This document shows positions 1 through 64,000 of a stretch of 64,000 bases of DNA, piece by piece (within the stretch, counting starts at the first letter, position 1; each line of letters opens with the position of its first letter). The notes beneath the pieces were generated by a model that worked only from the letters and a program-made list of their open reading frames with translations, made no database searches and was not told where the DNA came from. The stretch is from Bacteroidota bacterium (lineage in GTDB: Bacteria; Bacteroidota; Bacteroidia; NS11-12g; UBA955), in the NCBI GenBank assembly GCA_030834125.1, contig JAURFW010000002.1:289-64288 (forward strand), written 5' to 3'. Made by a program: the position numbers and the translations under genes.

Positions 1-736
1 TTAAGAAAACTTCTGTGCATCCCTGTGTCTCAATCTCAGAAATAGGACGCTCCACAACATTGTAGCCGTATTCTCTTGCCAACTCCAAAACAATCTTCCT
101 CATGATGCCATCTACGCAGTATTCGCCAATAGGCGGCGTTACAATAAAATCGCCCATCACAAAAAAGATATTACTCGAAATGCCTTCGCAAATACGCTCG
201 TTATCGTTAAAAATAATGGCCTCGTCCCAGTTTTGCTGTTTGGCATACTTTGCAGCCAATACATACAGCATACTTGAAGTAGTTTTTAAAGTACTTGTAA
301 AGTTTGAATTCTTCGAAAGCTCCTTATAGTTTCCTAGAGTTAATCCATCTTCATTTAGAGCATATTGATTCTCACTGTTAGGGAGTTCTTTGATCTCCAC
401 CAACACCCTCGTATTTTCATCTTCAATCCAATAACTTCCCTTTCCTTCACGGATGTAGGAAATTCGTATTCGAGCACAACTCCAACCCTCATTTTGGATC
501 GCCTTTTGAATTCTGCTTTCTAATTGACCAAACTCAATCTGAGGTGTAGGCATTTGAAGTAATACTAAAGACTTATGTATGCGTTCAGAATGTAAAAAAC
601 TGTGCTGAATGCGTCCCTGATGATATTTTAAGGTCTCGAAAAAACCATCCCCATAACGATAAGATCTTGAATTAAAGGTAAAGTAATCTGAATTACCAGT
701 TAAGAGTTCACCGTCTAATAAAAATATAGTTCTCAT
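1..736 (-). CDS. Class IV (branched-chain / D-amino-acid / aminodeoxychorismate-lyase type) aminotransferase. The C-terminus is truncated by the window edge.
   Basis: Reverse-strand translation from the ATG at 734-736 gives 'MRTIFLLDGELLTGNSDYF...EGISSNIFFVMGDFIVTPPIGEYCVDGIMRKIVLELAREYGYNVVERPISE'. The fold-type IV motif 'E.....N.F' is present. There is no stop codon before position 1. Confidence 0.7.
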   Translation of the reverse strand, partial: MRTIFLLDGELLTGNSDYFTFNSRSYRYGDGFFETLKYHQGRIQHSFLHSERIHKSLVLLQMPTPQIEFGQLESRIQKAIQNEGWSCARIRISYIREGKGSYWIEDENTRVLVEIKELPNSENQYALNEDGLTLGNYKELSKNSNFTSTLKTTSSMLYVLAAKYAKQQNWDEAIIFNDNERICEGISSNIFFVMGDFIVTPPIGEYCVDGIMRKIVLELAREYGYNVVERPISEIETQGCTEVFL

Positions 737-1155
737 CTCGAATAATAAAACTTCAATGGACCTTCAGAAATAATCAAACTATCATTAGTTCCCAACTCAA
801 TATTGAAGTTTCGGGTGTGAGCCGCTGCTACCGCACTTGAATCATAATGGAAATCGAAATAGAGTTGCTCCGTCATACTATCTTGTTCTAGGCTAAAACT
901 TCCCGCGCTGTGCTTTTGTAATTTTTCAATATCATATAAGAAACGATGAGATTCAAAATCAATATACATAGTATCGGTTGATTCAAAAGGTCCGATAGAG
1001 GTGTCGTTTTTTGTAATATCTCTATAAATCCACTTTCCACCAAGTTCGGTAAAATCAGATGCTGCTGATTCTAATTCTTCATTAGTAGCGGTTGACTTAT
1101 TCTGACAAGAACAAATGAATATCAAACCAATCAAAAGGAAAATATAATGTCTCAT
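733..1155 (-). CDS. Hypothetical lipoprotein. Signal peptide with a lipobox-like 'ICSC'. The start is taken at the internal Met 'MRHYIF'.
   Basis: The ORF track lists 733..1185. A hydrophobic N-terminus is followed by Cys. No recognisable catalytic motif. Its stop overlaps the downstream start (ATGA). Confidence 0.45.
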   Translation of the reverse strand: MRHYIFLLIGLIFICSCQNKSTATNEELESAASDFTELGGKWIYRDITKNDTSIGPFESTDTMYIDFESHRFLYDIEKLQKHSAGSFSLEQDSMTEQLYFDFHYDSSAVAAAHTRNFNIELGTNDSLIISEGPLKFYYSR

Positions 1156-1162
1156 ATGAAAT

Positions 1163-1771
1163 TTATTTTCGTTTGCTAATTTCATCTCTTATTCGAGCGG
1201 CTCTAGCGTAGTTTTCATCGGCAATTGCCTCTTGAAGCATATACTCTAAATCTTCAAGCTCAAACTCTTCAAAAGGATTATCTGTGCTCAAAGAAGAAGG
1301 GGGAGGATTAAATTCATTTTCTGAATCTACTCTTCCTGGTGAAAGCTTATCATCTGGGTCATTATCATCTATAAACGCTGCCTCATCCATAATGTTTTGC
1401 ATTACAAAAATGGGGGCCTTGTTTTTCATGGCAAGTGCAATCGCATCTGATGTTCTTGAATCCAGTTTGTGAGATTGACCATTTTGTTCAAAAAGAATTG
1501 AAGAAAAGTATATTCCTTCTTCCAACCTTTCTATAACTATTTCCTTAATGGTAATATTGAATTCTGAAATTACAGTAGTAAACAAATCATGAGTAAGCGG
1601 TCTGCTTGGCTTCATTTCTTCCATTTCCATAGCAATTGCTTGTGCTTCTACGGCTCCTATGAGCACTGGAAGTTGCATCTTGCTTTCGGTATTCTGCAAT
1701 ACTAAAGTGTAAGCACCATGGGAGTGCGCCGGAAGGATATTTTTAATGAAGACTTCGACGCGCTTAGACAT
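1163..1771 (-). CDS. Bifunctional nuclease family protein (BFN/DUF151 domain plus a UvrB/C-like C-terminal motif).
   Basis: 202 aa. 'AHSHGAYTLVLQ...LPVLIGAVEAQAIAMEMEEMKPSRPLTHDL' matches the BFN fold. The C-terminal 'ENYARAARIRDEI' resembles a UVR motif. Confidence 0.6.
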   Translation of the reverse strand: MSKRVEVFIKNILPAHSHGAYTLVLQNTESKMQLPVLIGAVEAQAIAMEMEEMKPSRPLTHDLFTTVISEFNITIKEIVIERLEEGIYFSSILFEQNGQSHKLDSRTSDAIALAMKNKAPIFVMQNIMDEAAFIDDNDPDDKLSPGRVDSENEFNPPPSSLSTDNPFEEFELEDLEYMLQEAIADENYARAARIRDEISKRK

Positions 1772-1774
1772 TTC

Positions 1775-2716
1775 TTAGGCTTTTAATGCTGAAATTAATT
1801 TAGGAACCACTTCAAATGCATCGCCAACAATACCGTAATCGGCAGCTTTAAAGAATGGTGCTTCTGGATCTTTATTAATAACCACAATTATCTTTGATGA
1901 GCTAACACCAGCAAGGTGTTGTATGGCTCCGGAAATACCTATGGCAATATATAAATTGGGTTTAATGGTAATTCCTGTTTGACCGACGTGCTCAGAGTGG
2001 GGTCTCCATTCCATGTCACTTACAGGTTTAGAACATGCCGTTGCTCCGTTCATTAGATCTGCCATTTCTTCAACCATACCCCAGTTTTCAGGACCTTTTA
2101 ATCCCCTTCCACCAGATACTACAACTTCTGCCTCTGTAAGCGCTACTTTTCCCGTAACCTTGTCTGTTGAAACAACATTTATTTTGGAATTTGCACTTTC
2201 ACCATTGTATGCAGAAATGTTACAAGTTTGTGGGTTTTCTTTGATATCAAAAGAATTAGGGGTTAGCGCTAAAACTTTGGTACTTTTATTTAGCGTAACG
2301 TAGGCAAATGCTTTGCCGGAATACACTCCACGCTTAACCGTAAAATCATTTGCTGAAGCTGGAAGAGATACCACATTGGTTGCTAAAGATGCATTTGAAC
2401 TAACTGCAATTTGTGGAGATAAGTTTTTCCCTGTATATGAGTTGGATAAGATTATTACAGTTGCATTTACAGATGCACTTGCCGCAGAAATTATTGTGGG
2501 CGCAGAATCTGCATTAATATGATTTGTATCACCTAAGGCAATGAACGACTGCGCACCATATTTGCCTAATTCATCGGTGTTGCCAGAAGCTTGGAAAGCC
2601 ATAGCCACTAATTCTATTCCCATCATTTGTGCAAGTTGAGAACCGTAAACTAATGCCTCAATAGAGCTTTTCTTATACTCATTATTTTCTAATTCTAAAA
2701 ATACTGCTACGCTCAT
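1775..2716 (-). CDS. etfA: Electron transfer flavoprotein alpha subunit.
   Basis: 313 aa. The C-terminal FAD-binding region is 'PNLYIAIGISGAIQHLAGVSSSKIIVVINKDPEAPFFKAADYGIVGDAFEVVP'. It lies immediately downstream of etfB. Confidence 0.9.
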   Translation of the reverse strand: MSVAVFLELENNEYKKSSIEALVYGSQLAQMMGIELVAMAFQASGNTDELGKYGAQSFIALGDTNHINADSAPTIISAASASVNATVIILSNSYTGKNLSPQIAVSSNASLATNVVSLPASANDFTVKRGVYSGKAFAYVTLNKSTKVLALTPNSFDIKENPQTCNISAYNGESANSKINVVSTDKVTGKVALTEAEVVVSGGRGLKGPENWGMVEEMADLMNGATACSKPVSDMEWRPHSEHVGQTGITIKPNLYIAIGISGAIQHLAGVSSSKIIVVINKDPEAPFFKAADYGIVGDAFEVVPKLISALKA

Positions 2717-2717
2717 A

Positions 2718-3449
2718 TTAGATAACTTTTAAATCGTTCTTTAAGATGTTAATTAATTCTTCTGCATTGTCTGCATCAATCATTTTTACTCCAGACTTAG
2801 GTGCAGGAGATTCAAATGAAGAGATATTACTGTATTCGGCTGCGCCTGAAGCGGCAACCACATTTAAAGGCTTTGTTCTCGCAGCCATAATACCTCTCAT
2901 ATTCGGAATTCTTGGTTCGCACAGGTCTTTTTGTGCAGATGCAACGCAAGGAGTAGGACAGCTTACGGTTTCTCTTCCTCCGTCAATATCCCGAGTCATG
3001 GTGCAATTTCCGTCTGCATATTGGATTTCAGTTACTACGTTAACAGAAGGGATCCCTAATTCGGCAGCTAGAAGTCCACAAACTGCGCCACCGTTAAAAT
3101 CAATACTTTCTCTTCCAGTTAGAATTAAATCATATTCAGTAGCGTGTTGTGCAATTTCATGAGCAACAAACTGTGCATCGTAAGCTATTGAATTTACACG
3201 AATAGCTTCGTTAACACCCATACTAAGTGCTTTACGAATGCTTGGGTCGTTTTCTGCAGGACCCACATGGATTACAGTAACAGTTCCATTATTAGCTTCT
3301 GCAATTTCCAATCCTTTGGTAATTGCCAATTCATCGTAGGGATTAATAATGAACTGTACTCCGTCTTTTTGTAATTCAGTTTTATCAGAGTTGAACTGAA
3401 TTTTTGTCGTTGTATCTGGAACGACACTCATGCACACTAATACTTTCAT
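2718..3449 (-). CDS. etfB: Electron transfer flavoprotein beta subunit.
   Basis: 243 aa. 'MKVLVCMSVVPDTTTKIQF...INPYDELAITKGLEIAE' matches the EtfB family. The etfB-etfA operon order is conserved. Confidence 0.9.
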   Translation of the reverse strand: MKVLVCMSVVPDTTTKIQFNSDKTELQKDGVQFIINPYDELAITKGLEIAEANNGTVTVIHVGPAENDPSIRKALSMGVNEAIRVNSIAYDAQFVAHEIAQHATEYDLILTGRESIDFNGGAVCGLLAAELGIPSVNVVTEIQYADGNCTMTRDIDGGRETVSCPTPCVASAQKDLCEPRIPNMRGIMAARTKPLNVVAASGAAEYSNISSFESPAPKSGVKMIDADNAEELINILKNDLKVI

Positions 3450-3531
3450 GAATCTCGAAATTTACTGCAAAACTACAAAAAAATACAGCAATAATTCTCT
3501 AGGTTAGGCAATTGCTTGTTACTTTCGTAAT

Positions 3532-4860
3532 ATGTCGAAAATTCACTTCATTGCAATTGGCGGTGCAATCATGCATAACTTGGCTTTGGAACTCTTAGCG
3601 CAGGGACATTCTGTTACTGGAAGTGACGATGAAATTTTCGACCCCGCACTTTCTCGCTTAATTGCAGCGGGCATAGCACCTGAAAAAATGGGCTGGTATA
3701 CCGAAAAGTTAGACAGTTCAATGGATATTGTTATTTTGGGAATGCATGCTCGTATTGATAATCCCGAATTATTAAAGGCAAAAGAATTGGGATTAACCAT
3801 AATGTCCTTCCCCCAGTATGTTGCTGAACATTCCAAGAATAAGACTAGAGTTGTAATTGCAGGTAGTCATGGAAAAACCACTTCCACCGCGATGTTAATG
3901 CACATGCTCGAGCATGATCATATCAAATTTGATTATGTGGTAGGATCGCAAATAGCAGGTTATGAAAGAATGGTGAAGTTGAGTGATGCGCCAATAATAA
4001 TTATTGAGGGTGACGAGTATTTATCTTCACCCCTAGATTTAAGGTCGAAATTTTTACATTACAAGCCACATTTTGCAATGGTTACAGGCATTGCTTGGGA
4101 TCACATTAATGTATTTCCGACTTTTGAATCCTACAAACAAACTTTTCATGAATTCCTTAATACAGTAGAAAAAAAGTGTTTCTTTTTTGAGGATGATGAG
4201 TTTTTTAGAGAATTTCAAAAAGGTAGAAGCAATGTGATTCCGTACAAGGCACATGCATGGTCTGTATTGAATGACGGAGTTGCTGTAGCATATAATAATT
4301 CGAATATTTATTTACCATTTTTTGGGGAGCATAATGTTCAAAATGCAACCGGTGCGGTTTCACTTGCAGTTCAATTGGGCATGGAAGAACGCGATGCATG
4401 GGAGGCTTTAGCGAATTTCCCGGGAACAGCAAGAAGATTAGAACTGATGGGGGAAGCACAAAATTTAAAAGTATTTAGGGATTTTGCCCATGCTCCGAGC
4501 AAGGTAAAAGCAACCGTAAACGCGGTTACAAATCAGTTCCCTGATTGTAAAACAATTGCAATTCTTGAATTGCATACTTTTTCTAGTTTAAATCCGGAAT
4601 TCATGGCTCAATATGCAAATACTATGGATGCTACTGAACATGCTATGGTTTTGTTTAATCCTCATGTGTTTGAACAGAAAAAGATGGAAATACCAACGAA
4701 AGAAATTGTTCAGTCTAGAACAGGAGTAAAAGCCTTTGATAATTTCAAAGATTTATCGGAATTTGTAGATGAATTAATGTTGGGTGAGGAAAGAAAGGTG
4801 TTGCTTTTGATGAGTTCAGGTCCAGGATTGAAGCCGTTTGAAAATAAATATACTGGATAA
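3532..4860 (+). CDS. mpl: UDP-N-acetylmuramate:L-alanyl-gamma-D-glutamyl-meso-diaminopimelate ligase (Mur ligase family).
   Basis: 442 aa. It has the N-terminal Rossmann region 'IHFIAIGGAIMHNLALELLAQGHSVTGSD' and the Mur ligase central P-loop 'IAGSHGKTTSTAM'. Confidence 0.7.
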   Translation: MSKIHFIAIGGAIMHNLALELLAQGHSVTGSDDEIFDPALSRLIAAGIAPEKMGWYTEKLDSSMDIVILGMHARIDNPELLKAKELGLTIMSFPQYVAEHSKNKTRVVIAGSHGKTTSTAMLMHMLEHDHIKFDYVVGSQIAGYERMVKLSDAPIIIIEGDEYLSSPLDLRSKFLHYKPHFAMVTGIAWDHINVFPTFESYKQTFHEFLNTVEKKCFFFEDDEFFREFQKGRSNVIPYKAHAWSVLNDGVAVAYNNSNIYLPFFGEHNVQNATGAVSLAVQLGMEERDAWEALANFPGTARRLELMGEAQNLKVFRDFAHAPSKVKATVNAVTNQFPDCKTIAILELHTFSSLNPEFMAQYANTMDATEHAMVLFNPHVFEQKKMEIPTKEIVQSRTGVKAFDNFKDLSEFVDELMLGEERKVLLLMSSGPGLKPFENKYTG

Positions 4861-4914
4861 AATTTATTAATAAATTGTTCATAAACCCCTTGTTTGTGAA
4901 CCTACCTTTGTGGC

Positions 4915-5763
4915 ATGTCTTCAGTTTCTGAATTGCCAGTAATCGCTCGTCAGGTACGTCGCGATATTTTACGTATGGTTCATGCCGTAAATAGCGGTCA
5001 TCCCGGTGGATCACTTGGATGTGCGGATTACCTTACTAGTTTGTATTTCGAATACATGAAACATGATCCCAACAATTTTACCGGCCATGGAAAAGGGCAA
5101 GATGTTTTTGTTATGAGTAATGGCCATATTTCGCCTGTGTTCTATTCTGTTTTGGCTCGTTCTGGGTATTTTGAAATTTCAGAACTTTCAACTTTTAGAA
5201 AAATAAATACCCGTTTGCAAGGTCATCCCACTACGCATGAAGGATTACCTGGAGTTCGCGTAGCTACCGGTTCACTGGGGCAAGGCATGAGTGTGGCAAC
5301 TGGATTTGCGCTTGAAAAAAAATTAGATAATGACCCAAGTACTGTTTGGGTATTAACCGGTGACGGAGAATTACAAGAAGGTCAGGTATGGGAGGCGGTT
5401 ATGTTCGCTGCCCATAACAAGGTAGATAACATGATTGTTGCGGTTGATTTTAATCAACAACAAATAGATGGTTCTACTGGCGAAGTGATGGGAATAACTG
5501 AATTGAAATCTAAATTTTTAGCTTTTGGTTGGGAAGTTTTGGAAATGGATGGTAACAACTACGATAGCATTCATGAAGTCGTACCTCAGGCGCAAGCCAA
5601 ATTGGGCGGAGGGAAACCAATAATAATAATAATGAAAACCGAAATGGGTCAGGGTGTAGACTTTATGATGGGGACACACGCATGGCACGGAAAGGCTCCA
5701 AATGATGAGCAGTTAGCCGAAGCATTAAGACAATTGCCTGAAACTCCATACGGAGATTATTAA
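4915..5763 (+). CDS. Transketolase, N-terminal (TPP-binding) subunit.
   Basis: 282 aa. 'HPGGSLGCADYLTSLYF' and 'GSLGQGMSVATGFAL' match the split-transketolase N-terminal section. Confidence 0.9.
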   Translation: MSSVSELPVIARQVRRDILRMVHAVNSGHPGGSLGCADYLTSLYFEYMKHDPNNFTGHGKGQDVFVMSNGHISPVFYSVLARSGYFEISELSTFRKINTRLQGHPTTHEGLPGVRVATGSLGQGMSVATGFALEKKLDNDPSTVWVLTGDGELQEGQVWEAVMFAAHNKVDNMIVAVDFNQQQIDGSTGEVMGITELKSKFLAFGWEVLEMDGNNYDSIHEVVPQAQAKLGGGKPIIIIMKTEMGQGVDFMMGTHAWHGKAPNDEQLAEALRQLPETPYGDY

Positions 5764-5781
5764 AAATTGTATCTTTACCCT

Positions 5782-7158
5782 ATGAGAGCATTATTAACCA
5801 TTGGATTAGCTCTACTTTTTTCAATTAAAAGTACGGCACAAATTCCATATGCTTTTCCGGGTAAGAAAACACGTATATTATTTCTGGTTGATGGAAGCGG
5901 CAGTATGCTTACTCCAATGACAAAGGGCAGTCGCTGGGAAATAGCTGGTGAATTAATTACAAAAATTGTAGATAGCCTTCGTGCAGTGAAAGATGTTGAA
6001 ATTGGCTTGAGAGTCTTTGGTCACACCAAAAGAAACGTGCTGCAAGATTGTAATGATACCAAGTTAGAAATCCCATTTGGACCATACAATCACAAAATGT
6101 TCCGGAGTAAAATGAAGTCTATTCGCCCTTTAGGGTATACCTCGATTACTCAATCATTATTAGCAACAGAGCAAGATTTTCCAGCAGATGATAATGCTCG
6201 TAACGTTGTAATTCTTGTAACTGACGGGGTGGAAGAATGCCCTGGGGATCCTTGTGAGGTTAGTAAAGTATTGCAAGAAAAGGGAATAATTTTAAGGCCT
6301 TTTATAGTGGGTTTAGGTACTGACGCTAATGCCTTTAAAAAGATTTATTCTTGTGCAGGAAAATATTATAATGCAGAAACTGCACCTGAATTTAATAAGG
6401 TAATGGGAGTGATTATCTCTCAAGTATTGAATAACACATCAGCCCAAATTAATTTATTAGATGAGCAAGGTAGACCAACAGAAACAGACGCTGCAGTGAC
6501 CTTTTTTGATAGAACAAGTAGTGAGAGAGTGGAGCATTTTATGCATACCATGAATGGCCGGGGTTTACCAGATACCATTTATTTAGATCCTATGCGTCAG
6601 TATGATATGTTGGTGCATACATTACCTCCAATACGTAAAGAAAATATTAGTTTAATTGGCGGAATGCATAATACGATCGCAGTTGACGCTGCACGTGGAG
6701 ATTTGTATTTGAAAATTTCAGGGAATATGGCCTATCCCTGGTTGAAGGCTATCGTAAAGAAAAAGGGTTCTTGTGATGTTCTGTATGATCAATCGTTTAA
6801 CCGTCCTCAAAGATATTTAACAGGGTTTTACGATGTGGAAGTACTCACTACTCCACGAATGGTGTTTAAAAACATCAACATCTCCCAAAATAATACTACT
6901 ACATTGGATGTCCCTGGCCCTGGATTATTACAACTCGCAATGAAGGGTGATGTAAAAGGGTCTATATTCTTGCAAAAGGAAGATAATACCTATGAATGGG
7001 TTGCAGATTTACCCGAAACTAGAGGTAATCACGATCTTTATTTTCAGCCTGGTAACTACGAGTTAGTATACAGGAAAAAGGGAGAGACAAGAACATTATA
7101 CAGCAAGAAAACTCAAATTTCTATAAAATCAGGACTTAATACAAAATTGGCAATATAA
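5782..7158 (+). CDS. Secreted von Willebrand factor type A (vWA) domain protein.
   Basis: Signal peptide 'MRALLTIGLALLFSIKSTAQ'. MIDAS motif 'ILFLVDGSGSM' and 'VILVTDGVEE'. The ORF track start of 5767 was trimmed to the Met that precedes the signal peptide. Confidence 0.75.
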   Translation: MRALLTIGLALLFSIKSTAQIPYAFPGKKTRILFLVDGSGSMLTPMTKGSRWEIAGELITKIVDSLRAVKDVEIGLRVFGHTKRNVLQDCNDTKLEIPFGPYNHKMFRSKMKSIRPLGYTSITQSLLATEQDFPADDNARNVVILVTDGVEECPGDPCEVSKVLQEKGIILRPFIVGLGTDANAFKKIYSCAGKYYNAETAPEFNKVMGVIISQVLNNTSAQINLLDEQGRPTETDAAVTFFDRTSSERVEHFMHTMNGRGLPDTIYLDPMRQYDMLVHTLPPIRKENISLIGGMHNTIAVDAARGDLYLKISGNMAYPWLKAIVKKKGSCDVLYDQSFNRPQRYLTGFYDVEVLTTPRMVFKNINISQNNTTTLDVPGPGLLQLAMKGDVKGSIFLQKEDNTYEWVADLPETRGNHDLYFQPGNYELVYRKKGETRTLYSKKTQISIKSGLNTKLAI

Positions 7159-8118
7159 ATGAAATCATTTGAAGTAACCGGAAAGAAAGACACTCGTAGC
7201 GGCTTTGGCGCAGGACTATTAGAACTTGGTAAAAATAATGCAGATGTAGTGGCGATGTGTGCAGATCTTACTGGGTCATTAACAATGCATCACTTTGAGA
7301 AAGAATTTCCAAATAGATTTTTTCAAGCGGGTATAGCAGAAGCAAATATGATGGGTGTAGCAGCCGGGATGGCATTAGCCGGAAAAATTCCTTTTACTGG
7401 AACTTTTGCTAACTTTTCTACGGGTCGTGTGTACGATCAAATCCGTCAGAGTATTGCCTACAGCGGGGCAAACGTAAAAATTTGTGCATCGCACGCTGGG
7501 CTTACTTTAGGTGAGGACGGAGCAACTCATCAGATTCTTGAGGATATTGGGTTAATGAAGATGTTGCCAGGAATGACAGTGATTAACCCTTGCGATTATA
7601 ACCAAACCAAACAAGCAACAATAGCAATTGCAGAGCATAAGGGACCTGTTTATTTGCGTTTTGGAAGACCCAAGTGGCCCGTTTTTATTCCTGAAGATGC
7701 TCAGTTTGAAATAGGTAAAGCATTGATGTTAAGCCCAGGTACCGATGTGAGTATTTTTGCTACAGGACATATGGTTTGGAAGGCTATTGAGGCCGGTATT
7801 GAGTTAGAAAAAATGGGAATCAGTGCAGAGGTAATCAATATACATACTATTAAACCGTTAGATGAAAAAGCAATTATTGAATCTGTTTCAAAAACAGGTT
7901 GTGCTGTAAGTGCAGAGGAACATCAAATGAACGGTGGTTTAGGAGATTCAATTGCTCAGGTGTTGGGCAAAAATCTGCCAAGTCCATTGGAAATGGTTGC
8001 AGTAAAAGACTCATTTGGTGAAAGTGGTACTCCTGATGAATTGTTAGTAAAGTATGGTCTAGACACGCCAAATATTATTGAGGCAGCTAAAAAGGCAATA
8101 GCGCGTAAATCAAACTAA
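7159..8118 (+). CDS. Transketolase, C-terminal (pyrimidine-binding) subunit.
   Basis: 319 aa. '[26 protein letters not shown]' matches the transketolase C-terminal section. It starts 1 nt after the vWA gene stop. Confidence 0.9.
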
Positions 8119-8167
8119 AAATTGATTCAATTGTTGGGAATTAAATGCCCCAACTGAATTTTTGTAA

Positions 8168-11100
8168 ATGAATACTAGAGATATTATCCAACGGCTTCTG
8201 GATTCGGGAGTTTCTAAGGATTATTTGAAGTCTCTTAATTCAAAATCCGCTCTTTATTTACATGGCTTATGTGGTGCATCGGCATCCTTACAGGTTTCTT
8301 TGTCGTTTGCCGCAAATCAGAGACCAATTCTTGTATGTTTAAGTAATAAAGAAGAAGCTCAGTATTTTAAGTCTGATTTAGAAAGTTGGTTAACGGGCCA
8401 AACAATTTATTTTCTTCCTAGTTCATTTTTAAAAGCATTTTCTACATCAAGGGAGCATGCGATGGGAGTTCAGGAACGTCTTGAAACATTAAGTGCTTTA
8501 AGAAAAAATAACCAACGAATAATTGTTACTTATACGGAGGCATTAGCAGAGCTAGTAGTAGACGAAGAACAATTGAGCAGTAACACCTTTGAGATTTTCA
8601 AAGGGCAAAATTTAGACGTGGATTTTCTGTCTGAGTTTTTATACGATAATGGATTTGAACGTGAAGATTTTGTTTTTGAACCCGGGCAGTTTAGTATTCG
8701 TGGTGGAATTATTGATCTATTTTCATTTGCTCATGAAGAACCTTTTCGAATGGAGTTAGATGGGGATATCATTGAAAGTATTAGGTCTTTTGATGTGAAT
8801 ACTCAGAGGTCCACCAAGGAGATGGCGCAATTTTCATTGGTTCCAAAACTTTCGGGTGGTGAAGGAAATAGAAGCACAAAGAAAATTCCAGTTTTCCAAT
8901 ATCTTAATGATGACACGCTACTTTTCTTAACGGAAAGAACTTTGCAGTTAGAGAACTTGGCAAAAGCATGGGAGCAAAATTTGCAATCCTATGTAAATGA
9001 TAAAGATCTACAGACAGATTCAGAATCGCTTCATCCAAAGGCAACTTGGATGACCCCAAAAGAGTGGATGGAGGGGTTGGAATCATTTAAAAATGTATTC
9101 TTTGGTGGTGATAGACCGGCAGAGAAACACGATACAATCAATTTTCAACAAGAGCCGCAACCGATATTCAAACGACACATTGAAATGTTAAAAGCTTGGA
9201 TGTCGGAAAATTCTCAAAAGGGATTTGAGACTTGGGTTTTTTCTGATAATTCAAAGCAAATTGAACGTTTACAGGTTTTGCTTAAAGATCAGGAATTAGA
9301 GCAAGCTTTTGAGCCTGTTTATGTGGGATTATCGGGTGGGTTTGTGGATTTTGATCATAAAATTGCCTTCCTCACTGAGCACCAACTATTTGATAAATAT
9401 TATAAACCTAAATCGAGACAAAGATATACTGGAACTGCATCCTTAACTCTTCGTGAATTAAGGCATTTACAGCCCGGGGATTACATCACCCACATTGATC
9501 ATGGGATTGGCAAATTTGCAGGATTAGAAAAGATGGAAGTAAACGGAGTGGCACAGGAAGTACTCCGAATTGTGTATAGAGACAATGATTTGCTTTATGT
9601 ATCGGTAAACAGCTTACACAAAATCAGTAAGTATTCCGGTAAAGATGGAACAGAGCCCAGTCTTCATAAGTTGGGATCGGGTACATGGGATAAGCAGAAA
9701 AAAAATACCAAGCGCAAGGTTAAAGATATTGCTAGAGAGTTGATTAAACTCTATGCACAAAGGAAGAAAGAAAAAGGCTTTGCATTCCAACCAGATAATT
9801 ATTTGCAGTTGGAGTTAGAAGCTTCTTTCTTTTATGAGGATACACCCGATCAAGCCAAGGCGGTAGACGCCGTAAAAGCGGATATGGAAAATGAAACTCC
9901 TATGGACCGTTTGGTTTGTGGAGATGTGGGCTTTGGTAAAACTGAGGTGGCAATGCGCGCTGCATTTAAATCGGTTTGCGATTCCAAACAAGTTGCAGTA
10001 TTGGTACCTACTACAATTCTGGCACAACAACATTACCGAACATTTAAAAAGAGATATTCCGGCTTTCCAGTAAATATTGATTACCTCAATAGGTTTAAAT
10101 CTGCCAAAGAACAAAAAGAGGTAATAAAGAAATTAAAATCCGGCGATATAGATGTGGTTATAGGAACACATAGACTCATTGGAAAAGATATTGAATTTAA
10201 GGATTTAGGATTGCTGATTATTGATGAAGAGCAGAAGTTTGGGGTAGGCGCAAAAGAAAAGTTGAAGCAATTTAGGGTTAATGTAGATACTTTAACCTTA
10301 ACTGCAACACCCATTCCGAGAACGCTTCACTTCAGTTTGATGGGGGCTAGAGATTTAAGTATTATTAATACTCCTCCACCCAATAGGCAGCCGGTTCATA
10401 CGGAATTAGCCGTCTTTAATAAATCATTTATTGGCGAAGCTGTATTACATGAGATAAATCGCGGTGGACAAGTATTTGTAGTACATAACAGGATCAGAGA
10501 TATTCATGAATTAGCCCGAATTATTGGCGAGGAAGTCCCCGAAGCCAGAGTTTGTGTGGGGCATGGACAAATGGAAGGTAGTGATTTAGAGGATGTTATG
10601 GTGAAGTTTATTGAAGGAGAATTTGATGTCCTCGTAGCTACAAGTATTATTGAAAGTGGTTTAGATATCCCGAATGCAAATACGATCATCATAAACAATG
10701 CCCATATGTTTGGGTTGTCTGACTTACATCAAATGCGCGGTAGAGTAGGGCGTTCAAATACAAAAGCATATTGTTATTTGCTATCTCCACCTATTTCTAC
10801 CTTACCTGAAGATTCTAGGAAAAGATTAAGAACTTTAGAGGAATACTCTGAATTGGGTAGTGGATTTCAAGTGGCTATGCGAGATTTAGATATTCGTGGT
10901 GCTGGAAACTTACTAGGTGCAGAGCAAAGTGGTTTTATTGCAGATATGGGTTTTGATATGTACCATAAAATCCTAGATGAGGCGCTGCGGGAGCTAAAAC
11001 AAGAGGAGTTTACTGAAGTTTTTGAAGAAACGGCAGAGTCTATTGAAAGTAGAGATTGCCAAATAGATACACATTATGAAATTTTAATTCCTTCTGATTA

Positions 11101-11542
11101 CGTTACCCAAACTTCAGAACGTATAAGTTTATATTCAGAACTCTCAAATATTGAAACAGAATTAGGATTAAGAGATTTTATCTCTGAATTAAAGGATAGA
11201 TTTGGGAATCCCCCACAACAGGTTTTGGCATTGGCCGATTCTATCCGTTTAAAATGGTTAGCCAAATCATTAGGGTTAGAAAAAGTGGCTTTACTTCAAT
11301 CTAAAATGCGTTGTTTCTTTCCTGGAGAACAAAATGCAGCAATATATCAGTCTGAAGCATTTCAGCATTTAATTCAATTGGTGGCAACTGAGCCCAAGAA
11401 GTACAATGCAAAACAAACAGATAAGGCTTTTATAATTGATGTTAGAGGAATAACGGATGTTTTTCAAGCATTGTATGAATTGGGAGAATGGAAATCTAAA
11501 ATGGGTAAGGCCGAAACTGTTTCTCAAGATGAGAGCATCTAA
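8168..11542 (+). CDS. mfd: Transcription-repair coupling factor.
   Basis: 1124 aa. Helicase motifs 'CGDVGFGKTEVAMRAA', 'LLIIDEEQKFGV' (DEEQ box) and 'LHQMRGRVGRS', plus a CarD/TRCF RNAP-interacting region and a UvrB-homology N-terminus. Confidence 0.95.
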   Translation: MNTRDIIQRLLDSGVSKDYLKSLNSKSALYLHGLCGASASLQVSLSFAANQRPILVCLSNKEEAQYFKSDLESWLTGQTIYFLPSSFLKAFSTSREHAMGVQERLETLSALRKNNQRIIVTYTEALAELVVDEEQLSSNTFEIFKGQNLDVDFLSEFLYDNGFEREDFVFEPGQFSIRGGIIDLFSFAHEEPFRMELDGDIIESIRSFDVNTQRSTKEMAQFSLVPKLSGGEGNRSTKKIPVFQYLNDDTLLFLTERTLQLENLAKAWEQNLQSYVNDKDLQTDSESLHPKATWMTPKEWMEGLESFKNVFFGGDRPAEKHDTINFQQEPQPIFKRHIEMLKAWMSENSQKGFETWVFSDNSKQIERLQVLLKDQELEQAFEPVYVGLSGGFVDFDHKIAFLTEHQLFDKYYKPKSRQRYTGTASLTLRELRHLQPGDYITHIDHGIGKFAGLEKMEVNGVAQEVLRIVYRDNDLLYVSVNSLHKISKYSGKDGTEPSLHKLGSGTWDKQKKNTKRKVKDIARELIKLYAQRKKEKGFAFQPDNYLQLELEASFFYEDTPDQAKAVDAVKADMENETPMDRLVCGDVGFGKTEVAMRAAFKSVCDSKQVAVLVPTTILAQQHYRTFKKRYSGFPVNIDYLNRFKSAKEQKEVIKKLKSGDIDVVIGTHRLIGKDIEFKDLGLLIIDEEQKFGVGAKEKLKQFRVNVDTLTLTATPIPRTLHFSLMGARDLSIINTPPPNRQPVHTELAVFNKSFIGEAVLHEINRGGQVFVVHNRIRDIHELARIIGEEVPEARVCVGHGQMEGSDLEDVMVKFIEGEFDVLVATSIIESGLDIPNANTIIINNAHMFGLSDLHQMRGRVGRSNTKAYCYLLSPPISTLPEDSRKRLRTLEEYSELGSGFQVAMRDLDIRGAGNLLGAEQSGFIADMGFDMYHKILDEALRELKQEEFTEVFEETAESIESRDCQIDTHYEILIPSDYVTQTSERISLYSELSNIETELGLRDFISELKDRFGNPPQQVLALADSIRLKWLAKSLGLEKVALLQSKMRCFFPGEQNAAIYQSEAFQHLIQLVATEPKKYNAKQTDKAFIIDVRGITDVFQALYELGEWKSKMGKAETVSQDESI

Positions 11543-12590
11543 AATCATCATATTATTATTAGCATTACAAACAATAATGGTCAAATCTCAATTACCAACT
11601 TATAACCCTGGATTAAGTTGGATGCCAGGAAAGGATACTGCATGGAATGGTAATCCCTTAAAAGATGGTAGATACGTAAATCACGAATTTCCAATGAATC
11701 ATTCATTTTCTTTGGTTTGGAAATGGAAAAAAAAGAAGAATCCGTACGATGCTGAAAAGAAAATAGATACGTTTCAACTACCTGTTAGTGATGATTGGTC
11801 TGATTTTTTAGATTCAACACAGGAAGGAATATTTTGGTTAGGACATGCGACTTTTCTCATTAGATTGGGTGGTAAAACCCTTATTACAGATCCTGTTTTT
11901 AATAAGGCTACAGTGGTAAAAAGGGAATCACCGTTTCCCATAGAAATAGAAAAGTTAAAGGGAATAGATTACATTTTAATTTCACATGATCACAGGGACC
12001 ATTTGGACAAAACCAGTTTAAGAAAACTAAAAAAGTTAAATCCGAATATTCAATATTTTACGGGATTGAGTATGGCTAAAATTTTGTCGGGATTCTTAAA
12101 GGGTGCAAAAGGCCAAACGGCGGGTTGGTATCAAAAGTATATTACAGAAGGGTTTGAATTATATTTCTTACCTACCAGACATTGGTGTAAACGATCTGTT
12201 GGAGATACAAATAAGCGTTTATGGGGCGCTTTTTTATTAAAAATAGGAGGTAAAACTATTTACTTCGGTGGTGATTCAGGATATGGTAGTCATTATGCTG
12301 ATTTGAAGAAATGGTTCCCTGAAATCAATTTAGCAGTTTTAGGTATTGGTGCTTATGAACCCGAATGGTTCATGGAGTCTAATCATACTTCACCAGCAAA
12401 AGCCTATCAAGCATTTAAGGATATGGAAGCAGATTATTTGGTTCCAATGCACTATGGAACATTCGATTTGAGCGATGAACCACTTGGGAAACCATTAAAG
12501 GTGATAAAAGGTATAAAAAATGAACAAGCCGAGACTGCAATAATACTGCCCCGGCTTGGTGATAATATCCTTAAAATGATGAAAGATTAG
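11529..12590 (+). CDS. MBL-fold metallo-hydrolase with a signal peptide.
   Basis: 'ILISHDHRDHLD' matches the HxHxDH metallo-beta-lactamase motif. The N-terminus 'MRASKIIILLLALQTIMVKSQ' is a signal peptide. The start was moved to 11529, so it overlaps the mfd stop by 14 nt. Confidence 0.75.
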   Translation: MRASKIIILLLALQTIMVKSQLPTYNPGLSWMPGKDTAWNGNPLKDGRYVNHEFPMNHSFSLVWKWKKKKNPYDAEKKIDTFQLPVSDDWSDFLDSTQEGIFWLGHATFLIRLGGKTLITDPVFNKATVVKRESPFPIEIEKLKGIDYILISHDHRDHLDKTSLRKLKKLNPNIQYFTGLSMAKILSGFLKGAKGQTAGWYQKYITEGFELYFLPTRHWCKRSVGDTNKRLWGAFLLKIGGKTIYFGGDSGYGSHYADLKKWFPEINLAVLGIGAYEPEWFMESNHTSPAKAYQAFKDMEADYLVPMHYGTFDLSDEPLGKPLKVIKGIKNEQAETAIILPRLGDNILKMMKD

Positions 12591-14407
12591 TTCTTCATTA
12601 TTTCCGTCATTCTATCAATTACGGATTGTGCGTTTTTCTTCTTAATAATAGGTTTTGATGTGTTGGTATTATTTTCAACTTTAGGCAGTGTAGCTTTGGT
12701 TTTCGTACTTGCCGCAACTTCTACTTCATCAGATTTTGCCTCCATCAAGGTTGAATCATTTGAGCTTTTTGAAAGGGTTTCAATTGCGATAGGCGCTTCA
12801 GATGTTTCTGATTCTAATATTTTTGAAGTTTTCTCAGTTGTTGCAGACATTGTTTCAGTTGCTTCTTCAACAGCAGGATCATCCTTTACTTTCTCTGCTT
12901 CAACTTCCTCTTTTATTTCTTCAGCGTCTTCAGTTTCAATACCTTCTTCTTCATAATTCATTGATTCTCCCAAAAATCCTAAAGGACAACCATTATTTGT
13001 GACAGAGCCAAATGTTCGGTAACAACTATCTCTCTTGTCAGGAACCATATCATTATCACGGTCCTTCCAAGTACCAATATTAATGTTTAATCCCAAAGCC
13101 CCAGATGCGGTAGATGCTTTTCCAAGATCCATTACCCCGAGTATATCATTTACACTTGCCCAGATTTGCAAGGGCCCAAGATTTAAACTCGTCCCTAAGC
13201 CAAGCCTTTGAACAGGAGTATTGAAGTCGTAATAGGTGTAATTAACACGCAAATCAACAAATTCACCTAATTCTTGGTGGAATGACGTGCTTACAAAACT
13301 TTTATCACCGGTTACCCCATAACCGTAACCTCCAACTAACTGAACATATGTTCTTGGTAATAGGAAGTACTCAAGGCCAAGTGTGTATCTGGGTTTAAAT
13401 GCTGTGGTGTAGGATTCTGCTTTGCTTGATTGTATGTCAAAAACAGACATTAAGGTATCAATAATTTGTAAATTCTGAATATCTTCAATCTGATTCGTAT
13501 CTAAACCAGTCCATTTCCAGGAAGAAGTGGGTAAACTAATTTCTTGTGCTCCCCAATCCCATGTCATACTTCCTAAGTTGCCTATAGATCCTGAAATTCT
13601 GATTTTTTCATTTAAACGATACACGGCACCTAGATTTACTTTATATCCTTTGTTGTACTTTAATGCATTTGAAAAATTATCTTGAATCAATTGATTCAAA
13701 TCTGCATTTGAATCGTTAAGGTAGTTTTCTATATCAATACCAAAAAGCGATGCTTGCCCTTTTAAAGAGCTTTGAATTTCCATTTGATAGATGCTCGCAA
13801 CGCCAGTATCAGTATTAATAATAATGTTCGCATCTTCTAGATTAACATTAGCAAAGCCATTAAGTAAAGAAAAACTAGCACCAACGCTTAAATTATGGCT
13901 TATAAAACGACCGTAAGAAATTGTATTCTGCAAATACGAACGGAATTGAGTACCGCTAAAATCTAATTCACAATCATCTTCAATAAATGCTGCATTCCCT
14001 AAGAATGCTAATCCCATTAAATCTTTAGGAATAAGGATTGCTCCTTCCGTTACCAAGGAAGAATTTAAAGCAACATAAGATTGAGCACTACGGTATCCTA
14101 AATGGAATATATCGGTTTGTTGCGTAACATCAAACCCCATTTGTTTATCCTTGTCTTTAATAATTCGGGTTGCAGTTTCTAATGGAGTCTCGTTTGCATC
14201 AAATAAAGAACTCAGCGTAATTCCGGATAGCGTAACTGCTTGATCTAGACGCGTTAGCCCAAGGGTAAATCGATACTGAGGTAAAAATGCTGGGTTTTCT
14301 AAATGTGATTGAGATAAATGCCTGTTGTTATAAGTAAAAGGGTTTTGTGCTAATAGAGAGGCGCTGAAACAACCCAAAACTGTAGATAATAATGCAATTT
14401 TTTTCAT
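12587..14407 (-). CDS. Outer-membrane beta-barrel protein with a thrombospondin type-3-like repeat and an acidic low-complexity tail.
   Basis: 606 aa. Signal peptide 'MKKIALLSTVLGCFSASLLAQ'. Alternating aromatic/hydrophobic strands, for example 'VQLVGGYGYGVTGDKSFVSTSFHQ'. 'DRDNDMVPDKRDSCYRTFG...GCP' fits the TSP3 pattern D-x-D-x-D-G/x-V-P-D-x-x-D-x-C. The C-terminus is a Glu/Thr/Ser-rich tail. Confidence 0.55.
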   Translation of the reverse strand: MKKIALLSTVLGCFSASLLAQNPFTYNNRHLSQSHLENPAFLPQYRFTLGLTRLDQAVTLSGITLSSLFDANETPLETATRIIKDKDKQMGFDVTQQTDIFHLGYRSAQSYVALNSSLVTEGAILIPKDLMGLAFLGNAAFIEDDCELDFSGTQFRSYLQNTISYGRFISHNLSVGASFSLLNGFANVNLEDANIIINTDTGVASIYQMEIQSSLKGQASLFGIDIENYLNDSNADLNQLIQDNFSNALKYNKGYKVNLGAVYRLNEKIRISGSIGNLGSMTWDWGAQEISLPTSSWKWTGLDTNQIEDIQNLQIIDTLMSVFDIQSSKAESYTTAFKPRYTLGLEYFLLPRTYVQLVGGYGYGVTGDKSFVSTSFHQELGEFVDLRVNYTYYDFNTPVQRLGLGTSLNLGPLQIWASVNDILGVMDLGKASTASGALGLNINIGTWKDRDNDMVPDKRDSCYRTFGSVTNNGCPLGFLGESMNYEEEGIETEDAEEIKEEVEAEKVKDDPAVEEATETMSATTEKTSKILESETSEAPIAIETLSKSSNDSTLMEAKSDEVEVAASTKTKATLPKVENNTNTSKPIIKKKNAQSVIDRMTEIMKN

Positions 14408-14427
14408 GACTTTAATATTTGAGTTGT

Positions 14428-16506
14428 TTATTGTGCGTTTAATTTGAATTTAGCTTTTGCTCGGAAAGCAAGAATAACATCCAGTCGAGTATCTGTGTAT
14501 ATACTTACTGGCTGTGTACCGCTGTTGTACGTATCAAATTTTGTAGTAATTCCCAGTTGGTTGGCATTCCCATTTCTTAAATTTTTAAGAAAATCTTCAT
14601 TCATTAATACCTCGGATAAATAGGTTGATTTCTGTGTTACTCTACCATTTGCATCGCAAATACCCGATTGAAGCAGTGTAACATCCTTTAAAGAGTCTAT
14701 TACAACATAATTTTCATCCATAAACATCAAATCTATAGTTCCACCTAATGGAAATCCGTTTATAGTTTTGATACTTAATTCTAATAATTGGAATGCACTG
14801 TCGAGCAGAGTTTCTCCAATTTCAACCGTATCAGTAAAACTGAAGTTGTTTGCACTAAATGTAATGGGTATATCGGCGTCAAATCCTAAAACTATCCCAC
14901 TAGTATTTTCAACATGATTTTCATAAACCCCTATAAATCCATCTGGATTCATCGTTGCTGTAGCATTAATCTCGAATGAAGTAGCAGGCATACCCAGACA
15001 GTCTACAATATCAGAATTAGTTTTGTCTATGGTGAAAGTTGCACTTTTCTCAGTTCCTCGTTCAGCGATAGACGGATAAGGGAAATTCATATCCTGTACA
15101 TTCATAGGAAGCGTATTGTTTTCTTCATCTTTTGATGTAATATTAATTTCTACAAGTATTGGAATTCCAAATGAATTGGTAACATATATATGCATTCTAG
15201 GATTTTCCATGCGGATTCCATTCCCAAGTTGAGCCAATTGGCTAACATCCAGGTCTTCGATAGCAATATCGTATGTTTTTTGCCCCAGATATCCATCTAC
15301 ATAACTAAATTCCATTGTACTAGGAATAAATTCAATTTCAATTTTATCTGAAGAATCAAAGTCAACCATTCCACTAGAGGCTTGAACCTCGGTTACAATA
15401 TCTGCTCTGAAAACATTATATTCTTGAGTAGGGTCTGAACCTAAATTTATACTGGTATTACTTAGATCTATTTGACTTTGGGAATTTCCTATTGGTGCAC
15501 TAATGTTTTGAGGGCCCAGTGGACTTCCTCCTTGGGTGGCATCGGTAAGCGTAAGTTTTAAATTTACTGCTGTAGGTAGTGATGAATTGATTTTAACATC
15601 AATATTTGCCAAACCCAATTCAATATTTTTCAATCTTATATCACTATTAGGGGCGCTTACATCAAGACTCATATTATTTACTGCAAGTGTTTGCGACGGT
15701 AATTTTGCTCGCCCACCAATACATTTAAGCTGGCTAAATGCAACCTCAATTTGTATTACATCTTGGAGATTAATAGGAACTTCGTTGCTGCTTTTTGATA
15801 ATTCAATTGAAGGAATGCTATAGCTGAGTTCGTTACTCAATGTTTTTCCTGTAATGTTTATACTGTCTTTGGCCGTTGCACCTGGAGGCAGACTAGAAAT
15901 ATTTATGGTTCCCAATAACTGTTGAGTAGGGAGATTGTCATAGATGGATAGTGAGAAACTGCTCAATTCGGTGGGTAGCCCGTTTCTTACACTAAAAACA
16001 ATAAAGCCATTTGATATTTTTAAACTTTCATATTCCGTACTAGGGGTCAAATTTGTAATAGCAGATATTGAGCTAGAAACTGCTGGGAAAGTATCATTTG
16101 TACCATCAGAAAGTTGCAATGCCGCTTGTGTTGCCGGATCTGTATTTGCAGACATTTCTTGAAGTGAAACTTGAATAGACTGATTTTGTCCTGCAAAATC
16201 TAATTCACCAATTGAAAATGTTGTAGTGCTTGTGCCTAAAGAAACATCCTTTAAAATACTATCTGCGATTAAATTAAACACAGAGTCTTGCTTAAATGTA
16301 AGTCGGATTAAGCCATTTGGGTCGTACTTAATGATAGAGTCTTGCTTTAACAAATCACGGGCAACTACTTTTGCTTGGGCCAGTGGTGTAAGAATTTCAG
16401 GGTTAATGGTAATATCTTGATATTTGTTAAAGTCAACATCAGACTTTTTACAAGATACAAACCAAAAACTAAGCACTAAACTTACGCCTAATAGAATTTT
16501 TTTCAT
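14428..16506 (-). CDS. Large hypothetical lipoprotein, co-directional with the downstream OMP gene.
   Basis: 692 aa. Signal peptide plus lipobox 'LSFWFVSCKK'. Ser/Thr/Asn-rich and beta-rich. No motif I can name. Confidence 0.5.
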   Translation of the reverse strand: MKKILLGVSLVLSFWFVSCKKSDVDFNKYQDITINPEILTPLAQAKVVARDLLKQDSIIKYDPNGLIRLTFKQDSVFNLIADSILKDVSLGTSTTTFSIGELDFAGQNQSIQVSLQEMSANTDPATQAALQLSDGTNDTFPAVSSSISAITNLTPSTEYESLKISNGFIVFSVRNGLPTELSSFSLSIYDNLPTQQLLGTINISSLPPGATAKDSINITGKTLSNELSYSIPSIELSKSSNEVPINLQDVIQIEVAFSQLKCIGGRAKLPSQTLAVNNMSLDVSAPNSDIRLKNIELGLANIDVKINSSLPTAVNLKLTLTDATQGGSPLGPQNISAPIGNSQSQIDLSNTSINLGSDPTQEYNVFRADIVTEVQASSGMVDFDSSDKIEIEFIPSTMEFSYVDGYLGQKTYDIAIEDLDVSQLAQLGNGIRMENPRMHIYVTNSFGIPILVEINITSKDEENNTLPMNVQDMNFPYPSIAERGTEKSATFTIDKTNSDIVDCLGMPATSFEINATATMNPDGFIGVYENHVENTSGIVLGFDADIPITFSANNFSFTDTVEIGETLLDSAFQLLELSIKTINGFPLGGTIDLMFMDENYVVIDSLKDVTLLQSGICDANGRVTQKSTYLSEVLMNEDFLKNLRNGNANQLGITTKFDTYNSGTQPVSIYTDTRLDVILAFRAKAKFKLNAQ

Positions 16507-16632
16507 AGTTTGAAGTGATTTTAATGTATCACAAAAATAGTTATATTAACGGATTTTACTCGTATTTCAGGGTATCATTTTGTGACAATACTTATTTTGT
16601 AATTAAGTGTTTTCGGCATATTTTCGAAATTA

Positions 16633-17289
16633 ATGAGAATAAGTGCGGAACAACTAAAAGGTAAATTTCCAGACTTTGATAATGAGTTAATTAATGATAT
16701 TTCAGAGTTTGGTTTTGTTAAGGAAGTTGAAAGCGGAGATGCAATTTTAAAGACGGGGCAAAGTCTTACTTACGCAATCGTTGTAATTAGAGGCGCTGTG
16801 AAAATTTATAGAGAGGGTGATGAAGGAGGGGAGTTCTTACTTTATTATTTAGATCCTGGACAGGCATGTTCAATGAGCCTTTCATGTATGCGATTTCAAG
16901 AAGAAAGTCAAATTATGGGGGTGGCCGTGGAAGATTCAGAATTATTATTAATACCTATTGAAAAAGTAAGTGAGTGGATGAGAGTTCATCGGACTTGGCA
17001 GGAATATGTAATTAATTCATACAGGAATCGTTTTGAAGAAGTATTGACGGTTCTAGACAGTGTTGCATTCCGCAGTATGGATGAAAGGCTGGAGTTTTAC
17101 TTAAAACGAGAAGCAATCCATAACAAATCCAACAAATTACACTTATCACATCAGGCAATTGCTAATGATTTGAATACCTCTAGAGAAGTAGTTTCCAGAC
17201 TTCTAAAGAAAATGGAACAACGCGGCTGGTTAACTCTTAACCGAAATCAAATCGATCTATTGCAAACAGAATCTAACGAAGAAGCATAA
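16633..17289 (+). CDS. Crp/Fnr family transcriptional regulator.
   Basis: 218 aa. A cNMP-binding beta-roll region, then the C-terminal HTH 'LSHQAIANDLNTSREVVSRLLKKMEQRGWL'. Confidence 0.85.
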   Translation: MRISAEQLKGKFPDFDNELINDISEFGFVKEVESGDAILKTGQSLTYAIVVIRGAVKIYREGDEGGEFLLYYLDPGQACSMSLSCMRFQEESQIMGVAVEDSELLLIPIEKVSEWMRVHRTWQEYVINSYRNRFEEVLTVLDSVAFRSMDERLEFYLKREAIHNKSNKLHLSHQAIANDLNTSREVVSRLLKKMEQRGWLTLNRNQIDLLQTESNEEA

Positions 17290-19570
17290 TGCTGCCTTCA
17301 TATACTTGAATATCGTTCTCAGGGCTTTTGAATGTACTACAGTAAATATATTGACCTGCGGGGCAGAATTCATCGTTGAACTTCCCATCCCATTTCTTGT
17401 TTATATCTGTAGTAGTAAATACCAATTGTCCCCAACGATTATAAATACTTATTTTATAGTCTGTAATTCTTAAAGGTGTAACCAACCCGAAGTCATCATT
17501 TTTTCCTTCGGAGTTTGCAGGACTAAAGGCATTGGCAAACCAGTATAATGGAATAGATTTTACGGTAATATCTTTAAAGGTAGTGTCATCACAACCATAT
17601 TGTGTATTTGCAATTAAACGAACGCGATAAACATCATGAGTTGGAAATTGATGAGTAGGACTTTCTAAATTTGAAAAATAGGTATCACCAAAATCCCAAT
17701 CCCAAATTTCATCGTATTCAGACTGGTTAATAAACTTAACGTCTTCTAACATTCTAGGTTGTTGAGGACTGTAATCAAATTTAGCGATAGCTCGAGGGTA
17801 AACTTCAAGGTTGGTAAGCGATGTATCTTTACAACCATAACTGTTTTCAACAATAAATTGTATTGGGAAAGTTCCAAAATCAGTGAACGCCACTGTTTCT
17901 GTTAGATTTGAACTCCTTACTCCATTTCCAAAATCCCATTGGTAGGAAATTATTGTACCTCCACCAGCAGTTGCGCCATTGTCAAAAAATATGGGGGTAT
18001 ATTGACAATCATTTTTATAATCAACATAAGCATATGGTTTAGGTGCTATGTAGACGTTTCTGAGCATCGTATCCTTACAACCTTTGGAATTGTATACAAT
18101 TAATCTAATATCTGGTAAGCCTACAGCACCATAATAATAACTAGCAGTTTTACCCTGTACGCTCGTACCTCCCATGCCAAAGTCCCAATTCTCCGATGTT
18201 ATGAACCCCGCACCAGGCCAGCTTTTTGATTCTAACTTAACTGTAGCATTCTCGCAAGTGTCAAATATTAGATAGTTTGCTACAGGAGCCGCATTTACTA
18301 AAATTCTTTTTTCAGCTGAATCTAAACAACCTGCCTGAGATCTTATAGTAAACTTAACATCCATTGTTCCGTAAGTTTGATAAAAGTGTACTGGACTCTG
18401 CTTACTAGAATAGCTGTTATCTCCAAAATCCCAAAGCCATTGAATTATTTTGTCTGTAGTTTGATTTGATTGATCAGTAAAAATGATACTGTCTTTCTGG
18501 CAATCGCCTACTACAGTGAATTGTGCTTTTGGGAATGGGGTAGTATCTGATAAAGTCCAAATACCATCAAAGTTTTTTCTAGCTCTGTATGAAATTCTAT
18601 TATTCGATGGATCTAAATCACCGCGCAAAGGATATTCCCACTTTGATTGTGTCGCATCCCATCTGAGTAAACCAAGATGATTTTCATCAATATCATCATT
18701 TGATCCACTATGGTCTGTTGTAGAGTATTGTAAATCTATGCTTACATCAGGTTTCACTGAATAACCATTCTGTTCTAAGATCCAATATCTATTTATAAAA
18801 CGCTTCGAATTTTCACCCTCGCACTCGTTATCCGTATGGAAAACTCCTATTGGTAAAGGTCTATTGTTAGGCACAGGTTGATCAACAGTAGGATAGGTAG
18901 ATAGAGCAATAAATCCAGAGTCCGAGGTATTAGATCCGGGAGTATTAACTGTAACGAGTGATAATATTTGCTCGTTACTGGCGTTAAGGAACGGGAAAAC
19001 ATAAACAGGACCTCCATTCCCAGTTCGTAGATTCCACTGAATACGTCCATATCCAAGACTTGAATTACTTTCTGAAATAACACCACCGTTACTGGTATAG
19101 GTCAAAGCATTGGACTGTTCGTTATTAATTATTAAAGTTCTTCCCTGGAGTTTTAATTTTGTATCATTCAAACGTAATCTACCCAATCCACCTCCATTAT
19201 GTCCTCCACCTACAAGAGTTGGAACCATTAAAGCGATTGTTCCATTTCCGCTTAATGTTAAATCGGGAAATGATGTAGTAGTTTTACCCTTAATCTCACC
19301 ATTTGTATTTGTAATTTCAACCTTGCCATCATTTGTTGTAAATACACCAGTATTTGCATCATTGATCCAATTACCATCTAATTTAATGGTTGAGTTGGGT
19401 TGCATTTTTATTTTAGCGTCTTTTTTTGCGATGTAATTCCCATTATTACCTTTTATAATAATATGAGATCCAGGCTGGGTAACGATATACCCATCATGTT
19501 GAACTAATCCTTGAGCAACGATTTGTAAAGAGATTAGCGAAAAAATGCCAAATGCAAATGACCTTAACAT
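17273..19570 (-). CDS. Secreted PKD-repeat protein with a T9SS type-B (gliding-motility-associated) C-terminal sorting domain.
   Basis: 765 aa. Signal peptide. Repeated PKD-like 'WDFGDN/WDFGNG...S' units. The C-terminal 'NAFSPANSEGKNDDFGLV...KISIYNRWGQLVFTT' matches the CHU_C/TIGR04131-type domain. Confidence 0.8.
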   Translation of the reverse strand: MLRSFAFGIFSLISLQIVAQGLVQHDGYIVTQPGSHIIIKGNNGNYIAKKDAKIKMQPNSTIKLDGNWINDANTGVFTTNDGKVEITNTNGEIKGKTTTSFPDLTLSGNGTIALMVPTLVGGGHNGGGLGRLRLNDTKLKLQGRTLIINNEQSNALTYTSNGGVISESNSSLGYGRIQWNLRTGNGGPVYVFPFLNASNEQILSLVTVNTPGSNTSDSGFIALSTYPTVDQPVPNNRPLPIGVFHTDNECEGENSKRFINRYWILEQNGYSVKPDVSIDLQYSTTDHSGSNDDIDENHLGLLRWDATQSKWEYPLRGDLDPSNNRISYRARKNFDGIWTLSDTTPFPKAQFTVVGDCQKDSIIFTDQSNQTTDKIIQWLWDFGDNSYSSKQSPVHFYQTYGTMDVKFTIRSQAGCLDSAEKRILVNAAPVANYLIFDTCENATVKLESKSWPGAGFITSENWDFGMGGTSVQGKTASYYYGAVGLPDIRLIVYNSKGCKDTMLRNVYIAPKPYAYVDYKNDCQYTPIFFDNGATAGGGTIISYQWDFGNGVRSSNLTETVAFTDFGTFPIQFIVENSYGCKDTSLTNLEVYPRAIAKFDYSPQQPRMLEDVKFINQSEYDEIWDWDFGDTYFSNLESPTHQFPTHDVYRVRLIANTQYGCDDTTFKDITVKSIPLYWFANAFSPANSEGKNDDFGLVTPLRITDYKISIYNRWGQLVFTTTDINKKWDGKFNDEFCPAGQYIYCSTFKSPENDIQVYEGSIMLLR

Positions 19571-19578
19571 GGAATTAA

Positions 19579-21396
19579 TTAACGCGTTAATTCAATTTGT
19601 TTTAACAATTTTTCTTGTTGTTCTAAAATTGTTTTTAATTGATTTTGAAGTTCTTGGTTCTGAACTTTAAGTTCTTCAATTTGTGCTTGTTGCTCTTGAA
19701 CAGATTTAATTAATGGCATTACAAATTCTGAGTAACGCAAGCCGTAATAGTCGCCTTCATTTTTTGGTTTGTCAACACCGCTAAAGTCGAATCCAACCTC
19801 ATTAGCCACTTTTTCAACCTCTTGAGCAATTAAACCAGTGTATCGAATGGTTTCCTTGTCGTATTTTGACTTCCACATAACTGTATCGCTGTGGATTCCT
19901 AGGAACTTATCAATTGCCTTTACATCGAAATTGTATGTAACAGGCTCTAGTTTCATGATGAAATCGAGTCCTTTAACATCTTTTCTTATGTTTCTTTTAA
20001 ATCTTCCATCAGACAAGTTGGTCCAAGCAACAGATCCACCAATGCTAGTAATGGAGTTATTCCCTACACGAATTTGATCAGAAGCAGTAGTTGTCGTTTG
20101 CGTTCCAAAAGCCGCAGTATTGTCTAGGTTTGTTGCATTAGGACCATTGTAAAATCCTACTGATACGTTGTAATATCCGGTTCTATTGTAGAAACCGGCA
20201 TAATAACCTATTCCTTGGTTGTAATAGCCGCTTGTGTTGTAATAACCGGCCGCATAACCAACATATGCATTACCTCTTCCTAAATTATTAGCATACAATG
20301 CGTAATTTCCGAGTCCTGCATTATAATGTCCATATACATTAGCACCAAGAGTATTGTAACCTACAGCTGCATTCATTATTCCAGAAATATTATTCTGGAG
20401 AGTATACATACCCACGCCTACATTGTAAGTTCCAGAAGTGTTATCGTATAAGCTCCTAAAACCTATTCCAATATTATAACTACCTGAAGTATTGGAACTG
20501 AGAGCTTGATACGCAATTGCTATATTATGACTTCCGTTGGTGTTATCATATAAAGTTCTAGCTCCAAGTGCAGTATTGTAATTACCGGTGTTGTTATCAT
20601 ACATCGATTCCCAACCTACACAGGTATTGTAATATCCCCCTGAATTAGAACTTAATGCATCTCTTCCTATGGCAATATTTGAGTAACCGGAGGAATTTTT
20701 ATTTGAGTTTAATCCAAATGAAATATTACTGTTGGCATTATTTAATTCACCGTACCAATTGTCATTCACTCTAAACCTTAGGGGTATGTTATCTATAGTT
20801 CCAAGAAAGTTTTTTGTTGAAGATAATCCTGAATTTCCTTCTGTGCTCCAAAATCCTTTTAAATGCACAAAACCACCATCTTTACTTAACAGTAGAGTGT
20901 CGCTGGATAACGAAATCTCTTGAATTTCGTTAAGCGTATCATTGTCAACAAATCTTTTTGTTGTTGCCACAGTTATTTGACCGTAGTCGTTAATCGTAAG
21001 AACTGGATATTCATCATCAGTACCGTAAGTATTTGCCGTAACTCCGGGCTTATTTATATCAACTTCACCTTTACCCTGTATGAAGCCTCCAGTTAGCCCT
21101 TTTCCAAATGTGATTGACCTCATTAATGGCACCCAATTGTTCTTTTCATAATACCAAAAACCTACAGTATCGTCTGTTTGATAAATTAATAATCCATCTG
21201 CTGGGCTTGGGATTAAAAATTTTTGTGCCCTAGACATTCTGGGAATCAAAACACCCTTATTTGTTGCACTTATATCTAACATTGCTGAACCATCAGGAGA
21301 ACTGCCCGTTTCATTGATTCCAACGTTTTGAGAAAATAGTGAGATTGAATTAATACATAAACTCAATAAAAGAGTACGAAAGTATTTTTGTGTCAT
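19579..21396 (-). CDS. Tail-fibre-domain protein. Gly/Tyr/Asn-rich head-like repeats, then a C-terminal intramolecular-chaperone (peptidase S74-type) domain and a coiled coil.
   Basis: 605 aa. Signal peptide. About 14-residue repeats such as 'NIAIGRDALSSNSGGYYNTCVGWESMYDNNTGNYNTALG'. The C-terminal 'DGRFKRNIRKDVKGLDFIMKLEPVTYNFD...YTGLIAQEVEKV' is typical of the endosialidase-chaperone autoprocessing domain. It ends in a heptad-like 'IEELKVQNQELQNQL' coiled coil. Confidence 0.75.
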   Translation of the reverse strand: MTQKYFRTLLLSLCINSISLFSQNVGINETGSSPDGSAMLDISATNKGVLIPRMSRAQKFLIPSPADGLLIYQTDDTVGFWYYEKNNWVPLMRSITFGKGLTGGFIQGKGEVDINKPGVTANTYGTDDEYPVLTINDYGQITVATTKRFVDNDTLNEIQEISLSSDTLLLSKDGGFVHLKGFWSTEGNSGLSSTKNFLGTIDNIPLRFRVNDNWYGELNNANSNISFGLNSNKNSSGYSNIAIGRDALSSNSGGYYNTCVGWESMYDNNTGNYNTALGARTLYDNTNGSHNIAIAYQALSSNTSGSYNIGIGFRSLYDNTSGTYNVGVGMYTLQNNISGIMNAAVGYNTLGANVYGHYNAGLGNYALYANNLGRGNAYVGYAAGYYNTSGYYNQGIGYYAGFYNRTGYYNVSVGFYNGPNATNLDNTAAFGTQTTTTASDQIRVGNNSITSIGGSVAWTNLSDGRFKRNIRKDVKGLDFIMKLEPVTYNFDVKAIDKFLGIHSDTVMWKSKYDKETIRYTGLIAQEVEKVANEVGFDFSGVDKPKNEGDYYGLRYSEFVMPLIKSVQEQQAQIEELKVQNQELQNQLKTILEQQEKLLKQIELTR

Positions 21397-21426
21397 ACAC
21401 GAGTTGTTAATATTTCGTAAATTTAA

Positions 21427-22221
21427 TTAAGTTTTTACAATTTTTTCAAAACTCTTTCTATTAAAGTTTTGTATTTTTTGCAAAAAGTTTGATTTTGATA
21501 GCAAAATTACCGGTTCTTGATCATTGAGATTTAGTTTTTTCACAATATTTGAATCTTTAGGTTCTAAGATGTTAACCTTGAATTTATTCCAACGATTTGG
21601 GAAGTCTAAACCATATAATCGAACGTGATCTTTTTGACCTAATTTTTTCACTTTTACTGATTTACTCCAGTTTGGTTTTGCTTCAATGGTTGATTTTATT
21701 TTACGACTAAAAGGAATTTGTATTATTGCCTTCCCATCAGGTTTTAAAACTCTGTAAATTTCCTCTATTGCGAAATTTTCATTTTCAATATGCTCGAGTA
21801 CATGATTGGCAATGACCCAGTCAAATTGCTCATTTTCAAATTGCAACTCAGTTAAGTCACCATCCTTCACATCTCTACCGTAAATATACTTATACCAACC
21901 TACTTTTTTATCAATTTGCGTGAGGTGAATATTAGGTTTGTTTTTTAAGATTCTTAAGAGTGCCTTTTCTGGAGCGACGTGCAGTATATTTCCAGAGGGC
22001 GGTAAATCTTCGAAGAACAGTTTAATCAATCGGTCACGGTCAGAGCTACAACAATTCGGACAATTTACTTTTCTTCTTCCTCCACCAATAATATTATATT
22101 TAACAGTAGCATCGTTATTGTGACCTCGGATAAACCAAAAGTTTGTGTTAATTCCGCAAATATTGCAATGCTGCGAACCCGTAGGAATGAAAAATGAAGG
22201 AATCGTAAATTCCATTGCCAA
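21427..22221 (-). CDS. Class I SAM-dependent methyltransferase.
   Basis: 264 aa. 'FDWVIANHVLEHIEN' (motif II/III) and a Cys cluster 'CNICG...CPNCCSSDRDR' at the N-terminus. Confidence 0.7.
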   Translation of the reverse strand: MAMEFTIPSFFIPTGSQHCNICGINTNFWFIRGHNNDATVKYNIIGGGRRKVNCPNCCSSDRDRLIKLFFEDLPPSGNILHVAPEKALLRILKNKPNIHLTQIDKKVGWYKYIYGRDVKDGDLTELQFENEQFDWVIANHVLEHIENENFAIEEIYRVLKPDGKAIIQIPFSRKIKSTIEAKPNWSKSVKVKKLGQKDHVRLYGLDFPNRWNKFKVNILEPKDSNIVKKLNLNDQEPVILLSKSNFLQKIQNFNRKSFEKIVKT

Positions 22222-22233
22222 TCAAAAATACAT

Positions 22234-22266
22234 AAAAAAAGGACGTGATAAGCACGCCTTTTTTTT
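22234..22266 (-). terminator. Rho-independent terminator for the PPIase gene: a stem-loop followed by a U-tract on the - strand.
   Basis: aaaaaaa-GGACGTG-ataag-CACGCC-tttttttt. GG/CGTG pairs with CACG/CC with one bulged A. It is flanked by an A-run and a T-run, so it could act bidirectionally. Confidence 0.6.
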
Positions 22267-22285
22267 ATAAAATAATGTTCAATTT

Positions 22286-23383
22286 TTACTTTTGGCTAGC
22301 CTTATCAGAAACTCCAACTAGTTCGGTTTCAAATATTAATGTAGCATTAGGTGGAATTACTCCTCCTGCCCCGCGTGCGCCATAACCTAATTTAGATGGA
22401 ATGATTAAGGTATACTTTGAACCTACATTCATTAGTGCAATACCTTCGTCCCAACCTGGAATTACTTGTCCTATTCCTAACTGGAATTCAATAGGTTGAC
22501 CTCTGCGGTAAGAATTATCGAATTCCATACCATTATCTAATTTACCACTGTAATGTACTTGAACAAATTTACTTGGAACAGCTGCCTCTCCCTGGCCTTT
22601 CTCATTAACAACATAAGCTAATCCGCTTTCAGTAAACTGTGCGGTAGGATAGTCTTCCATTACCATCTCTTTGAAGTTTTTATTAGCATTTGCTAATCTT
22701 TCTTTCTCTTCCTCGATAGCCTTTCGTGTGATTTCTTCATTCATTTTGTCAAATGCCTCTTTAGAAACCTGGAAGTTGTTCGCTGCATCTCCTTTTCGAA
22801 TGATTTCTAACTTCTCAATTTTATCTCCACCTTGAATGGCATCTACTACGTCTTGACCATCAATTACTTTACCAAATACAGTGTGCTTGCCGTCTAACCA
22901 TGGTGTTGCAACATGAGTTATGAAAAACTGAGACCCATTTGTGCCTGGTCCTGCATTTGCCATTGATAAAATACCAGGACCTGTATGCTTTAGGTCAGGG
23001 TGGAATTCATCAACAAAACGATATCCTGGTCCCCCAGAACCATTACCTTTTGGATCACCACCTTGTATCATGAAGTCTTTAATTACTCTGTGAAATGAAA
23101 GGCCATCATAAAATGGCTCTCCTTCTGGCTTTGCTTCATTAGGGATTTTCCCTTCTGCTAAGCCAACAAAATTACATACGGTTAACGGTGTTTTATCGAA
23201 ATACAATTCCAATAAAATGTTACCTTTAGTTGTTTGCATGTTTGCATACATACCATCGGCCAAATCTTCAATTTTTATTTTTTTGCTTTGATTCATGGAT
23301 TTTTGATTGAATGAGAATGAGGTCAATACTGTTAGAGCTACCGCTGCAGACAAGATTGAGATACTTTTTATATATTTTTTCAT
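22286..23383 (-). CDS. Secreted dual-domain peptidyl-prolyl cis-trans isomerase: an N-terminal cyclophilin domain fused to a C-terminal FKBP domain.
   Basis: 365 aa. Signal peptide. Cyclophilin motif '[15 protein letters not shown]'. FKBP region '[19 protein letters not shown]...[31 protein letters not shown]'. Confidence 0.85.
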
Positions 23384-23730
23384 ATTTCTTCTAATTCTAA
23401 TTTTAGTGTTTTTGATAGTTTGGACACCACAAGATCGTAAGAATGATCAATAAGTTCATAAACCATTTCTATGGATAGCCCTTCTAAGTAGACGGAATTC
23501 CATAATTTTTTGTTCATGTGGTATCCAGGTTTGATTTGCTCGAATTCTTCTCTGAGTTTAGTGCTTCTTTCGGGATCGCATTTTAGGGCAATTGATTGAA
23601 ATTCTTCAATGTCACCCACACAAAACATTTTTCCCATAACTTTCCAAACAACAGTTGTTTCATCAAACGGGAAGGTTTCTTCAACCCCTGTTTTTGATAA
23701 ACAATATGCTTGAATAGTTGTGAAGAACAT
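23380..23730 (-). CDS. MmcQ/YjbR family DNA-binding protein.
   Basis: 116 aa. '[30 protein letters not shown]' resembles the YjbR family. Confidence 0.5.
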
Positions 23731-23846
23731 ATTTTACAAAACTAAACAATCAAAACTAAATTTGTATTTCAAATATTGTTAAAACGTAATAGAATATTTA
23801 ATGAGCTCCAGAGTTAAATAAATATGAAGATTTTTGAAAAGAACGG

Positions 23847-25007
23847 ATGAGGAAAAATAATATAAATAGGAAATTAATGGAACATGCTAAAGTGTTGCTA
23901 ACATTAGCATTCACTTTTGTACTTATGACCAAAGAAGTATCAGCACAAACTCAAAAAATGAAATTCTCTCTTTGGGAAAAACTTGAATTTAAAGAGGAAA
24001 AAATTAAAGAGAAGACTTATTTAAAGGCTTGGTTGGGTAATCAGTTCTATACGGGAAGAGCCGCAGAATATTGGCCAGTACCAGATGATTATCCGGCAGA
24101 TAGAATGAAGCCAATAAAGCGTCAAGCGACATTTAAAAACGGATTAATGCACGGTGCTTACTTGCTGCAATCCCCAGATGGACTCTGGGTGCAGAAAGAG
24201 ACCTTCAGAAACGGAAAGAAGAATGGCCCTTTTGAATACTACGACGAATTTGGATCGCTTGAATTCAAAGGTACGTATGATGAAAATGAAGAATTTAATG
24301 GGTTATATCAAGGATTTTTTACTGCCTCATCCAAATTAAGGGTCCAAAATTATTATGTACACGGCAAGTTAGATTCTCTTTGCACAGAGTTTTATCAAAT
24401 TGGTAAAGTTCAAGCTGAAAGATGGTTTAGTGAAGGTACGCCTATTAAACAACATAAAACCTATTATGAAAATGGCGAAATTGCATCTATGATTGATTTT
24501 GATGATAATGGATATGTTCACGGTCGGTGGTATGAATTTCATAGAACTGGCTGTCCAGGAAAAGAAAGCTATTTTAAACACGGTGCTCAGGATAGTATTT
24601 CTAAAAGTTGGGATGCCATTACTTGTGATTTAATCAAAACTGGAATGTGGAAAGATGGGAAAAAAGAGGGTGTTTTTGTTAATTACAATCAGTTCATGGA
24701 TACCATTTTAGCGGAGTCATACAAAAATGGGTTGCTTCATGGTCTTCATACGAAATATACCATTATAAAAGACACTAAGAAAAATATAAGAATTCGCACC
24801 ATAGAAACTCAAGGTTATTATGAAAATGGCGTTCCCGAAGGTTACTGGGTATATAATATTAATAGTCATTACAGACAAAGAGAAGGGGCTTATAAAGACG
24901 GTCATAAAATTGGGCTTTGGAAGTATTATGATATCGATGGGAAGTTGTTGTTAACCCAGGTTTATTCAGAGAATGGAGAGAAAATAAAAGAAAAAATTCA
25001 TGACTAA
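23847..25007 (+). CDS. MORN-variant repeat / YwqK-family protein.
   Basis: 386 aa. Repeated 'NG.K.G.F..Y..G.L...G.Y.NG...G' units ('KNGLMHGAYLL', 'GKKNGPFEYY', 'GKKEGVFVNY', 'NGLLHGLHTKY'). Confidence 0.6.
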   Translation: MRKNNINRKLMEHAKVLLTLAFTFVLMTKEVSAQTQKMKFSLWEKLEFKEEKIKEKTYLKAWLGNQFYTGRAAEYWPVPDDYPADRMKPIKRQATFKNGLMHGAYLLQSPDGLWVQKETFRNGKKNGPFEYYDEFGSLEFKGTYDENEEFNGLYQGFFTASSKLRVQNYYVHGKLDSLCTEFYQIGKVQAERWFSEGTPIKQHKTYYENGEIASMIDFDDNGYVHGRWYEFHRTGCPGKESYFKHGAQDSISKSWDAITCDLIKTGMWKDGKKEGVFVNYNQFMDTILAESYKNGLLHGLHTKYTIIKDTKKNIRIRTIETQGYYENGVPEGYWVYNINSHYRQREGAYKDGHKIGLWKYYDIDGKLLLTQVYSENGEKIKEKIHD

Positions 25008-25647
25008 AATACAACCTTATATAATTGGTGTTACCGGCTTATCGGGTTCCGGTAAGAGTTATTATGTAGATAGACTGAAGGAGATTTTCTCAAAAAATAT
25101 TACCATTATCGGATTTGATGATTATTATAAACCTTTGGAGGAGCAGCATATTGACGATTACGGTGAGGCAAACTATGATCTTCCTACAGCACTGTATTCT
25201 GAAATGTTTTATGAGGATTTGTTGAAATTGATAGAATATCATCCGGTAATGATTAAAAAGTATCAGTTTGAACATTATGATGCACCTGAAGTGATAGAAA
25301 CTGTATCACCGGCACCAATTTTACTGGTTGAGGGATTATTTGTAATGGAGTTTTCTAAAGTAGACGCCTTGTTAGATTACAGGATTTTTATTGATTGTGA
25401 TACAGATTTGTGTTTCAACCGTAGATTAAAGAGAGATATGGCAGAAAGGAATATTCCAGAAAAACGCAGTTTACATCAATGGAAGCATCATGTTATGCCT
25501 GCTTACAATAATTTTATACTTCCACACAAAGAAAAATGCGATCTAGTAGTAATCAATGACGGTCCCGCAGATAAAAATATCCAAATTATCGTAGATTCAA
25601 TTTTTTCCGAGGCACACCCAACGGTATTGGAAGCAATTGGGCAATAA
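25000..25647 (+). CDS. udk: Uridine kinase family protein.
   Basis: 215 aa. P-loop 'IIGVTGLSGSGKS' and 'DLVVINDG'. Overlaps the upstream gene by 8 nt. Confidence 0.75.
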   Translation: MTKIQPYIIGVTGLSGSGKSYYVDRLKEIFSKNITIIGFDDYYKPLEEQHIDDYGEANYDLPTALYSEMFYEDLLKLIEYHPVMIKKYQFEHYDAPEVIETVSPAPILLVEGLFVMEFSKVDALLDYRIFIDCDTDLCFNRRLKRDMAERNIPEKRSLHQWKHHVMPAYNNFILPHKEKCDLVVINDGPADKNIQIIVDSIFSEAHPTVLEAIGQ

Positions 25648-25804
25648 AATCTTTATTTAAAATCATCATCGTAACCTTCAGAAGGTTATTAGATATCCTC
25701 CTTTTATAGATTTTGAGATAAAATAGGGGGAAATTTATCTACATTATCATTTAACTTTCAAAAAAATTTGAGAAAAATATTATTATCGTATATAAAATTG
25801 AATA

Positions 25805-26185
25805 ATGGAACATTTAACGGGAATACATTACGAAAGGTTTTATCGGGATTTAATTGAAAATGCTTTTTTAATACATGAGAAAGTAGAAGGAGAAACTTTA
25901 TCTGGAGAATGGAATACCTATTATAATTTTGAGGATGCCGAAGATGAAGCTTCTTGGGATGAGGCAACATTATCTGAATACGGAAATGCTTATTATTTCA
26001 AGGATGATAAAATTTATGAATGCATTATCTTTCTCGAAAATATGGAATGCACCGGGGTTAATCTATACAGCGATTTTAATGAAATTAAATCATTTGTTAA
26101 TGAATTATTAGAATTAGAATTAGATGATGAGGAATCATTATTAGCTAATCAACCGTGGGTAAAGGGCTATTTGAATAAAAATTAA
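25805..26185 (+). CDS. Hypothetical small acidic protein.
   Basis: 126 aa, Glu/Asp-rich. No recognisable motif. Confidence 0.4.
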   Translation: MEHLTGIHYERFYRDLIENAFLIHEKVEGETLSGEWNTYYNFEDAEDEASWDEATLSEYGNAYYFKDDKIYECIIFLENMECTGVNLYSDFNEIKSFVNELLELELDDEESLLANQPWVKGYLNKN

Positions 26186-26285
26186 AAAAATAGTTACTGT
26201 TACAAGAAAGGAATTGCAATTAAACTTTCTTAAACCTTCCTATTTGCATTTTTTATTATTGAATTAATTGAAAGTGAGTTTATAA

Positions 26286-27365
26286 ATGCAGAAAAGTAGA
26301 AATGATTTTTTAAATGAGTTAGCTTCTAAAAAAATCAAATATAATTTAGGTGCAGGAGTACCTCCACTTGATCTATATCCAAACCTAAATTTGGAAAAAT
26401 ATTTTGCTGGATTTAATATCATATCAAACCAGGACTTAATTGGCTATCATCATACAACTGGATTAATTCAAAAGGCTGCTTCTATTTTTTTAGAGGTTAA
26501 TGAAGGGTTAACTGTTGATTCTGATAATATCGTGATTTCTAATGGAGTCCAAGAAGCAATAACATTAACTATTTCTTTGTTTAGAAACAGTACTTTAGCT
26601 TGCTTAGATCCTTCATATCCAGGTTTTGAAGATGCGGCTGCAACATTTGGATGTAAGGTAAAAAAATTAAAAAATGTCAATTGGATCAAACAAATAGAAA
26701 AATTACCTGAAGGTAGCCTTTTTTATTTATCGTCAGATTTTTCAAATCCAGAAGGGTATTCGATTTCAATTGAAGACAGAAATAAGTTAGTTGAGATAGC
26801 TGAAAAAAATAAATTCTTCATTTTTGACGACGCTACCTATAGGCCTTTTAATTTAGATGTTTCATTTCCTTCGCTATTGTCACTTAATAGTGATTATGTT
26901 ATTCATGCTGTTTCATTTTCTAAATTTTTAGCTCCAGGACTACGTACAGCGTTTATTTATATACCACAAAGTTTAAAATCAGGGTTTGTTCGGTCCAAGT
27001 CTAATATTAGTTTAAATAATTCTGGTATTACTCAGTTTATCATAAAGAGATGGTTAGAAGAGAACAACTATAGTCTGAAAAAACAGTTAAATGCTATCAA
27101 GCAAAGATTAATTGCTAATAGAGAAATTACCAGAAAATTTAATATTTCGTATAATGGTGGTTTCTTTTGTACAATTGCCCTTGATAAAGATGCAGATTAC
27201 ACATTTTGTGAAAAATTATTAGAAAACGAAAAAATCGCGGTAATTCCAATGGAATTGTTTACTCAAGAAAAGAGATATAAAAATCAACTAAGGCTTTGTA
27301 TTGCTAATATCGATGCTGAAAAATTAGATTTGGTTTTAAATAAAATAATCAAATTCATAGCATAA
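26286..27365 (+). CDS. PLP-dependent aminotransferase, class I/II fold. First gene of the NRPS cluster and a candidate aryl-glycine transaminase.
   Basis: 359 aa. The PLP-lysine region 'SFSKFLAPGLRTAF' fits the S-x-S-K...G-x-R signature. 'DPSYPGFEDAA' also matches. Confidence 0.75.
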   Translation: MQKSRNDFLNELASKKIKYNLGAGVPPLDLYPNLNLEKYFAGFNIISNQDLIGYHHTTGLIQKAASIFLEVNEGLTVDSDNIVISNGVQEAITLTISLFRNSTLACLDPSYPGFEDAAATFGCKVKKLKNVNWIKQIEKLPEGSLFYLSSDFSNPEGYSISIEDRNKLVEIAEKNKFFIFDDATYRPFNLDVSFPSLLSLNSDYVIHAVSFSKFLAPGLRTAFIYIPQSLKSGFVRSKSNISLNNSGITQFIIKRWLEENNYSLKKQLNAIKQRLIANREITRKFNISYNGGFFCTIALDKDADYTFCEKLLENEKIAVIPMELFTQEKRYKNQLRLCIANIDAEKLDLVLNKIIKFIA

Positions 27366-27372
27366 TTTTATA

Positions 27373-28437
27373 ATGAAGATCAACGGAGTATTATTTGTAG
27401 AAATTTATGTAGGTATGGCTAAAATGGTTGCTTGGTGGCACCAAATGGCACTTGGTTTTACCTTGAAGGGTATAAGGGAGAGTAAAGGAAAGTATGGGGA
27501 CGAAATAACTTATTGGTTGCAGAGTGGAGATGCAAATATATTAATCACTTCTGCATTAGACCCTGCAGCTCATGATGTAATTTCCTTTGTTGACAGACAT
27601 GGCAATTCAATTAAAAGATTTGGTATTGAAGTTGATTCAATTAATAGTACTTATGACTTTCTAAAAAAAAGTTCTGCAATTTTAACTTCGGGAATCGTAG
27701 AGGAAGAAGTAGGCGATGAATACAGTGCTCGCATAAACATAAAGCTGTTTGACGATAATGAAATAAGTTTTGTGGAACGTAAAAATTGTGTAGCGCCGTT
27801 TGCAGGATTTAATAATATTGAACATTCTTTCAGTCAGAATTTTATCAAGAATATTGACCATCTTGCTTCTGTAGTTAGAATAAATGAGGCAGATTTTTGG
27901 AATCAATACCTCAGTAATATATTAAATCTTCAATTGGTTCAGACGATAGGAGAAGAATTTTTTGCCAATCTCCTTTCTGGAATGAAGATGTTTGTATTAA
28001 ATTCATCTATTGGAAAATTTAGTAAAGTAATTGTAGAGCCGCTCCCTGAAAAAGAAAAAAAATCTCAGGTAGATGTTTTTTTAAATAGCCATTTTGGAAA
28101 TGGAATTCAGCATCTTGCGTTTGAAGTTGATGATCTGATTCAGACGGTTGAATTACTTAAATCTAAAGGAGTTATTTTTACTAAAGTTCCTGAAAAATAT
28201 TATATTGATCTCGAAAAAGAGGCTCCTGAACTCCCCATAGAAATGCTACGAAAAGCAAATATCCTGTGTGAAAAGGATGAAGATAAAATTCTTCTACAAG
28301 TTTTTACAGAACCTATTGGAGATCGGCCTACGCTCTTTTATGAATTTATTCAACGTGTAAATAGTTATAAAGGCTTTGGGGCAACCAATGTTAAACAGTT
28401 ATTTAAAGCTCTCGAGAATCATTTAAATAATGACTGA
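27373..28437 (+). CDS. 4-hydroxyphenylpyruvate dioxygenase-like enzyme of the VOC superfamily, i.e. HPPD or hydroxymandelate-synthase type.
   Basis: 354 aa. Two VOC modules ('GVLFVEIYVG...', 'IDHLASVV', 'GIQHLAFEVDD'). The C-terminal 'QVFTEPIGDRPTLFYEFIQR' is diagnostic of the HPPD/HmaS family. Confidence 0.7.
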   Translation: MKINGVLFVEIYVGMAKMVAWWHQMALGFTLKGIRESKGKYGDEITYWLQSGDANILITSALDPAAHDVISFVDRHGNSIKRFGIEVDSINSTYDFLKKSSAILTSGIVEEEVGDEYSARINIKLFDDNEISFVERKNCVAPFAGFNNIEHSFSQNFIKNIDHLASVVRINEADFWNQYLSNILNLQLVQTIGEEFFANLLSGMKMFVLNSSIGKFSKVIVEPLPEKEKKSQVDVFLNSHFGNGIQHLAFEVDDLIQTVELLKSKGVIFTKVPEKYYIDLEKEAPELPIEMLRKANILCEKDEDKILLQVFTEPIGDRPTLFYEFIQRVNSYKGFGATNVKQLFKALENHLNND

Positions 28438-29617
28438 AATTAAAGATCATTCTGGAATTAAGGGCAATCCGTTAGATAGATGTTCTCCAATTGAAGTAGG
28501 AGAGCTGATCAGTTTTTTAAAGAAAAATCCTAATTCAAAATATAGAATAGGTGCTGGATTGAGTGGAGTGAGTGGAGCTGCGGTTCCTTTGCACGATGAA
28601 TTATATATTGATTTTTCCAATTATAAAAAATTAAACTGGATCGATAAAAAATCTGGATTATTCAGCGCTTTTTCAGGTAATACCATGTTTGAAATAAAAA
28701 ACTTTGTGGAAAAAGAGGGTTGGGATTTCCCAATTATGCCTGGAAGTTTTGAGAAAGCAACTATTGGTGGTATGATTGCTTGTAATGGAGGGGGGCTGTT
28801 CTCTTTGAGGTATGGTAAAATTGGAAACTTTGTTCGGGAAATTGATATAGTAACTTGTTCAGGAGATAAAATGAAATTTGGTTCACAATGCAGTAAAATA
28901 TCGGAAGGACCGGATTTCTCAAAACTACTCATCGGATCTGAAGGGAGTCTCGGATTTTTAGATAAGATTACTTTACAATGTACACGATTACCCGCAATTG
29001 ATCTTTATCGAATTTCTTCAACTTCTTTTTCCAAACTTTCTGCATCTGTATGTGATTTTTTAAAGTATAATCCCATTTATTTGGAAATGGCTGAGCAAGA
29101 TGCATTGCGCTTCAGTTCAGGGGCAAATGAATCAGTTATTTGGCTTGGTTTGCAAAAAGGGATGCGGTTTTCACCTGGAAATTCAAAATTTAAAATTGAA
29201 AATATACCTCCACAAAATATAAATGAGCGTTTGGATATTGGCCGAAATTTACAGAAATATAAAAAGTTTATTGATTTAGATATAAGTTTTCCGGTTGCCC
29301 ACAGTTCAGAAATTCTTACAGAGCTTAAATTTCTTTTAAATAATTATAATGTTGAATCAATCTTTTTTGGCCACGCTGGTGATGGTAACTGGCATATTCA
29401 TATATTCTATGATAATCTCAATCCTTTTAATGAACTAATGAGTTCCGAATTCGATTTAATTCTTTTAAAATACGGAGGGCATATTAGTGGAGAACACGGC
29501 ATTGGAAGAATTCATAAAAATAGATTCATCAAATTTAAGGATGAAGGATATCAAAATCTGTATGGTGTATTTAAAAAATATCTCGATCCGAAAAATCAAT
29601 TACCCTCAATTTTCTGA
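28430..29617 (+). CDS. FAD-linked oxidase (FAD_binding_4 / GlcD-type 2-hydroxy-acid oxidase or dehydrogenase).
   Basis: 395 aa. 'YRIGAGLSGVSGAAVP' and 'KATIGGMIACNGGG' match the FAD-binding PCMH-type domain. Overlaps the upstream gene by 8 nt. Confidence 0.65.
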   Translation: MTEIKDHSGIKGNPLDRCSPIEVGELISFLKKNPNSKYRIGAGLSGVSGAAVPLHDELYIDFSNYKKLNWIDKKSGLFSAFSGNTMFEIKNFVEKEGWDFPIMPGSFEKATIGGMIACNGGGLFSLRYGKIGNFVREIDIVTCSGDKMKFGSQCSKISEGPDFSKLLIGSEGSLGFLDKITLQCTRLPAIDLYRISSTSFSKLSASVCDFLKYNPIYLEMAEQDALRFSSGANESVIWLGLQKGMRFSPGNSKFKIENIPPQNINERLDIGRNLQKYKKFIDLDISFPVAHSSEILTELKFLLNNYNVESIFFGHAGDGNWHIHIFYDNLNPFNELMSSEFDLILLKYGGHISGEHGIGRIHKNRFIKFKDEGYQNLYGVFKKYLDPKNQLPSIF

Positions 29618-30231
29618 TGAATAATTTTATCCTTTTAGAGTTTGATCATATATCAAGATTTGATTATTCAGAATTGTCTAAATTCAGTGACGATTGGTGT
29701 GAAAGTATAAAAGAACCTAAACGAAGAATGGAAAGCCAGTTGGCGAGATTATTATTAAATAAAAGTTGTATTGAACTTTTAAATAAAAATCTGAGCCAGT
29801 GTGCATTCAAAAAAGATAAATTGGGTAAGCCGTTTCTTGAGAATTATCCGAAATACCATATTTCAATTTCTCATTGCAATGGATATGTTTGGACTGGAAT
29901 TTCAAACTCACCAATTGGAATTGATTTTGAAAAGATTGAATTAGAATGTATAGAGGATTTACGAATAGCATTTGATAATGAAGACTGGCAGAATATTTCC
30001 CATAATCCGGAATTGATTTTTGAATATTTTTCTCTCAAAGAATCATATTTAAAAATGTTGGGTATTGGGTTTACAAAAGAGCCATCGGAGATAAGAAATT
30101 ATACACTAAAAGATAACATTTATTCAGAACTATTTGATACCTCAAATCAGAAATTTATTTTTACTTTGATAATAAAAAATTTTAAACCTAGCCATTATAT
30201 TAAATCCAACCAAATATTCTCAAAATTATAA
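29617..30231 (+). CDS. Sfp-type 4'-phosphopantetheinyl transferase.
   Basis: 204 aa. 'LGKPFL', 'ISISHCNGYV', 'GIDFEKIE' and 'FSLKESYLKMLGIGF' match PPTase motifs P1a/P2/P3. Confidence 0.8.
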   Translation: MNNFILLEFDHISRFDYSELSKFSDDWCESIKEPKRRMESQLARLLLNKSCIELLNKNLSQCAFKKDKLGKPFLENYPKYHISISHCNGYVWTGISNSPIGIDFEKIELECIEDLRIAFDNEDWQNISHNPELIFEYFSLKESYLKMLGIGFTKEPSEIRNYTLKDNIYSELFDTSNQKFIFTLIIKNFKPSHYIKSNQIFSKL

Positions 30232-30232
30232 A

Positions 30233-30997
30233 ATGAACAATAATAACCTTAAGGATTATTTAGAGAGAGGATTTGTATTTTTTGATAATTATACCGTTAC
30301 CATAACGGAAGATCTTGAAAACAAAATTACGGGATCAGCACATTCGGTTAAGTTTTATGAATCTGATGGTGAAACTATCAGATCCTTTTATGGGTTTCAT
30401 AGGGATACCCATATCAAGGAATGGATTCAGCTACAAAAGCCGATACAAGAAATTTGTAAAAAAATATATCCAAATGAAGATATTTATATTCATCAGTCAA
30501 AAGTAAATATCAAAAACACCATAGAAAGTTCAGTTTGGCCATTTCATCGTGATTTCCCATTTTGGAATGTTTTTGATGGTATTGCTGATAATAGGCTGTT
30601 GAATGTAGTAATATTTATGGATGATGTAAATGAAGATAATGGCGCATTAAGTTTTATACCAGGGAGCCAAAAGTACTTTCTTGAAAGGGAAAAAGAATTT
30701 GCAAAACAGGGCTACAGTTTGGAAGGTTCGGCTTCGAATAATTTAAATTTTGATTTTAATCAATATGAAGTTGAAGCATTCAAACTTAAATTTGGAAATG
30801 AACTAATAACTGGTCCTAAAGGGTCGATTGTAATATTTAACCCAAATTTAGTGCACGGATCATCTTTTTCGACTCAAGATTTTAGCAGAAAATTAATGTT
30901 ACTCACTATTAATGTTTGTACCAATAAGCCTAAAATTCCAGCTATCCGCCCCGATTATTTATGTTCAACAGACTTTTCCCCGATAAAGTGGAATTAA
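30233..30997 (+). CDS. PhyH-family Fe(II)/2-oxoglutarate-dependent dioxygenase, a candidate amino-acid hydroxylase.
   Basis: 254 aa. 'VWPFHRDF' (H-x-D) and a distal 'NPNLVHGSS' His. Its stop is 6 nt before the NRPS-1 ATG. Confidence 0.65.
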   Translation: MNNNNLKDYLERGFVFFDNYTVTITEDLENKITGSAHSVKFYESDGETIRSFYGFHRDTHIKEWIQLQKPIQEICKKIYPNEDIYIHQSKVNIKNTIESSVWPFHRDFPFWNVFDGIADNRLLNVVIFMDDVNEDNGALSFIPGSQKYFLEREKEFAKQGYSLEGSASNNLNFDFNQYEVEAFKLKFGNELITGPKGSIVIFNPNLVHGSSFSTQDFSRKLMLLTINVCTNKPKIPAIRPDYLCSTDFSPIKWN

Positions 30998-31002
30998 AAG
31001 AA

Positions 31003-34000
31003 ATGAATCATAAAGAATATTGGTTAGCCTATTTGGAAATGATTCCAAAATTTTCATATGAATCCTTTTACACTGAAGAGCAAATAACAGAAAATATAGT
31101 GCTACCTGAAAGTTTGTCTAGATTATCTAAAATGAATAGTCACAACGCACAACTTTTACTAGCCGTAAGTATTTCAAAGTTGTTTAGTTTAAAAAATATT
31201 TTTGAAAACGTTTCTATAGAATTAGTTAACCAATATATTCCACTTCCAGATTGCAACGAACAAATTCTGAGTGATGCAGCCAAGAATGTTTTGACTAATT
31301 TTCGGCAACATTTAAATAATTTACCGGCAATTGAATTTCAGCCTTCATTAATAAACTTCTATCAACACGAGGCTAACAGGAAATCATTAATTAATTTCAA
31401 AATTGATGAATCCTTGAGCAAGTTGCAAGTGTTGATGCCGTCCAATTTTAAAACATTCGTAAATCTACTTTTCAAAGAAACATTCGATTTACTCGAAACC
31501 ATAGGAACCAATAAAGGAATTTCATTTTCTGATACACTCTTAAAGGAGTTTAATGGGATAAGCAGAAATAAGCTGCCAGAAATAGTTGAAAAATGCTGGC
31601 CAGAGATTCATGATTTCCCTTTAAAGCCCGAATTAAGTTACCTTGAAAATGGCGGAGATTCTATACAGGCAATTCGGTTACTTTCAAGGTTGCAGCGTGA
31701 TGGTTATTTTTCTGATCTCAGTAGCCTTATTAATTCAAAAAGTATTTTGGATTGGAAAATTGAATATCGAGGCGTTAGTAATTTATTACCAGATTCTAAT
31801 TTACGGACTTATCCACTTTCTGCAACTCAGAAATTAATTTGGGAAGATTGGTCTTCCTTAAACCAATTACATATTTACCATGAGCAGTTTCTTTTCAAAT
31901 TAGACAAATGTCCAACTTATGAAGTTATAAAATCTGCTTATGAATATATTTGGCAAAAATATCCGCAATTAAGGGTCAATATAGATTATGAAGAAAATGG
32001 CTTTATACAAATTGTCCAGGAGTCTAAAGCCGATTTTAGGATTATAAAAGGGAAGGGGATAGATGAGATTTTACAAGCTGATTTATCTGAACCTTTTGGA
32101 AAAATCCTGATGCGCTGTACTTTCATTGATTTAGATAAAGATAAATACATACTTTGGTCTCATCATCATGTTCTTCTTGATGGTTGGAGTGTAGGTAAAC
32201 TAATTGCTGAATTTATTGAAATTATTGAACGGGGAATACCAAAATTGACTATTTCACCAAACTATCAGCAGATTTTGCTAGGTAAAGAGAATTTAATAGC
32301 TAATGAAAATGAAACTGCATATTGGGAGAGTTTTTTCAATAATAGATCAGCTCTGGCACTTCCAAAAAAATCAGCAGAAAAGGGTGAATATGAAACGTTT
32401 ATTGCAAAATTAGATAATATTGAAAATTTCCGAAGTGCTTCGGAAAAGGCAGCGGTTAGTCTTCAGAGCTATCTGCTGACACATTTTTTTCTGACAGTTT
32501 TTAGTATTAATGGAAAAAATAATACTTATTTACATAGTATATCTTCCGGAAGAAGTTTAATTCCGGAATACGCAGAAGAAGCTGTTGGCCTATTTATTAG
32601 AAACATAATTCCAGGTTTTGAAATCAAAGAAGACGATACTATACTGAGTCTTCTCCAAAATTTTCACAAAGATTTTATCAAGACGGTTGAAATGGAATTT
32701 ACTTCACCGGAATTAATAAATTCTTATCAAGAAGAGCGTCCCGATGTGCTTTTTGTTTTTGAAAACTACCCGTATCAAACTATTAAAGGCGATAAAATAA
32801 GCGGTGAATTAATTGATAATCATGAATTAACAGGCTATCCATTTAGTTTTCTAATTATGCCTCAGGATGATTGTCTAAATATAAAAATCATTTATGATAG
32901 TGGAAGATTTAGTTCAGAGTTTATTTCTACTTTCTACCATAAGTTTAGCTCACTGCTATTACATTTTAAAGCCAATCTGAACGATAAAGTTTATCAATTG
33001 GAAGATAGCCTCAATAAACTATCCATAATCAATGATAAGTTTCCATTTTGGTATGATGAGATTATTCGTAAAACGTCAAAATCAAAAAATCAAATTAGCA
33101 GTTCTAGGAGCGAAGAAAAAATTGCTTTCAATAAGATAGAAAATCTTGCTGCCAGTTTCAGTAATTATTTTAAAGATTTGCAAAAGGGCAATCGAATTGC
33201 TGTTTTTGGCGAAAAGAATGAAAAATTACCAGCAATAGCATATTCTATTATGCGAAATGGTTTTGTATATCTGCCCATTAATATTTCATGGCCTTTAGAC
33301 AGAATTAGTAAAACACTTAAACTTGCTGAATGCAGTCATATAATTATCACGGATGATTCTCCTTCATTGGAATTGCCTGATTACTTGACCATTCATAAAG
33401 ATGTTTTTAGTATAGAATCTGATATTTCAATAAATTATCGACCTGAATTGGATGATGAAGCATATTTGCTTTTTACATCAGGATCAAGTGGCATGCCAAA
33501 GGGGGTAAGCCTTAGCCATAAAAATCTATCCTCATTTCTAGATGCTTGTACTGAATATTGTGACCCAAACAATTATGAATTAATTTTTAGTTTTACTAAT
33601 ATCGGTTTTGACCTCTCAATTTTTGAAAATTTATATGGATTGTATTCCGATAAGTCAATTCATGTCATTCATAAACCAATTCATTTGTGGGAAGAATTAC
33701 AAAAGTTTAATGGAATATTGCTAAATACAGTACCTTCTGTAATTATTAATCTGAAAAGGGAAGAAATAAAAAATATTTCTGTTTTACATACAGCAGGAGA
33801 ACCTTTTAGAAATTCTGCCTGGGAACTTTTAAAAGAAGGAAATCCAAACATAAAAATTTTCAATTGGTATGGACCTACTGAAACAACTACTTATTCCACG
33901 TGTGTAGATTTAAGTGATGCATACTCAGCTTCTATCGGTAAAGCTCTTAAACACGAACTTATATTTATAACCGATGCATTGGGACTTAAACAAATGGATG

Positions 34001-35937
34001 GATTGGATGGAGAAATAATTATTGGTGGAGAAGGTGTTGGAAGATATTTAATTAATGAAAATGAGAAATTCCTTTGCAAATCGGAACTCAATTTTTACCG
34101 AACTGGAGATAGAGCCTTAAGAAAAAATGGACAAATTTATCTGAGGGGTAGAGAAGATCGCCAAGTGAAAAGATTAGGCCAAAGATTCGAACTTTCAGAA
34201 ATTGAACTTTGGATTATAGCCAATTATAATCAAATAAAAAGAGTGTATTACTACAAAAGTAAAGATGAACAATTTTTACTTTTTCTTGAGACAGAAGTGC
34301 TAAAAGAAGCAGAAATAAAAACAGCACTTAGTAATCAATTTCCGGATTATATGTTACCAGAATTGATTAAAATAATGCCATCATTCCCTGAAAATGATAA
34401 TGGGAAAATGGATATCGGACAAATGTTGAAATCAATTGACAAGATTGATAATGCGGCCAAATCAGACTCTAAATTGCTTGCCTCTTTGAAGCAAAAAGAT
34501 GGTCTTTTCAAATCATTGAATGGTAACTTAAGTTTTACATCACAAGGAGGGGATTCAATCTTAGGGCTTAGAATCATAAGCAAATTGAAAAAAATGGGCT
34601 ATCGAATTGAGATTTCAGACCTACTAAATGCTGAAAGTCTTAATGAATGTTTCAGTAAACTTAGAATTGAAGAAATAACTACATCTTCTATTACAGAAGA
34701 TTTAGTTTTATTAAGCCCTATTCAGAAGTGGTTCAAGGAAGATTACAAAGGAAATCTAAATCATTTTAATCAAAGTGTTTTGCTTGAGCTTTTCATCCCA
34801 TTAAGTACCGAAGAGATTTTTACAAAGGTTAAAATTTGTTTCAATTCAATAGATCTTTTAAAAAGAAGTTTTAATAGTAAATGGGAAGAAGCCCAATCTC
34901 CAATTTTTCAAATTATTAATATTCAAGATCATACAGATATAACTGCTCATTGTGAAATACTTCAAAGATCTTTCAATTTGATCGATGGCCCCGTTGCTGC
35001 AATTGCCATTTTTAAAAGTCCTAATAGTGTTTTCCTTTTTATTAGTATACATCATTTTTACTGTGATGGAATCACTTGGAGGATTTTGATGGATCGTTTA
35101 CAAGATTCACTTACAGGAATCGAAAGTAGTCAAACTGATATTCAGGTTTTCGGAAGGGTCCAAGCAGCATGTAGAGATTTTGGTCAATTAGATGAAAAAG
35201 ACAATTATTATCCCAATATAATTTCCAATCCATTTCAGAATTTACAAGTTTGTTCGTACAAACAGTCAGAATTTAGAAACATTGAGTGGAACGCAAATCG
35301 AAGCAATCATTTTTTAAAAAATTGGAATAAAGAACATACTGTAAATGAAAAATTTGTGAGCTTTTTTCTACATAGTTGGTTAAGAGCTAAACAACCAAAA
35401 ACCGCAATTTTTTTAGAAACTCACGGTAGACAATATTCGGGAATTCCGGAAATTACAGAATCTATTGGTTGGTTTACCCAGTTTTATATGTTGAGCGAAA
35501 ATGACTATCCTTCACAAAAAAATGAAATCAATCATTACGTTAAGCAAAGTTTCTCGAAACTACCAAATAATGGTCTAGGCTATATGGGCATGAGTAATTG
35601 GCAAACCCCCCCATTCCCTATTTTACTAAATTTCCTAGGCAGTTTTGATGAAAACTGGAATTCTATGGCAAGACCGGTAAATTTTGATGAAAGTAATCAA
35701 GTCGATCCCGATAATCCTATGTTAGCTTTTGTTGAAATAAATGGAATTATACTCGAAGGAAAAATAAGATGGATGTTTAGAACTCATCCTGAAGTCCCAA
35801 TTGATTTATTTGTTGCAGAATGGGAAAAATCAGCTATTGATTTACTTTCTAGCGATTCAGATATATACAGTAACGAGAATATTGATAAGGATGACATAGA
35901 CAAAATATCTCAAATACTCAATATTCCTGATTTATGA
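31003..35937 (+). CDS. NRPS protein 1. An unassigned ~200-aa N-terminal region, then T - C - A - T - E.
   Basis: The ORF track has 30961..35937; the likely start is the ATG at 31003. T0 'LENGGDSIQAIRL' (~31651). C 'HHHVLLDGWS' (32161-32190). A: A2-like 'RNGFVYLPIN', A3 'LFTSGSSGMPKGV' (~33469), A4 'FDLS', A5 'NWYGPTETTTYST', A7 'YRTGDRA', A8 'GREDRQVKRLGQRFELSEIE', A10 'NGKMD'. T1 'QGGDSILGLRI' (~34543). E domain 'PIQKWF', 'HHFYCDG' (35050-35070), 'ETHGRQ' (~35416). Acidic C-terminal tail. Confidence 0.9.
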   Translation: MNHKEYWLAYLEMIPKFSYESFYTEEQITENIVLPESLSRLSKMNSHNAQLLLAVSISKLFSLKNIFENVSIELVNQYIPLPDCNEQILSDAAKNVLTNFRQHLNNLPAIEFQPSLINFYQHEANRKSLINFKIDESLSKLQVLMPSNFKTFVNLLFKETFDLLETIGTNKGISFSDTLLKEFNGISRNKLPEIVEKCWPEIHDFPLKPELSYLENGGDSIQAIRLLSRLQRDGYFSDLSSLINSKSILDWKIEYRGVSNLLPDSNLRTYPLSATQKLIWEDWSSLNQLHIYHEQFLFKLDKCPTYEVIKSAYEYIWQKYPQLRVNIDYEENGFIQIVQESKADFRIIKGKGIDEILQADLSEPFGKILMRCTFIDLDKDKYILWSHHHVLLDGWSVGKLIAEFIEIIERGIPKLTISPNYQQILLGKENLIANENETAYWESFFNNRSALALPKKSAEKGEYETFIAKLDNIENFRSASEKAAVSLQSYLLTHFFLTVFSINGKNNTYLHSISSGRSLIPEYAEEAVGLFIRNIIPGFEIKEDDTILSLLQNFHKDFIKTVEMEFTSPELINSYQEERPDVLFVFENYPYQTIKGDKISGELIDNHELTGYPFSFLIMPQDDCLNIKIIYDSGRFSSEFISTFYHKFSSLLLHFKANLNDKVYQLEDSLNKLSIINDKFPFWYDEIIRKTSKSKNQISSSRSEEKIAFNKIENLAASFSNYFKDLQKGNRIAVFGEKNEKLPAIAYSIMRNGFVYLPINISWPLDRISKTLKLAECSHIIITDDSPSLELPDYLTIHKDVFSIESDISINYRPELDDEAYLLFTSGSSGMPKGVSLSHKNLSSFLDACTEYCDPNNYELIFSFTNIGFDLSIFENLYGLYSDKSIHVIHKPIHLWEELQKFNGILLNTVPSVIINLKREEIKNISVLHTAGEPFRNSAWELLKEGNPNIKIFNWYGPTETTTYSTCVDLSDAYSASIGKALKHELIFITDALGLKQMDGLDGEIIIGGEGVGRYLINENEKFLCKSELNFYRTGDRALRKNGQIYLRGREDRQVKRLGQRFELSEIELWIIANYNQIKRVYYYKSKDEQFLLFLETEVLKEAEIKTALSNQFPDYMLPELIKIMPSFPENDNGKMDIGQMLKSIDKIDNAAKSDSKLLASLKQKDGLFKSLNGNLSFTSQGGDSILGLRIISKLKKMGYRIEISDLLNAESLNECFSKLRIEEITTSSITEDLVLLSPIQKWFKEDYKGNLNHFNQSVLLELFIPLSTEEIFTKVKICFNSIDLLKRSFNSKWEEAQSPIFQIINIQDHTDITAHCEILQRSFNLIDGPVAAIAIFKSPNSVFLFISIHHFYCDGITWRILMDRLQDSLTGIESSQTDIQVFGRVQAACRDFGQLDEKDNYYPNIISNPFQNLQVCSYKQSEFRNIEWNANRSNHFLKNWNKEHTVNEKFVSFFLHSWLRAKQPKTAIFLETHGRQYSGIPEITESIGWFTQFYMLSENDYPSQKNEINHYVKQSFSKLPNNGLGYMGMSNWQTPPFPILLNFLGSFDENWNSMARPVNFDESNQVDPDNPMLAFVEINGIILEGKIRWMFRTHPEVPIDLFVAEWEKSAIDLLSSDSDIYSNENIDKDDIDKISQILNIPDL

Positions 35938-38900
35938 GAAAAGAGGATATTTTATCAATAGTTCCGTTATTACCCGCTCAGCAATATATGCTTGCTGCAT
36001 CTGTAAAAGATGGGCAATCGACCTATATTCAACAATTGGTTTTCAAGGTAAGGAATTATGACGGTAAAGCTATTGAAGAATCAATAAACAAGTTAGTTCA
36101 AAATTATGAGTGTTTTCGTTCTTTAATTCTTTTTGAAGGATTAAAACAGGCTGTTTGGGTGAGTATTAAAAATATCACTCCCAAATTCATATATCATCAA
36201 ATTAATGAAGCGGAATTGGATGAATTCTGTAAAAACAGACTTGAGCAAGGCTTTAAGTTGGATAAGGAAGTAGCTATGAAATTAGATTGGATTGAGAGCC
36301 AATCAGATAATTACCTTCTCATCACATATCATCATCTTCTATTTGACGGTTGGGGGCGTCAAAAAATTTTGAGTGAGGTGCTTTTTGCGCTTAAATTTCC
36401 CAGAGCCTCCATTAAGCCAAAACTGAATATTAATTGGTATGAAGCATGGAAACAACTCAATCATAATGAGGCTTTAAATGCATATAATACCTACCTAACA
36501 AGGTTTGATACTTTTGCAAGTCTTACACAACTAGGCCAAGGTCAAAATAAAAACTGCACACATTCCATCTCAATTGAGGAGATTCAAATTTCGAAAGCCG
36601 CAAGAAATCTAAATTTAACTCAGGCGGAATATGTTCTTTTTTCATGGGCTTGCTTTATTTCAAAATGGACAAATACAAGCAAAGTGCAATTGGGACAAAT
36701 TAAACAAAATGGCCTGATTGATAGTTGCAGAGATGGTTTTGGTCTGGGTATTCAAACCCTCCCATTTCAATTGGATATTGACTTTAATGTTACTATTGCA
36801 GAAACATTAAAAGTATTCAAACAAAGAGAGCGCAAACTAACAGATTACAGCTTTGTTGATACTACCAATGAAATTTTCCAACAGATTACTTACGATTTCA
36901 TTATTGCCTTTGAAAATTATCCAATAGAAAATTCATTGGTTGATTTTGAACATGATTTTATATTAATAAAAAATTATGATTTCTCTGAATTTCCACTCAG
37001 TTTGGCTATTAGTCCAAATAATGGAAAATTAATTTTTGACTGGCATTATAATCAAAAACAATATTGTCAAAGACAGATTGAAACGGTTGCTAAACATTTT
37101 ATTGAGTGCCTTGAAAAATTGCCGGTGAATATTGATTCTAGACTATGCAATTTGCGATTTTGGGAACCGAAACCTATACCACAATTCAAAATTAAAACAT
37201 CTCAAGAAGATTTTTTTTCAAGGATTGAGAAACATATTATTCAGGGGGGAAGAGAAGAACTCTACATTCAGCTCAAGAAATATTTTCAAAAATATAATAT
37301 AAATAGAGTTTGGATTATTGGTGACAAGCATAGCAATTCAGATTTACTCATATGTGCAGCTTGGTATTGCAAAATTGAAGTTTTAAGTCTTAATGAAAAA
37401 GAGTCCGCAGCATTCGTAATGCACCTTCATGATGAGTATTCCGCTGATCTGATTTTTACAAATGTCTCACCTTCTAGTTTTCCAAAAGCCATTTCAATGG
37501 ATTGTTTGGATAACCTACCAGAAAATCCGAATTCGAAATTATCAAAAAAATCGGATGTGGCACTTTCTATTTGTACTTCAGGATCAACAGGTAGGCCAAA
37601 GGTAGTTCAACTGAATTTAGAAAATTTAATTGCTTTTTTTGAAGCATGGGAAAAGAAATTACCTTGGAAATCAAACGAAGTTTTTGCTTCAATCGCGCAC
37701 CCTGCCTTTGATATTGGAGTAGCCGAACTTATTTTCCCACTATGGAAAGGTTTTCAAACAAAACTTATTTCAAAGGAGACGTTGTCAGATCCTATATTGC
37801 TAAATAGAGAATTACATGATGTAACAGCCTTTCATATGGTTCCTTCTTTGCTTGAGAACTGGATAGAAAATTCTCCGGCAGATAATAAAAATAGAATTGT
37901 GATGACAGGGGGGGATAAAGTGCCTTCGAATTTGCAATCTAAACTATCAAAGAAATTTCCAAACGTTCGACTATTTCAATTTTACGGGCCATCGGAATGT
38001 TCAGTTTTATCTTCTGGATTTGAAAATACAGGAGATTTTGAAAATCACTTTTCTCCTTTAGGTACAAATTTTGATCACTGCGAACTTTTTGTTTTTTCAA
38101 AAGATATTAATCAGTCTGCCCCTTTTCAAGAGGGAGAAATAATTGTTTGTGGTCCAGCTGTTGGTTTGGGTTATGCTTTCGATAATGAGGATAATAAGTT
38201 TTTCTATTACAAAGGGCAAAAGGCCTACAGGACAGGAGATTTCGGATTTTTTGATGAAAATGGGAACTTGTTTTTCAGAGGCAGAAAAGATAATCAAATA
38301 AAAATCAATGGTCAGCGAATTGAACTTTCCAGGATTGAAACTGCTTTATCAGAATGGTCGTCAATTGAACATTGGGTTACTGTCAGTGATGGATTTAAAC
38401 TTTTTGCATTTGCCAAATCTGAAAAATCAAAGATTGAGAAACGTAGACAGGATTTACAAAATTGGTTGCCTTTTTATGCAATGCCGCATTTAATCCACTA
38501 TGTGAATGAATTTCCACTCAATAAGAATGGCAAATTAGACCGGCAACAATTAATTGAGTTAGGTAAAAAATTAGTTAATGTAAATATAGATTCAGCAATA
38601 GATGCTGATATTGATTTGTTATTCAAGGAACTTTTTCCAAATAGAGTTATAAATACAGCACTTTCTTGGTATGCTAATGGATTAAACTCGATAGATGCTC
38701 TTAAATTTTCTGGTTTGCTTAAGTCAAAACTGAAATTTACTATTGAAATAAATCAAATCCTTAGTATTGAAAGACTCACATCATTGAATTCATTAAAAAT
38801 TAAAGTTAATGATGAACCAGAAGAAATCACTATCAAGCCAGGTCAGGAGCTTTATTCAACAGCTGCAAGGATTGTATTTCTATCGGAATCAGATGATCAA

Positions 38901-41900
38901 TTTTTTAAAAGTTACTGGATTAACAGCGGTATAGTTTTACCTAAAGACATTGATACCAATGAGTTAAAATCATGGATATTAAATCAGACCAATTTGCACT
39001 TAGCAGTCATTGCCAATGACAATAAATACTTTTGGAAAGGAGTTGAACCTAAATTATTTGAGATTAAAGTTAGGAGTAGAAGCGAGTTTTCAGAGTTTGT
39101 TGAAAATAAATTTTTAAGCACAGATTCTTCGCTTTTTATGAGTTTTATTGGTTTTTCTGAAGGAGAAAATTATTTAGCATTTAAGGTGAATCATGCACTC
39201 CTGGATGGTTTAGGGTTGGAATTGTTGTGGAAGAAGTTGCAAAATGATCTTAAAAGTGGTTCAAGAAATAAAATAAATCTGATTGCTCCAAAAGAGGTTG
39301 AAATAGAACAAGATTTTTGGGAAAATTATCTCCAAGATGTTGAAATTAAAACGTTGCCTTTCTCGAGACAAAACTCCTCAAAAAAGAGAGTAAAAAGATT
39401 AAATATCAAACTCAATATCCAAGAAAAGGAAAGGTTACAAAAAATTTGCTCAGATTACGATTGTAGTTTATTTGAAGCAGGATTGATAATGTATTGTAAA
39501 CTATGGAAGTATTTTTATGCTTCTAAACCTCATACTATTGGAATTCCTGTAAATTTAGGCAGTTATGGCGAAGAAAATAATATTGCTGGAATGTCAGTAA
39601 ATATTCTTCCATTTCGCACGGATAACGAAAATTCCAAGGAAATACTTCAAAACTGGCGGTTCATATTTAAAAAAAGATTTACACCATTTTCGGATATAGC
39701 ACAATTGGATAAAAACCAGAAAAATGGCCTTCCTTTTTTCAATAGCACCTATCTCTACCATGCTCAAAAAGATATAGATAATACTTTTGAAAGTATAGAT
39801 TTTGAAAGAGCACAGACGGATTATGATCTTTCATTAGATTTCATTGAAACAAAAAATGATTTGATTTTTTCTTGGGAATTTAGGTCGGATTTTCTTTCAG
39901 AAACAGCTATCAAAAAAATTCATAGATGCTTATTTAATGATGTTGACATTAAAAATGATAGTAAATATTCAGTATTTACACCAATAAAATATCAATGGGA
40001 GCAAATAGTTGAGTTGTATTCTTCAAAAACAGCGTTAATATTTAATGATAAAAATTATAGTTATGCCGAACTTGCTAAGTTGGTTTTAGACCATCAAAAA
40101 AATTATCAAAATATTACTGATGGAATTGAGATTTTGATACTAGATCGTGACGTTTATTCAATTTCAAAACTACTTTTTCATTTAATTGAAGGAATTCCAT
40201 TTGTTCCTGTTGATGCAGAAACTAAACCAGATAGGATAGAGCAAATATTAATGTTGGCGAAAGATATAAATTTAAAAGATCCAACAAATAAAAATTTACA
40301 ATATGTTATAGCCACTTCTGGAACAACGGGTATACCGAAATTGGTGGGTGTGAGTAAAAGCGGTTATGGATCTGCCGTAGGTGCCTGGAAAGAGGATTAT
40401 AATATTAATTCAAACGATTGCTGCATGCAAGCCGCATCCTTTTCATTTGATGTTTCATTGGGTGATATCGGAAGAACATTTTTCAACGGTGCTACGATGT
40501 TACTATTAAATGCAAATGAACGGAAAGATCCGATGACAATGCTTCAAAAAATTTCGAATTTTTCGGTCACTGTTTTTGAAACTACACCACTAATCGCGCG
40601 TTGGTGGATATCTGAAAATATTAAACTTAAAACTTATTCAAGTCTTAGACTTCTTATTGTTGGATCGGATAGTTGGAAAATGGAAGAAATTAGAACTTTG
40701 TGCAAATCAAAAAATAAAGAACAGAAAGTTATAAATTCCTACGGGCTATCAGAAACAAGTATAGATAATAGTTTTTTCGACCCTGATTCAGATGATCAAA
40801 CATTCTATGCTAACGAGATGCTTGTTCCAATTGGAAAGGCAATGAGTCATTGCGAAATTGACATTGTGAATTCAGAAAAGCAAAGTTTAAAGAACGGAAT
40901 AGAAGGATTTATCAATATTTCAGGTCCGGCTGTGGGCTATGGTTATTTTCTTGATGGACATTGGACAAATTCGAATCCAGAACAATGGTTGACCGCAGAT
41001 CGTGGAATTATTGATGAGTGGGGGATTTGTCATTTTAAAGGAAGATCTGACCGTCAAGTTAAGGTAAGAGGGCAACGAGTTGAATTAGAAGAAATAGAAA
41101 ATATACTTTCGATAAATTCCAAAGGAACAATTTGGCATGTTGTTGATTTTGAACATGAATTTTCAATAGAGATGGCGGCATTTTACAACGTTGAATTATC
41201 AACTATTGAAATTCAAGAATTAAAAAAGTCAATAATCAGTAAATTTCCTAGTTATTTTTTACCAACACTTTTTATTCAAATTGAAAAAATTCCTTTAAAT
41301 ATTAATGGAAAAACAGATTTGAATGCTTTAAAGAAAATCGCTCAATCAAAATTTGAACAAAATGCTGAATTAAATGAAAATGAAGAAATAATTGAGAGGA
41401 TTTTGAGTTTATACAAGCAATGTTTTAACGAATCCGCAATTGAAGATCAAAACTTTTTTAGTAATGGTAAAAATAGTTTTGATGCAATGCATTTTGTAAG
41501 GACCTGGAATAAGATTTCTAATGAAAAAATGGCGGTACATCAGTTATTTGCGGCGCAAAATTTCAGAAATCTGGCTCAAATGTTAACTTTATCAGTAAGT
41601 ATTGATATTGAAAAAAGCTCAACAAAAAAGATTTCCAAGGCTCAAGAGGCAATTTGGTTTGAAATAAAACAGGGAAAAACAACACTTTATAATCTACCAC
41701 ATATAATAGAAATTCCAAATAAGTATAATATCAAAAAGTTTAAAGCGGCTTTTGAAAATACACTGAAAGTTTGTTCATCACTATTCGTGAGGTTTGAAGA
41801 AAATGATCTTGGAGACGTTTTTGAATTACCCTTAGATTGCGCAAATTATGTACTTCCCACAATCACAATTGAAAAATTGGAAGAGTTTAAATCGCAATCT

Positions 41901-43685
41901 TTTACAACAGAAATCAATTTGACGGAAGGTCCATCCTTTGAAGCGGCATTATTAATTAGTACAAATCAATATTATTTATATTTCAATCCTCATCACATAG
42001 TATATGATGGAGGTTCCGATGCTGTTTTATTGAAAATATTTGATAATTTTTATAACGATAGATCTGAAATCCTAGAAAATTATACAGAAGTAATAAGTAG
42101 TAATACCGTTGATTGGGAATCCTACTTCAACTTAGTTTCAAAACCTGAAATTTGTTTTCAAAAAACCGATAGTTCAATACAACCTGGTTTATTTATCCCC
42201 TGTAGCAAGGAAGACTCTTCAAAGATTTATTCTATCGCAGAAAATTATCAATGTACTACGACAATTATCATTTCAAACCTATTAACTAAGGCATTGAATG
42301 AATCAGGCATTAATATAAATTGGATTTCCCTTGCAGTAGATCATCGGACCTATGATTGTGTAGGTATGCATATGCGCGCGCATCCTTTTCCAGGTTATAA
42401 TTCTGAAGAGGAATTAGATTTAAATATAGCCAAACAAAAATGGGCATTAAGCAAACTTTTTTCTGCAGCCGATCAAAATTTAATCTATCCGGATTCAATT
42501 TCTGTAGAGGCTTATCATCAGGTAGGTTTGGTTATTCAACATCCATTTTATCTTGAAAATTTAAATTATAAAGAAAGAATTGACCTTACTCGACCTAGGC
42601 TTCCATTAAGTTTGTATGTGGAGCAGATAAATGATCAATTCTTTTTCCGTTGGGAATTTGATAATAGTCAGATTTCAATGGATAAAATTAAGGAAATACA
42701 TAGTAATTTTTTCATTCTAGCTGATGAATTGGAATTTAGGGATAAAAAAATCTTACAGTTTAATCCTGTTACTGCAGCAGGTAAAAAATCGATAATTCCT
42801 ATTGACATTTTACCAGAACTAGAACAAATTTGGGTAAAATATACAGGAAGAGAAAATATCGAAACACTTCATTTTTTTGAAGCTGGTGCTAATAGTCTAA
42901 AGGCATTATTAATGCTAAAAGAAATAGAAAGGAAATTGCAAATACGCATTTCTACAGTAGATTTTTTCAAACAACCAACACTTACGTTTCTTTCAAAAGC
43001 AGTCGAAAAATTTGAATACAATGAGCTCATTTTCAAATTACAAGATGGTAATGACAGTAAAGAATTATGGCTTTTACCTCCAATTATGGGATTTGGTTAT
43101 ATTTTCAATAGTTTGAAATTACCAGATAATTTGAAAACTTTTGCCTTTAGTTACCCTGCTGCAATGGGAATAAATAAAGCTGGAAATATCGAGGAATTAG
43201 CTAGAATGCTTTTCAAAGAGCGCATTTCGGCATCAGAATTACCGGAAGAAATTACATTGCTAGGGTATTCAATGGGTGCCTTGACTGCATTTGAGTTGGC
43301 AAAATTACTCGAGGAACATAATGTAAAAGTGAAGAAATTGATAGTGCTGGACAAAACTGCACAACCTGAGTTTGGTCGAATTCTTGAACAGGTAGAGTTA
43401 AGAAGTGAACTTATGGAAATAGCAAAACAAATCGCCATAGATTCAACTGAATATAAAAGAATTATTGAATATCTTTCATCCCATGAATTGATGATCGAAG
43501 CTTATCAGCAAGTTGGGTTTTTAAATTGTCCAATTGAGGTATTCTATTGTGAAAACGGATTTCAAAAATTAGACTTTAATAAATGGAAGAGATTCACTTC
43601 TTCCGAATTACAACTCCAATCTCTAAAAAAATGTAATCATTATCAAATTCCAGATATTTGGAATGAATTGGATCTGAATTATTGA
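35934..43685 (+). CDS. NRPS protein 2: C - A - T - C - A - T - C - T - TE, carrying the terminal thioesterase.
   Basis: 2583 aa. C1 'YHHLLFDGWG' (~36330). A1 'ICTSGSTGRPKVV' (~37575), 'FYGPSECSV', 'YRTGDFG', 'GRKDNQIKINGQRIELSRIE', 'NKNGKLD'. T1 'NGLNSIDALKF' (~38679). C2 'NHALLDGLG' (~39189). A2 'IATSGTTGIPKLV' (~40308), 'NSYGLSETSID', 'GRSDRQVKVRGQRVELEEIE', 'NINGKTD'. T2 'NGKNSFDAMHF' (~41470). C3 'HHIVYDGGS' (~41991). T3 'EAGANSLKAL' (~42885). TE 'LLGYSMGALTAFELA' with GxSxG (~43263). Overlaps gene 1 by 4 nt. Confidence 0.9.
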   Translation: MRKEDILSIVPLLPAQQYMLAASVKDGQSTYIQQLVFKVRNYDGKAIEESINKLVQNYECFRSLILFEGLKQAVWVSIKNITPKFIYHQINEAELDEFCKNRLEQGFKLDKEVAMKLDWIESQSDNYLLITYHHLLFDGWGRQKILSEVLFALKFPRASIKPKLNINWYEAWKQLNHNEALNAYNTYLTRFDTFASLTQLGQGQNKNCTHSISIEEIQISKAARNLNLTQAEYVLFSWACFISKWTNTSKVQLGQIKQNGLIDSCRDGFGLGIQTLPFQLDIDFNVTIAETLKVFKQRERKLTDYSFVDTTNEIFQQITYDFIIAFENYPIENSLVDFEHDFILIKNYDFSEFPLSLAISPNNGKLIFDWHYNQKQYCQRQIETVAKHFIECLEKLPVNIDSRLCNLRFWEPKPIPQFKIKTSQEDFFSRIEKHIIQGGREELYIQLKKYFQKYNINRVWIIGDKHSNSDLLICAAWYCKIEVLSLNEKESAAFVMHLHDEYSADLIFTNVSPSSFPKAISMDCLDNLPENPNSKLSKKSDVALSICTSGSTGRPKVVQLNLENLIAFFEAWEKKLPWKSNEVFASIAHPAFDIGVAELIFPLWKGFQTKLISKETLSDPILLNRELHDVTAFHMVPSLLENWIENSPADNKNRIVMTGGDKVPSNLQSKLSKKFPNVRLFQFYGPSECSVLSSGFENTGDFENHFSPLGTNFDHCELFVFSKDINQSAPFQEGEIIVCGPAVGLGYAFDNEDNKFFYYKGQKAYRTGDFGFFDENGNLFFRGRKDNQIKINGQRIELSRIETALSEWSSIEHWVTVSDGFKLFAFAKSEKSKIEKRRQDLQNWLPFYAMPHLIHYVNEFPLNKNGKLDRQQLIELGKKLVNVNIDSAIDADIDLLFKELFPNRVINTALSWYANGLNSIDALKFSGLLKSKLKFTIEINQILSIERLTSLNSLKIKVNDEPEEITIKPGQELYSTAARIVFLSESDDQFFKSYWINSGIVLPKDIDTNELKSWILNQTNLHLAVIANDNKYFWKGVEPKLFEIKVRSRSEFSEFVENKFLSTDSSLFMSFIGFSEGENYLAFKVNHALLDGLGLELLWKKLQNDLKSGSRNKINLIAPKEVEIEQDFWENYLQDVEIKTLPFSRQNSSKKRVKRLNIKLNIQEKERLQKICSDYDCSLFEAGLIMYCKLWKYFYASKPHTIGIPVNLGSYGEENNIAGMSVNILPFRTDNENSKEILQNWRFIFKKRFTPFSDIAQLDKNQKNGLPFFNSTYLYHAQKDIDNTFESIDFERAQTDYDLSLDFIETKNDLIFSWEFRSDFLSETAIKKIHRCLFNDVDIKNDSKYSVFTPIKYQWEQIVELYSSKTALIFNDKNYSYAELAKLVLDHQKNYQNITDGIEILILDRDVYSISKLLFHLIEGIPFVPVDAETKPDRIEQILMLAKDINLKDPTNKNLQYVIATSGTTGIPKLVGVSKSGYGSAVGAWKEDYNINSNDCCMQAASFSFDVSLGDIGRTFFNGATMLLLNANERKDPMTMLQKISNFSVTVFETTPLIARWWISENIKLKTYSSLRLLIVGSDSWKMEEIRTLCKSKNKEQKVINSYGLSETSIDNSFFDPDSDDQTFYANEMLVPIGKAMSHCEIDIVNSEKQSLKNGIEGFINISGPAVGYGYFLDGHWTNSNPEQWLTADRGIIDEWGICHFKGRSDRQVKVRGQRVELEEIENILSINSKGTIWHVVDFEHEFSIEMAAFYNVELSTIEIQELKKSIISKFPSYFLPTLFIQIEKIPLNINGKTDLNALKKIAQSKFEQNAELNENEEIIERILSLYKQCFNESAIEDQNFFSNGKNSFDAMHFVRTWNKISNEKMAVHQLFAAQNFRNLAQMLTLSVSIDIEKSSTKKISKAQEAIWFEIKQGKTTLYNLPHIIEIPNKYNIKKFKAAFENTLKVCSSLFVRFEENDLGDVFELPLDCANYVLPTITIEKLEEFKSQSFTTEINLTEGPSFEAALLISTNQYYLYFNPHHIVYDGGSDAVLLKIFDNFYNDRSEILENYTEVISSNTVDWESYFNLVSKPEICFQKTDSSIQPGLFIPCSKEDSSKIYSIAENYQCTTTIIISNLLTKALNESGININWISLAVDHRTYDCVGMHMRAHPFPGYNSEEELDLNIAKQKWALSKLFSAADQNLIYPDSISVEAYHQVGLVIQHPFYLENLNYKERIDLTRPRLPLSLYVEQINDQFFFRWEFDNSQISMDKIKEIHSNFFILADELEFRDKKILQFNPVTAAGKKSIIPIDILPELEQIWVKYTGRENIETLHFFEAGANSLKALLMLKEIERKLQIRISTVDFFKQPTLTFLSKAVEKFEYNELIFKLQDGNDSKELWLLPPIMGFGYIFNSLKLPDNLKTFAFSYPAAMGINKAGNIEELARMLFKERISASELPEEITLLGYSMGALTAFELAKLLEEHNVKVKKLIVLDKTAQPEFGRILEQVELRSELMEIAKQIAIDSTEYKRIIEYLSSHELMIEAYQQVGFLNCPIEVFYCENGFQKLDFNKWKRFTSSELQLQSLKKCNHYQIPDIWNELDLNY

Positions 43686-43692
43686 TAAAAAT

Positions 43693-46416
43693 ATGATTTC
43701 ATTAAATCAATATCAACTTCTATTTTTCAATCGCGAAATAAATTTTGGAAATTCAGCATCTAATGTGCTAAAAGGTTATGCTGAAATAAAATCTGCAAAT
43801 TTTGAAAGGCTGTATGATTCCGTAAATACAGTATTGAAAAAATCTGAATGGACCTATCTCAGCATAGATAAGAATAGCAGTAGTTGGATAATAAAAGATT
43901 CATGGAATGGAAGATTAGAGAAGTCAATATTTTTACCCGAAATAGCTATTGATAAACATTTATGGACAGTACAACTTGTTAAGGATGAAGATTCTGATAA
44001 AATTAGATTACATCTATTCCTGCATCACTGTTTAGCCGATGCACATTCTTTCAATCTTTTTTGGGATGCTGTTTTTAACCAATATCAAAATGGAATCTTT
44101 GAAATAGCACCACTTTTTCCGGAATTGAGCTACAGTAAAGGTCAATTAAATCAAAATAAAAAAAATCTACGGACAGACTTAGGAATTGGGAGCATCCGAA
44201 GAATTTCATTGAAATTCAATCAAAGAATAAAAAGGCATTTGATTACTCTTGCTAACCAAAACGGAACTAGCTTAATGTCGATGTTGCTTGAATATATTGA
44301 GAATGAACTTGAAAATTGTGAAGGTGATCTTGAAATCCCATTGAAATTAGGAATAGCACTTCGAAATCGAAGAAATGTTAATCAAAAAAATGCATTTCCT
44401 ACTGTAGTAAATTTTTTGCCATTACAGGAGGATAGCAACCTTAGTATGCAACAAAAGGTAATGCAACTGTTTCGCTATCAGGACTATCCCTTGATGAATT
44501 ACCTGAATGACAATAAACTACCATTAGCATTTAATGTGCTTTTTTCTTATCAAAAAGAATATTATTTAGTGGAAGATGGATTTGAATCAAAATTTACATT
44601 TGAAGCATCAACTAGTGATGACAATATACTAGGCATTCATCTCCTTGAATACGATGATGACAGTTTCATGCTTCATCTTGATTATAGAATTGATATTGCT
44701 TCGGAATCCTATTGGAAGTCAGTGCTTCGGAAAGTAAGTCGAAAAATTACTGCGGACTATTTAAAAATTCCTGATAATCGAGAAGTCAAGAATATTGCGA
44801 TACTTTATCCCAAAACAACTCAGTTAAATGATTTTTGGTATTATTTTGATCAAGCGCCTTCAGAAAAAATAGCATTAATATGTAATGATTATTGTTTGAC
44901 ATTTGCTGAAATTAGAAAACGCATTTCAGGGATTAAATTCAATCCTGAATTGAAACTTCATAGATTAATGCCTGAACGAACAATCGAAAATATTATTGAA
45001 TTATTGGCAGCATGGAAAAATGGAATAACGGTTACGTACCAACAATTAGATGATTTCAAAGAACCAGTAGGATCTAATGCTTCATTCGTTTTACAAGAAA
45101 CTACCGCCTATATTGCTCAAAGTAGTGGTACAACCGGTGAACAGAAAACCATTCAGATTTCATTCGATGGACTTTGTAGTCTTATTCCTGATTGGAAATT
45201 GAACTTTAAAACCGGAGATAGTTATCATCTTTGTTTGGCCGATCAAAGATTTGATGTGTTTTTTGGTGATTTACTTCGCAGTATTATTAGTGGAGAAACT
45301 ATGGTATTTGCAACTGATGATGAACGGCTGAATGCATTGAAAATTGATAGACTGTTAAGGGAATATGGTGTAAGTCATTTTGAATCTACTCCTTCTTTTT
45401 TAAGTTATTTGTTGCCAGAAATAACAGATCTTTCAGGAATCAAAGTAATAATATGTGGTTCTGAACCAATTCAAAAAGGTTTTTATGAGTCGCTTCAACA
45501 AAGCAGATTTAAAGATATTGATTTTTTTAACAGTTATGGTTTAACTGAATGCAGCATAGATACTGCAATTGCCAGGTTAAAAAGAGATAAAGAAGGTCGT
45601 TTCCCATCTGGATTTCCAGTTGGCGATCAGATAATTAGTATTAGAGATACTAAATTAGGGCTTAAACCCAAAGGAATTTGGGGAGAAATTTACATTGAAG
45701 GAAGCTGTGTTGGAATCCAATCTTGCAAAAATGATTCTTATAGAATATTCAAGACTGGAGATTGTGGAATGATAACAGAAGATGGATTAATTGTTAACGG
45801 AAGAATTAATGAAGATTTTATCAAAATAAATGGAAGAAGAGTACCTTCAGCCATGATAGAACAATTGACATCATCAATTAATGGAGTAAAGAATTGTCTT
45901 TGTATGGAAGTAAGGAACATGGCTGTACTATTTGTATTTGGTAATTCAGATGTTCAAATTATTCGAACAAGTCTCTCTAAAGTTCTCAGTCGTTATCAAC
46001 AACCAGATGATTATTTTTTCTGCTCAGAATGGCCTATCAACCAAAATGGAAAATCCGACAGAAAAAAACTCCTTGAGTGGTACCAACAGAAAAATATTAA
46101 TAAACAATCATGGCAACCGGGAACACATCCTTCAGATAAAATACTTTTTGAATGCCTTAAATCAAGAGAAAAATTATTTGGCGCTGCAAACGATTCTCTT
46201 ATTTCTTTTGGTTGGAATAGTATTGAACTATTATCATTGGCAAATGAATTGAATATGAAAGGGGTTTTTGTCCCTTTAGCTTCATTTATTCAAAATCCAA
46301 GTATTTCATTTATTCTCGAATCTGCAACTCAGAAACAAAAAATTGAAAATAGAGAAAACCCCGAAGCCGATGATTTCGACATTGATGATATATTGTCTAT
46401 ATTGAATAATAATTGA
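43693..46416 (+). CDS. NRPS protein 3: an N-terminally short C domain (candidate starter C), then A - T, and an acidic C-terminal tail.
   Basis: 907 aa. C 'LHLFLHHCLADAHS' (~44023), which sits only ~112 aa from Met1. A 'AQSSGTTGEQKT' (~45121), 'FDVF', 'NSYGLTECSIDT', 'FKTGDCG', 'NGRINEDFIKINGRRV', 'NQNGKSD'. T 'FGWNSIELLSLANEL' (Ser codon at 46219-46221). Tail '...ENPEADDFDIDDILSILNNN'. Confidence 0.85.
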   Translation: MISLNQYQLLFFNREINFGNSASNVLKGYAEIKSANFERLYDSVNTVLKKSEWTYLSIDKNSSSWIIKDSWNGRLEKSIFLPEIAIDKHLWTVQLVKDEDSDKIRLHLFLHHCLADAHSFNLFWDAVFNQYQNGIFEIAPLFPELSYSKGQLNQNKKNLRTDLGIGSIRRISLKFNQRIKRHLITLANQNGTSLMSMLLEYIENELENCEGDLEIPLKLGIALRNRRNVNQKNAFPTVVNFLPLQEDSNLSMQQKVMQLFRYQDYPLMNYLNDNKLPLAFNVLFSYQKEYYLVEDGFESKFTFEASTSDDNILGIHLLEYDDDSFMLHLDYRIDIASESYWKSVLRKVSRKITADYLKIPDNREVKNIAILYPKTTQLNDFWYYFDQAPSEKIALICNDYCLTFAEIRKRISGIKFNPELKLHRLMPERTIENIIELLAAWKNGITVTYQQLDDFKEPVGSNASFVLQETTAYIAQSSGTTGEQKTIQISFDGLCSLIPDWKLNFKTGDSYHLCLADQRFDVFFGDLLRSIISGETMVFATDDERLNALKIDRLLREYGVSHFESTPSFLSYLLPEITDLSGIKVIICGSEPIQKGFYESLQQSRFKDIDFFNSYGLTECSIDTAIARLKRDKEGRFPSGFPVGDQIISIRDTKLGLKPKGIWGEIYIEGSCVGIQSCKNDSYRIFKTGDCGMITEDGLIVNGRINEDFIKINGRRVPSAMIEQLTSSINGVKNCLCMEVRNMAVLFVFGNSDVQIIRTSLSKVLSRYQQPDDYFFCSEWPINQNGKSDRKKLLEWYQQKNINKQSWQPGTHPSDKILFECLKSREKLFGAANDSLISFGWNSIELLSLANELNMKGVFVPLASFIQNPSISFILESATQKQKIENRENPEADDFDIDDILSILNNN

Positions 46417-46432
46417 TAATATTTTAATCGTC

Positions 46433-46822
46433 ATGCATGAAATACAATTACCTCAAACAAGTTTCTACTACTTAAGAAATCATCCTTTAAAAGGAATGGG
46501 TGTATATTCATTGAGAGATTTCAAGATAGGTGAAATGATTTCAAAGAACTACGTTGCAATAATTGATTGGGAAATGGATGAAAATTCATCTTTTCAACAA
46601 CACTATCCAATGTATTGGACAGAGGAATTTGCTTGTATTGCATTTGGGATAATAAACCTTGTTAATCACAGCTCAAAGCCAAATTGTAGAATTAAAATAG
46701 ATTATGATTCTCAAACTATAGCTCTTTTAAGTAAAAAAGTAATTAATGCAGAAGAAGAATTAACAATTGATTATGGTGATGAACATTTTCCATTTAAATG
46801 TGGTAAAGTAAAAATTTATTAA
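46433..46822 (+). CDS. Small SET-domain protein, a putative protein/peptide lysine N-methyltransferase fold.
   Basis: 129 aa. 'GMGVYSLRDFKIGEMI' resembles the SET N-region G-x-G...I-x-x-G-E. 'LVNHSSKPNCRI' matches the NHSC-x-PN core with Cys to Ser. 'EEELTIDYGDEHF' matches the ELxxDY motif. It sits between NRPS genes 3 and 4 on the same strand. Confidence 0.6.
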   Translation: MHEIQLPQTSFYYLRNHPLKGMGVYSLRDFKIGEMISKNYVAIIDWEMDENSSFQQHYPMYWTEEFACIAFGIINLVNHSSKPNCRIKIDYDSQTIALLSKKVINAEEELTIDYGDEHFPFKCGKVKIY

Positions 46823-46895
46823 CCAAAGACCTTAGATGATAAAATATTAAACTAGTCATTCTGAATTTTTATTATAAATTATGTGAAAATACAAT

Positions 46896-49800
46896 TTGAA
46901 AAGGTCTGTTCTAATGAGAAATAATTACAATAAAGAAGATATTGCAGCAGTTTTCAAAACGCATTTTGCCGAACAGAGCCTTATCGTCATGGACATGGAT
47001 AAAGCGCAGAATTCGGAGTACATTGAAACAGCTCTAGTTAAAATTCAGGATCGCATTCTTCAGAAAAATGATATTGAAAACTGGGTTCAATCTATTCCGC
47101 GCTTTCGAGATGTATTTATTTATGAAAAACTGGAAGAGCCTGTTAGGGTAAGACTTAAAACAATCAACCCATCGATTGAAATTATTGATGCCAATAATTG
47201 GGATGATTCCAAAATCTTAGATTGGCTTGATACACAAGATTTGAATTTAAATATACAGCAAGGCCCATTATTCAAAATTTTCATTTTTAAAAGTGAAAAC
47301 TCCTCATATTTAGCTTGTTGTTATCATCATCTTCTTTTTGATGCTATTTCTATTCAATACGCCTTTGCTTCCTTATTAAAAGGGACTAATATTTCTTTTA
47401 AAGAATGGATACCTGTAAATGAAAATAATAAACAGATTAAAGTTGATGAAGTCGGATTTGAGATGCAAAATTTCGTTCCTCAACCGATAAAAGGAGTAGA
47501 CCAATTTTTATATGAAGAACTAGAACTGCCTGAATTGCATTACAAGGATTTTATGGCAAAATGGGCGGAGTTCATCTTTTTGGCCACAGGAGAAGATCAA
47601 ATTTGCATTGGTGAAGTTTTTAGCCTAAGAAATACAGAGCCTGCTGCGCAGGATGCTATTGGCTATTATGTGCAGACTTGGCCTTTAATACTAAAAAGTA
47701 ATTCTAGTATTAAAGAAGATATTGAAATTCAACGCTCAAAAATTCTAAAACATTTAGATAAGCCTGTACAGTCTTTATATCCCACTGGTCTTTTCGATCA
47801 TTGTTGGGTACTTGAACCAGAAATAAAAAGTGAATATAAAGCAATTTTTAGATCACGTCCACATTATTTACTTTCTATTGTAATTAAAGCAAATAATGAA
47901 GGTGTTTCACTTTGCTTTGTCTGGAATTTAAATAAAATTACTAAGCCAGCAGCTAAGGAAATAATAAATTCATTTAATGAATTTGTAAATAGTAAAAATG
48001 CGATAAAAAAAATAAATAAAGAGTCTTATCAACTTAAGCCTATCAATTATATTTGGACAGAAAAAATTAATTTAAATCCAGATAAAATTGCTGTTCGAGA
48101 TTCAAAAGGAAATAAATTAAGTTATAAGCAGCTTGAAGATCTTTCAGATTCCTTAGCATCTGTCTTGGATGTTAAAATACAAGAGCCTGTAGGAATAAGA
48201 ACATCTAATTCTGTTCTATTAATTGTTTCTATGTTGGCAATTTTAAAAAAGAGGGCAATATATGTACCCTTAGATCCAGAAATATCTGACGAAAGATTTA
48301 AATATATAATAAACGATGCCAATATTAACACTATTATCAGTGATTTAGAGGCAGTGCCTTTGAAAACAATGATTCATCCCATACAAAATAAAGTATCAGG
48401 GGTGCCAATGGATTTAAAGCCTGATTTAAATGATATCTGTTATCTGATTTATACTTCTGGAACTACGGGGCAGCCTAAAGGGTGTTCAGTAATGCAGAAA
48501 AATCTGAGCAACTTGTTTATTGGTACAGCATTGAAATTCGATTTTAAGAAAGACGATTCATGGATTCTTGCTCATAGCTATGGGTTTGATTTTTCAACAT
48601 GGGAAATTTGGGGAGCATTGCTTAATGGAGCTTCACTTTACATTCCTGACCGTAAAGATGTTAAGGATAGCTTTAAATTCTACAAAATATTACAACAGGA
48701 AGAAATAACTATACTTAATCAAACCCCAAAAGCCTTTGAAAATTTAATGATTGTTGGTGAATCAGAAGCACAATTAAGTAAACTACGATATCTGATTTTT
48801 GGCGGTGATAAATTAAATTTTCAAAAGATTTATAATTGGCAATTAAATAATGCTAAGGTAAAGGCAGTAAATATGTATGGTATTACAGAAACCACCGTTC
48901 ATGTTACTTTTAAGGAGGTTGAAGTTGAAGAATTTAGTAATATTGGCAATCCACTTCCTGGGTATGCACTTTCACTTAGAAATGTAAAAGGAAATATAGT
49001 ACCCGATGGTTTTATTGGAGAATTGTATGTTGAAGGAAGCGGCGTTTGCAATGGTTATTTCCAGAAAGAACAATTAACCGCAGAGAAGTTCGATTTTCAG
49101 AAAAACCCAACATATAGGAGTGGCGATTTGGGTTGGCGCATGAATAATGATTTCTATTATTTAGGAAGAAATGACCGTCAAATAAAAATAAGAGGATATA
49201 GGATTGAACTTGGTGAAATTGAATTTTTACTTCAAAAAGAATTTAAGAATCTTTTTAAAATACTTTTTATTAATAACAAGCTATTAGTTGCATTCCATAC
49301 TTGTCCTTTTGACATTGATAGATCCATGTGTATCTCGCTACTCCCAGAATATGGTATTCCTTCAAGGTTTATTAAATTAAAAGAAATTCCCCTTAATGTT
49401 AATGGAAAAACTGATGAAGAAGCTTTAAAAAATATTTTAAATGAAGTTCAAAAAGACAAATCAAATGGGACCGATGATTTGTTTTCATATTTTTCAAAAG
49501 TTTTAGGTAATAATTTAGACTTACACAGAAGTTTCATTGAAAATGGAGGTGATAGTATCAGTGCAATCAGGCTTATAAATACCCTTCGTAAGGATAATTT
49601 TAATCTTTCAATTCAAGATCTTTTTACAACCTCATCTCTTTCTCAATTAAAATTGAAAAAACTTAATGAGAATAGTATTAGAGAAAGTTGGATGAATGAT
49701 CCATTAATTGATACTTTAAATTTAGAAAATCAATTAAAAATTGATGGAGTATTTCCGCTAAGTGAGTCTCAAATTGGTATTTTATATGACAGTTTAGCTG

Positions 49801-52800
49801 GAACAGAAGATGTTTACATGGTTCAATTAACTTATGAAATTGGGTCTGATATTACCGTAAAACAGCTTCGCAAGGCATATTTAAATGTAATGCATGCTTT
49901 GCCAGCACTTCAACTTCAAATAAGAAAACACGAAGACACATTTCTTTGGGTATTACCCAAAGAACCTTTAGTAGAAATAGAACAGCTTGATTATTCCGGC
50001 AATCTAAATGATTTTCTTGCATCGGACTTTAAAAAACCATTTGATTTTTCTAAAAATTTAATGCGATTAAGTATTTTAACTAATGAGAATGGAAATAGTC
50101 AACTAATTTGGACTCATCATCATATTTTAATGGATGGATGGTCATTAGGGTTGTTTAGTAAATTATTATTTGAATCTCTAAAGGGTAATCCAATAATTAA
50201 GCAAACTTCATATTTGGATTTTTTATACAGCTTTAAAGACAAAAAATCATCCAATGAAACATATTGGAAATCTAGATTAGAGAAATGTAGTAATGATCCG
50301 TTGATACCATATCTAACTAAAGGTGAAGAATCGGATAATTATGGAGAGTTTGTATTAGAAATTAATGAAATCCCGTTATGGCGCGAACTTACCCATTCAG
50401 GACTAACTCAACATAATTTTGTTTATTCGGCTTGGCTTGCATTTTTAACAGCAGTTTTCAATAAAAATGAAATAAATATCGGAAATGTAATTTCTTTAAG
50501 AGAAGGTAATCTTGTTGAAGAGGTCGGTATGTTTATTCAAACTTTACCGTTTTATATGGCCACTGTTAAAGATGAATTATTTTCAGACTTTTCCGGTAGG
50601 GTGAAACATCAACTGCTCGAGGATATCGAACATAAGGAATTATCATATAAAACCCTTGAAGGAATAAATTTAAATTTAGACCATATTTTCGTTTTTGAAA
50701 ACTATCCAATTGATGAATCTGTATATGATAACTCATCTATCAGTATTGGGGAGTTTAAAGAAAGAACTGCCGCTAAATGGACCTTGATTTGTTATCCCAC
50801 TCAGAAAGGAATAAAAATTAGAACCTTGTTTCAAGGTGATTTTTATAATTCTGAATATGTAGGAGAGATAATGAGGAGGTTTGCAGAATTTATCCAAAAT
50901 ATTCATTGGGATTATAAAATAGGTTCTATTCCAAAATATATTACTAAGGCACCAATTCTGGAAGGTAAAAATAAACCTTTGCCGAAAATAGATAATCTAT
51001 TCGACTATTTTACCTCCAATGATGGTTTTAAAATTATCAGTATCAATGATGAGCTAACTGATGTCGATATTCACAATAAAACTAAAAGAATTGCGATAAA
51101 ACTCAGTGAACTTGGAATTGAAAATAATGAAGCTGTGGGAATCGACTTAAAATCAGTAAGTAATTTTGTTATTGCTGTATTGAGCATTTGGAAAGTTAAT
51201 GCGGTTCCTTGTTCAGTAGATTATCGTTATCCACAACAACGAAAATCATTTATTTGGGAAAATGCATCTTGCCGTTTTGTTATCTTAGAGAAAGATGGTG
51301 AAATATTTATTGAAACCAATGAATTTCCAAAAATGATGCAATCTGCAGATGCTTCGTTCATTCTTCATACCTCTGGATCAACAGGAATACCTAAAGGGGT
51401 TATTCAGACGAAAGACTGTTTGATTCATTTGGCTAATTGGACTGCAACTGAACTTGGATTAAACAAGAAGGATAGAATTTTAGCACTTTCCTCATTCGGT
51501 TTTGATGCTTCATATCACGAAATGATATTATGGCTTTCACTTGCAGGAACGCTTGTTGAAATGCCATACGAATCGAGACAGGATATTCAAGAAATTAGAA
51601 AATTTATTATTTCCAAACAAATAAGTATTGCTTGGATTCCTGCACGACTTCTAAATTCGATACTTGAAATTGAGCCCTTCTATTTCGATGAATGTCAATC
51701 TCTTAAACAAATTGTCACAACAGGAGAAGCATTGATTATTGGCGAAGCTCTAAGTAATTGGGTAAAGCGTGAAAATATCAGATTATTTAATTTTTATGGA
51801 CCTACCGAAACCCATGTGGTAACTGCGAAGGTTATAGATAAAAACAATATCTCAACAATCCCAGACATTGGCCAACCTATTAATAATGCCGCAATTGGTA
51901 TTTTCAACAGCGATGGGGAACCGGTACCAAAGGGATTTACTGGAGAATTATTCATTTCCGGTCCATACCTGGCTAATGGATATTTAAAAGACGAAGATTT
52001 AGATAGTAAAAAATTTGTTTATCGAAATAATGTAAGGTGGTATAAAAGCGGTGATATCGGTTGGTTTAATGAAAATCAAAATATTGAATATCTGGGTCGT
52101 TTAGATGATCAGATTAAAATAAGAGGTTATCGAATTGAGCCATTTGAGGTGGAATCTCTAATTCATAAAGTTGAGGGGGTAAAACAGGTCGCCATCGCGG
52201 TTGATAAAACAGAAGAAACAAAACTGATTGCTTTTTGGACAGGTAAAAAGATATCGGATATGGAATTTCGAAAAAACTGTTTGAAAATTTTACCAGAATT
52301 TATGATTCCCGAGGTTCAAATTTATCTCGATAGTTTGCCAAGAAATATTAATGGAAAAATTGATCGTAAATTACTGTTAGAAAATTATTTTTCAAATAAA
52401 GAAGCTACATCTAATAGTATACCTAATAGCTCGGGCTCTCGTTGTTGGAAAGCTATTTTGGGACATGAAAATTTTAGAAAAAATTCACAATTTCTGTCTG
52501 TAGGTGGTAATTCAATTAAAATTATGCGAATGCAAGCCTGGTTAGAAAAAAATTATGGAATATCTTGTACTGTAAAAGAGCTAATAATAAATCAAACAAT
52601 AGCCGAACTTGATGATTTGATTATTAAAAAAGATGCGGAAAGCACATTTTTATTACCGGATGCTATTCCCTTAAATAAGCTTCAAGATGATTTATTACTT
52701 GCAGAAGAAGGTAATTATATCTCTAAGGATTCTCCTTTTTTATTGTCTTTCACCTGCGACATGACGAAAAAATATGAAATCAATGAATTTGAAAGAGCAA

Positions 52801-53681
52801 TTGAATATGTTTTCGAGTGTTATCCGCATTTAACCTATGTTTTCGATAATAATCAAAAACGCAAACGGTTTGTAAAATGCGAGAACTTTAGAGAATTTAT
52901 AAAAGTCCCACTCCATAAAGATTCATTGCAATCCGCAGAGCCGTTGTTGAGAATTTTCCAGGAGGATGGTAAATTGACAGTCCAATGGCATCATATTGTA
53001 CTTGATGCGGTAGGCATTTCAATATTCATGCAAACCTTTTATTCTTTATTAGAGGGTGAAGAAACTAGAATTAAACGAAGTTATAATTCCTTTTTACAAC
53101 AACATAGTATTAAAAATATTGCAAAAACGGAAAGTTCATCAAAAGAATGTATAGTGTTCAATAAAATTATTGGACCTGATGAAAAAAAATTACTTGAAAT
53201 TCTTGGTATTGAATTAAAACTAAGTTTACATGATGTATTTTTATTGGTGTCGCATAGTCTTTTTGGTCTTGAAAGCCTTATTGCCTATACGGATAATGAA
53301 CTGCAATGCGGAATACCCGGAATGTTTACATTTTTAAATTGTAGTAGTGTAACTGAAAAAGGATGTATACTTCAAAAAAATGTAGTAAGTGATAAAAAGG
53401 TTTCAATGGTAACTAACTTTATGTATGCTCCCGAACTTCCGATTGATGTTAATATTGAATCGTCTGCTGTGAAATTATGTAAGTATCTTTATGAATTTCA
53501 AATTGAAGTATTTGAAGATAAAATTCAGTTGCAATTTATTTGTGAATTTGATAATAAATCGTCTGAGGATAAAGCAAATCAACTATTTAATAATATTGAC
53601 AAATTATTAGTTGAAAAGTCATTTCAAGCATTATTTGATCGAAGAAACAATGAGATTCATTTTGAAGATTTTGATTTTTAA
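46896..53681 (+). CDS. NRPS protein 4: C - A - T - C - A - T - C, ending in a condensation-type domain with no T or TE.
   Basis: 2261 aa. C1 'YHHLLFDAIS' (~47322). A1 'LIYTSGTTGQPKG' (~48454), 'FDFS', 'NMYGITETTVHVT', 'YRSGDLG', 'GRNDRQIKIRGYRIELGEIE', 'NVNGKTD'. T1 'ENGGDSISAIRL' (~49541). C2 'THHHILMDGWSLG' (~50112). A2 'FILHTSGSTGIPKGV' (~51367), 'FDAS', 'NFYGPTETHVVTA', 'YKSGDIG', 'GRLDDQIKIRGYRIEPFEVE', 'NINGKID'. T2 'SVGGNSIKIM' (~52491). C3 'WHHIVLDAVG' (~52989), about 400 aa to the stop. Confidence 0.9.
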   Translation: MKRSVLMRNNYNKEDIAAVFKTHFAEQSLIVMDMDKAQNSEYIETALVKIQDRILQKNDIENWVQSIPRFRDVFIYEKLEEPVRVRLKTINPSIEIIDANNWDDSKILDWLDTQDLNLNIQQGPLFKIFIFKSENSSYLACCYHHLLFDAISIQYAFASLLKGTNISFKEWIPVNENNKQIKVDEVGFEMQNFVPQPIKGVDQFLYEELELPELHYKDFMAKWAEFIFLATGEDQICIGEVFSLRNTEPAAQDAIGYYVQTWPLILKSNSSIKEDIEIQRSKILKHLDKPVQSLYPTGLFDHCWVLEPEIKSEYKAIFRSRPHYLLSIVIKANNEGVSLCFVWNLNKITKPAAKEIINSFNEFVNSKNAIKKINKESYQLKPINYIWTEKINLNPDKIAVRDSKGNKLSYKQLEDLSDSLASVLDVKIQEPVGIRTSNSVLLIVSMLAILKKRAIYVPLDPEISDERFKYIINDANINTIISDLEAVPLKTMIHPIQNKVSGVPMDLKPDLNDICYLIYTSGTTGQPKGCSVMQKNLSNLFIGTALKFDFKKDDSWILAHSYGFDFSTWEIWGALLNGASLYIPDRKDVKDSFKFYKILQQEEITILNQTPKAFENLMIVGESEAQLSKLRYLIFGGDKLNFQKIYNWQLNNAKVKAVNMYGITETTVHVTFKEVEVEEFSNIGNPLPGYALSLRNVKGNIVPDGFIGELYVEGSGVCNGYFQKEQLTAEKFDFQKNPTYRSGDLGWRMNNDFYYLGRNDRQIKIRGYRIELGEIEFLLQKEFKNLFKILFINNKLLVAFHTCPFDIDRSMCISLLPEYGIPSRFIKLKEIPLNVNGKTDEEALKNILNEVQKDKSNGTDDLFSYFSKVLGNNLDLHRSFIENGGDSISAIRLINTLRKDNFNLSIQDLFTTSSLSQLKLKKLNENSIRESWMNDPLIDTLNLENQLKIDGVFPLSESQIGILYDSLAGTEDVYMVQLTYEIGSDITVKQLRKAYLNVMHALPALQLQIRKHEDTFLWVLPKEPLVEIEQLDYSGNLNDFLASDFKKPFDFSKNLMRLSILTNENGNSQLIWTHHHILMDGWSLGLFSKLLFESLKGNPIIKQTSYLDFLYSFKDKKSSNETYWKSRLEKCSNDPLIPYLTKGEESDNYGEFVLEINEIPLWRELTHSGLTQHNFVYSAWLAFLTAVFNKNEINIGNVISLREGNLVEEVGMFIQTLPFYMATVKDELFSDFSGRVKHQLLEDIEHKELSYKTLEGINLNLDHIFVFENYPIDESVYDNSSISIGEFKERTAAKWTLICYPTQKGIKIRTLFQGDFYNSEYVGEIMRRFAEFIQNIHWDYKIGSIPKYITKAPILEGKNKPLPKIDNLFDYFTSNDGFKIISINDELTDVDIHNKTKRIAIKLSELGIENNEAVGIDLKSVSNFVIAVLSIWKVNAVPCSVDYRYPQQRKSFIWENASCRFVILEKDGEIFIETNEFPKMMQSADASFILHTSGSTGIPKGVIQTKDCLIHLANWTATELGLNKKDRILALSSFGFDASYHEMILWLSLAGTLVEMPYESRQDIQEIRKFIISKQISIAWIPARLLNSILEIEPFYFDECQSLKQIVTTGEALIIGEALSNWVKRENIRLFNFYGPTETHVVTAKVIDKNNISTIPDIGQPINNAAIGIFNSDGEPVPKGFTGELFISGPYLANGYLKDEDLDSKKFVYRNNVRWYKSGDIGWFNENQNIEYLGRLDDQIKIRGYRIEPFEVESLIHKVEGVKQVAIAVDKTEETKLIAFWTGKKISDMEFRKNCLKILPEFMIPEVQIYLDSLPRNINGKIDRKLLLENYFSNKEATSNSIPNSSGSRCWKAILGHENFRKNSQFLSVGGNSIKIMRMQAWLEKNYGISCTVKELIINQTIAELDDLIIKKDAESTFLLPDAIPLNKLQDDLLLAEEGNYISKDSPFLLSFTCDMTKKYEINEFERAIEYVFECYPHLTYVFDNNQKRKRFVKCENFREFIKVPLHKDSLQSAEPLLRIFQEDGKLTVQWHHIVLDAVGISIFMQTFYSLLEGEETRIKRSYNSFLQQHSIKNIAKTESSSKECIVFNKIIGPDEKKLLEILGIELKLSLHDVFLLVSHSLFGLESLIAYTDNELQCGIPGMFTFLNCSSVTEKGCILQKNVVSDKKVSMVTNFMYAPELPIDVNIESSAVKLCKYLYEFQIEVFEDKIQLQFICEFDNKSSEDKANQLFNNIDKLLVEKSFQALFDRRNNEIHFEDFDF

Positions 53682-54526
53682 TGAGAGATTCGTTAAAGCA
53701 TATAGTTGATAAACTTGCCGTTAAGGGTTTTAGAAAAGCGGGAGGAGATAGTTGGAATGATGCAATGAAAATAATGCATCAATTGATTACACATTATTGT
53801 TGCGAACCTACAGCTTCGGTTTGGAAGGATGACAACGGCACTATATACACAAATTTCTCACTTTTTTTTAAAGGTAAGATTCATAAGAAAATTGTTATAG
53901 GAGCGCATTACGACACATATGAAGATACTCCAGGTGCTGATGATAATGCCTCTGCAGTTGCAGTATTACTTGGATTATCGAGCAAATTGAGGGATATTGA
54001 AAATCTTCCTTATGATACTGAATTAGTTTTCTACGCTTGCGAGGAGCCACCCTTTTTCGGGACGGATGCTATGGGGAGTTTTAAGCATGCGATAGCTTGT
54101 TCTCCAGGCAATACAAATTTGATGATTTGTCTTGAAATGGTAGGTTTTTATTCTAATGAATTGGGTAGTCAGAAATATCCTTTTTCAATATTTAATTTAC
54201 TTTATGGGAAAAAGGCAAATTATCTAATGTTAGTTTCCAACTTCAAATCTAGAAGGGTTTTACGTCCTCTACGCAATGTATTTAAAGAAAGTTCTATGAT
54301 TTACAAGATCTTTATTTCTCCCTTCAAATCTTTCGGAATGGATTGGTCCGATCATAGAAATTACTGGTCAAAGAATATACCAGCAATCATGATTACAGAT
54401 ACTTCAGTATTTAGAAATTCAAATTATCATCAATTAACCGATACTCCAAATACTTTAGATTATGATAAAATGGCTGTTCTGACTCAAGATTTGTTTAAAT
54501 TAGTAAAAAATATAGAATTGAATTAA
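53681..54526 (+). CDS. M28-fold zinc metallopeptidase-like protein (aminopeptidase or glutaminyl-cyclase fold).
   Basis: 281 aa. 'IGAHYDTYEDTPGADDNASAVAVLLGLS' matches the M28 metal-ligand block H-x-D...D-D-N-A-S-G/A-V-A. 'YACEEPPFFGTDAMGS' supplies the Glu-Glu pair. Its start overlaps the NRPS-4 stop by 1 nt. Confidence 0.6.
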   Translation: MRDSLKHIVDKLAVKGFRKAGGDSWNDAMKIMHQLITHYCCEPTASVWKDDNGTIYTNFSLFFKGKIHKKIVIGAHYDTYEDTPGADDNASAVAVLLGLSSKLRDIENLPYDTELVFYACEEPPFFGTDAMGSFKHAIACSPGNTNLMICLEMVGFYSNELGSQKYPFSIFNLLYGKKANYLMLVSNFKSRRVLRPLRNVFKESSMIYKIFISPFKSFGMDWSDHRNYWSKNIPAIMITDTSVFRNSNYHQLTDTPNTLDYDKMAVLTQDLFKLVKNIELN

Positions 54527-54527
54527 C

Positions 54528-55295
54528 ATGCAAAATCACAAAAAAATTATTGGTCTTTTACCAAATGAAGATGCTTATGGTAATAATATAGCAGATACTT
54601 TTTATGGTAAAGGTGGGGGATATGATATTATTGAAAGAGAAGATGGACATTTTACATTAAACGGCGATAGTGACGCATATACGGAAGCATTTGATAATTG
54701 GTCTCAAATACAAAAATTATCAAGCAAATATGTTAATGGAAAAGTCCTAGACATAGGATGTGGTGGAGGAAAGCATTCAGTTTATTTTCAGGAACAAGGT
54801 GTTAATATTACTGGTATGGATAATTCTCCACTTGCATTGCAAATTTGTGGAGAAAGAGGCCTTGAAAATACTTTATTGTGTGATGTTCTTCGCCTAGACC
54901 ACACGGTTATTGATGAATTGGATTCAATCATTCTTTGGGGAAATAATTTTGGATTGCTTCAAAATTCAGTTGTAGCAAAAAAATTCTTCAAGAATTGCCT
55001 CAAAATGTGTAATCCTGATGCGAAAATACTGATAGAAACACTAGACCCTTATGGAAAAGCCTTCAATTTAGACGATGATAAATCATACATAGAAGAAAAT
55101 AGGCTTAATGGTCGATTAGGTGGGCAAATTCGGGTTAGAGTCAGGTATCGACATTTTGTTACCCCATGGAGAGATTATCTTTTTGTATCCAAACAAGAAT
55201 TGAATGAAATTTTAGAAGATACAGGTTGGATAGTTACTAATACTTTTGACGACAAAGAGATTGATCAATATATAGCGGTTATTGAAAGAAATTAA
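54528..55295 (+). CDS. Class I SAM-dependent methyltransferase. Last gene of the cluster string.
   Basis: 255 aa. Motif I 'VLDIGCGGGKHSVYF' and motif II 'ITGMDNSPLAL'. Confidence 0.7.
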   Translation: MQNHKKIIGLLPNEDAYGNNIADTFYGKGGGYDIIEREDGHFTLNGDSDAYTEAFDNWSQIQKLSSKYVNGKVLDIGCGGGKHSVYFQEQGVNITGMDNSPLALQICGERGLENTLLCDVLRLDHTVIDELDSIILWGNNFGLLQNSVVAKKFFKNCLKMCNPDAKILIETLDPYGKAFNLDDDKSYIEENRLNGRLGGQIRVRVRYRHFVTPWRDYLFVSKQELNEILEDTGWIVTNTFDDKEIDQYIAVIERN

Positions 55296-55355
55296 TTAAC
55301 ATATATTAACGGAAAAGTATAATTAGGTGGTTTTTCTTAGTGAAGTTTTTTACTC

Positions 55356-55859
55356 TTACAGAATCACTCTTTCACTTCCTTGGTACTTTGTATCGTAAAT
55401 TACAAAACCGGCATCTTCAAATATACCGGCAATCTCGCCGGGATTCATAAACAAAGATTTGCCATATTTCTGTTTGTGGTATTTGTGTGTATGACCAAAA
55501 AACACAGCATCATACCAACCTGTTTTTACCATTGTTTTTGCATAAAACGGATAATGAGTTACTCCAAAATTAAGACCATCTAATATTAATAAATCATCAT
55601 CATCTCCAATATATTCTCCGTGTATTAAAATATTAGTGTAATTCTGCGAAACTCTTTCAATTTGAAATTTATCACCGTCATTGTTTCCAAAAACGAGATG
55701 AAAGTTAATTCCAGAATCACCTAAAGTTTTTATAATGAACGGTGAACATAGATCTCCGCAAACTATTCCATGTTCTATATTTCTTCCTTTAATTATACTG
55801 ATGGCCTTGTTAAGGTTTTCCACATGATCGTGTATGTCGCTGATTATTGCTATTTCCAT
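55356..55859 (-). CDS. Metallophosphoesterase (YfcE/MJ0936 family).
   Basis: 167 aa. 'IAIISDIHDHVENL', 'GDLCSP' and 'FFGHTHK' match calcineurin-like phosphoesterase motifs. Confidence 0.8.
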   Translation of the reverse strand: MEIAIISDIHDHVENLNKAISIIKGRNIEHGIVCGDLCSPFIIKTLGDSGINFHLVFGNNDGDKFQIERVSQNYTNILIHGEYIGDDDDLLILDGLNFGVTHYPFYAKTMVKTGWYDAVFFGHTHKYHKQKYGKSLFMNPGEIAGIFEDAGFVIYDTKYQGSERVIL

Positions 55860-55925
55860 GGTGTGTATTAGAAATTTCCTCGAAAATACAAAAGCACGCT
55901 AAATTTGTAACAGATATTTGCAAAT

Positions 55926-56273
55926 ATGGCCATAATCATAACAGAAGAATGTATAAACTGTGGAGCTTGCGAGCCCGAATGTCCAAATAATGCAATTTAT
56001 GAAGCAGGTGTTGAATGGGCTATTTCTGAGGGAACAGAGGTACAGGGGACATTCAAAATGAAGAGTGGAGAGGATGTTGATGTTGACAAGAAATTCGGCC
56101 CCGTGAGTGATGAGGTTTATTATATAGTACCTGATAAGTGTACAGAATGTATGGGATTCCATGAAGAACCACAATGTGCAGCCGTATGCCCTGTAGATTG
56201 TTGTGTTCCAGATCCTGATAACGAAGAAACAGAAGACGTACTATTAGATAGACAGTCGAGACTGCATCCTTAA
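55926..56273 (+). CDS. 4Fe-4S ferredoxin.
   Basis: 115 aa. '[16 protein letters not shown]' and '[22 protein letters not shown]' form two Cys clusters. Confidence 0.85.
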
Positions 56274-56319
56274 GGTTTCTTTGTTTTTTAGTGCTAGAAG
56301 TCTTTATTTGTAGAGACTC

Positions 56320-57063
56320 ATGTCTGATAAGTTAATTTGTCTGCAGTCTTGGGCACCAATTCGTAAAGAACCAAGTTCAGCGTCCGAAATGGTAAGTTCA
56401 TTACTTTTTGGTGAAATAGTTTGGGTCCGAAAAGAACTTGATGATTCTTGGTTGGAAATACAAGCAATGTCACCTGAGTATATTGGATTTATTCCTAAGG
56501 GTTATTTGTGCGAATTACCTGCAGAAGAGTTTTCGGTAAAATCAATCTTTGAACCATCATACATACAATCATTACAAGAACCACAGTATAAAATACGATT
56601 AAGCCCTGGTTCTTTTCTTCCTGATTTTTCAAGTATCCCTATTTCTGGTATTGAATATTCAACACAAATAATAGCTACACAAAAAGTTGATGAATTTACT
56701 GTTATTCATCAATTTTTAAATACACCTTATTTGTGGGGCGGTAGATCAATTTGGGGTATTGATTGTAGCGGATTAACTGGTATTTTTGCTAGAATTCAAG
56801 GTGTAGAAATCCCTAGAGATGCAAGTCAGCAATACCACTTTATTAAGAAAGAAATTCAATGGGGAGAACACAAAAAAGGTGATTTAGCATTCTTTGCAAA
56901 TGAGAATGATAAAATTACTCATGTGGGAATTATTTTAGAGGAAAATAAAATAATACATGCCCATAACAGAGTTTGTATCGATACTTTAAACTCTAATGGC
57001 ATTATCAAACCATCAAAAGAGCTATCCCACAAATTATCAGCAATAAAGAGAATTGAACTATGA
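56320..57063 (+). CDS. NlpC/P60 (C40) family peptidase with an N-terminal SH3-like domain.
   Basis: 247 aa. The catalytic region 'GIDCSGLTGIFAR' (Cys) ... 'HVGIIL' (His) matches C40. Confidence 0.8.
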   Translation: MSDKLICLQSWAPIRKEPSSASEMVSSLLFGEIVWVRKELDDSWLEIQAMSPEYIGFIPKGYLCELPAEEFSVKSIFEPSYIQSLQEPQYKIRLSPGSFLPDFSSIPISGIEYSTQIIATQKVDEFTVIHQFLNTPYLWGGRSIWGIDCSGLTGIFARIQGVEIPRDASQQYHFIKKEIQWGEHKKGDLAFFANENDKITHVGIILEENKIIHAHNRVCIDTLNSNGIIKPSKELSHKLSAIKRIEL

Positions 57064-57503
57064 AGTTAGCCGAATATATTAACGATATGAAACCCGATTT
57101 CCACAAGTTATATGGTGCAAAATACGGTTTTGAAATTGGGCAATCTGAAGTACATATGGACTTAACATTAAACGCAACTACTCAATATTTGCAGAAATTG
57201 TTAATGTCGGGTAAAATGAAGGAAATACAGAATTTAGCTATGCAGGGTTCATTTGCCATGAAGGACAGTCCATATTACAACGAGTTGATGCAGAATGTAG
57301 TTGCTACCTATTATGGTTTAACTTGGGAAAACGAAAGAAAAACTCAGCTAGCCGAAGATATTCTTACATTTATTATTGATGGATTAAAACATCGGTTTAA
57401 TGCTGGTGGTTATAGTATGGATAAAAAAGGGGTAATGGATTTTCTTGGTATTGATTTGGGGATTTTAGGTAAAATGGGAGGAATGTTTAGTAAGTTCTTC
57501 TAA
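57060..57503 (+). CDS. Hypothetical protein.
   Basis: 147 aa with no recognisable motif. Overlaps the NlpC/P60 stop by 4 nt (ATGA). Confidence 0.4.
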   Translation: MKLAEYINDMKPDFHKLYGAKYGFEIGQSEVHMDLTLNATTQYLQKLLMSGKMKEIQNLAMQGSFAMKDSPYYNELMQNVVATYYGLTWENERKTQLAEDILTFIIDGLKHRFNAGGYSMDKKGVMDFLGIDLGILGKMGGMFSKFF

Positions 57504-57512
57504 CAAATAATA

Positions 57513-60059
57513 ATGGTGAAAAGCAAAATTAGAGGAGTCTTATTCATATTATTCATTTCTGGATGGAACATTACTTTTGCTCAATACCTACTTCCCAAAA
57601 AAATAAAGGGATTAACTCAAACACAGTTGCTCCTTGAGGAAACAGATGATGCCAAGTTAGTTTTAGAAAATCTTTCTGATTATCAGCACATTGAAAAAGT
57701 ATTAATAAATGGTGAAGTTGATATTGCAATAGCCTGTAAGGCACTTTCGTTAATTGATGCTGTTGAAGATCTTGAATTAAGAAAATTTGATGGGATTTTA
57801 TCCGATGAGGATATTCAAAATATTGAATGGGTCCCTAATCTGTTTATTTATATTCCAGTAGATAGGGAAGAGGCGTTTTTATTAAACCCAGCATGGCAAT
57901 ATATTAGAAATGCTGTTATAGAATTGCAAGAAATTCCAGTAGACTTTGAATTTTTTCAAGGATGGAAATCTATAAAGTATTTATGTTTATTAGGTGATTT
58001 TAATGCTACACAAGCCCAAAATGCAGCTGTTGCTATTCGCAATTATATTCCGAAAATTGAGCAAATAGGTTTTTCCCTTTTGGATATTAAAGATATGCCC
58101 ATGGCTTTGTCTGAGTTACCTTATTTGAAGTCGGTTGAGATTTATAATTCAATTGATATGGCACAAGGTTACGATTGGGACAATTTGGGTGAAATCACTA
58201 GGCCCTTATTTAAGGGGTTTGATACTATTTACTTAGATCCAAACCAGCGAACGGCTTTCGTAACAAAGCCTCTTTTTGTCCCATTACATTACTTTGCTTT
58301 TGAGCCTGAAATAACTACTTCTCAAGAGAAATTTATTGAAAATAGATTTCCTACAAAATCATATACAAATGATTATTTATGGTATGAAGATGAGGCCAAA
58401 AAAAATAGTGATTTTCTTCAATTTAGAGGTGTCAATCTCTCTGTTTACCAACCGATAAAATCATTTCAAAATGCTGTATTAAGCGAATATTCTTCCAATG
58501 ATGCTATTTTTCAAGGTAAAGGTGATTCAAATTATATTTTCTTATTGCCAAATAAAGGGGCTTTAATAATTCCTGCAAATTCATTAGAAATAACAAGTGG
58601 TTTTCCTTATTCCGGAAGCTATACTGCGCATGTTGCAACAGCAAACAAACTCGAAGACCTGTTTGCAGAAGGAGCATCAATGCAATTTGATAGCATAGGT
58701 AAAACATTTAGTATTAATCCTGAATTTTGGGTAAATATCATAATATATGCCACAGACTCAAAGGAGCCACTTACAATTAAATCTGGTAACTTTTTGCAGT
58801 TCTCTTATCTCACTGAAAAGAAGAATATTGGAAGTTTTTATTCATGGAATAGTAATTCTAGTAAGTGGGAAAATTATTATGACTACGATTATCAGTTTGA
58901 TGATGATAAAATTAGAGCAATTGATTTTTATCAAATAGCCCATGGTAAGAGACAACATATTAAGCAAATAGCGAATGAAAGTTATTCATTAGACGATCGA
59001 TTTGAATTAGCGGGATTTCATTATTTGTTGAATCCGGGTGAGAAAAATGTAAAAATCAAAAAGGAAAATGGCTTTTGGATAAATAGAAACACCGCAAAAG
59101 GAGATAAAACCATTCAATGGGTAAGAGGGCGGCCGATGTTTAAGTTGCGATTGTTACAAAGACAAAAGACTGCACCTAAGTTTCAAGATTTCATGATAAT
59201 GTCCATGGATCGCGGATTAATGCCGGAATGGAAAGAACTTGAAGATGTGGTATTGTCATTTGAAACTAACCTTAATAAAAAGGAAATAACCAAAATGTTA
59301 TCTAAAAAGCGTTGGTTAGATTTTCGATTGGTTGAATCAAGTGGTTTCTATGCATTAGAACTTAAAACGCAAAACGGATTTTACGAGATTCAACTTTCAC
59401 ATCCATTGGAAAGGTATAAAGTTCTATCAGATAAGGGTGAGAAAATGAATAGAAAATTACGTAGTGCAATTAATAAATATTTCGATGAAAGGAATATGAA
59501 AGATTTAGCTATGTTAATGTTTGAAAAACAAAAAAGTTCTCAAATTGAGAGGAGCCAATATGCCACAATATTTGATCGTATGCATTCCAATAAAGATGTA
59601 GTAAAATCCTTTAAAATTAGAAGTTTAGGTGAGTTTGCTGTAGGAGTTGTTACACCTTGTGATTTAGAATTAAATACAGAAATTATATTGAGCGATTACG
59701 GTAAGGTACCTTTAAACCCAAATAGAGTTTGGATATATTTTAAAAATGGCTCATCCGTGGGATTAGATGTAACTACGAGGATTCCATTTAATTACAAAGT
59801 AAGAGATATTGCCGCCATTTTAGCCGAGACTAAAAATTCAAACTCATCACAAATCACAAAAAACGGAAAACATACAAACATATTATACTATTATTTATCA
59901 GGAAAAGACCTTCTAACTCAAGGGATTGCTCCAAATAAAATAATGTATCTGCCGCTAAAGCCGCTACCGCAGCATATTAAAAATCATAATGAACTTTCTG
60001 ACTTTATGAATTGGAGTAGCGATAAGAAAAAGAAATTAAGAAAATCAAAAAAGAAATGA
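57513..60059 (+). CDS. Large hypothetical secreted protein with a Lys-rich C-terminus.
   Basis: 848 aa. Signal peptide 'MVKSKIRGVLFILFISGWNITFAQ'. C-terminal 'KKKKLRKSKKK'. No recognisable catalytic motif. Confidence 0.45.
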   Translation: MVKSKIRGVLFILFISGWNITFAQYLLPKKIKGLTQTQLLLEETDDAKLVLENLSDYQHIEKVLINGEVDIAIACKALSLIDAVEDLELRKFDGILSDEDIQNIEWVPNLFIYIPVDREEAFLLNPAWQYIRNAVIELQEIPVDFEFFQGWKSIKYLCLLGDFNATQAQNAAVAIRNYIPKIEQIGFSLLDIKDMPMALSELPYLKSVEIYNSIDMAQGYDWDNLGEITRPLFKGFDTIYLDPNQRTAFVTKPLFVPLHYFAFEPEITTSQEKFIENRFPTKSYTNDYLWYEDEAKKNSDFLQFRGVNLSVYQPIKSFQNAVLSEYSSNDAIFQGKGDSNYIFLLPNKGALIIPANSLEITSGFPYSGSYTAHVATANKLEDLFAEGASMQFDSIGKTFSINPEFWVNIIIYATDSKEPLTIKSGNFLQFSYLTEKKNIGSFYSWNSNSSKWENYYDYDYQFDDDKIRAIDFYQIAHGKRQHIKQIANESYSLDDRFELAGFHYLLNPGEKNVKIKKENGFWINRNTAKGDKTIQWVRGRPMFKLRLLQRQKTAPKFQDFMIMSMDRGLMPEWKELEDVVLSFETNLNKKEITKMLSKKRWLDFRLVESSGFYALELKTQNGFYEIQLSHPLERYKVLSDKGEKMNRKLRSAINKYFDERNMKDLAMLMFEKQKSSQIERSQYATIFDRMHSNKDVVKSFKIRSLGEFAVGVVTPCDLELNTEIILSDYGKVPLNPNRVWIYFKNGSSVGLDVTTRIPFNYKVRDIAAILAETKNSNSSQITKNGKHTNILYYYLSGKDLLTQGIAPNKIMYLPLKPLPQHIKNHNELSDFMNWSSDKKKKLRKSKKK

Positions 60060-61549
60060 CTCCTCTACAAATATTTACAGGACTTGCCAGTTATTTTACA
60101 TTACTACTAGGGGTTGGATATTTTACCGCAAAAAAATCCGGAGACTCCGGTTATTTTCTGGGAAATAAACAAAGCATATGGTGGATGGTAGCCCTAGGCA
60201 TGCTATCGGATTCAATGAGCGGTGTAAGTTTTATTTCTGTGCCTGGCGCGGTAGTTAATGTCAATTTCTCTTACATGCAAGTAGTATTTGGGTATTTCGT
60301 GGGCTACCTTATTATTTCGTATATATTACTACCTCTTTATTATAAGCGAAACTTAACTTCAATTTATGAATACCTAGAACAGCGTTTTGGGGCTGCCGAA
60401 CAGAAAACGGGTGCTTTCTTTTTTGTGATTTCTAGATTGTTAGGTTCAGCAGGACGACTGTTTCTAACAGCAATAATTCTTCAAAAGTTCTTATTCGATC
60501 CTTGGGGTGTTCCATTTGCCCTCACCGTTTCTATTATTATTTTATTGATATTAGCCTATACTTTTAAAGGTGGAATTGGGACTTTGGTATTTACTGATGC
60601 TTTACAAAGCACATTTCTTATTGGTGGACTATTAGTATGTTTTAGTTTGATTTATTTTTCACCGGAATTGTCTGATCACTCTTTATCATTCTTATTTTGG
60701 AAATCCTCTAGTTATACTACAATATTTAATTGGGATTACTTTTCTTCTAGTTATTTCGGAAAGCATTTTATAGGAGGAATTTTCTTATGTGTTGCTATGA
60801 CAGGCCTGGACCAAAATATGATGCAAAAGAATCTAAGCTGTCGTAGTCTTAAGGATGCTCAAAAAAACATGCTGATGACGGCATTTATAGTAGTTTTAGT
60901 CAACATCGTATTTCTGAGTTTAGGTGTATTAATGATTGAATTTTTATCTGCAAAAGGAACATTAGAGAGTACAATTGCACAAGGCACCGATTACATTTTC
61001 CCAAGTATAGCATTAAATCATTTGGGAACAGTGGGAGGAATAGCATTTGTACTTGGTTTATCGGCGGCAACGTTTTCTAGTGCAGATAGCGTGCTTACTA
61101 CCTTAACAACAAGTACATATTTTGACCTTTTGCATATCCATAAATCCAATGTTATTAGTGAAGAACAACGCTTAAAACGTAGGCAAATATTTCACATTGT
61201 TTTTGCCTTTTTACTTTGGTTGAGTATAATGGGATTCTATAAGTTTTCTAGTGGAGCAATAATTGATGTTGTATTACAGATGGCCAATTATACTTATGGA
61301 CCCTTATTGGGTTTGTTCGCTTTCGGTATTATATCGAAAAAGAAACTCAACCCCATTGGAATGATAACGGTATCAGTAATTGTGCCAGTTATTTGCTGGT
61401 ATTTAGGTAAAAATGAATATGTATCATCACTTATTGGACTAAGTCCATTAGAATGGGAGTATAAGTTTGGTTATGAACTACTCTTAATAAATGGAATACT
61501 ATCCAGTTTGGGTTATTGGTTTGTTTCAGTTATATCCAAGCGTTTTTAA
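60056..61549 (+). CDS. Sodium:solute symporter (SSS) family transporter.
   Basis: 497 aa, polytopic. 'YFLGNKQSIWWMVALGMLSDSMSGVSFISVPG' is typical of the SSS N-terminus. Overlaps the upstream gene by 4 nt. Confidence 0.75.
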   Translation: MTPLQIFTGLASYFTLLLGVGYFTAKKSGDSGYFLGNKQSIWWMVALGMLSDSMSGVSFISVPGAVVNVNFSYMQVVFGYFVGYLIISYILLPLYYKRNLTSIYEYLEQRFGAAEQKTGAFFFVISRLLGSAGRLFLTAIILQKFLFDPWGVPFALTVSIIILLILAYTFKGGIGTLVFTDALQSTFLIGGLLVCFSLIYFSPELSDHSLSFLFWKSSSYTTIFNWDYFSSSYFGKHFIGGIFLCVAMTGLDQNMMQKNLSCRSLKDAQKNMLMTAFIVVLVNIVFLSLGVLMIEFLSAKGTLESTIAQGTDYIFPSIALNHLGTVGGIAFVLGLSAATFSSADSVLTTLTTSTYFDLLHIHKSNVISEEQRLKRRQIFHIVFAFLLWLSIMGFYKFSSGAIIDVVLQMANYTYGPLLGLFAFGIISKKKLNPIGMITVSVIVPVICWYLGKNEYVSSLIGLSPLEWEYKFGYELLLINGILSSLGYWFVSVISKRF

Positions 61550-62923
61550 CATACTCTTGTAACTTTGTTCTTTTGAGAATAGTCTGAAGAAGTATTCTCC
61601 ATCCTCATCGCGATCAATAATAACATGCTTTGGTGCAGGAGTTAAACAGTGTTGTATACCTCCAAATCCGCCTATGCTTTCTTGGTAAGCAGCAGTATGG
61701 AAGAAGCCAATATATAATGGATCGTCTTTGCTATATTTAGGTAGGTAAATAGCATTTACGTGTTGTTCTGAATTGTAATAATCATCACTATCGCAAGTAA
61801 TACCTCCTAATAATACACGCTCATATTCTTCGTTCCATCTATTAATAGGTAACATGATGAACTTTTTATTAATTGCCCATGCGTCAGGTAGTTGAGTCAT
61901 GAAGCTAGAGTCAATCATGTTCCATTTCTCTCTATCGTTTTGTGCTTTTTGGTCTAATACACTGAAAATAGTTCCGCCAGATTCACCTACAGTAAATGAC
62001 CCAAACTCAGTAAAGATATCTGGTTCAGGTACATTGTTTTCTTCACATACTTGTTTGATCTGAGACACGATTTCATTTGCCATATACTCGTAATCATATG
62101 AGAATGTAAGTGAGTTTTTAATTGGGAAACCACCTCCAATGTTGAGGGTATCAAGTTCCGGGCATTCCTTCTTTAACTCGCAATATACTCTAAGACACTT
62201 GTGTAGTTCATTCCAGTAATAAGCTGTATCATAAATACCAGTATTGATAAAGAAGTGAAGCATTTTACATTGAACCTGAGGATTGTTCTTTATTGTAGAT
62301 CTATAGAAAGGAACAATGTCTTTGTAGCCAATACCTAAACGACTCGTATAAAACTCGAATTTTGGTTCTTCTTCTGCCGCAATCCTAATGCCACATTTGA
62401 ATTCTTTGTCTGTATACTCCATCAACTGCGCCATTTCTCTTTGATTGTCAAATACAGGAATAACATTTTTCCAATTATTGTTTATTAGGCTTGCGATGTT
62501 TTCAAGATAGTTATCTCGCTTGAATCCATTACATACAACAAACTTATCTTTGTTTAACTTGCCTTGTTCTTCAAGTGCTTCAATAATGTTTATATCAAAA
62601 GCCGATGAGGTTTCAATATGCACATCGTTATTAAGTACTTCATCTAAAACATGTTGGAAGTGATTAGACTTAGTGCAATAACAATAATAGTATTTCCCTT
62701 TGTAATCGGACTTGGCGATGGCCACATTAAACCATGATCGAGCTTTCTTGATATTTTCACTTATCTTGGGTAAGTAGGTGAATTTAAGAGGAGTTCCGTA
62801 TTGTTTGATTAATTCATTGAGTGGAATCTCATGAAAAGAAAGTTCTCCTTCTTCGCTAAGTTGGAACTCAGGAATAGGGAAATCAAATGTTTGTTGTATT
62901 AGGTCAATGTATTTGTTTTTCAC
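61526..62923 (-). CDS. speA: Orn/DAP/Arg decarboxylase family protein, likely the biosynthetic arginine decarboxylase.
   Basis: 465 aa. The N-terminal 'YGTPLKFTYLPKI...YYYCYCTKSNHFQHVLDEVL' carries a PLP-Lys within an AxKxN-like context. 'GGGFPIK' matches the Gly-rich loop. The size fits flavobacterial SpeA-like proteins. Confidence 0.55.
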   Translation of the reverse strand: MKNKYIDLIQQTFDFPIPEFQLSEEGELSFHEIPLNELIKQYGTPLKFTYLPKISENIKKARSWFNVAIAKSDYKGKYYYCYCTKSNHFQHVLDEVLNNDVHIETSSAFDINIIEALEEQGKLNKDKFVVCNGFKRDNYLENIASLINNNWKNVIPVFDNQREMAQLMEYTDKEFKCGIRIAAEEEPKFEFYTSRLGIGYKDIVPFYRSTIKNNPQVQCKMLHFFINTGIYDTAYYWNELHKCLRVYCELKKECPELDTLNIGGGFPIKNSLTFSYDYEYMANEIVSQIKQVCEENNVPEPDIFTEFGSFTVGESGGTIFSVLDQKAQNDREKWNMIDSSFMTQLPDAWAINKKFIMLPINRWNEEYERVLLGGITCDSDDYYNSEQHVNAIYLPKYSKDDPLYIGFFHTAAYQESIGGFGGIQHCLTPAPKHVIIDRDEDGEYFFRLFSKEQSYKSMLKTLGYN

Positions 62924-63097
62924 TATGTAACCGAATTAGATTGCAAAAAGTTTTCAAAAGTAATTTAAATAGATTAGTTTTAAAATTTTAGTTCATGTTA
63001 TTTAGTTCATAATTGCGTGATTATTGCAAACTCATTCTTATAATCAAGTAAATAAGCAGTATTTTTGCACAATATTTGACAATTAATCAAGAGAATT

Positions 63098-64000
63098 ATG
63101 AGTAAAATTAGTGTTATTGGAGCAGGAAACGTAGGCGCAAGTTGCGCAGAGTACATTGCAATCAAAAACTTCGCGGACGAAGTTGTATTGTTGGACATCA
63201 AAGAAAATTTTGCCGAAGGTAAAGCCATGGATTTAATGCAAACGGCTGCATTAAATGGTTTTGATACGCGTATCATTGGTTCAACAAATGATTATTCCAA
63301 AACACAAAGAAGCGACGTAGTTGTTATTACTAGTGGTATTCCAAGAAAGCCAGGTATGACTCGTGAAGAGCTAATTGGTATTAATGCGGGTATCGTTAAA
63401 ATGGTAATGGAGAATTGTTTACAACAATCCCCGGAAGCAATTTTTGTTATTGTTTCAAATCCAATGGATACAATGACTTACCTAGCAAAAACAACTGCTG
63501 GGTTGCCAAAGAATAGAATCATAGGCATGGGGGGAGCATTGGATAGTGCTCGTTTTCGCTATTTCCTTAGTCAAGCTTTGGGATGTCCTATGTCTGAGGT
63601 TGAAGGAATGGTAATAGGTGGACACGGAGATAAAACAATGATTCCACTAACTCGCCTTGCATCATACAAAGGAATTCCGGTAAGTGAATTTCTTTCTGAG
63701 GACCAACTTGCTGAAATTAAAGCTAGCACAATGGTTGGTGGAGCTACTTTAACAGGTATGCTAGGTACTTCGGCTTGGTATGCTCCGGGAGCAGCAGTAT
63801 CGACATTGGTTCAATCAATAGTTTGCGATCAAAAGAAAATGATGCCTTGTTGTGTTGAATTAAATGGTGAATATGGTGAATCAGATATTTGTATCGGTGT
63901 TCCTGTAGTATTAGGAAAATCTGGTTGGGAAAAGGTTGTAAATCTTGATCTTAATAATTCTGAAAAAGGAGAATTTAAAGCTTCTGCCGATGCGGTAAGA
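63098..64000 (+). CDS. mdh: Malate dehydrogenase (LDH-like, NAD-dependent). 5'-partial: it runs off the window end.
   Basis: Not in the ORF track because no stop occurs before 64000. From the ATG at 63098 the translation is 'MSKISVIGAGNVGASCAEYIAIKNFADEVVLLDI...VVITSGIPRKPGMTREELIGINAGI...VIGGHGDKTMIPL'. This carries the Rossmann motif 'GAGNVG' and the catalytic His in 'GGHGD'. Confidence 0.9.
   Translation, partial: MSKISVIGAGNVGASCAEYIAIKNFADEVVLLDIKENFAEGKAMDLMQTAALNGFDTRIIGSTNDYSKTQRSDVVVITSGIPRKPGMTREELIGINAGIVKMVMENCLQQSPEAIFVIVSNPMDTMTYLAKTTAGLPKNRIIGMGGALDSARFRYFLSQALGCPMSEVEGMVIGGHGDKTMIPLTRLASYKGIPVSEFLSEDQLAEIKASTMVGGATLTGMLGTSAWYAPGAAVSTLVQSIVCDQKKMMPCCVELNGEYGESDICIGVPVVLGKSGWEKVVNLDLNNSEKGEFKASADAVR

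Follow-up and report, generated by a model that had tools for sequence, protein, structure and literature searches.

An uncharacterised nonribosomal peptide synthetase cluster of Bacteroidota with two modules lacking adenylation domains

Genes and domains of the cluster

The DNA analysed here (the window, 64,000 nucleotides from a Bacteroidota bacterium) carries four nonribosomal peptide synthetase (NRPS) genes at positions 30961-53681, N1 to N4, which together encode eight carrier (T), six adenylation (A), eight condensation (C), one epimerisation (E) and one thioesterase (TE) domain. N1 is laid out as X-T0-C-A-T-E, where X is the N-terminal domain described below, N2 as C-A(Hpg-like)-T-C-A(Orn)-T-C3-T3-TE, N3 as C*-A(Orn)-T, and N4 as C-A(Thr)-T-C-A(?)-T-C. 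Among the accessory genes, the aminotransferase, HmaS-like dioxygenase and FAD-linked oxidase form an Hpg-type pathway, and the PhyH-family gene and the start of N1 share 37 nt. The features are as follows, with module numbers referring to the order proposed below.

26286..30997, +, accessory genes: aminotransferase, 4HPPD/HmaS-like dioxygenase, FAD-linked oxidase, PPTase, PhyH-family hydroxylase
30961..31605, +, X, conserved N-terminal domain of N1, ~200 aa, without HHxxxDG (homologues, AF2 model, Foldseek, hhalign)
31606..31764, +, T0, orphan carrier, GGDSI (Pfam, phmmer, PDB match, conservation)
31804..33000, +, N1 C domain (module 5), HHHVLLDGWS (Pfam Condensation, best stretch aa 282-680; motif)
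33073..34470, +, N1 A domain, code DLFNHAWTY (Pfam, custom HMM)
34519..34647, +, N1 T1, GGDSI (Pfam, serine motif)
34708..35934, +, N1 epimerisation domain (E-type motifs, PDB matches)
35958..37136, +, N2 C1 (module 6), HHLLFDG (Pfam, motif)
37218..38597, +, N2 A1, code DIAHMGFVL (Pfam, custom HMM)
38649..38807, +, N2 T1, GLNS (top Pfam match, serine motif)
38856..39938, +, N2 C2 (module 7), NHALLDG (Pfam tiles, motif)
40002..41375, +, N2 A2, code DVGEIGSID, Orn (Pfam, custom HMM, published code)
41430..41570, +, N2 T2, GKNS (top Pfam match, serine motif)
41601..42803, +, C3, HHIVYDGGS (Pfam Condensation, 57 bits; conservation)
42819..42986, +, T3, orphan carrier, GANSL (Pfam PP-binding, 40.8 bits; conserved in L004, P0001, P0002)
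43065..43682, +, thioesterase domain, GYSMG (Pfam, motif)
43693..46416, +, N3, single module C*(HHCLADA)-A(Orn, DVGEIGSID)-T, with A at 44734-46110 (Pfam, motifs, codes)
46896..52610, +, N4 modules 2-3, C-A(Thr, DFWNIGMVH)-T-C-A(DAHIVTFVV)-T, with A at 48063-49475 and 51036-52418 (Pfam, codes)
52656..53678, +, N4 terminal C, WHHIVLDAVG, no T after it (Pfam, hhalign, conservation)
53681..55295, +, M28-family peptidase and methyltransferase, always adjoining N4

The A domains were located with Pfam in whole proteins and in tiles, and the tally of eight T against six A domains in an earlier note on this DNA was confirmed by Pfam and by a custom A-domain HMM. PP-binding is the top Pfam match at eight stretches, all of which keep the serine of the G-x-x-S motif; four fall below the Pfam cut-off (T0, 17.9 bits; N2-T1, 16.0; N2-T2, 19.6; N3-T, 19.0) because the whole synthetase is very divergent. 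The C-terminus of N1 has the sequence marks of an epimerisation domain, with the E-type motifs PIQKWF, HHFYCDG, ETHGRQ, GWFTQFY and LNFLGSF, and with best PDB matches to GrsA (5isw, E 4e-20) and TycA (2xhg), in regions that we take to be their E domains.

The A domains N2-A2 and N3-A have the same code, DVGEIGSID, which has been assigned to Orn (PMC3992020), and the first A domain of N4 has the code DFWNIGMVH, assigned to Thr (PMC4169593). The N2-A1 code is Hpg-like (His278, Gly301), and that of N1-A appears closest to an Ala code, although this assignment is uncertain. These codes are conserved in orthologues, with the exception of N1-A, where the code differs between sub-clades (DLFNHAWTY versus DFTKIGEVG) while X-T0 stays. 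We considered whether N3 is a recent duplicate of module 2 of N2 and rejected this, as identity between the two A domains is only 26%, and their C and T domains show no relationship closer than the family level.

Relatives of the cluster occur in metagenome-assembled genomes (MAGs) of freshwater (lake) and marine (ocean) Bacteroidota labelled Saprospira, Crocinitomicaceae and Flavobacteriales, and the A-less modules, catalytic His and Ser residues, and A codes are kept in clusters with only ~30-60% identity; over the individual relatives in which the A-less modules were traced, identity ranges from ~23% to 69%. In L004 and L005 the N2-like genes (2588 aa) match N2 in the order of their Pfam domains and align to its residues 1-2582, and those of L027, L028 and L034 align over residues 4-2583; the accessory genes are syntenic in L003, L004 and L026. 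Word-index protein searches missed long orthologues as well as the window's own N1 and N2, and the low match counts of these searches understate the size of the family.

Two modules without an adenylation domain

The earlier note had described T0 and T3 as carriers that lack a cognate A domain and retain the active serine, and motifs and domain scans bear this out; the motif strings that it quoted all lie where it had placed them. For the low-threshold re-scan that it had proposed, we built a custom HMM from the six A domains and ran it (--max, E<=100) against every stop-to-stop piece in all six frames of the window. It returned the same six A domains and otherwise noise, the best other match scoring 3 bits. 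Together with the Pfam tiles, this rules out a degenerate or frameshifted A domain before T0 (30961-31605) or between C3 and T3 (41571-42833), so that no divergent A domain is present in either interval. The second interval is instead occupied by a C domain of ~400 residues, which leaves no space for an A domain of ~500 residues; 298 residues separate the start of the HHIVYDG motif from that of GANSL (the note had given ~295), with no A3, A5, A7, A8 or A10 signature between the two, as it had stated. The note had also suggested looking for stand-alone A or MbtH genes. Within the window neither was found, the six-frame HMM ruling out a stand-alone seventh A domain and two MbtH-signature regular expressions giving no match.

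The terminal module of N2 consists of C3 and T3 and would be module 8, directly before the TE. The PHHIVYDGGS motif of C3 lies at 41988-42017, and C3 weakly matches the C domains of TycC and RzmA in the PDB. T3 is among the strongest T domains in Pfam, and its FEAGANSLKA motif is at 42876-42905 (Ser2321, codon 42894-42896). HH(I/L)VYDGGSD is kept in L004, P0002 and P0003, and G(A/G)NS and the TE motif are likewise kept in L004 and P0001 to P0003 wherever these sequences cover them.

T0 carries GGDSI at 31651-31665 (Ser234, codon 31660-31662). It matches N4-T1 (phmmer, E 4e-8) and, in the PDB, a chain of the HMWP2 NRPS (E 0.004); the T domains most like it are N1-T1 and N4-T1 (40 bits each). 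The GGDSIQAIR core is present in all six orthologues read (P0005-P0008, L002 and L026), whose X regions are ~23-50% identical to that of the window, a conservation that by sequence comparison exceeds chance by far. The X-T0-C-A-T-E layout is kept in P0006 and P0008, and X-T0 also starts the N1-like genes of L002 and L026, the latter cut by the contig end.

The earlier note had T0 preceded only by an unassigned region. There is indeed no A domain there, but the region is a conserved, half-C-like domain of 215 residues rather than a spacer. This domain, X, is previously undescribed. It has no Pfam match, and only four homologues were found among 1.84 billion representative proteins, each at the N-terminus of its protein; both full-length homologues are N1-like. 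Its AF2 model (pLDDT 71.7, pTM 0.73) gave Foldseek matches in the PDB led by the C domains 8jbr, 7c1k, 6p1j, 6cgo and 4jn5 (prob 0.6-0.97, E ~0.02-0.1, TM 0.45-0.49). In an hhalign comparison with 46 C domains, X residues 7-192 align to C-profile columns 166-405 (E 1e-4, prob 56%); comparisons with small C-domain profiles were not significant, and a profile search of PDB sequences with X found nothing. From the model and the larger of these alignments, X is probably a lone or relic C-terminal lobe of a condensation domain, although the support from sequence is modest.

The last domain of N4 is a C domain that is not followed by a T. This domain scores 23 bits with Pfam Condensation at its His motif and aligns over the N-lobe with the seven other C domains (hhalign, prob 97.5%, E 9e-12), and it ends in an invariant tail, IHFEDFDF; WHHI(L/V)LD and the C-terminal tail are kept in nine sequences (the window and eight orthologues). 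Because N4 ends in a conserved C domain without a carrier, X-T0 is best understood as supplying the carrier half of a split module inside the line. T0 is thus an orphan in lacking its own A domain, as the note had it, but would not simply be a leading carrier. Module 4 would accordingly be divided between two proteins, N4 providing its terminal C domain and N1 its N-terminal X-T0. A single C domain split into an N-lobe on N4 and X as its C-lobe is unlikely, as the N4 terminal domain keeps compact C-lobe elements of its own; X and this domain have no similarity to each other.

In both modules no A domain lies between C and T, the HHxxxD(G) and GxxS motifs are intact (WHHIVLDA and GGDS in module 4, HHIVYDGGS and GANS in module 8), and orthologues conserve them. 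Judged by these motifs, both are genuine A-less modules, conserved and catalytically intact.

Proposed order of the line and probable loading of the orphan carriers

We propose that the four proteins form one assembly line of eight modules in the order N3 → N4 → N1 → N2, with N3 as module 1; we infer this order from domain counts, conservation, gene orders and protein ends. The C and T domains balance as eight modules if the N4 terminal C is paired with T0, and only with this pairing does every C domain have both a donor T and an acceptor T. N4 follows N3 in nine of nine contexts with readable downstream DNA. The gene order is N3-N4-M28-…-AT in L029-L032 and N4-M28-MT-…-AT-HmaS-FADox-PPT-PhyH-N1-N2 in L004, giving a joined order N3-N4-…-N1-N2 in distant clades, which is pieced from two partial contig types and not read from one contig. 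N1 and N3 both end in an acidic tail, DD(I/F)D..ILS/ISQIL, which we take to be like a COM donor tail, and N2 and N4 both start with KEDI followed by a C1 motif; N1 would hand its chain to the N-terminal C of N2, and the N3 tail is of the same kind. X would hold T0 against N4, the invariant FEDFDF tail of N4 being the likely partner, and N4 would thereby dock on N1. The contig of L002, which is of 2x coverage, contains frameshifts and, past a truncated N3, lacks ORFs for 5 kb, was not used to argue that N4 is absent.

By their domain composition, the orphan carriers must be charged by the A domain of another module, and we propose that these A domains lie within the same cluster. The earlier note had suggested sharing as in HMWP2, where one A domain of an A-T-C-T run serves two carriers on the same protein. 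This is plausible for T3, which stands in such an order on one polypeptide (A2-T2-C3-T3), but misfits T0, which lies ahead of C-A-T and has its partner C domain on another protein. T3 is most likely charged with Orn, judging from the codes and known systems, and would receive it from the adjacent A2 in cis, with N3-A in trans as the alternative; the sharing of A2 appears the most economical reading. However, N3-A has the code of A2 and adjoins C-T-TE in the clade of the window, and trans loading fits equally well. The note's other suggestion, a trans-acting A domain encoded elsewhere, is to that extent sound, except that it need not be elsewhere: N3, with its Orn code, starts 7 bp after the gene for C3-T3-TE. 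T0 would be charged by N1-A, on the same protein, or by N4-A2, in the preceding module. An eight-module line with a split module 4 and in-cluster loading of both carriers is the explanation that we favour, with moderate confidence. Against it stand the isolated N4+M28 pair of L007, described below, and, weakly, the type of N4-C1: by its sequence, this looks like a C domain that accepts D-residues, yet N3 has no E domain.

In the nearest alternative, which we regard as possible and less probable, the neighbouring A domain on the same protein loads each carrier (N1-A for T0, N2-A2 for T3), giving two duplicated residues. For T3 this overlaps with the favoured explanation, so that the two differ for T0 only. 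The similarity of T0 to N1-T1 and N4-T1 and the lack of any other free A domain in the window are in its favour; the T0-C-A-T order is not, as the N-terminal carrier of HMWP2 is loaded by a separate enzyme, YbtE, and not by an internal A domain. The shift in N1-A specificity between sub-clades that retain X-T0 is neutral to mildly against it. The A2-T2-C3-T3 order, in turn, matches the C-A-T-C-T run of mannopeptimycin MppB, where a single A domain serves the two T domains; both cis double loading and trans complementation have been described (PMC8949500). Rather unlikely, in our estimate, is that N3 is a trans module of the type of ramoplanin/enduracidin (Ramo/End) D that charges T3 and possibly T0 through its Orn-specific A domain, aided by its C-like N-terminal domain, with N4 starting its own chain through a starter-type C domain. 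The architecture of N3, a ~340-residue N-terminal region followed by A-T, resembles the stand-alone Ramo/End modules, in which an N-terminal extension of ~300 aa is needed for trans complementation (PMC8949500; bioRxiv 10.1101/2020.05.22.111625). The N3-A code shared with A2, the 7-bp spacing, the position of N3 after the N2 gene in L002, L010, L027, L028 and L034, and N4 without adjacent N3 in L007 point the same way. Nonetheless, N3 does not follow the N2 gene in L004 and L005, so that its linkage to N2 is confined to one clade and its conserved linkage is to N4 rather than to the C-T-TE module. The N-terminal region of N3 is a C-like domain that keeps HHCL(A/G)DAHS and other C-domain motifs in relatives, which suggests catalysis and not docking alone. 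The N3 tail of the N1 kind also argues against a trans module, and N4-C1 is unlike starter C domains: a Tyrocidine synthase 2 (TycB) chain is its best PDB match, GrsA and TycA chains with E domains come next, and no starter C domain is among the matches.

It is improbable, though conceivable, that the cluster encodes two lines, with a tripeptide made by N3 and N4 and released by the terminal C domain onto a free or side-chain amine; the companion chain would be made by N1 and N2, with T0 primed by an acyl or aryl unit through an activating enzyme outside the window. N-terminal carriers are typically loaded in trans, as the second chain would need. Terminal C domains can release chains (PMC8949500), and in the L007 MAG the N4+M28 pair is surrounded by housekeeping genes, and neither the 10 kb upstream nor the 10 kb downstream of the matched N4 end contains N1, N2 or N3, so that N4 may work apart or the cluster may be split in that genome. 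Against two lines, the four NRPS genes and the same accessory genes are found together in three diverged lineages, neither the window nor the examined NRPS-flanking parts of related loci contain a stand-alone ligase, and X and the invariant N4 tail would be left unexplained. We give very little credence to the idea that one or both orphan carriers are inactive relics skipped by the line. The sub-threshold Pfam score of T0 would suit it, but the serine and core motif of T0 are kept in all orthologues read, even at ~23-50% identity over X, the His motif of C3 is conserved, as is the TE, T3 scores among the highest of the T domains, and the chain could not reach the TE if T3 were skipped. As a doubtful elaboration of the favoured single line, X, as a free-standing C-terminal lobe, may capture the FEDFDF tail of N4, with A2 or N3-A loading Orn on both carriers to give an Orn-rich, cationic octapeptide of uncultured aquatic Bacteroidota. 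If so, X would be a new kind of inter-protein junction and the A-less module would be built from two proteins (C / half-C-T).

Comparison with known systems

A-less modules are already well known from syringomycin, ramoplanin/enduracidin, mannopeptimycin and yersiniabactin, whereas the cluster family here is new and uncharacterised. Literature searches yielded no description of this cluster, and no described products of it were found for the Saprospira, Crocinitomicaceae and Flavobacteriales MAG groups. A-less modules break the colinearity rule of genome-mining tools, and product predictions would therefore be two residues short. As a compact natural case that combines two A-less modules in a single line, one of which is apparently divided between two proteins with a half-C-like domain ahead of its carrier, the cluster could reveal how a carrier enlists an A domain from another module; this would be useful for NRPS engineering. 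It also flags an uncharacterised peptide with predicted Hpg, Orn and Thr building blocks.

The mannopeptimycin NRPS (C-A-T-E-C-A-T-C-T-E) and HMWP2 (ArCP-Cy-A-PCP-Cy-PCP) have an A-T-C-T run like A2-T2-C3-T3 of N2. In contrast to both, the A-less module here is terminal, directly before the TE, and the cluster has a second A domain with the same code; cis sharing here is predicted from sequence. Syringomycin SyrE (with SyrB1 A-T, SyrB2 and SyrC) likewise ends in C-T-TE without an A domain and is accompanied by a PhyH-family Fe/2OG enzyme (PMC8949500). However, the PhyH protein here has an HRD triad and not HxA/G, which makes it a hydroxylase rather than a halogenase, and a SyrB2-like role was rejected on this ground; N3 is C-A-T and not A-T. 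No SyrC-like alpha/beta-hydrolase shuttle other than the TE was found among the scanned cluster ORFs of >=150 aa.

Module 6 of ramoplanin/enduracidin NRPS B, an internal module of C-T only, is paired with the stand-alone NRPS D, and an internal C-T-only module and a single-module protein are likewise present here; Hpg, Orn and Thr are building blocks in that system and are the predicted ones here. Compared by architecture, N3 differs from D in beginning with what can be recognised as a C domain, whose His motif is conserved. Further differences are the genetic linkage of N3 to N4, the number of A-less carriers (two and not one) and the host, a Bacteroidota bacterium rather than an actinomycete. 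In kutzneride KtzH, the carrier of an A*-T unit is loaded by the stand-alone KtzN and hydroxylated while on the carrier. KtzH thus also joins a carrier without a working A domain to an Fe/2OG hydroxylase, as does the cluster here, with its PhyH gene running into the start of N1, although here there is neither a truncated A remnant nor a stand-alone A domain.

Modules without adenylation domains

The four NRPS genes, N1 to N4, lie in a co-directional 29-kb gene block (GC content 30-33%; 30-39% across the whole window) whose closest relatives are in Bacteroidota MAGs.

Genes of the NRPS cluster (window coordinates, strand, product)
from 26286, +, aminotransferase, first gene of the block
from 27373, +, 4HPPD/HmaS-like dioxygenase
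from 28430, +, FAD-linked GlcD-like oxidase
from 29617, +, PPTase
30233-30997, +, PhyH-family dioxygenase
30961-35937, +, N1 (NRPS)
35934-43685, +, N2 (NRPS)
43693-46416, +, N3 (NRPS)
46896-53681, +, N4 (NRPS)
53681-54526, +, M28 peptidase, downstream of N4 and followed by a methyltransferase

Domain maps were drawn from Pfam searches of whole proteins and tiles, phmmer with internal seeds, and motif scans. They give X(1-215)-T0-C-A-T-E for N1, C-A-T-C-A-T-C3-T3-TE for N2, C*-A-T for N3, and C-A-T-C-A-T-C for N4 (A, adenylation; T, carrier; C, condensation; E, epimerization; TE, thioesterase), a total of eight C, eight T, six A, one E, and one TE. The C-type domain closing N1 is an epimerization domain, as indicated by E-type motifs and its top PDB matches, GrsA (5isw, E 4e-20) and TycA (2xhg). 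The motif strings quoted in an earlier note were all found in place, and its count of eight T versus six A domains is correct: a custom HMM of the six A domains, searched unfiltered at E<=100 against all six reading frames of the window, returned the same six only, so neither A-less interval contains an A domain in degenerate or frameshifted form. Within the window there is likewise no match to MbtH signature patterns. Both orphan carriers, T0 and T3, keep the conserved serine, as do all eight T domains. The earlier note overlooked that the last domain of N4 is a C domain, without a T behind it. We note also an unusual His motif, NHALLDG, in N2-C2 (39300-39330, N2 residue ~1130), and HHxxxDA in place of DG in N3, N4-C1, and the N4 terminal C; N4-C1 of the related locus L034 has DG, unlike the window's DA.

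The observation in the earlier note is thus confirmed, and its interpretation holds in part. Being well documented, modules of the A-less kind form no new category; what is new here is the module split into C and half-C-T parts, X as a rare domain, and the family of clusters, on which we found no literature.

Related clusters and proposed module order

Relatives were drawn from ENA, JGI, and Logan contigs, GTDB genomes, and JGI and TARA metagenome contigs; the GTDB relatives, MAGs under the labels Saprospira, Crocinitomicaceae, and Flavobacteriales, include several that come from lakes, going by isolate names. At the sequence level, both A-less modules are conserved with intact catalytic motifs. 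The N2-like genes of L004 and L005 (2588 aa) share the Pfam domain order of N2 and align end to end, those of L027, L028, and L034 align to N2 at full length, and, where sequence covers them (L004 and proteins P0001, P0002, and P0003), HH(I/L)VYDGGSD, the G(A/G)NS motif of T3, and the TE motif have been retained.

The N4 terminal C is divergent (Pfam 23 bits at the His motif) and its profile matches no PDB sequence; against seven other C domains it gives an hhalign probability of 97.5% (E 9e-12) over the N-lobe. Nine sequences (window plus eight orthologues) conserve both WHHI(L/V)LD and, at the C-terminus, the tail IHFEDFDF. The tail, IHF(E/D)DFDF, is almost invariant (window 53655-53678; L004, L006-L010, L013) and is likely a docking motif; N1 and N3 share a different acidic tail of the DD(I/F)D..IL type. 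Because pairing the N4 terminal C with T0 is the only way to give each C both a donor T and an acceptor T, the proteins would form a single line, N3→N4→N1→N2, with the A-less modules at positions 4 and 8, and module 4 would be split between the N4 terminal C and the N1 X-T0.

N4 follows N3 in all nine contexts with readable downstream DNA (window, L010, L011, L013, L029-L032, L034), and N3 follows N2 in the window-type clade only. Among the distant clades, L029-L032 have N3-N4-M28-…-AT (AT, aminotransferase), and L004 has N4-M28-MT-PhyH-x-AT-HmaS-FADox-PPT-PhyH-N1-N2 (MT, methyltransferase); joined as a composite of separate contigs, these orders are colinear with the proposed module order. 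L026 has a third arrangement. The main observation at odds with a single line is L007 (Flavobacteriales MAG, 285-kb contig, 4751-12390), where N4 and M28 stand isolated among housekeeping genes, with RuvB/QueG on one side and a 1722-aa unannotated ORF, then a SurA-like gene, on the other; N3, N1, N2, and Hpg genes are absent from the 10 kb preceding the matched N4 end and from the 10 kb downstream of it. Foreign genes interrupt the N3-N4 pair in L013 (1640-4723), where an HTH/AlbA_2-like gene is accompanied by a duplicated 92-aa piece of the N3 tail, and in L034 (12758-15461), where the translated ORFs resemble a fragment of a transposase and a protein of the cupin/JmjC type.

The GC contrast between the cluster (26000-55300, 30-33%) and its flanks (35-39%), together with the 32-51% GC range of hosts of related clusters, suggests horizontal spread. 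Two adjoining proteins (17273-21396, -) are unrelated to the cluster: one has PKD repeats and a CHU_C type IX secretion signal, the other a Peptidase_S74 (endosialidase chaperone) domain.

Substrate codes and proposed loading of T3 and T0

A-domain codes were extracted with a GrsA reference segment, which is validated by exact matches to published codes: DFWNIGMVH of N4-A1 to Thr (PMC4169593), and DVGEIGSID, carried by both N2-A2 and N3-A despite 26% domain identity, to Orn (PMC3992020). N2-A1 (DIAHMGFVL) is Hpg-like, consistent with the HmaS, oxidase, and aminotransferase genes; the remaining codes are DLFNHAWTY (N1-A) and DAHIVTFVV (N4-A2). The Hpg-type pathway here (27373-29617) pairs an HmaS-like dioxygenase with a FAD-linked GlcD-type oxidase; actinomycete pathways use FMN-dependent Hmo at the oxidase step. 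Codes are essentially invariant among relatives at 37-69% identity, except in one sub-clade with a divergent N1-like protein (L027, L028, and L034, first 2.2 kb; L002, 216-6572; 33-36% identity, C-terminal third). The L002 protein (~2100 aa) has an Asn/Asp-like code, DFTKIGEVG, and two inserts of 200-260 aa each without Pfam match, and retains X-T0 and the E domain.

We infer that T0 and T3 receive their residues from A domains that belong to other cluster modules. T3 would probably be loaded in cis by A2; A2-T2-C3-T3 resembles the A-T-C-T order of mannopeptimycin, a precedent for cis loading (PMC8949500). Loading in trans by N3 is less favoured in our analysis; it has a precedent in Ramo/End D, a stand-alone module whose ~300-aa N-terminal extension is required for trans complementation (PMC8949500; bioRxiv 10.1101/2020.05.22.111625), and N3-A, with the same Orn code as A2, lies in the cluster itself, not elsewhere as the earlier note's trans alternative supposed. 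Cis loading by A2 is favoured because the conserved linkage of N3 is to N4, the catalytic motifs of N3 C* are kept, and the N3 acidic tail is of the N1 kind, the chain on N1 passing to the first C domain of N2, at the N-terminus. As both plausible donors are Orn-specific by code, Orn is the best prediction for position 8. Sharing with a neighbouring A domain, as that note proposed, therefore holds as the favoured reading for T3; its HMWP2 analogy does not fit T0, because the HMWP2 N-terminal carrier is loaded by YbtE. The candidate loaders of T0 are N1-A, with which it shares a protein, and N4-A2, from the module before it.

Domain X and accessory genes

The N-terminal ~215 residues of N1, previously left unassigned, are a conserved domain, X. 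Searched exhaustively with HMMER, 1.84 billion representative proteins yielded four homologues only (P0005-P0008), all with X at the N-terminus; the two that are full length (1651 and 1656 aa) have the order X-T0-C-A-T-E. Further copies open N1-like genes in L026 and L002. An AF2 model (pLDDT 71.7, pTM 0.73) leads first to C domains in the PDB (McyA2, RzmA starter C, Txo2, enacyloxin C, CDA-C1) with probability 0.6 to 0.97, E only ~0.02-0.1, and TM 0.42-0.49, and residues 7-192 align to columns 166-405, the C-terminal lobe, of a 46-C-domain family profile (E 1e-4, probability 56%); smaller profile tests were negative. From the fold matches and the 46-domain profile, we regard X with moderate confidence as probably a lone C-lobe of a condensation domain without the catalytic His motif.

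The PhyH gene overlaps the N1 start by 37 nt and is also directly upstream of N1 in L003, L004, and L005; L004 and L005 have an additional PhyH gene and a P450 gene. Its HRD triad marks the enzyme as a hydroxylase and rules out a halogenase of the kind in the SyrB2 system; no SyrC-like shuttle was found among the cluster genes scanned. The M28 gene shares the final base of the N4 stop codon as its own first base and is found with N4 at all loci read; the peptidase may act in maturation or N-terminal processing. The 480-nt N3-N4 gap holds a 129-aa SET-domain ORF (46433-46822, +; Pfam E 8e-14), which appears cluster-associated given a 59%-identical copy after the methyltransferase gene of L006 (8376-8759), and whose product might methylate a side-chain amine, e.g., that of Orn.

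Follow-up and report, generated by a model that had tools for sequence, protein, structure and literature searches.

An NRPS cluster with an embedded SET-domain gene

The window (the whole 64,000-nucleotide stretch of DNA analysed here) contains a cluster of nonribosomal peptide synthetase (NRPS) genes in which a short gene for a SET-domain protein, hereafter SET, lies between NRPS3 and NRPS4. The genes of the cluster are as follows.

26286..30997, + strand: precursor and accessory genes for an aminotransferase, a 4HPPD-family (HmaS-like) dioxygenase, a GlcD-like FAD oxidase, a PPTase and a PhyH dioxygenase
30961..35937, + strand: NRPS1, x-T-C-A(DLFNHAWTYK)-T-C
35934..43685, + strand: NRPS2, C-A(DIAHMGFVLK, Hpg-like)-T-C-A(DVGEIGSIDK, Orn)-T-C-T-TE
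43693..46416, + strand: NRPS3, stand-alone C-A-T, A code DVGEIGSIDK (Orn), directly upstream of SET
46417..46913, + strand: NRPS3/NRPS4 junction, a variable slot for tailoring genes, here holding SET alone
46433..46822, + strand: SET
46896..53681, + strand: NRPS4, C-A(DFWNIGMVHK, Thr)-T-C-A(DAHWVTFVVK)-T-C, likely true start ATG 46914
53681-54526, + strand: M28 peptidase, another tailoring gene of the cluster
54528-55295, + strand: class-I SAM methyltransferase, another tailoring gene of the cluster

The SET open reading frame starts with ATG and encodes 129 amino acids within coordinates that include the stop codon, exactly as given in a preliminary description of this DNA, and the three peptides quoted there (GMGVYSLRDFKIGEMI, LVNHSSKPNCRI and EEELTIDYGDEHF) all occur in its translation. 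The NRPS3 stop codon ends at 46416, which leaves a gap of 16 nt (TAATATTTTAATCGTC) before SET rather than the 17 nt first reported. A further 91 nt separate SET from NRPS4, for which there are two candidate starts, TTG 46896 and ATG 46914; the latter is the more likely and is the one that metagenome gene calls adopt. Domain annotation identified both flanking genes as true NRPSs, which upholds the original placement of SET between two NRPS genes, and SET is a gene separate from the class-I methyltransferase gene at 54528, as had been proposed. SET is co-oriented and tightly packed with the NRPS core genes in an operon-like arrangement, and a terminator scan found no + strand terminator between NRPS3, SET and NRPS4; the earlier view of a same-strand gene inside the NRPS operon therefore stands. 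A sigma-70 promoter scan, whose coverage excludes Bacteroidota promoters, returned 28 matches against 24 expected.

Nei-Gojobori dN/dS for SET was 0.03-0.26 among homologues, and stayed in this range although identity within the clade falls to 55% and dS is saturated. Base composition matched that of the cluster (z = -1.5). By these sequence measures, SET is a genuine gene under purifying selection. An artefact of recent insertion was rejected because the composition fits the cluster and deep divergence coincides with low dN/dS.

Adenylation (A) domain codes were extracted against a GrsA reference, which reproduces its published code DAWTIAAICK. Two A domains (the second of NRPS2 and that of NRPS3) read DVGEIGSIDK, a signature code for ornithine (PMC3992020), and the code is conserved at both in all orthologues. 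NRPS2 thus carries a second ornithine module together with the releasing thioesterase. The other four codes appear to be without the acidic residues that a pocket for a cationic side chain should have, and the predicted peptide would contain two ornithines, one threonine and one Hpg-like residue. Since two modules have no A domain and two A codes gave no residue call, another amine could be present. Three of the A-domain codes are unusual and were found in no searchable paper.

Fold and active site of the SET protein

The PF00856 profile matched the SET protein at 52.3 bits (E = 8.4e-14; gathering score 22.4) over profile positions 1-105 of 105, corresponding to amino acids 21-115, and was also present in all five close homologues. 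A phmmer search of the PDB returned PBCV-1 vSET as the best match (E = 8e-9, aligned amino acids 14-119) and Schizosaccharomyces pombe Set7 as the second best (E = 3e-6). We modelled the protein with AF2 from an alignment of 102 sequences, distant minimal SETs among them (pLDDT 83.1, pTM 0.78); a model built from a six-member family alignment was discarded (pLDDT 43). Foldseek comparison of the retained model with the PDB gave SET domains only among the top 50 matches, the best being S. pombe Set7 (5h6z; TM 0.78/0.83, rmsd 1.9 Å, 116 columns), and vSET (3kma) matched with a TMt of 0.84. The minimal SET fold suggested at the outset is thus supported both by the profile search that had been recommended as a check and by the model. 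NCBIfam has no model for this protein (its sole match was sub-threshold and meaningless), and PHROGs returned no match for it or for its phage-borne relatives.

The landmarks of the SET protein, all encoded within the gene, are as follows.

46493-46777, + strand: SET domain, amino acids 21-115 (PF00856, AF2 and Foldseek)
46493..46501, + strand: G21-M22-G23, N-terminal GxG SAM-binding motif (alignments)
46541..46600, + strand: SET-I insert, amino acids 37-56, including IDWEMDE and FQQ (alignment)
46604..46606, + strand: Y58, conserved active-site tyrosine, aligning with vSET Y50
46664..46684, + strand: N78-H79-S-S-K-P83-N84, NHSxxPN core for SAM binding and predicted pseudoknot strand (alignment)
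46757..46774, + strand: E109-L-T-I112-D-Y114, ELxxDY motif (alignment)

The alignments recovered all three blocks named in the preliminary description, namely the N-terminal GxG region, the core around NHS..PN and the tyrosine of ELxxDY. The NHS..PN and ELxxDY segments, which would form the pseudoknot, are present and align with vSET and MLL4, and the global fold matches. Conservation was scored against 96 outgroup minimal SETs. The residues G21, Y58, W62, G72, N78-H79, P83-N84, E109 and Y114 do not vary within the clade, and their conservation in the outgroup is 82-100%; for those with catalytic or SAM-binding roles (G21, Y58, N78, H79 and Y114) the outgroup figure is 85-99%, with Y58 at 85% and N78/H79 at 98-99%. 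Y114 is the catalytic tyrosine by alignment with vSET Y105, and I112 occupies the position of the MLL/SET8 Phe/Tyr switch. G21 is near-universal, and the arginine of the usual 'GRG' is replaced by M, I or V in the SET clade.

The protein ends 15 residues after Y114 and has no post-SET CxCxxxxC zinc cluster; its tail (GDEHFPFKCGKVKIY) holds a single, non-conserved cysteine. For this reason we grouped it with the minimal vSET-like enzymes and not with the SUV39-, G9a- or MLL-type lysine methyltransferases. On sequence and model together, the 129-residue protein is a minimal SET-domain protein of the vSET-like group. PBCV-1 vSET (A612L; PDB 1n3j, 2g46 and 3kma) is a 119-residue chlorovirus histone H3K27 methyltransferase. 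Like the window protein, it consists of the SET core alone with neither a pre-SET nor a post-SET zinc cluster, and the two share the GxG motif, the active-site tyrosines (Y50/Y58 and Y105/Y114), NHS..PN and an aliphatic residue at the Phe/Tyr switch. They are only ~30% identical, however, and vSET is viral and acts on a lysine of host histone H3, whereas the window SET is encoded on the chromosome within an NRPS operon and carries an invariant SET-I signature and a C-terminal tail of its own. Set7 is likewise a compact histone methyltransferase, but it is a eukaryotic chromatin enzyme of ~24-27% identity with no biosynthetic context.

The residues that set the clade apart are concentrated in two regions. 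Most lie in the SET-I insert (S37, Y40, A42, W46, M48, D49, F54, Q55 and Q56), and others lie in the C-terminal tail (H118, P120, K127 and I128), while the SAM-binding and catalytic core is unchanged. SET-I is a presumed element of the substrate groove in SET structures. We regard the insert and the C-terminal flank as probable elements of the substrate channel.

Clade distribution and a variable tailoring slot

Among 1.84 billion representatives, the SET clade amounts to a single cluster at 50% identity, and the next matches outside it have E-values of ~1e-16 or weaker. Every context found for the clade lies in, or derives from, one NRPS cluster family. Within this family SET occurs in five gene orders, at 55-72% identity and always in orthologous clusters.

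Order 1: NRPS3-SET-NRPS4
Order 2: NRPS3-GT2-SET-B12rSAM-NRPS4
Order 3: NRPS3-SET-PhyH-NRPS4
Order 4: NRPS4-M28-MT-SET
Order 5: MT-SET-NRPS

The start of SET overlaps the NRPS3 stop in one relative (L016), and in some others SET lies directly 3' of the cluster's class-I methyltransferase gene. Two contexts (L011 and L017) that might have represented a cluster-independent copy were rejected as such because a frameshifted remnant of the cluster methyltransferase gene adjoins SET in them.

The NRPS3/NRPS4 junction itself is variable. In orthologues it holds GT2, SET and B12-rSAM genes; SET and PhyH; an SDR, an amine oxidase and a GT (with or without PhyH); a 289-residue unknown gene; or nothing. 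SET is absent from L020, L021, L022 and contig 3s449I3Y, which have identical A-domain codes; absence was scored on the available sequence, in which L020 and L022 reach no further than NRPS4 and none covers the region upstream of NRPS1. Absence of the reading frame from homologous clusters had been proposed as grounds for abandoning the SET assignment, and the gene is indeed missing from many orthologues. We read this as accessory status instead, because the SET clade was found nowhere else. That SET is absent from clusters with the same codes, and shares its slot with tailoring genes, argues for a decoration enzyme rather than a part of the assembly line; SET is therefore a probable accessory tailoring gene, like the GT, PhyH and rSAM genes found in the same slot.

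The same turnover raises the question of whether SET is merely a passenger of phage or mobile origin, which landed in a recombination-prone cluster junction and travels along with it, and whose function (such as methylation of a nucleoid protein or of a protein of a grazer or host eukaryote) is unrelated to the peptide. The closest relatives outside the clade are minimal SETs of phages and giant viruses (E 1e-16 to 1e-14, 36-39% identity, 116-124 residues), and the nearest outgroup members lie in phage-like contigs (with dUTPase or Phage_tail_X genes, or on a 174-kb contig), which makes a phage-derived passenger conceivable. Consistent with this, the best viral structural match is a SET from an uncultured Caudovirales phage (A0A6J5L8Y2, TM 0.80/0.81), a DDE transposase lies directly upstream of SET in one relative (L008), other bacterial SETs sit among IS elements, and the junction is a clear hot spot of gene turnover. 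The clade, however, occurs only with this NRPS cluster family, and does so across at least five rearrangements; it has kept a dN/dS of 0.03-0.26 at 55% identity and saturated dS; its composition is fully ameliorated to that of the cluster; and in the window no mobile-element genes flank SET, which also has no PHROG match. The phage-type SETs (contexts P0007 and P0008) differ in lying among phage genes, in lacking the clade signature and, for most, in keeping the 'GRG' arginine. We thus consider it unlikely that SET is a functionally unrelated gene of such origin that simply rides along in the junction. Searches with tblastn of GenBank phages and PLSDB plasmids returned distant SETs only (<38% identity); one of these, on a Streptomyces plasmid, was inspected and lies outside any biosynthetic context.

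Candidate substrates of the SET protein

The usual view of SET enzymes is that they methylate lysines of proteins, mostly of histones, and N-methylation of natural products is attributed to Rossmann-fold or radical-SAM enzymes. The characterised prokaryotic SETs (Chlamydia NUE/cpnSET, Legionella RomA/LegAS4, Burkholderia BtSET, Bacillus anthracis BaSET and Methanosarcina Go1-SET) are SAM-dependent lysine N-methyltransferases, and all act on proteins, namely histones or chromatin-like proteins, mostly as secreted pathogen effectors (PMC3980110). They carry PF00856 like the window SET, but none is reported in a biosynthetic cluster, whereas the window clade does not extend beyond a single NRPS cluster family in environmental Bacteroidota. 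Reviews likewise list SET enzymes solely as protein methyltransferases (PMC9539859).

This record could suggest that SET tunes the assembly line by methylating a lysine, either in a carrier or other domain of an NRPS protein or on a different enzyme of the pathway. In favour of such a target, every SET characterised so far, including those from bacteria, methylates proteins (PMC3980110), SET is translationally close to NRPS3, and K792 of NRPS3, five residues past the A10 lysine, is lysine in three clusters with SET and glutamine in three without. Against this, orthologous assembly lines with the same codes work without SET, which indicates that it is not needed for NRPS function. Lysine is also not enriched among the columns that covary with SET (10 of 127, approximately background, and 0 in NRPS4), and SET is not always beside NRPS3. 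We regard a target on the NRPS or another pathway protein as distinctly unlikely. The alternative originally offered, methylation of a carrier-protein lysine, is likewise unlikely given that SET is dispensable in orthologous clusters.

Biosynthetic clusters often carry resistance genes, and SET enzymes modify proteins (PMC3980110), so SET could also provide immunity by methylating a lysine on the producer's own target such that the peptide no longer binds. Every producer should need immunity, however, and clusters for the same predicted peptide core lack SET. Moreover, no candidate target is encoded nearby, and the SET slot is filled elsewhere by tailoring genes (GT, PhyH, rSAM and oxidase) and not by resistance genes. 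A role in self-resistance is thus highly improbable.

Our best reading, which we hold at about even probability, is that SET N-methylates the side chain of a peptidyl ornithine. In this model, a minimal vSET-like SET, predicted to be active, would have been taken into the NRPS pathway as an optional tailoring enzyme. The peptide assembled by the NRPSs would contain two ornithines together with threonine and an Hpg-like residue, and a side-chain amine of this peptide, either as the released product or as a carrier-bound intermediate, would thread the SET channel towards SAM and be N-methylated. The likeliest site would be the delta-amine on one or other of these ornithines, which may be methylated more than once. 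We infer the peptide as substrate, the ornithine N-delta as the atom modified, and the timing and degree of methylation. The preliminary description had proposed N-methylation of a lysine or ornithine side chain; the two ornithine-code A domains, one of them directly upstream of SET, strengthen the ornithine part of that idea, and the methylation itself stays a proposal.

Methylation might instead precede peptide bond formation, with SET acting on free L-ornithine or L-lysine, or on ornithine held by the NRPS3 carrier as an aminoacyl thioester. SET does immediately follow the stand-alone, ornithine-activating C-A-T protein in two arrangements; in three others, however, it is apart from NRPS3. 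Both ornithine A domains keep the canonical code in clusters with and without SET, which suggests that plain ornithine is probably what is activated, and known SETs bind a substrate residue within a peptide backbone (PMC9539859). We consider modification of the building block quite improbable.

An ornithine target has its own difficulty, in that ornithine within a peptide is not a substrate for the human enzymes SETD7, SETD8, G9a and GLP (PMC5700997, PMC7764450). Methylation of peptidyl ornithine by SET would thus need a shortened or otherwise re-tuned channel. The clade-specific invariants read from the alignment fall in SET-I and the C-terminal flank, the presumed channel elements, and we take this distribution as a point in favour of peptide side-chain methylation. 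We tentatively propose, at somewhat less than even probability, that a Bacteroidota NRPS cluster took up a minimal SET of phage type, whose specificity was re-tuned away from protein lysine and towards the ornithine delta-amine in a peptide.

N-methylornithine is a known natural-product residue, made in enteropeptins by an Fe-S methyltransferase (PMC10373908), and literature on methylornithine in nonribosomal peptides gave only RiPP or unrelated matches. The usual enzymes of peptide N-methylation are class-I (Rossmann) M domains and stand-alone methyltransferases. The outcome proposed for SET is the same, but fold and mechanism differ, SET being a class V beta-clip/pseudoknot enzyme in contrast to Rossmann or radical/Fe-S methyltransferases.

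The closest precedent by role is fungal. GigC, a SET-domain N-methyltransferase of the epichloecyclin RiPP cluster of Epichloe festucae, adds one or two methyl groups to a lysine side chain within a small cyclic peptide, as demonstrated by knockout and complementation, and its target residue is conserved in related clusters with or without the methyltransferase gene (PMC10540207). GigC and SET, likened here by role and not by sequence, both belong to peptide natural-product clusters and share the accessory pattern. They differ in that GigC is eukaryotic and modifies lysine in a RiPP, whereas the window SET is bacterial and belongs to a nonribosomal peptide pathway with ornithine as the available basic residue. 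In our literature search, no SET enzyme was described as tailoring an NRPS product, nor did any bacterial SET tailoring enzyme come up. The original statement that SET enzymes are essentially unreported in NRPS tailoring stands within this search, with GigC as the one tailoring precedent we found (PMC10540207).

If the re-tuned-SET reading is correct, this would be the first bacterial and the first NRPS-associated SET acting on a small-molecule natural product, and a natural example of a SET channel shortened by one methylene. If SET decorates the nonribosomal peptide, the tailoring enzymes of bacteria would gain a fifth class of methyltransferase. SET would then also supply a new marker for genome mining (PF00856 beside NRPS genes, now easily dismissed) and a biocatalyst of very small size, probably with simple cofactor needs, that N-methylates side chains of cationic peptides. 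Were ornithine the target, comparison of the clade with vSET would reveal which residues determine the side-chain length that the SET channel accepts, a question that to our knowledge has so far been approached with synthetic substrates only. The cluster family, with an invariant core of six A domains and a swap-in tailoring slot, is a clean natural experiment. Its hosts are uncultured, freshwater or estuarine, Saprospiraceae-like Bacteroidota of unexplored chemistry, with one related Saprospira sp. MAG among the relatives, and a T9SS sorting-domain gene is found among the cluster neighbours.

Identity, fold and relatives of the SET protein

The open reading frame at 46433-46822 (+ strand, ATG start, 129 aa) lies exactly where the preliminary description placed it, and all three peptides quoted there are present in its translation. 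It closely follows the NRPS3 gene, as had been claimed, although the gap measures 16 nt (NRPS3 ends at 46416) rather than 17 nt. Its product matches the entire PF00856 profile (E = 8.4e-14, 52.3 bits; gathering score 22.4), and phmmer identified chlorovirus vSET (119 aa) as the top PDB sequence match (E = 8e-9), with S. pombe Set7, MLL and SET8 next. Foldseek comparison of an AlphaFold2 model (102-sequence alignment, pLDDT 83.1, pTM 0.78) revealed that all top-50 PDB matches were SET domains, including Set7 (TM 0.78/0.83, rmsd 1.9 A) and vSET (TMt 0.84). The SET pseudoknot is predicted on two grounds: the fold matches globally, and both segments that would form the knot are present. The SET identity of this product is fully supported.

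The catalytic set (G21, Y58 (vSET Y50), W62, G72, N78-H79, P83-N84, E109 and Y114 (vSET Y105)) is invariant among the close homologues of this protein (i.e., the clade), and its conservation in 96 outgroup SETs is 82-100%; the catalytic apparatus is intact. Other clade-invariant residues are rare in the outgroup, namely S37, Y40, A42, W46, M48, D49, F54, Q55 and Q56 in the SET-I insert and H118, P120, K127 and I128 in the C-terminal flank; the usual Arg of the 'GRG' motif is lost in the clade. In known SET structures, the SET-I insert and C-terminal flank form the substrate groove and lysine channel. Because the clade-specific residues sit in these elements, their pattern would fit unchanged methyl-transfer chemistry with a changed substrate. 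The MLL/SET8 Phe/Tyr-switch position is Ile or Leu in the clade, as in vSET (phmmer alignment to PDB sequences, ELTYDY versus ELTIDY). Under the switch rule, an aliphatic residue here would allow more than one methyl transfer, which weakly suggests that clade enzymes may do so.

Relatives of the SET protein fell into five clusters only (96, 72, 60, 59 and 55% identity, 129-138 aa) in a word-indexed search of 5.8e9 proteins, and exhaustive HMMER against 1.84e9 50%-identity representatives recovered a single family representative (E = 2.5e-48). The second-best HMMER hit (P0006, 799 aa, E = 5e-21) has eight separate SET-like stretches, which look like minimal SET modules arrayed in tandem; further single-domain hits (E about 1e-16) were generic 110-130-aa SETs. 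The two nearest outgroup SET proteins are both encoded in phage-like contigs, one of them beside dUTPase and Phage_tail_X genes in a 174-kb contig; among predicted viral structures, a Caudovirales SET matched best (TM 0.80). The clade appears to be a minimal SET of phage type that settled in one cluster family.

The cluster and its predicted peptide

The window derives from a Bacteroidota chromosome; it includes mfd and encodes a protein bearing a T9SS type-B sorting domain. The NRPS cluster (~29 kb, ~31% GC) is flanked by DNA of 35-39% GC. GC is 30-33% across 26000-56000, ~5-7 points below the left flank (1-24000, 35-39%), and GC3 is 0.18-0.27 compared with about 0.30; these lower values suggest that the entire cluster may be a horizontally acquired island. 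All cluster genes are on the + strand.

Features of the cluster (coordinates, strand, content; domains by core-motif mapping)
5' genes, +, aminotransferase, 4HPPD-family (HmaS-like) dioxygenase, GlcD-like FAD oxidase, PPTase, PhyH dioxygenase
30961-53681, +, core in the order NRPS1, NRPS2, NRPS3, SET, NRPS4
NRPS1, +, x-T-C-A-T-C; A code DLFNHAWTYK
NRPS2, +, C-A-T-C-A-T-C-T-TE; A1 code DIAHMGFVLK (Hpg-like), A2 code DVGEIGSIDK
NRPS3 (43693-46416), +, C-A-T; A code DVGEIGSIDK
SET (46433-46822), +, 129-aa SET-domain protein
NRPS4 (start TTG 46896, or ATG 46914 in metagenome gene callers), +, C-A-T-C-A-T-C; A1 code DFWNIGMVHK, A2 code DAHWVTFVVK
53681-54526, +, M28 peptidase
54528-55295, +, class-I methyltransferase (MT)

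NRPS1-NRPS4 together contain 6 A, 8 T, 9 C and 1 TE domains. The TE lies in the second of the four NRPS genes, and gene order is therefore non-colinear with assembly; trans-loading seems likely, and NRPS3, which stands alone and activates Orn, may supply it. An A-less C-T-TE closes NRPS2. Near its N-terminus, NRPS1 has an orphan T (GGDSI, aa 231) preceded by a ~220-aa region in which motif scans detected no NRPS core motif.

Stachelhaus codes were taken from alignment to GrsA-PheA, using a reference sequence that reproduces the published code DAWTIAAICK. The NRPS4-A1 code is the canonical Thr code. The Hpg-like reading of NRPS2-A1 is consistent with the HmaS-like cassette. NRPS2-A2 and NRPS3-A share DVGEIGSIDK, the ornithine signature (PMC3992020), and the peptide product is thus predicted to contain two ornithines. 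One Orn-activating protein, NRPS3, is encoded immediately 5' of SET, and in the remaining A domains, acidic residues of the kind that would accommodate a basic side chain appear to be missing from the pocket.

An aryl-glycine (Hpg/Phg-like) precursor cassette occupies 26286-29617. Its 4HPPD-family enzyme scores 218 bits, below the HPPD equivalog cutoff of 277 bits, as would fit a hydroxymandelate-synthase-like paralogue. The GlcD-type FAD-linked oxidase appears to carry out the oxidation step; in actinomycete Hpg pathways, this step falls to an FMN-dependent hydroxymandelate oxidase. On the 3' side of the cluster, an 848-aa ORF (57513-60059) had no Pfam/NCBIfam match at E <= 1e-5, and the preceding 147-aa ORF (57060-57503) had no Pfam match.

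Gene order and turnover between NRPS3 and NRPS4

We compared loci carrying relatives of the cluster or of SET, assigning the arrangements of the SET-carrying loci by blastx against the window proteins; none of these related loci reaches 5' of NRPS1.

Gene orders in related loci (percentages relative to the window proteins)
Window and identical metagenome contigs: NRPS3-SET-NRPS4
L005: NRPS2(68%)-NRPS3(66%)-GT2-SET(60%)-B12/radical-SAM-NRPS4(72%)
L008: L005 order plus one further gene and a DDE transposase directly 5' of SET
L010, L016: NRPS3(71-74%)-SET(72%)-PhyH-NRPS4
L012 (Saprospira sp. MAG): NRPS4(61%)-M28(68%)-MT(78%)-SET(59%), then unrelated genes
L018: MT(77%)-SET(59%)-NRPS
L020 (NRPS3 69% identical), no SET: NRPS3-[SDR, amine oxidase, WbsX-type GT, PhyH]-NRPS4, slot 12698-16774
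Contig 3s449I3Y (64%), no SET: NRPS3, 289-aa gene without known family, NRPS4, M28, MT, opposite-strand gene
L021 (55%), no SET: NRPS3-NRPS4-M28, cluster end, junction 12713-12776
L022 (54%), no SET: NRPS3-[SDR, amine oxidase, GT]-NRPS4-M28, slot 12707-15817

The start of SET overlaps the stop of NRPS3 in L016. Among SET copies dN/dS is 0.03-0.26 (Nei-Gojobori), and GC and GC3 of the window SET lie within 1.5 sd of 390-nt windows of the NRPS genes. The low dN/dS and matching composition indicate that SET is old in the cluster and under selection; it is mobile within the cluster, and none was seen outside it. That SET is an unrelated passenger gene is unlikely. Two loci of identical sequence (L011 and L017) were considered as SET without NRPS association, which tblastx ruled out: a frameshifted ~200-bp remnant of the 3' end of a class-I MTase gene (L011 1801-2004) lies directly 5' of the intact SET. 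Because this remnant adjoins SET, we read these loci as a broken (decayed or rearranged) MT-SET cluster edge. The remnant also adjoins a PLD-like gene and small ORFs.

The DDE-family transposase of L008 (8283-9191) lies inside the cluster, and may be an agent that moves SET between positions. In L005 (10415-11986) and L008 (9625-11196), a 523-aa B12-binding radical-SAM enzyme is encoded 18 nt 3' of SET. Members of this class are often C-methyltransferases, and such GT2-type clusters may combine SET, B12-rSAM and perhaps class-I enzymes, three different classes of methyltransferase.

The NRPS3 family far exceeds the SET clade in size, comprising 38 clusters, ~30 of them at >=52% identity; as a crude estimate, cluster counts place SET in about one of every five or six variants. 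For the reverse test, we inspected four orthologous clusters for SET. With six SET queries, tblastn found none in L020-L022 even at E <= 10 (window control, E = 1e-88), where the sequence of L020 and L022 stops within NRPS4 or shortly past it, and a SET after the MTase (as in L012) would therefore escape; for 3s449I3Y, absence is from gene calls only. SET is missing from the full NRPS1-to-end span of at least two clusters. All A-domain codes readable in these four loci equal those of the window, Orn codes included. The NRPS3/NRPS4 junction (window 46417-46913; L005 8972-12332) is a swap-in slot for tailoring genes, with SET as one alternative occupant.

Candidate substrates of the SET protein

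The preliminary description proposed N-methylation of Lys/Orn in the NRPS product, which is plausible and gains strength from the Orn modules and cluster-restricted distribution of SET. Canonical Orn codes occur in SET+ and SET- clusters alike, which argues that the A domains would activate plain ornithine; methylation of the free or carrier-loaded amino acid is accordingly very unlikely. In the most economical reading, SET would then N-methylate the peptidyl ornithine side chain after activation. We consider it probable that SET acts in some way on the NRPS product or an intermediate, and give peptidyl ornithine N-methylation specifically about an even chance.

Assembly lines predicted to make the same peptide operate without SET, which argues against a role in NRPS function and makes methylation of an NRPS or pathway protein quite unlikely; for the same reason, producer immunity is highly improbable. 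Lys accounts for 10 of the 127 columns co-varying with SET presence in NRPS2, NRPS3 and NRPS4 (about background), and for none in NRPS4. The sole such Lys in NRPS3, K792, lies five residues past the A10 catalytic lysine (NGKSDRKK) and is Lys in three SET+ clusters and Gln in three SET-; with three versus three sequences, this may be phylogenetic noise.

In reviews, SET domains figure only as protein methyltransferases (PMC9539859), and the characterised bacterial and archaeal examples (NUE, RomA/LegAS4, BtSET, BaSET and Go1-SET) all target histones or chromatin proteins (PMC3980110). Full-text literature on SET enzymes in NRPS or biosynthetic-cluster tailoring, or in Orn modification, gave only fungal chromatin-regulation papers, except for GigC, a SET-domain protein of a fungal epichloecyclin RiPP cluster (PMC10540207). 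The claim that SET tailoring is essentially unreported thus holds for NRPS in this literature but is tempered by this RiPP precedent. N6 mono-/dimethylation of Lys in a small cyclic peptide was lost on GigC deletion and regained on complementation, and the authors point out that the target Lys remains conserved in the absence of the MTase gene (PMC10540207). GigC acts on a RiPP Lys but, like the window SET, is optional among clusters; small-peptide decoration by SET is thus possible, its optionality is expected, and the window SET is not categorically new. With histone peptides, SETD7, SETD8, G9a and GLP leave ornithine unmethylated (PMC5700997; PMC7764450), which speaks against the ornithine reading; if Orn is the target, the clade would have overcome a chain-length barrier that stops canonical SETs. 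N-methylornithine is known from enteropeptins, where its source is an Fe-S methyltransferase (PMC10373908) rather than a SET enzyme.

Across loci, the slot holds SET; GT2+SET+B12-rSAM; SET+PhyH; SDR+flavin amine oxidase+WbsX-type GT(+/-PhyH); the 289-aa gene; or nothing. The six A-domain codes stay constant despite this turnover, forming a natural combinatorial-tailoring series. In SET-less L020 (12722-14597) and L022 (12707-14559), the slot pairs a flavin amine oxidase (PF01593) with an opposite-strand short-chain dehydrogenase; speculatively, these could be aimed at the same Orn amine, with oxidative deamination/reduction instead of methylation.
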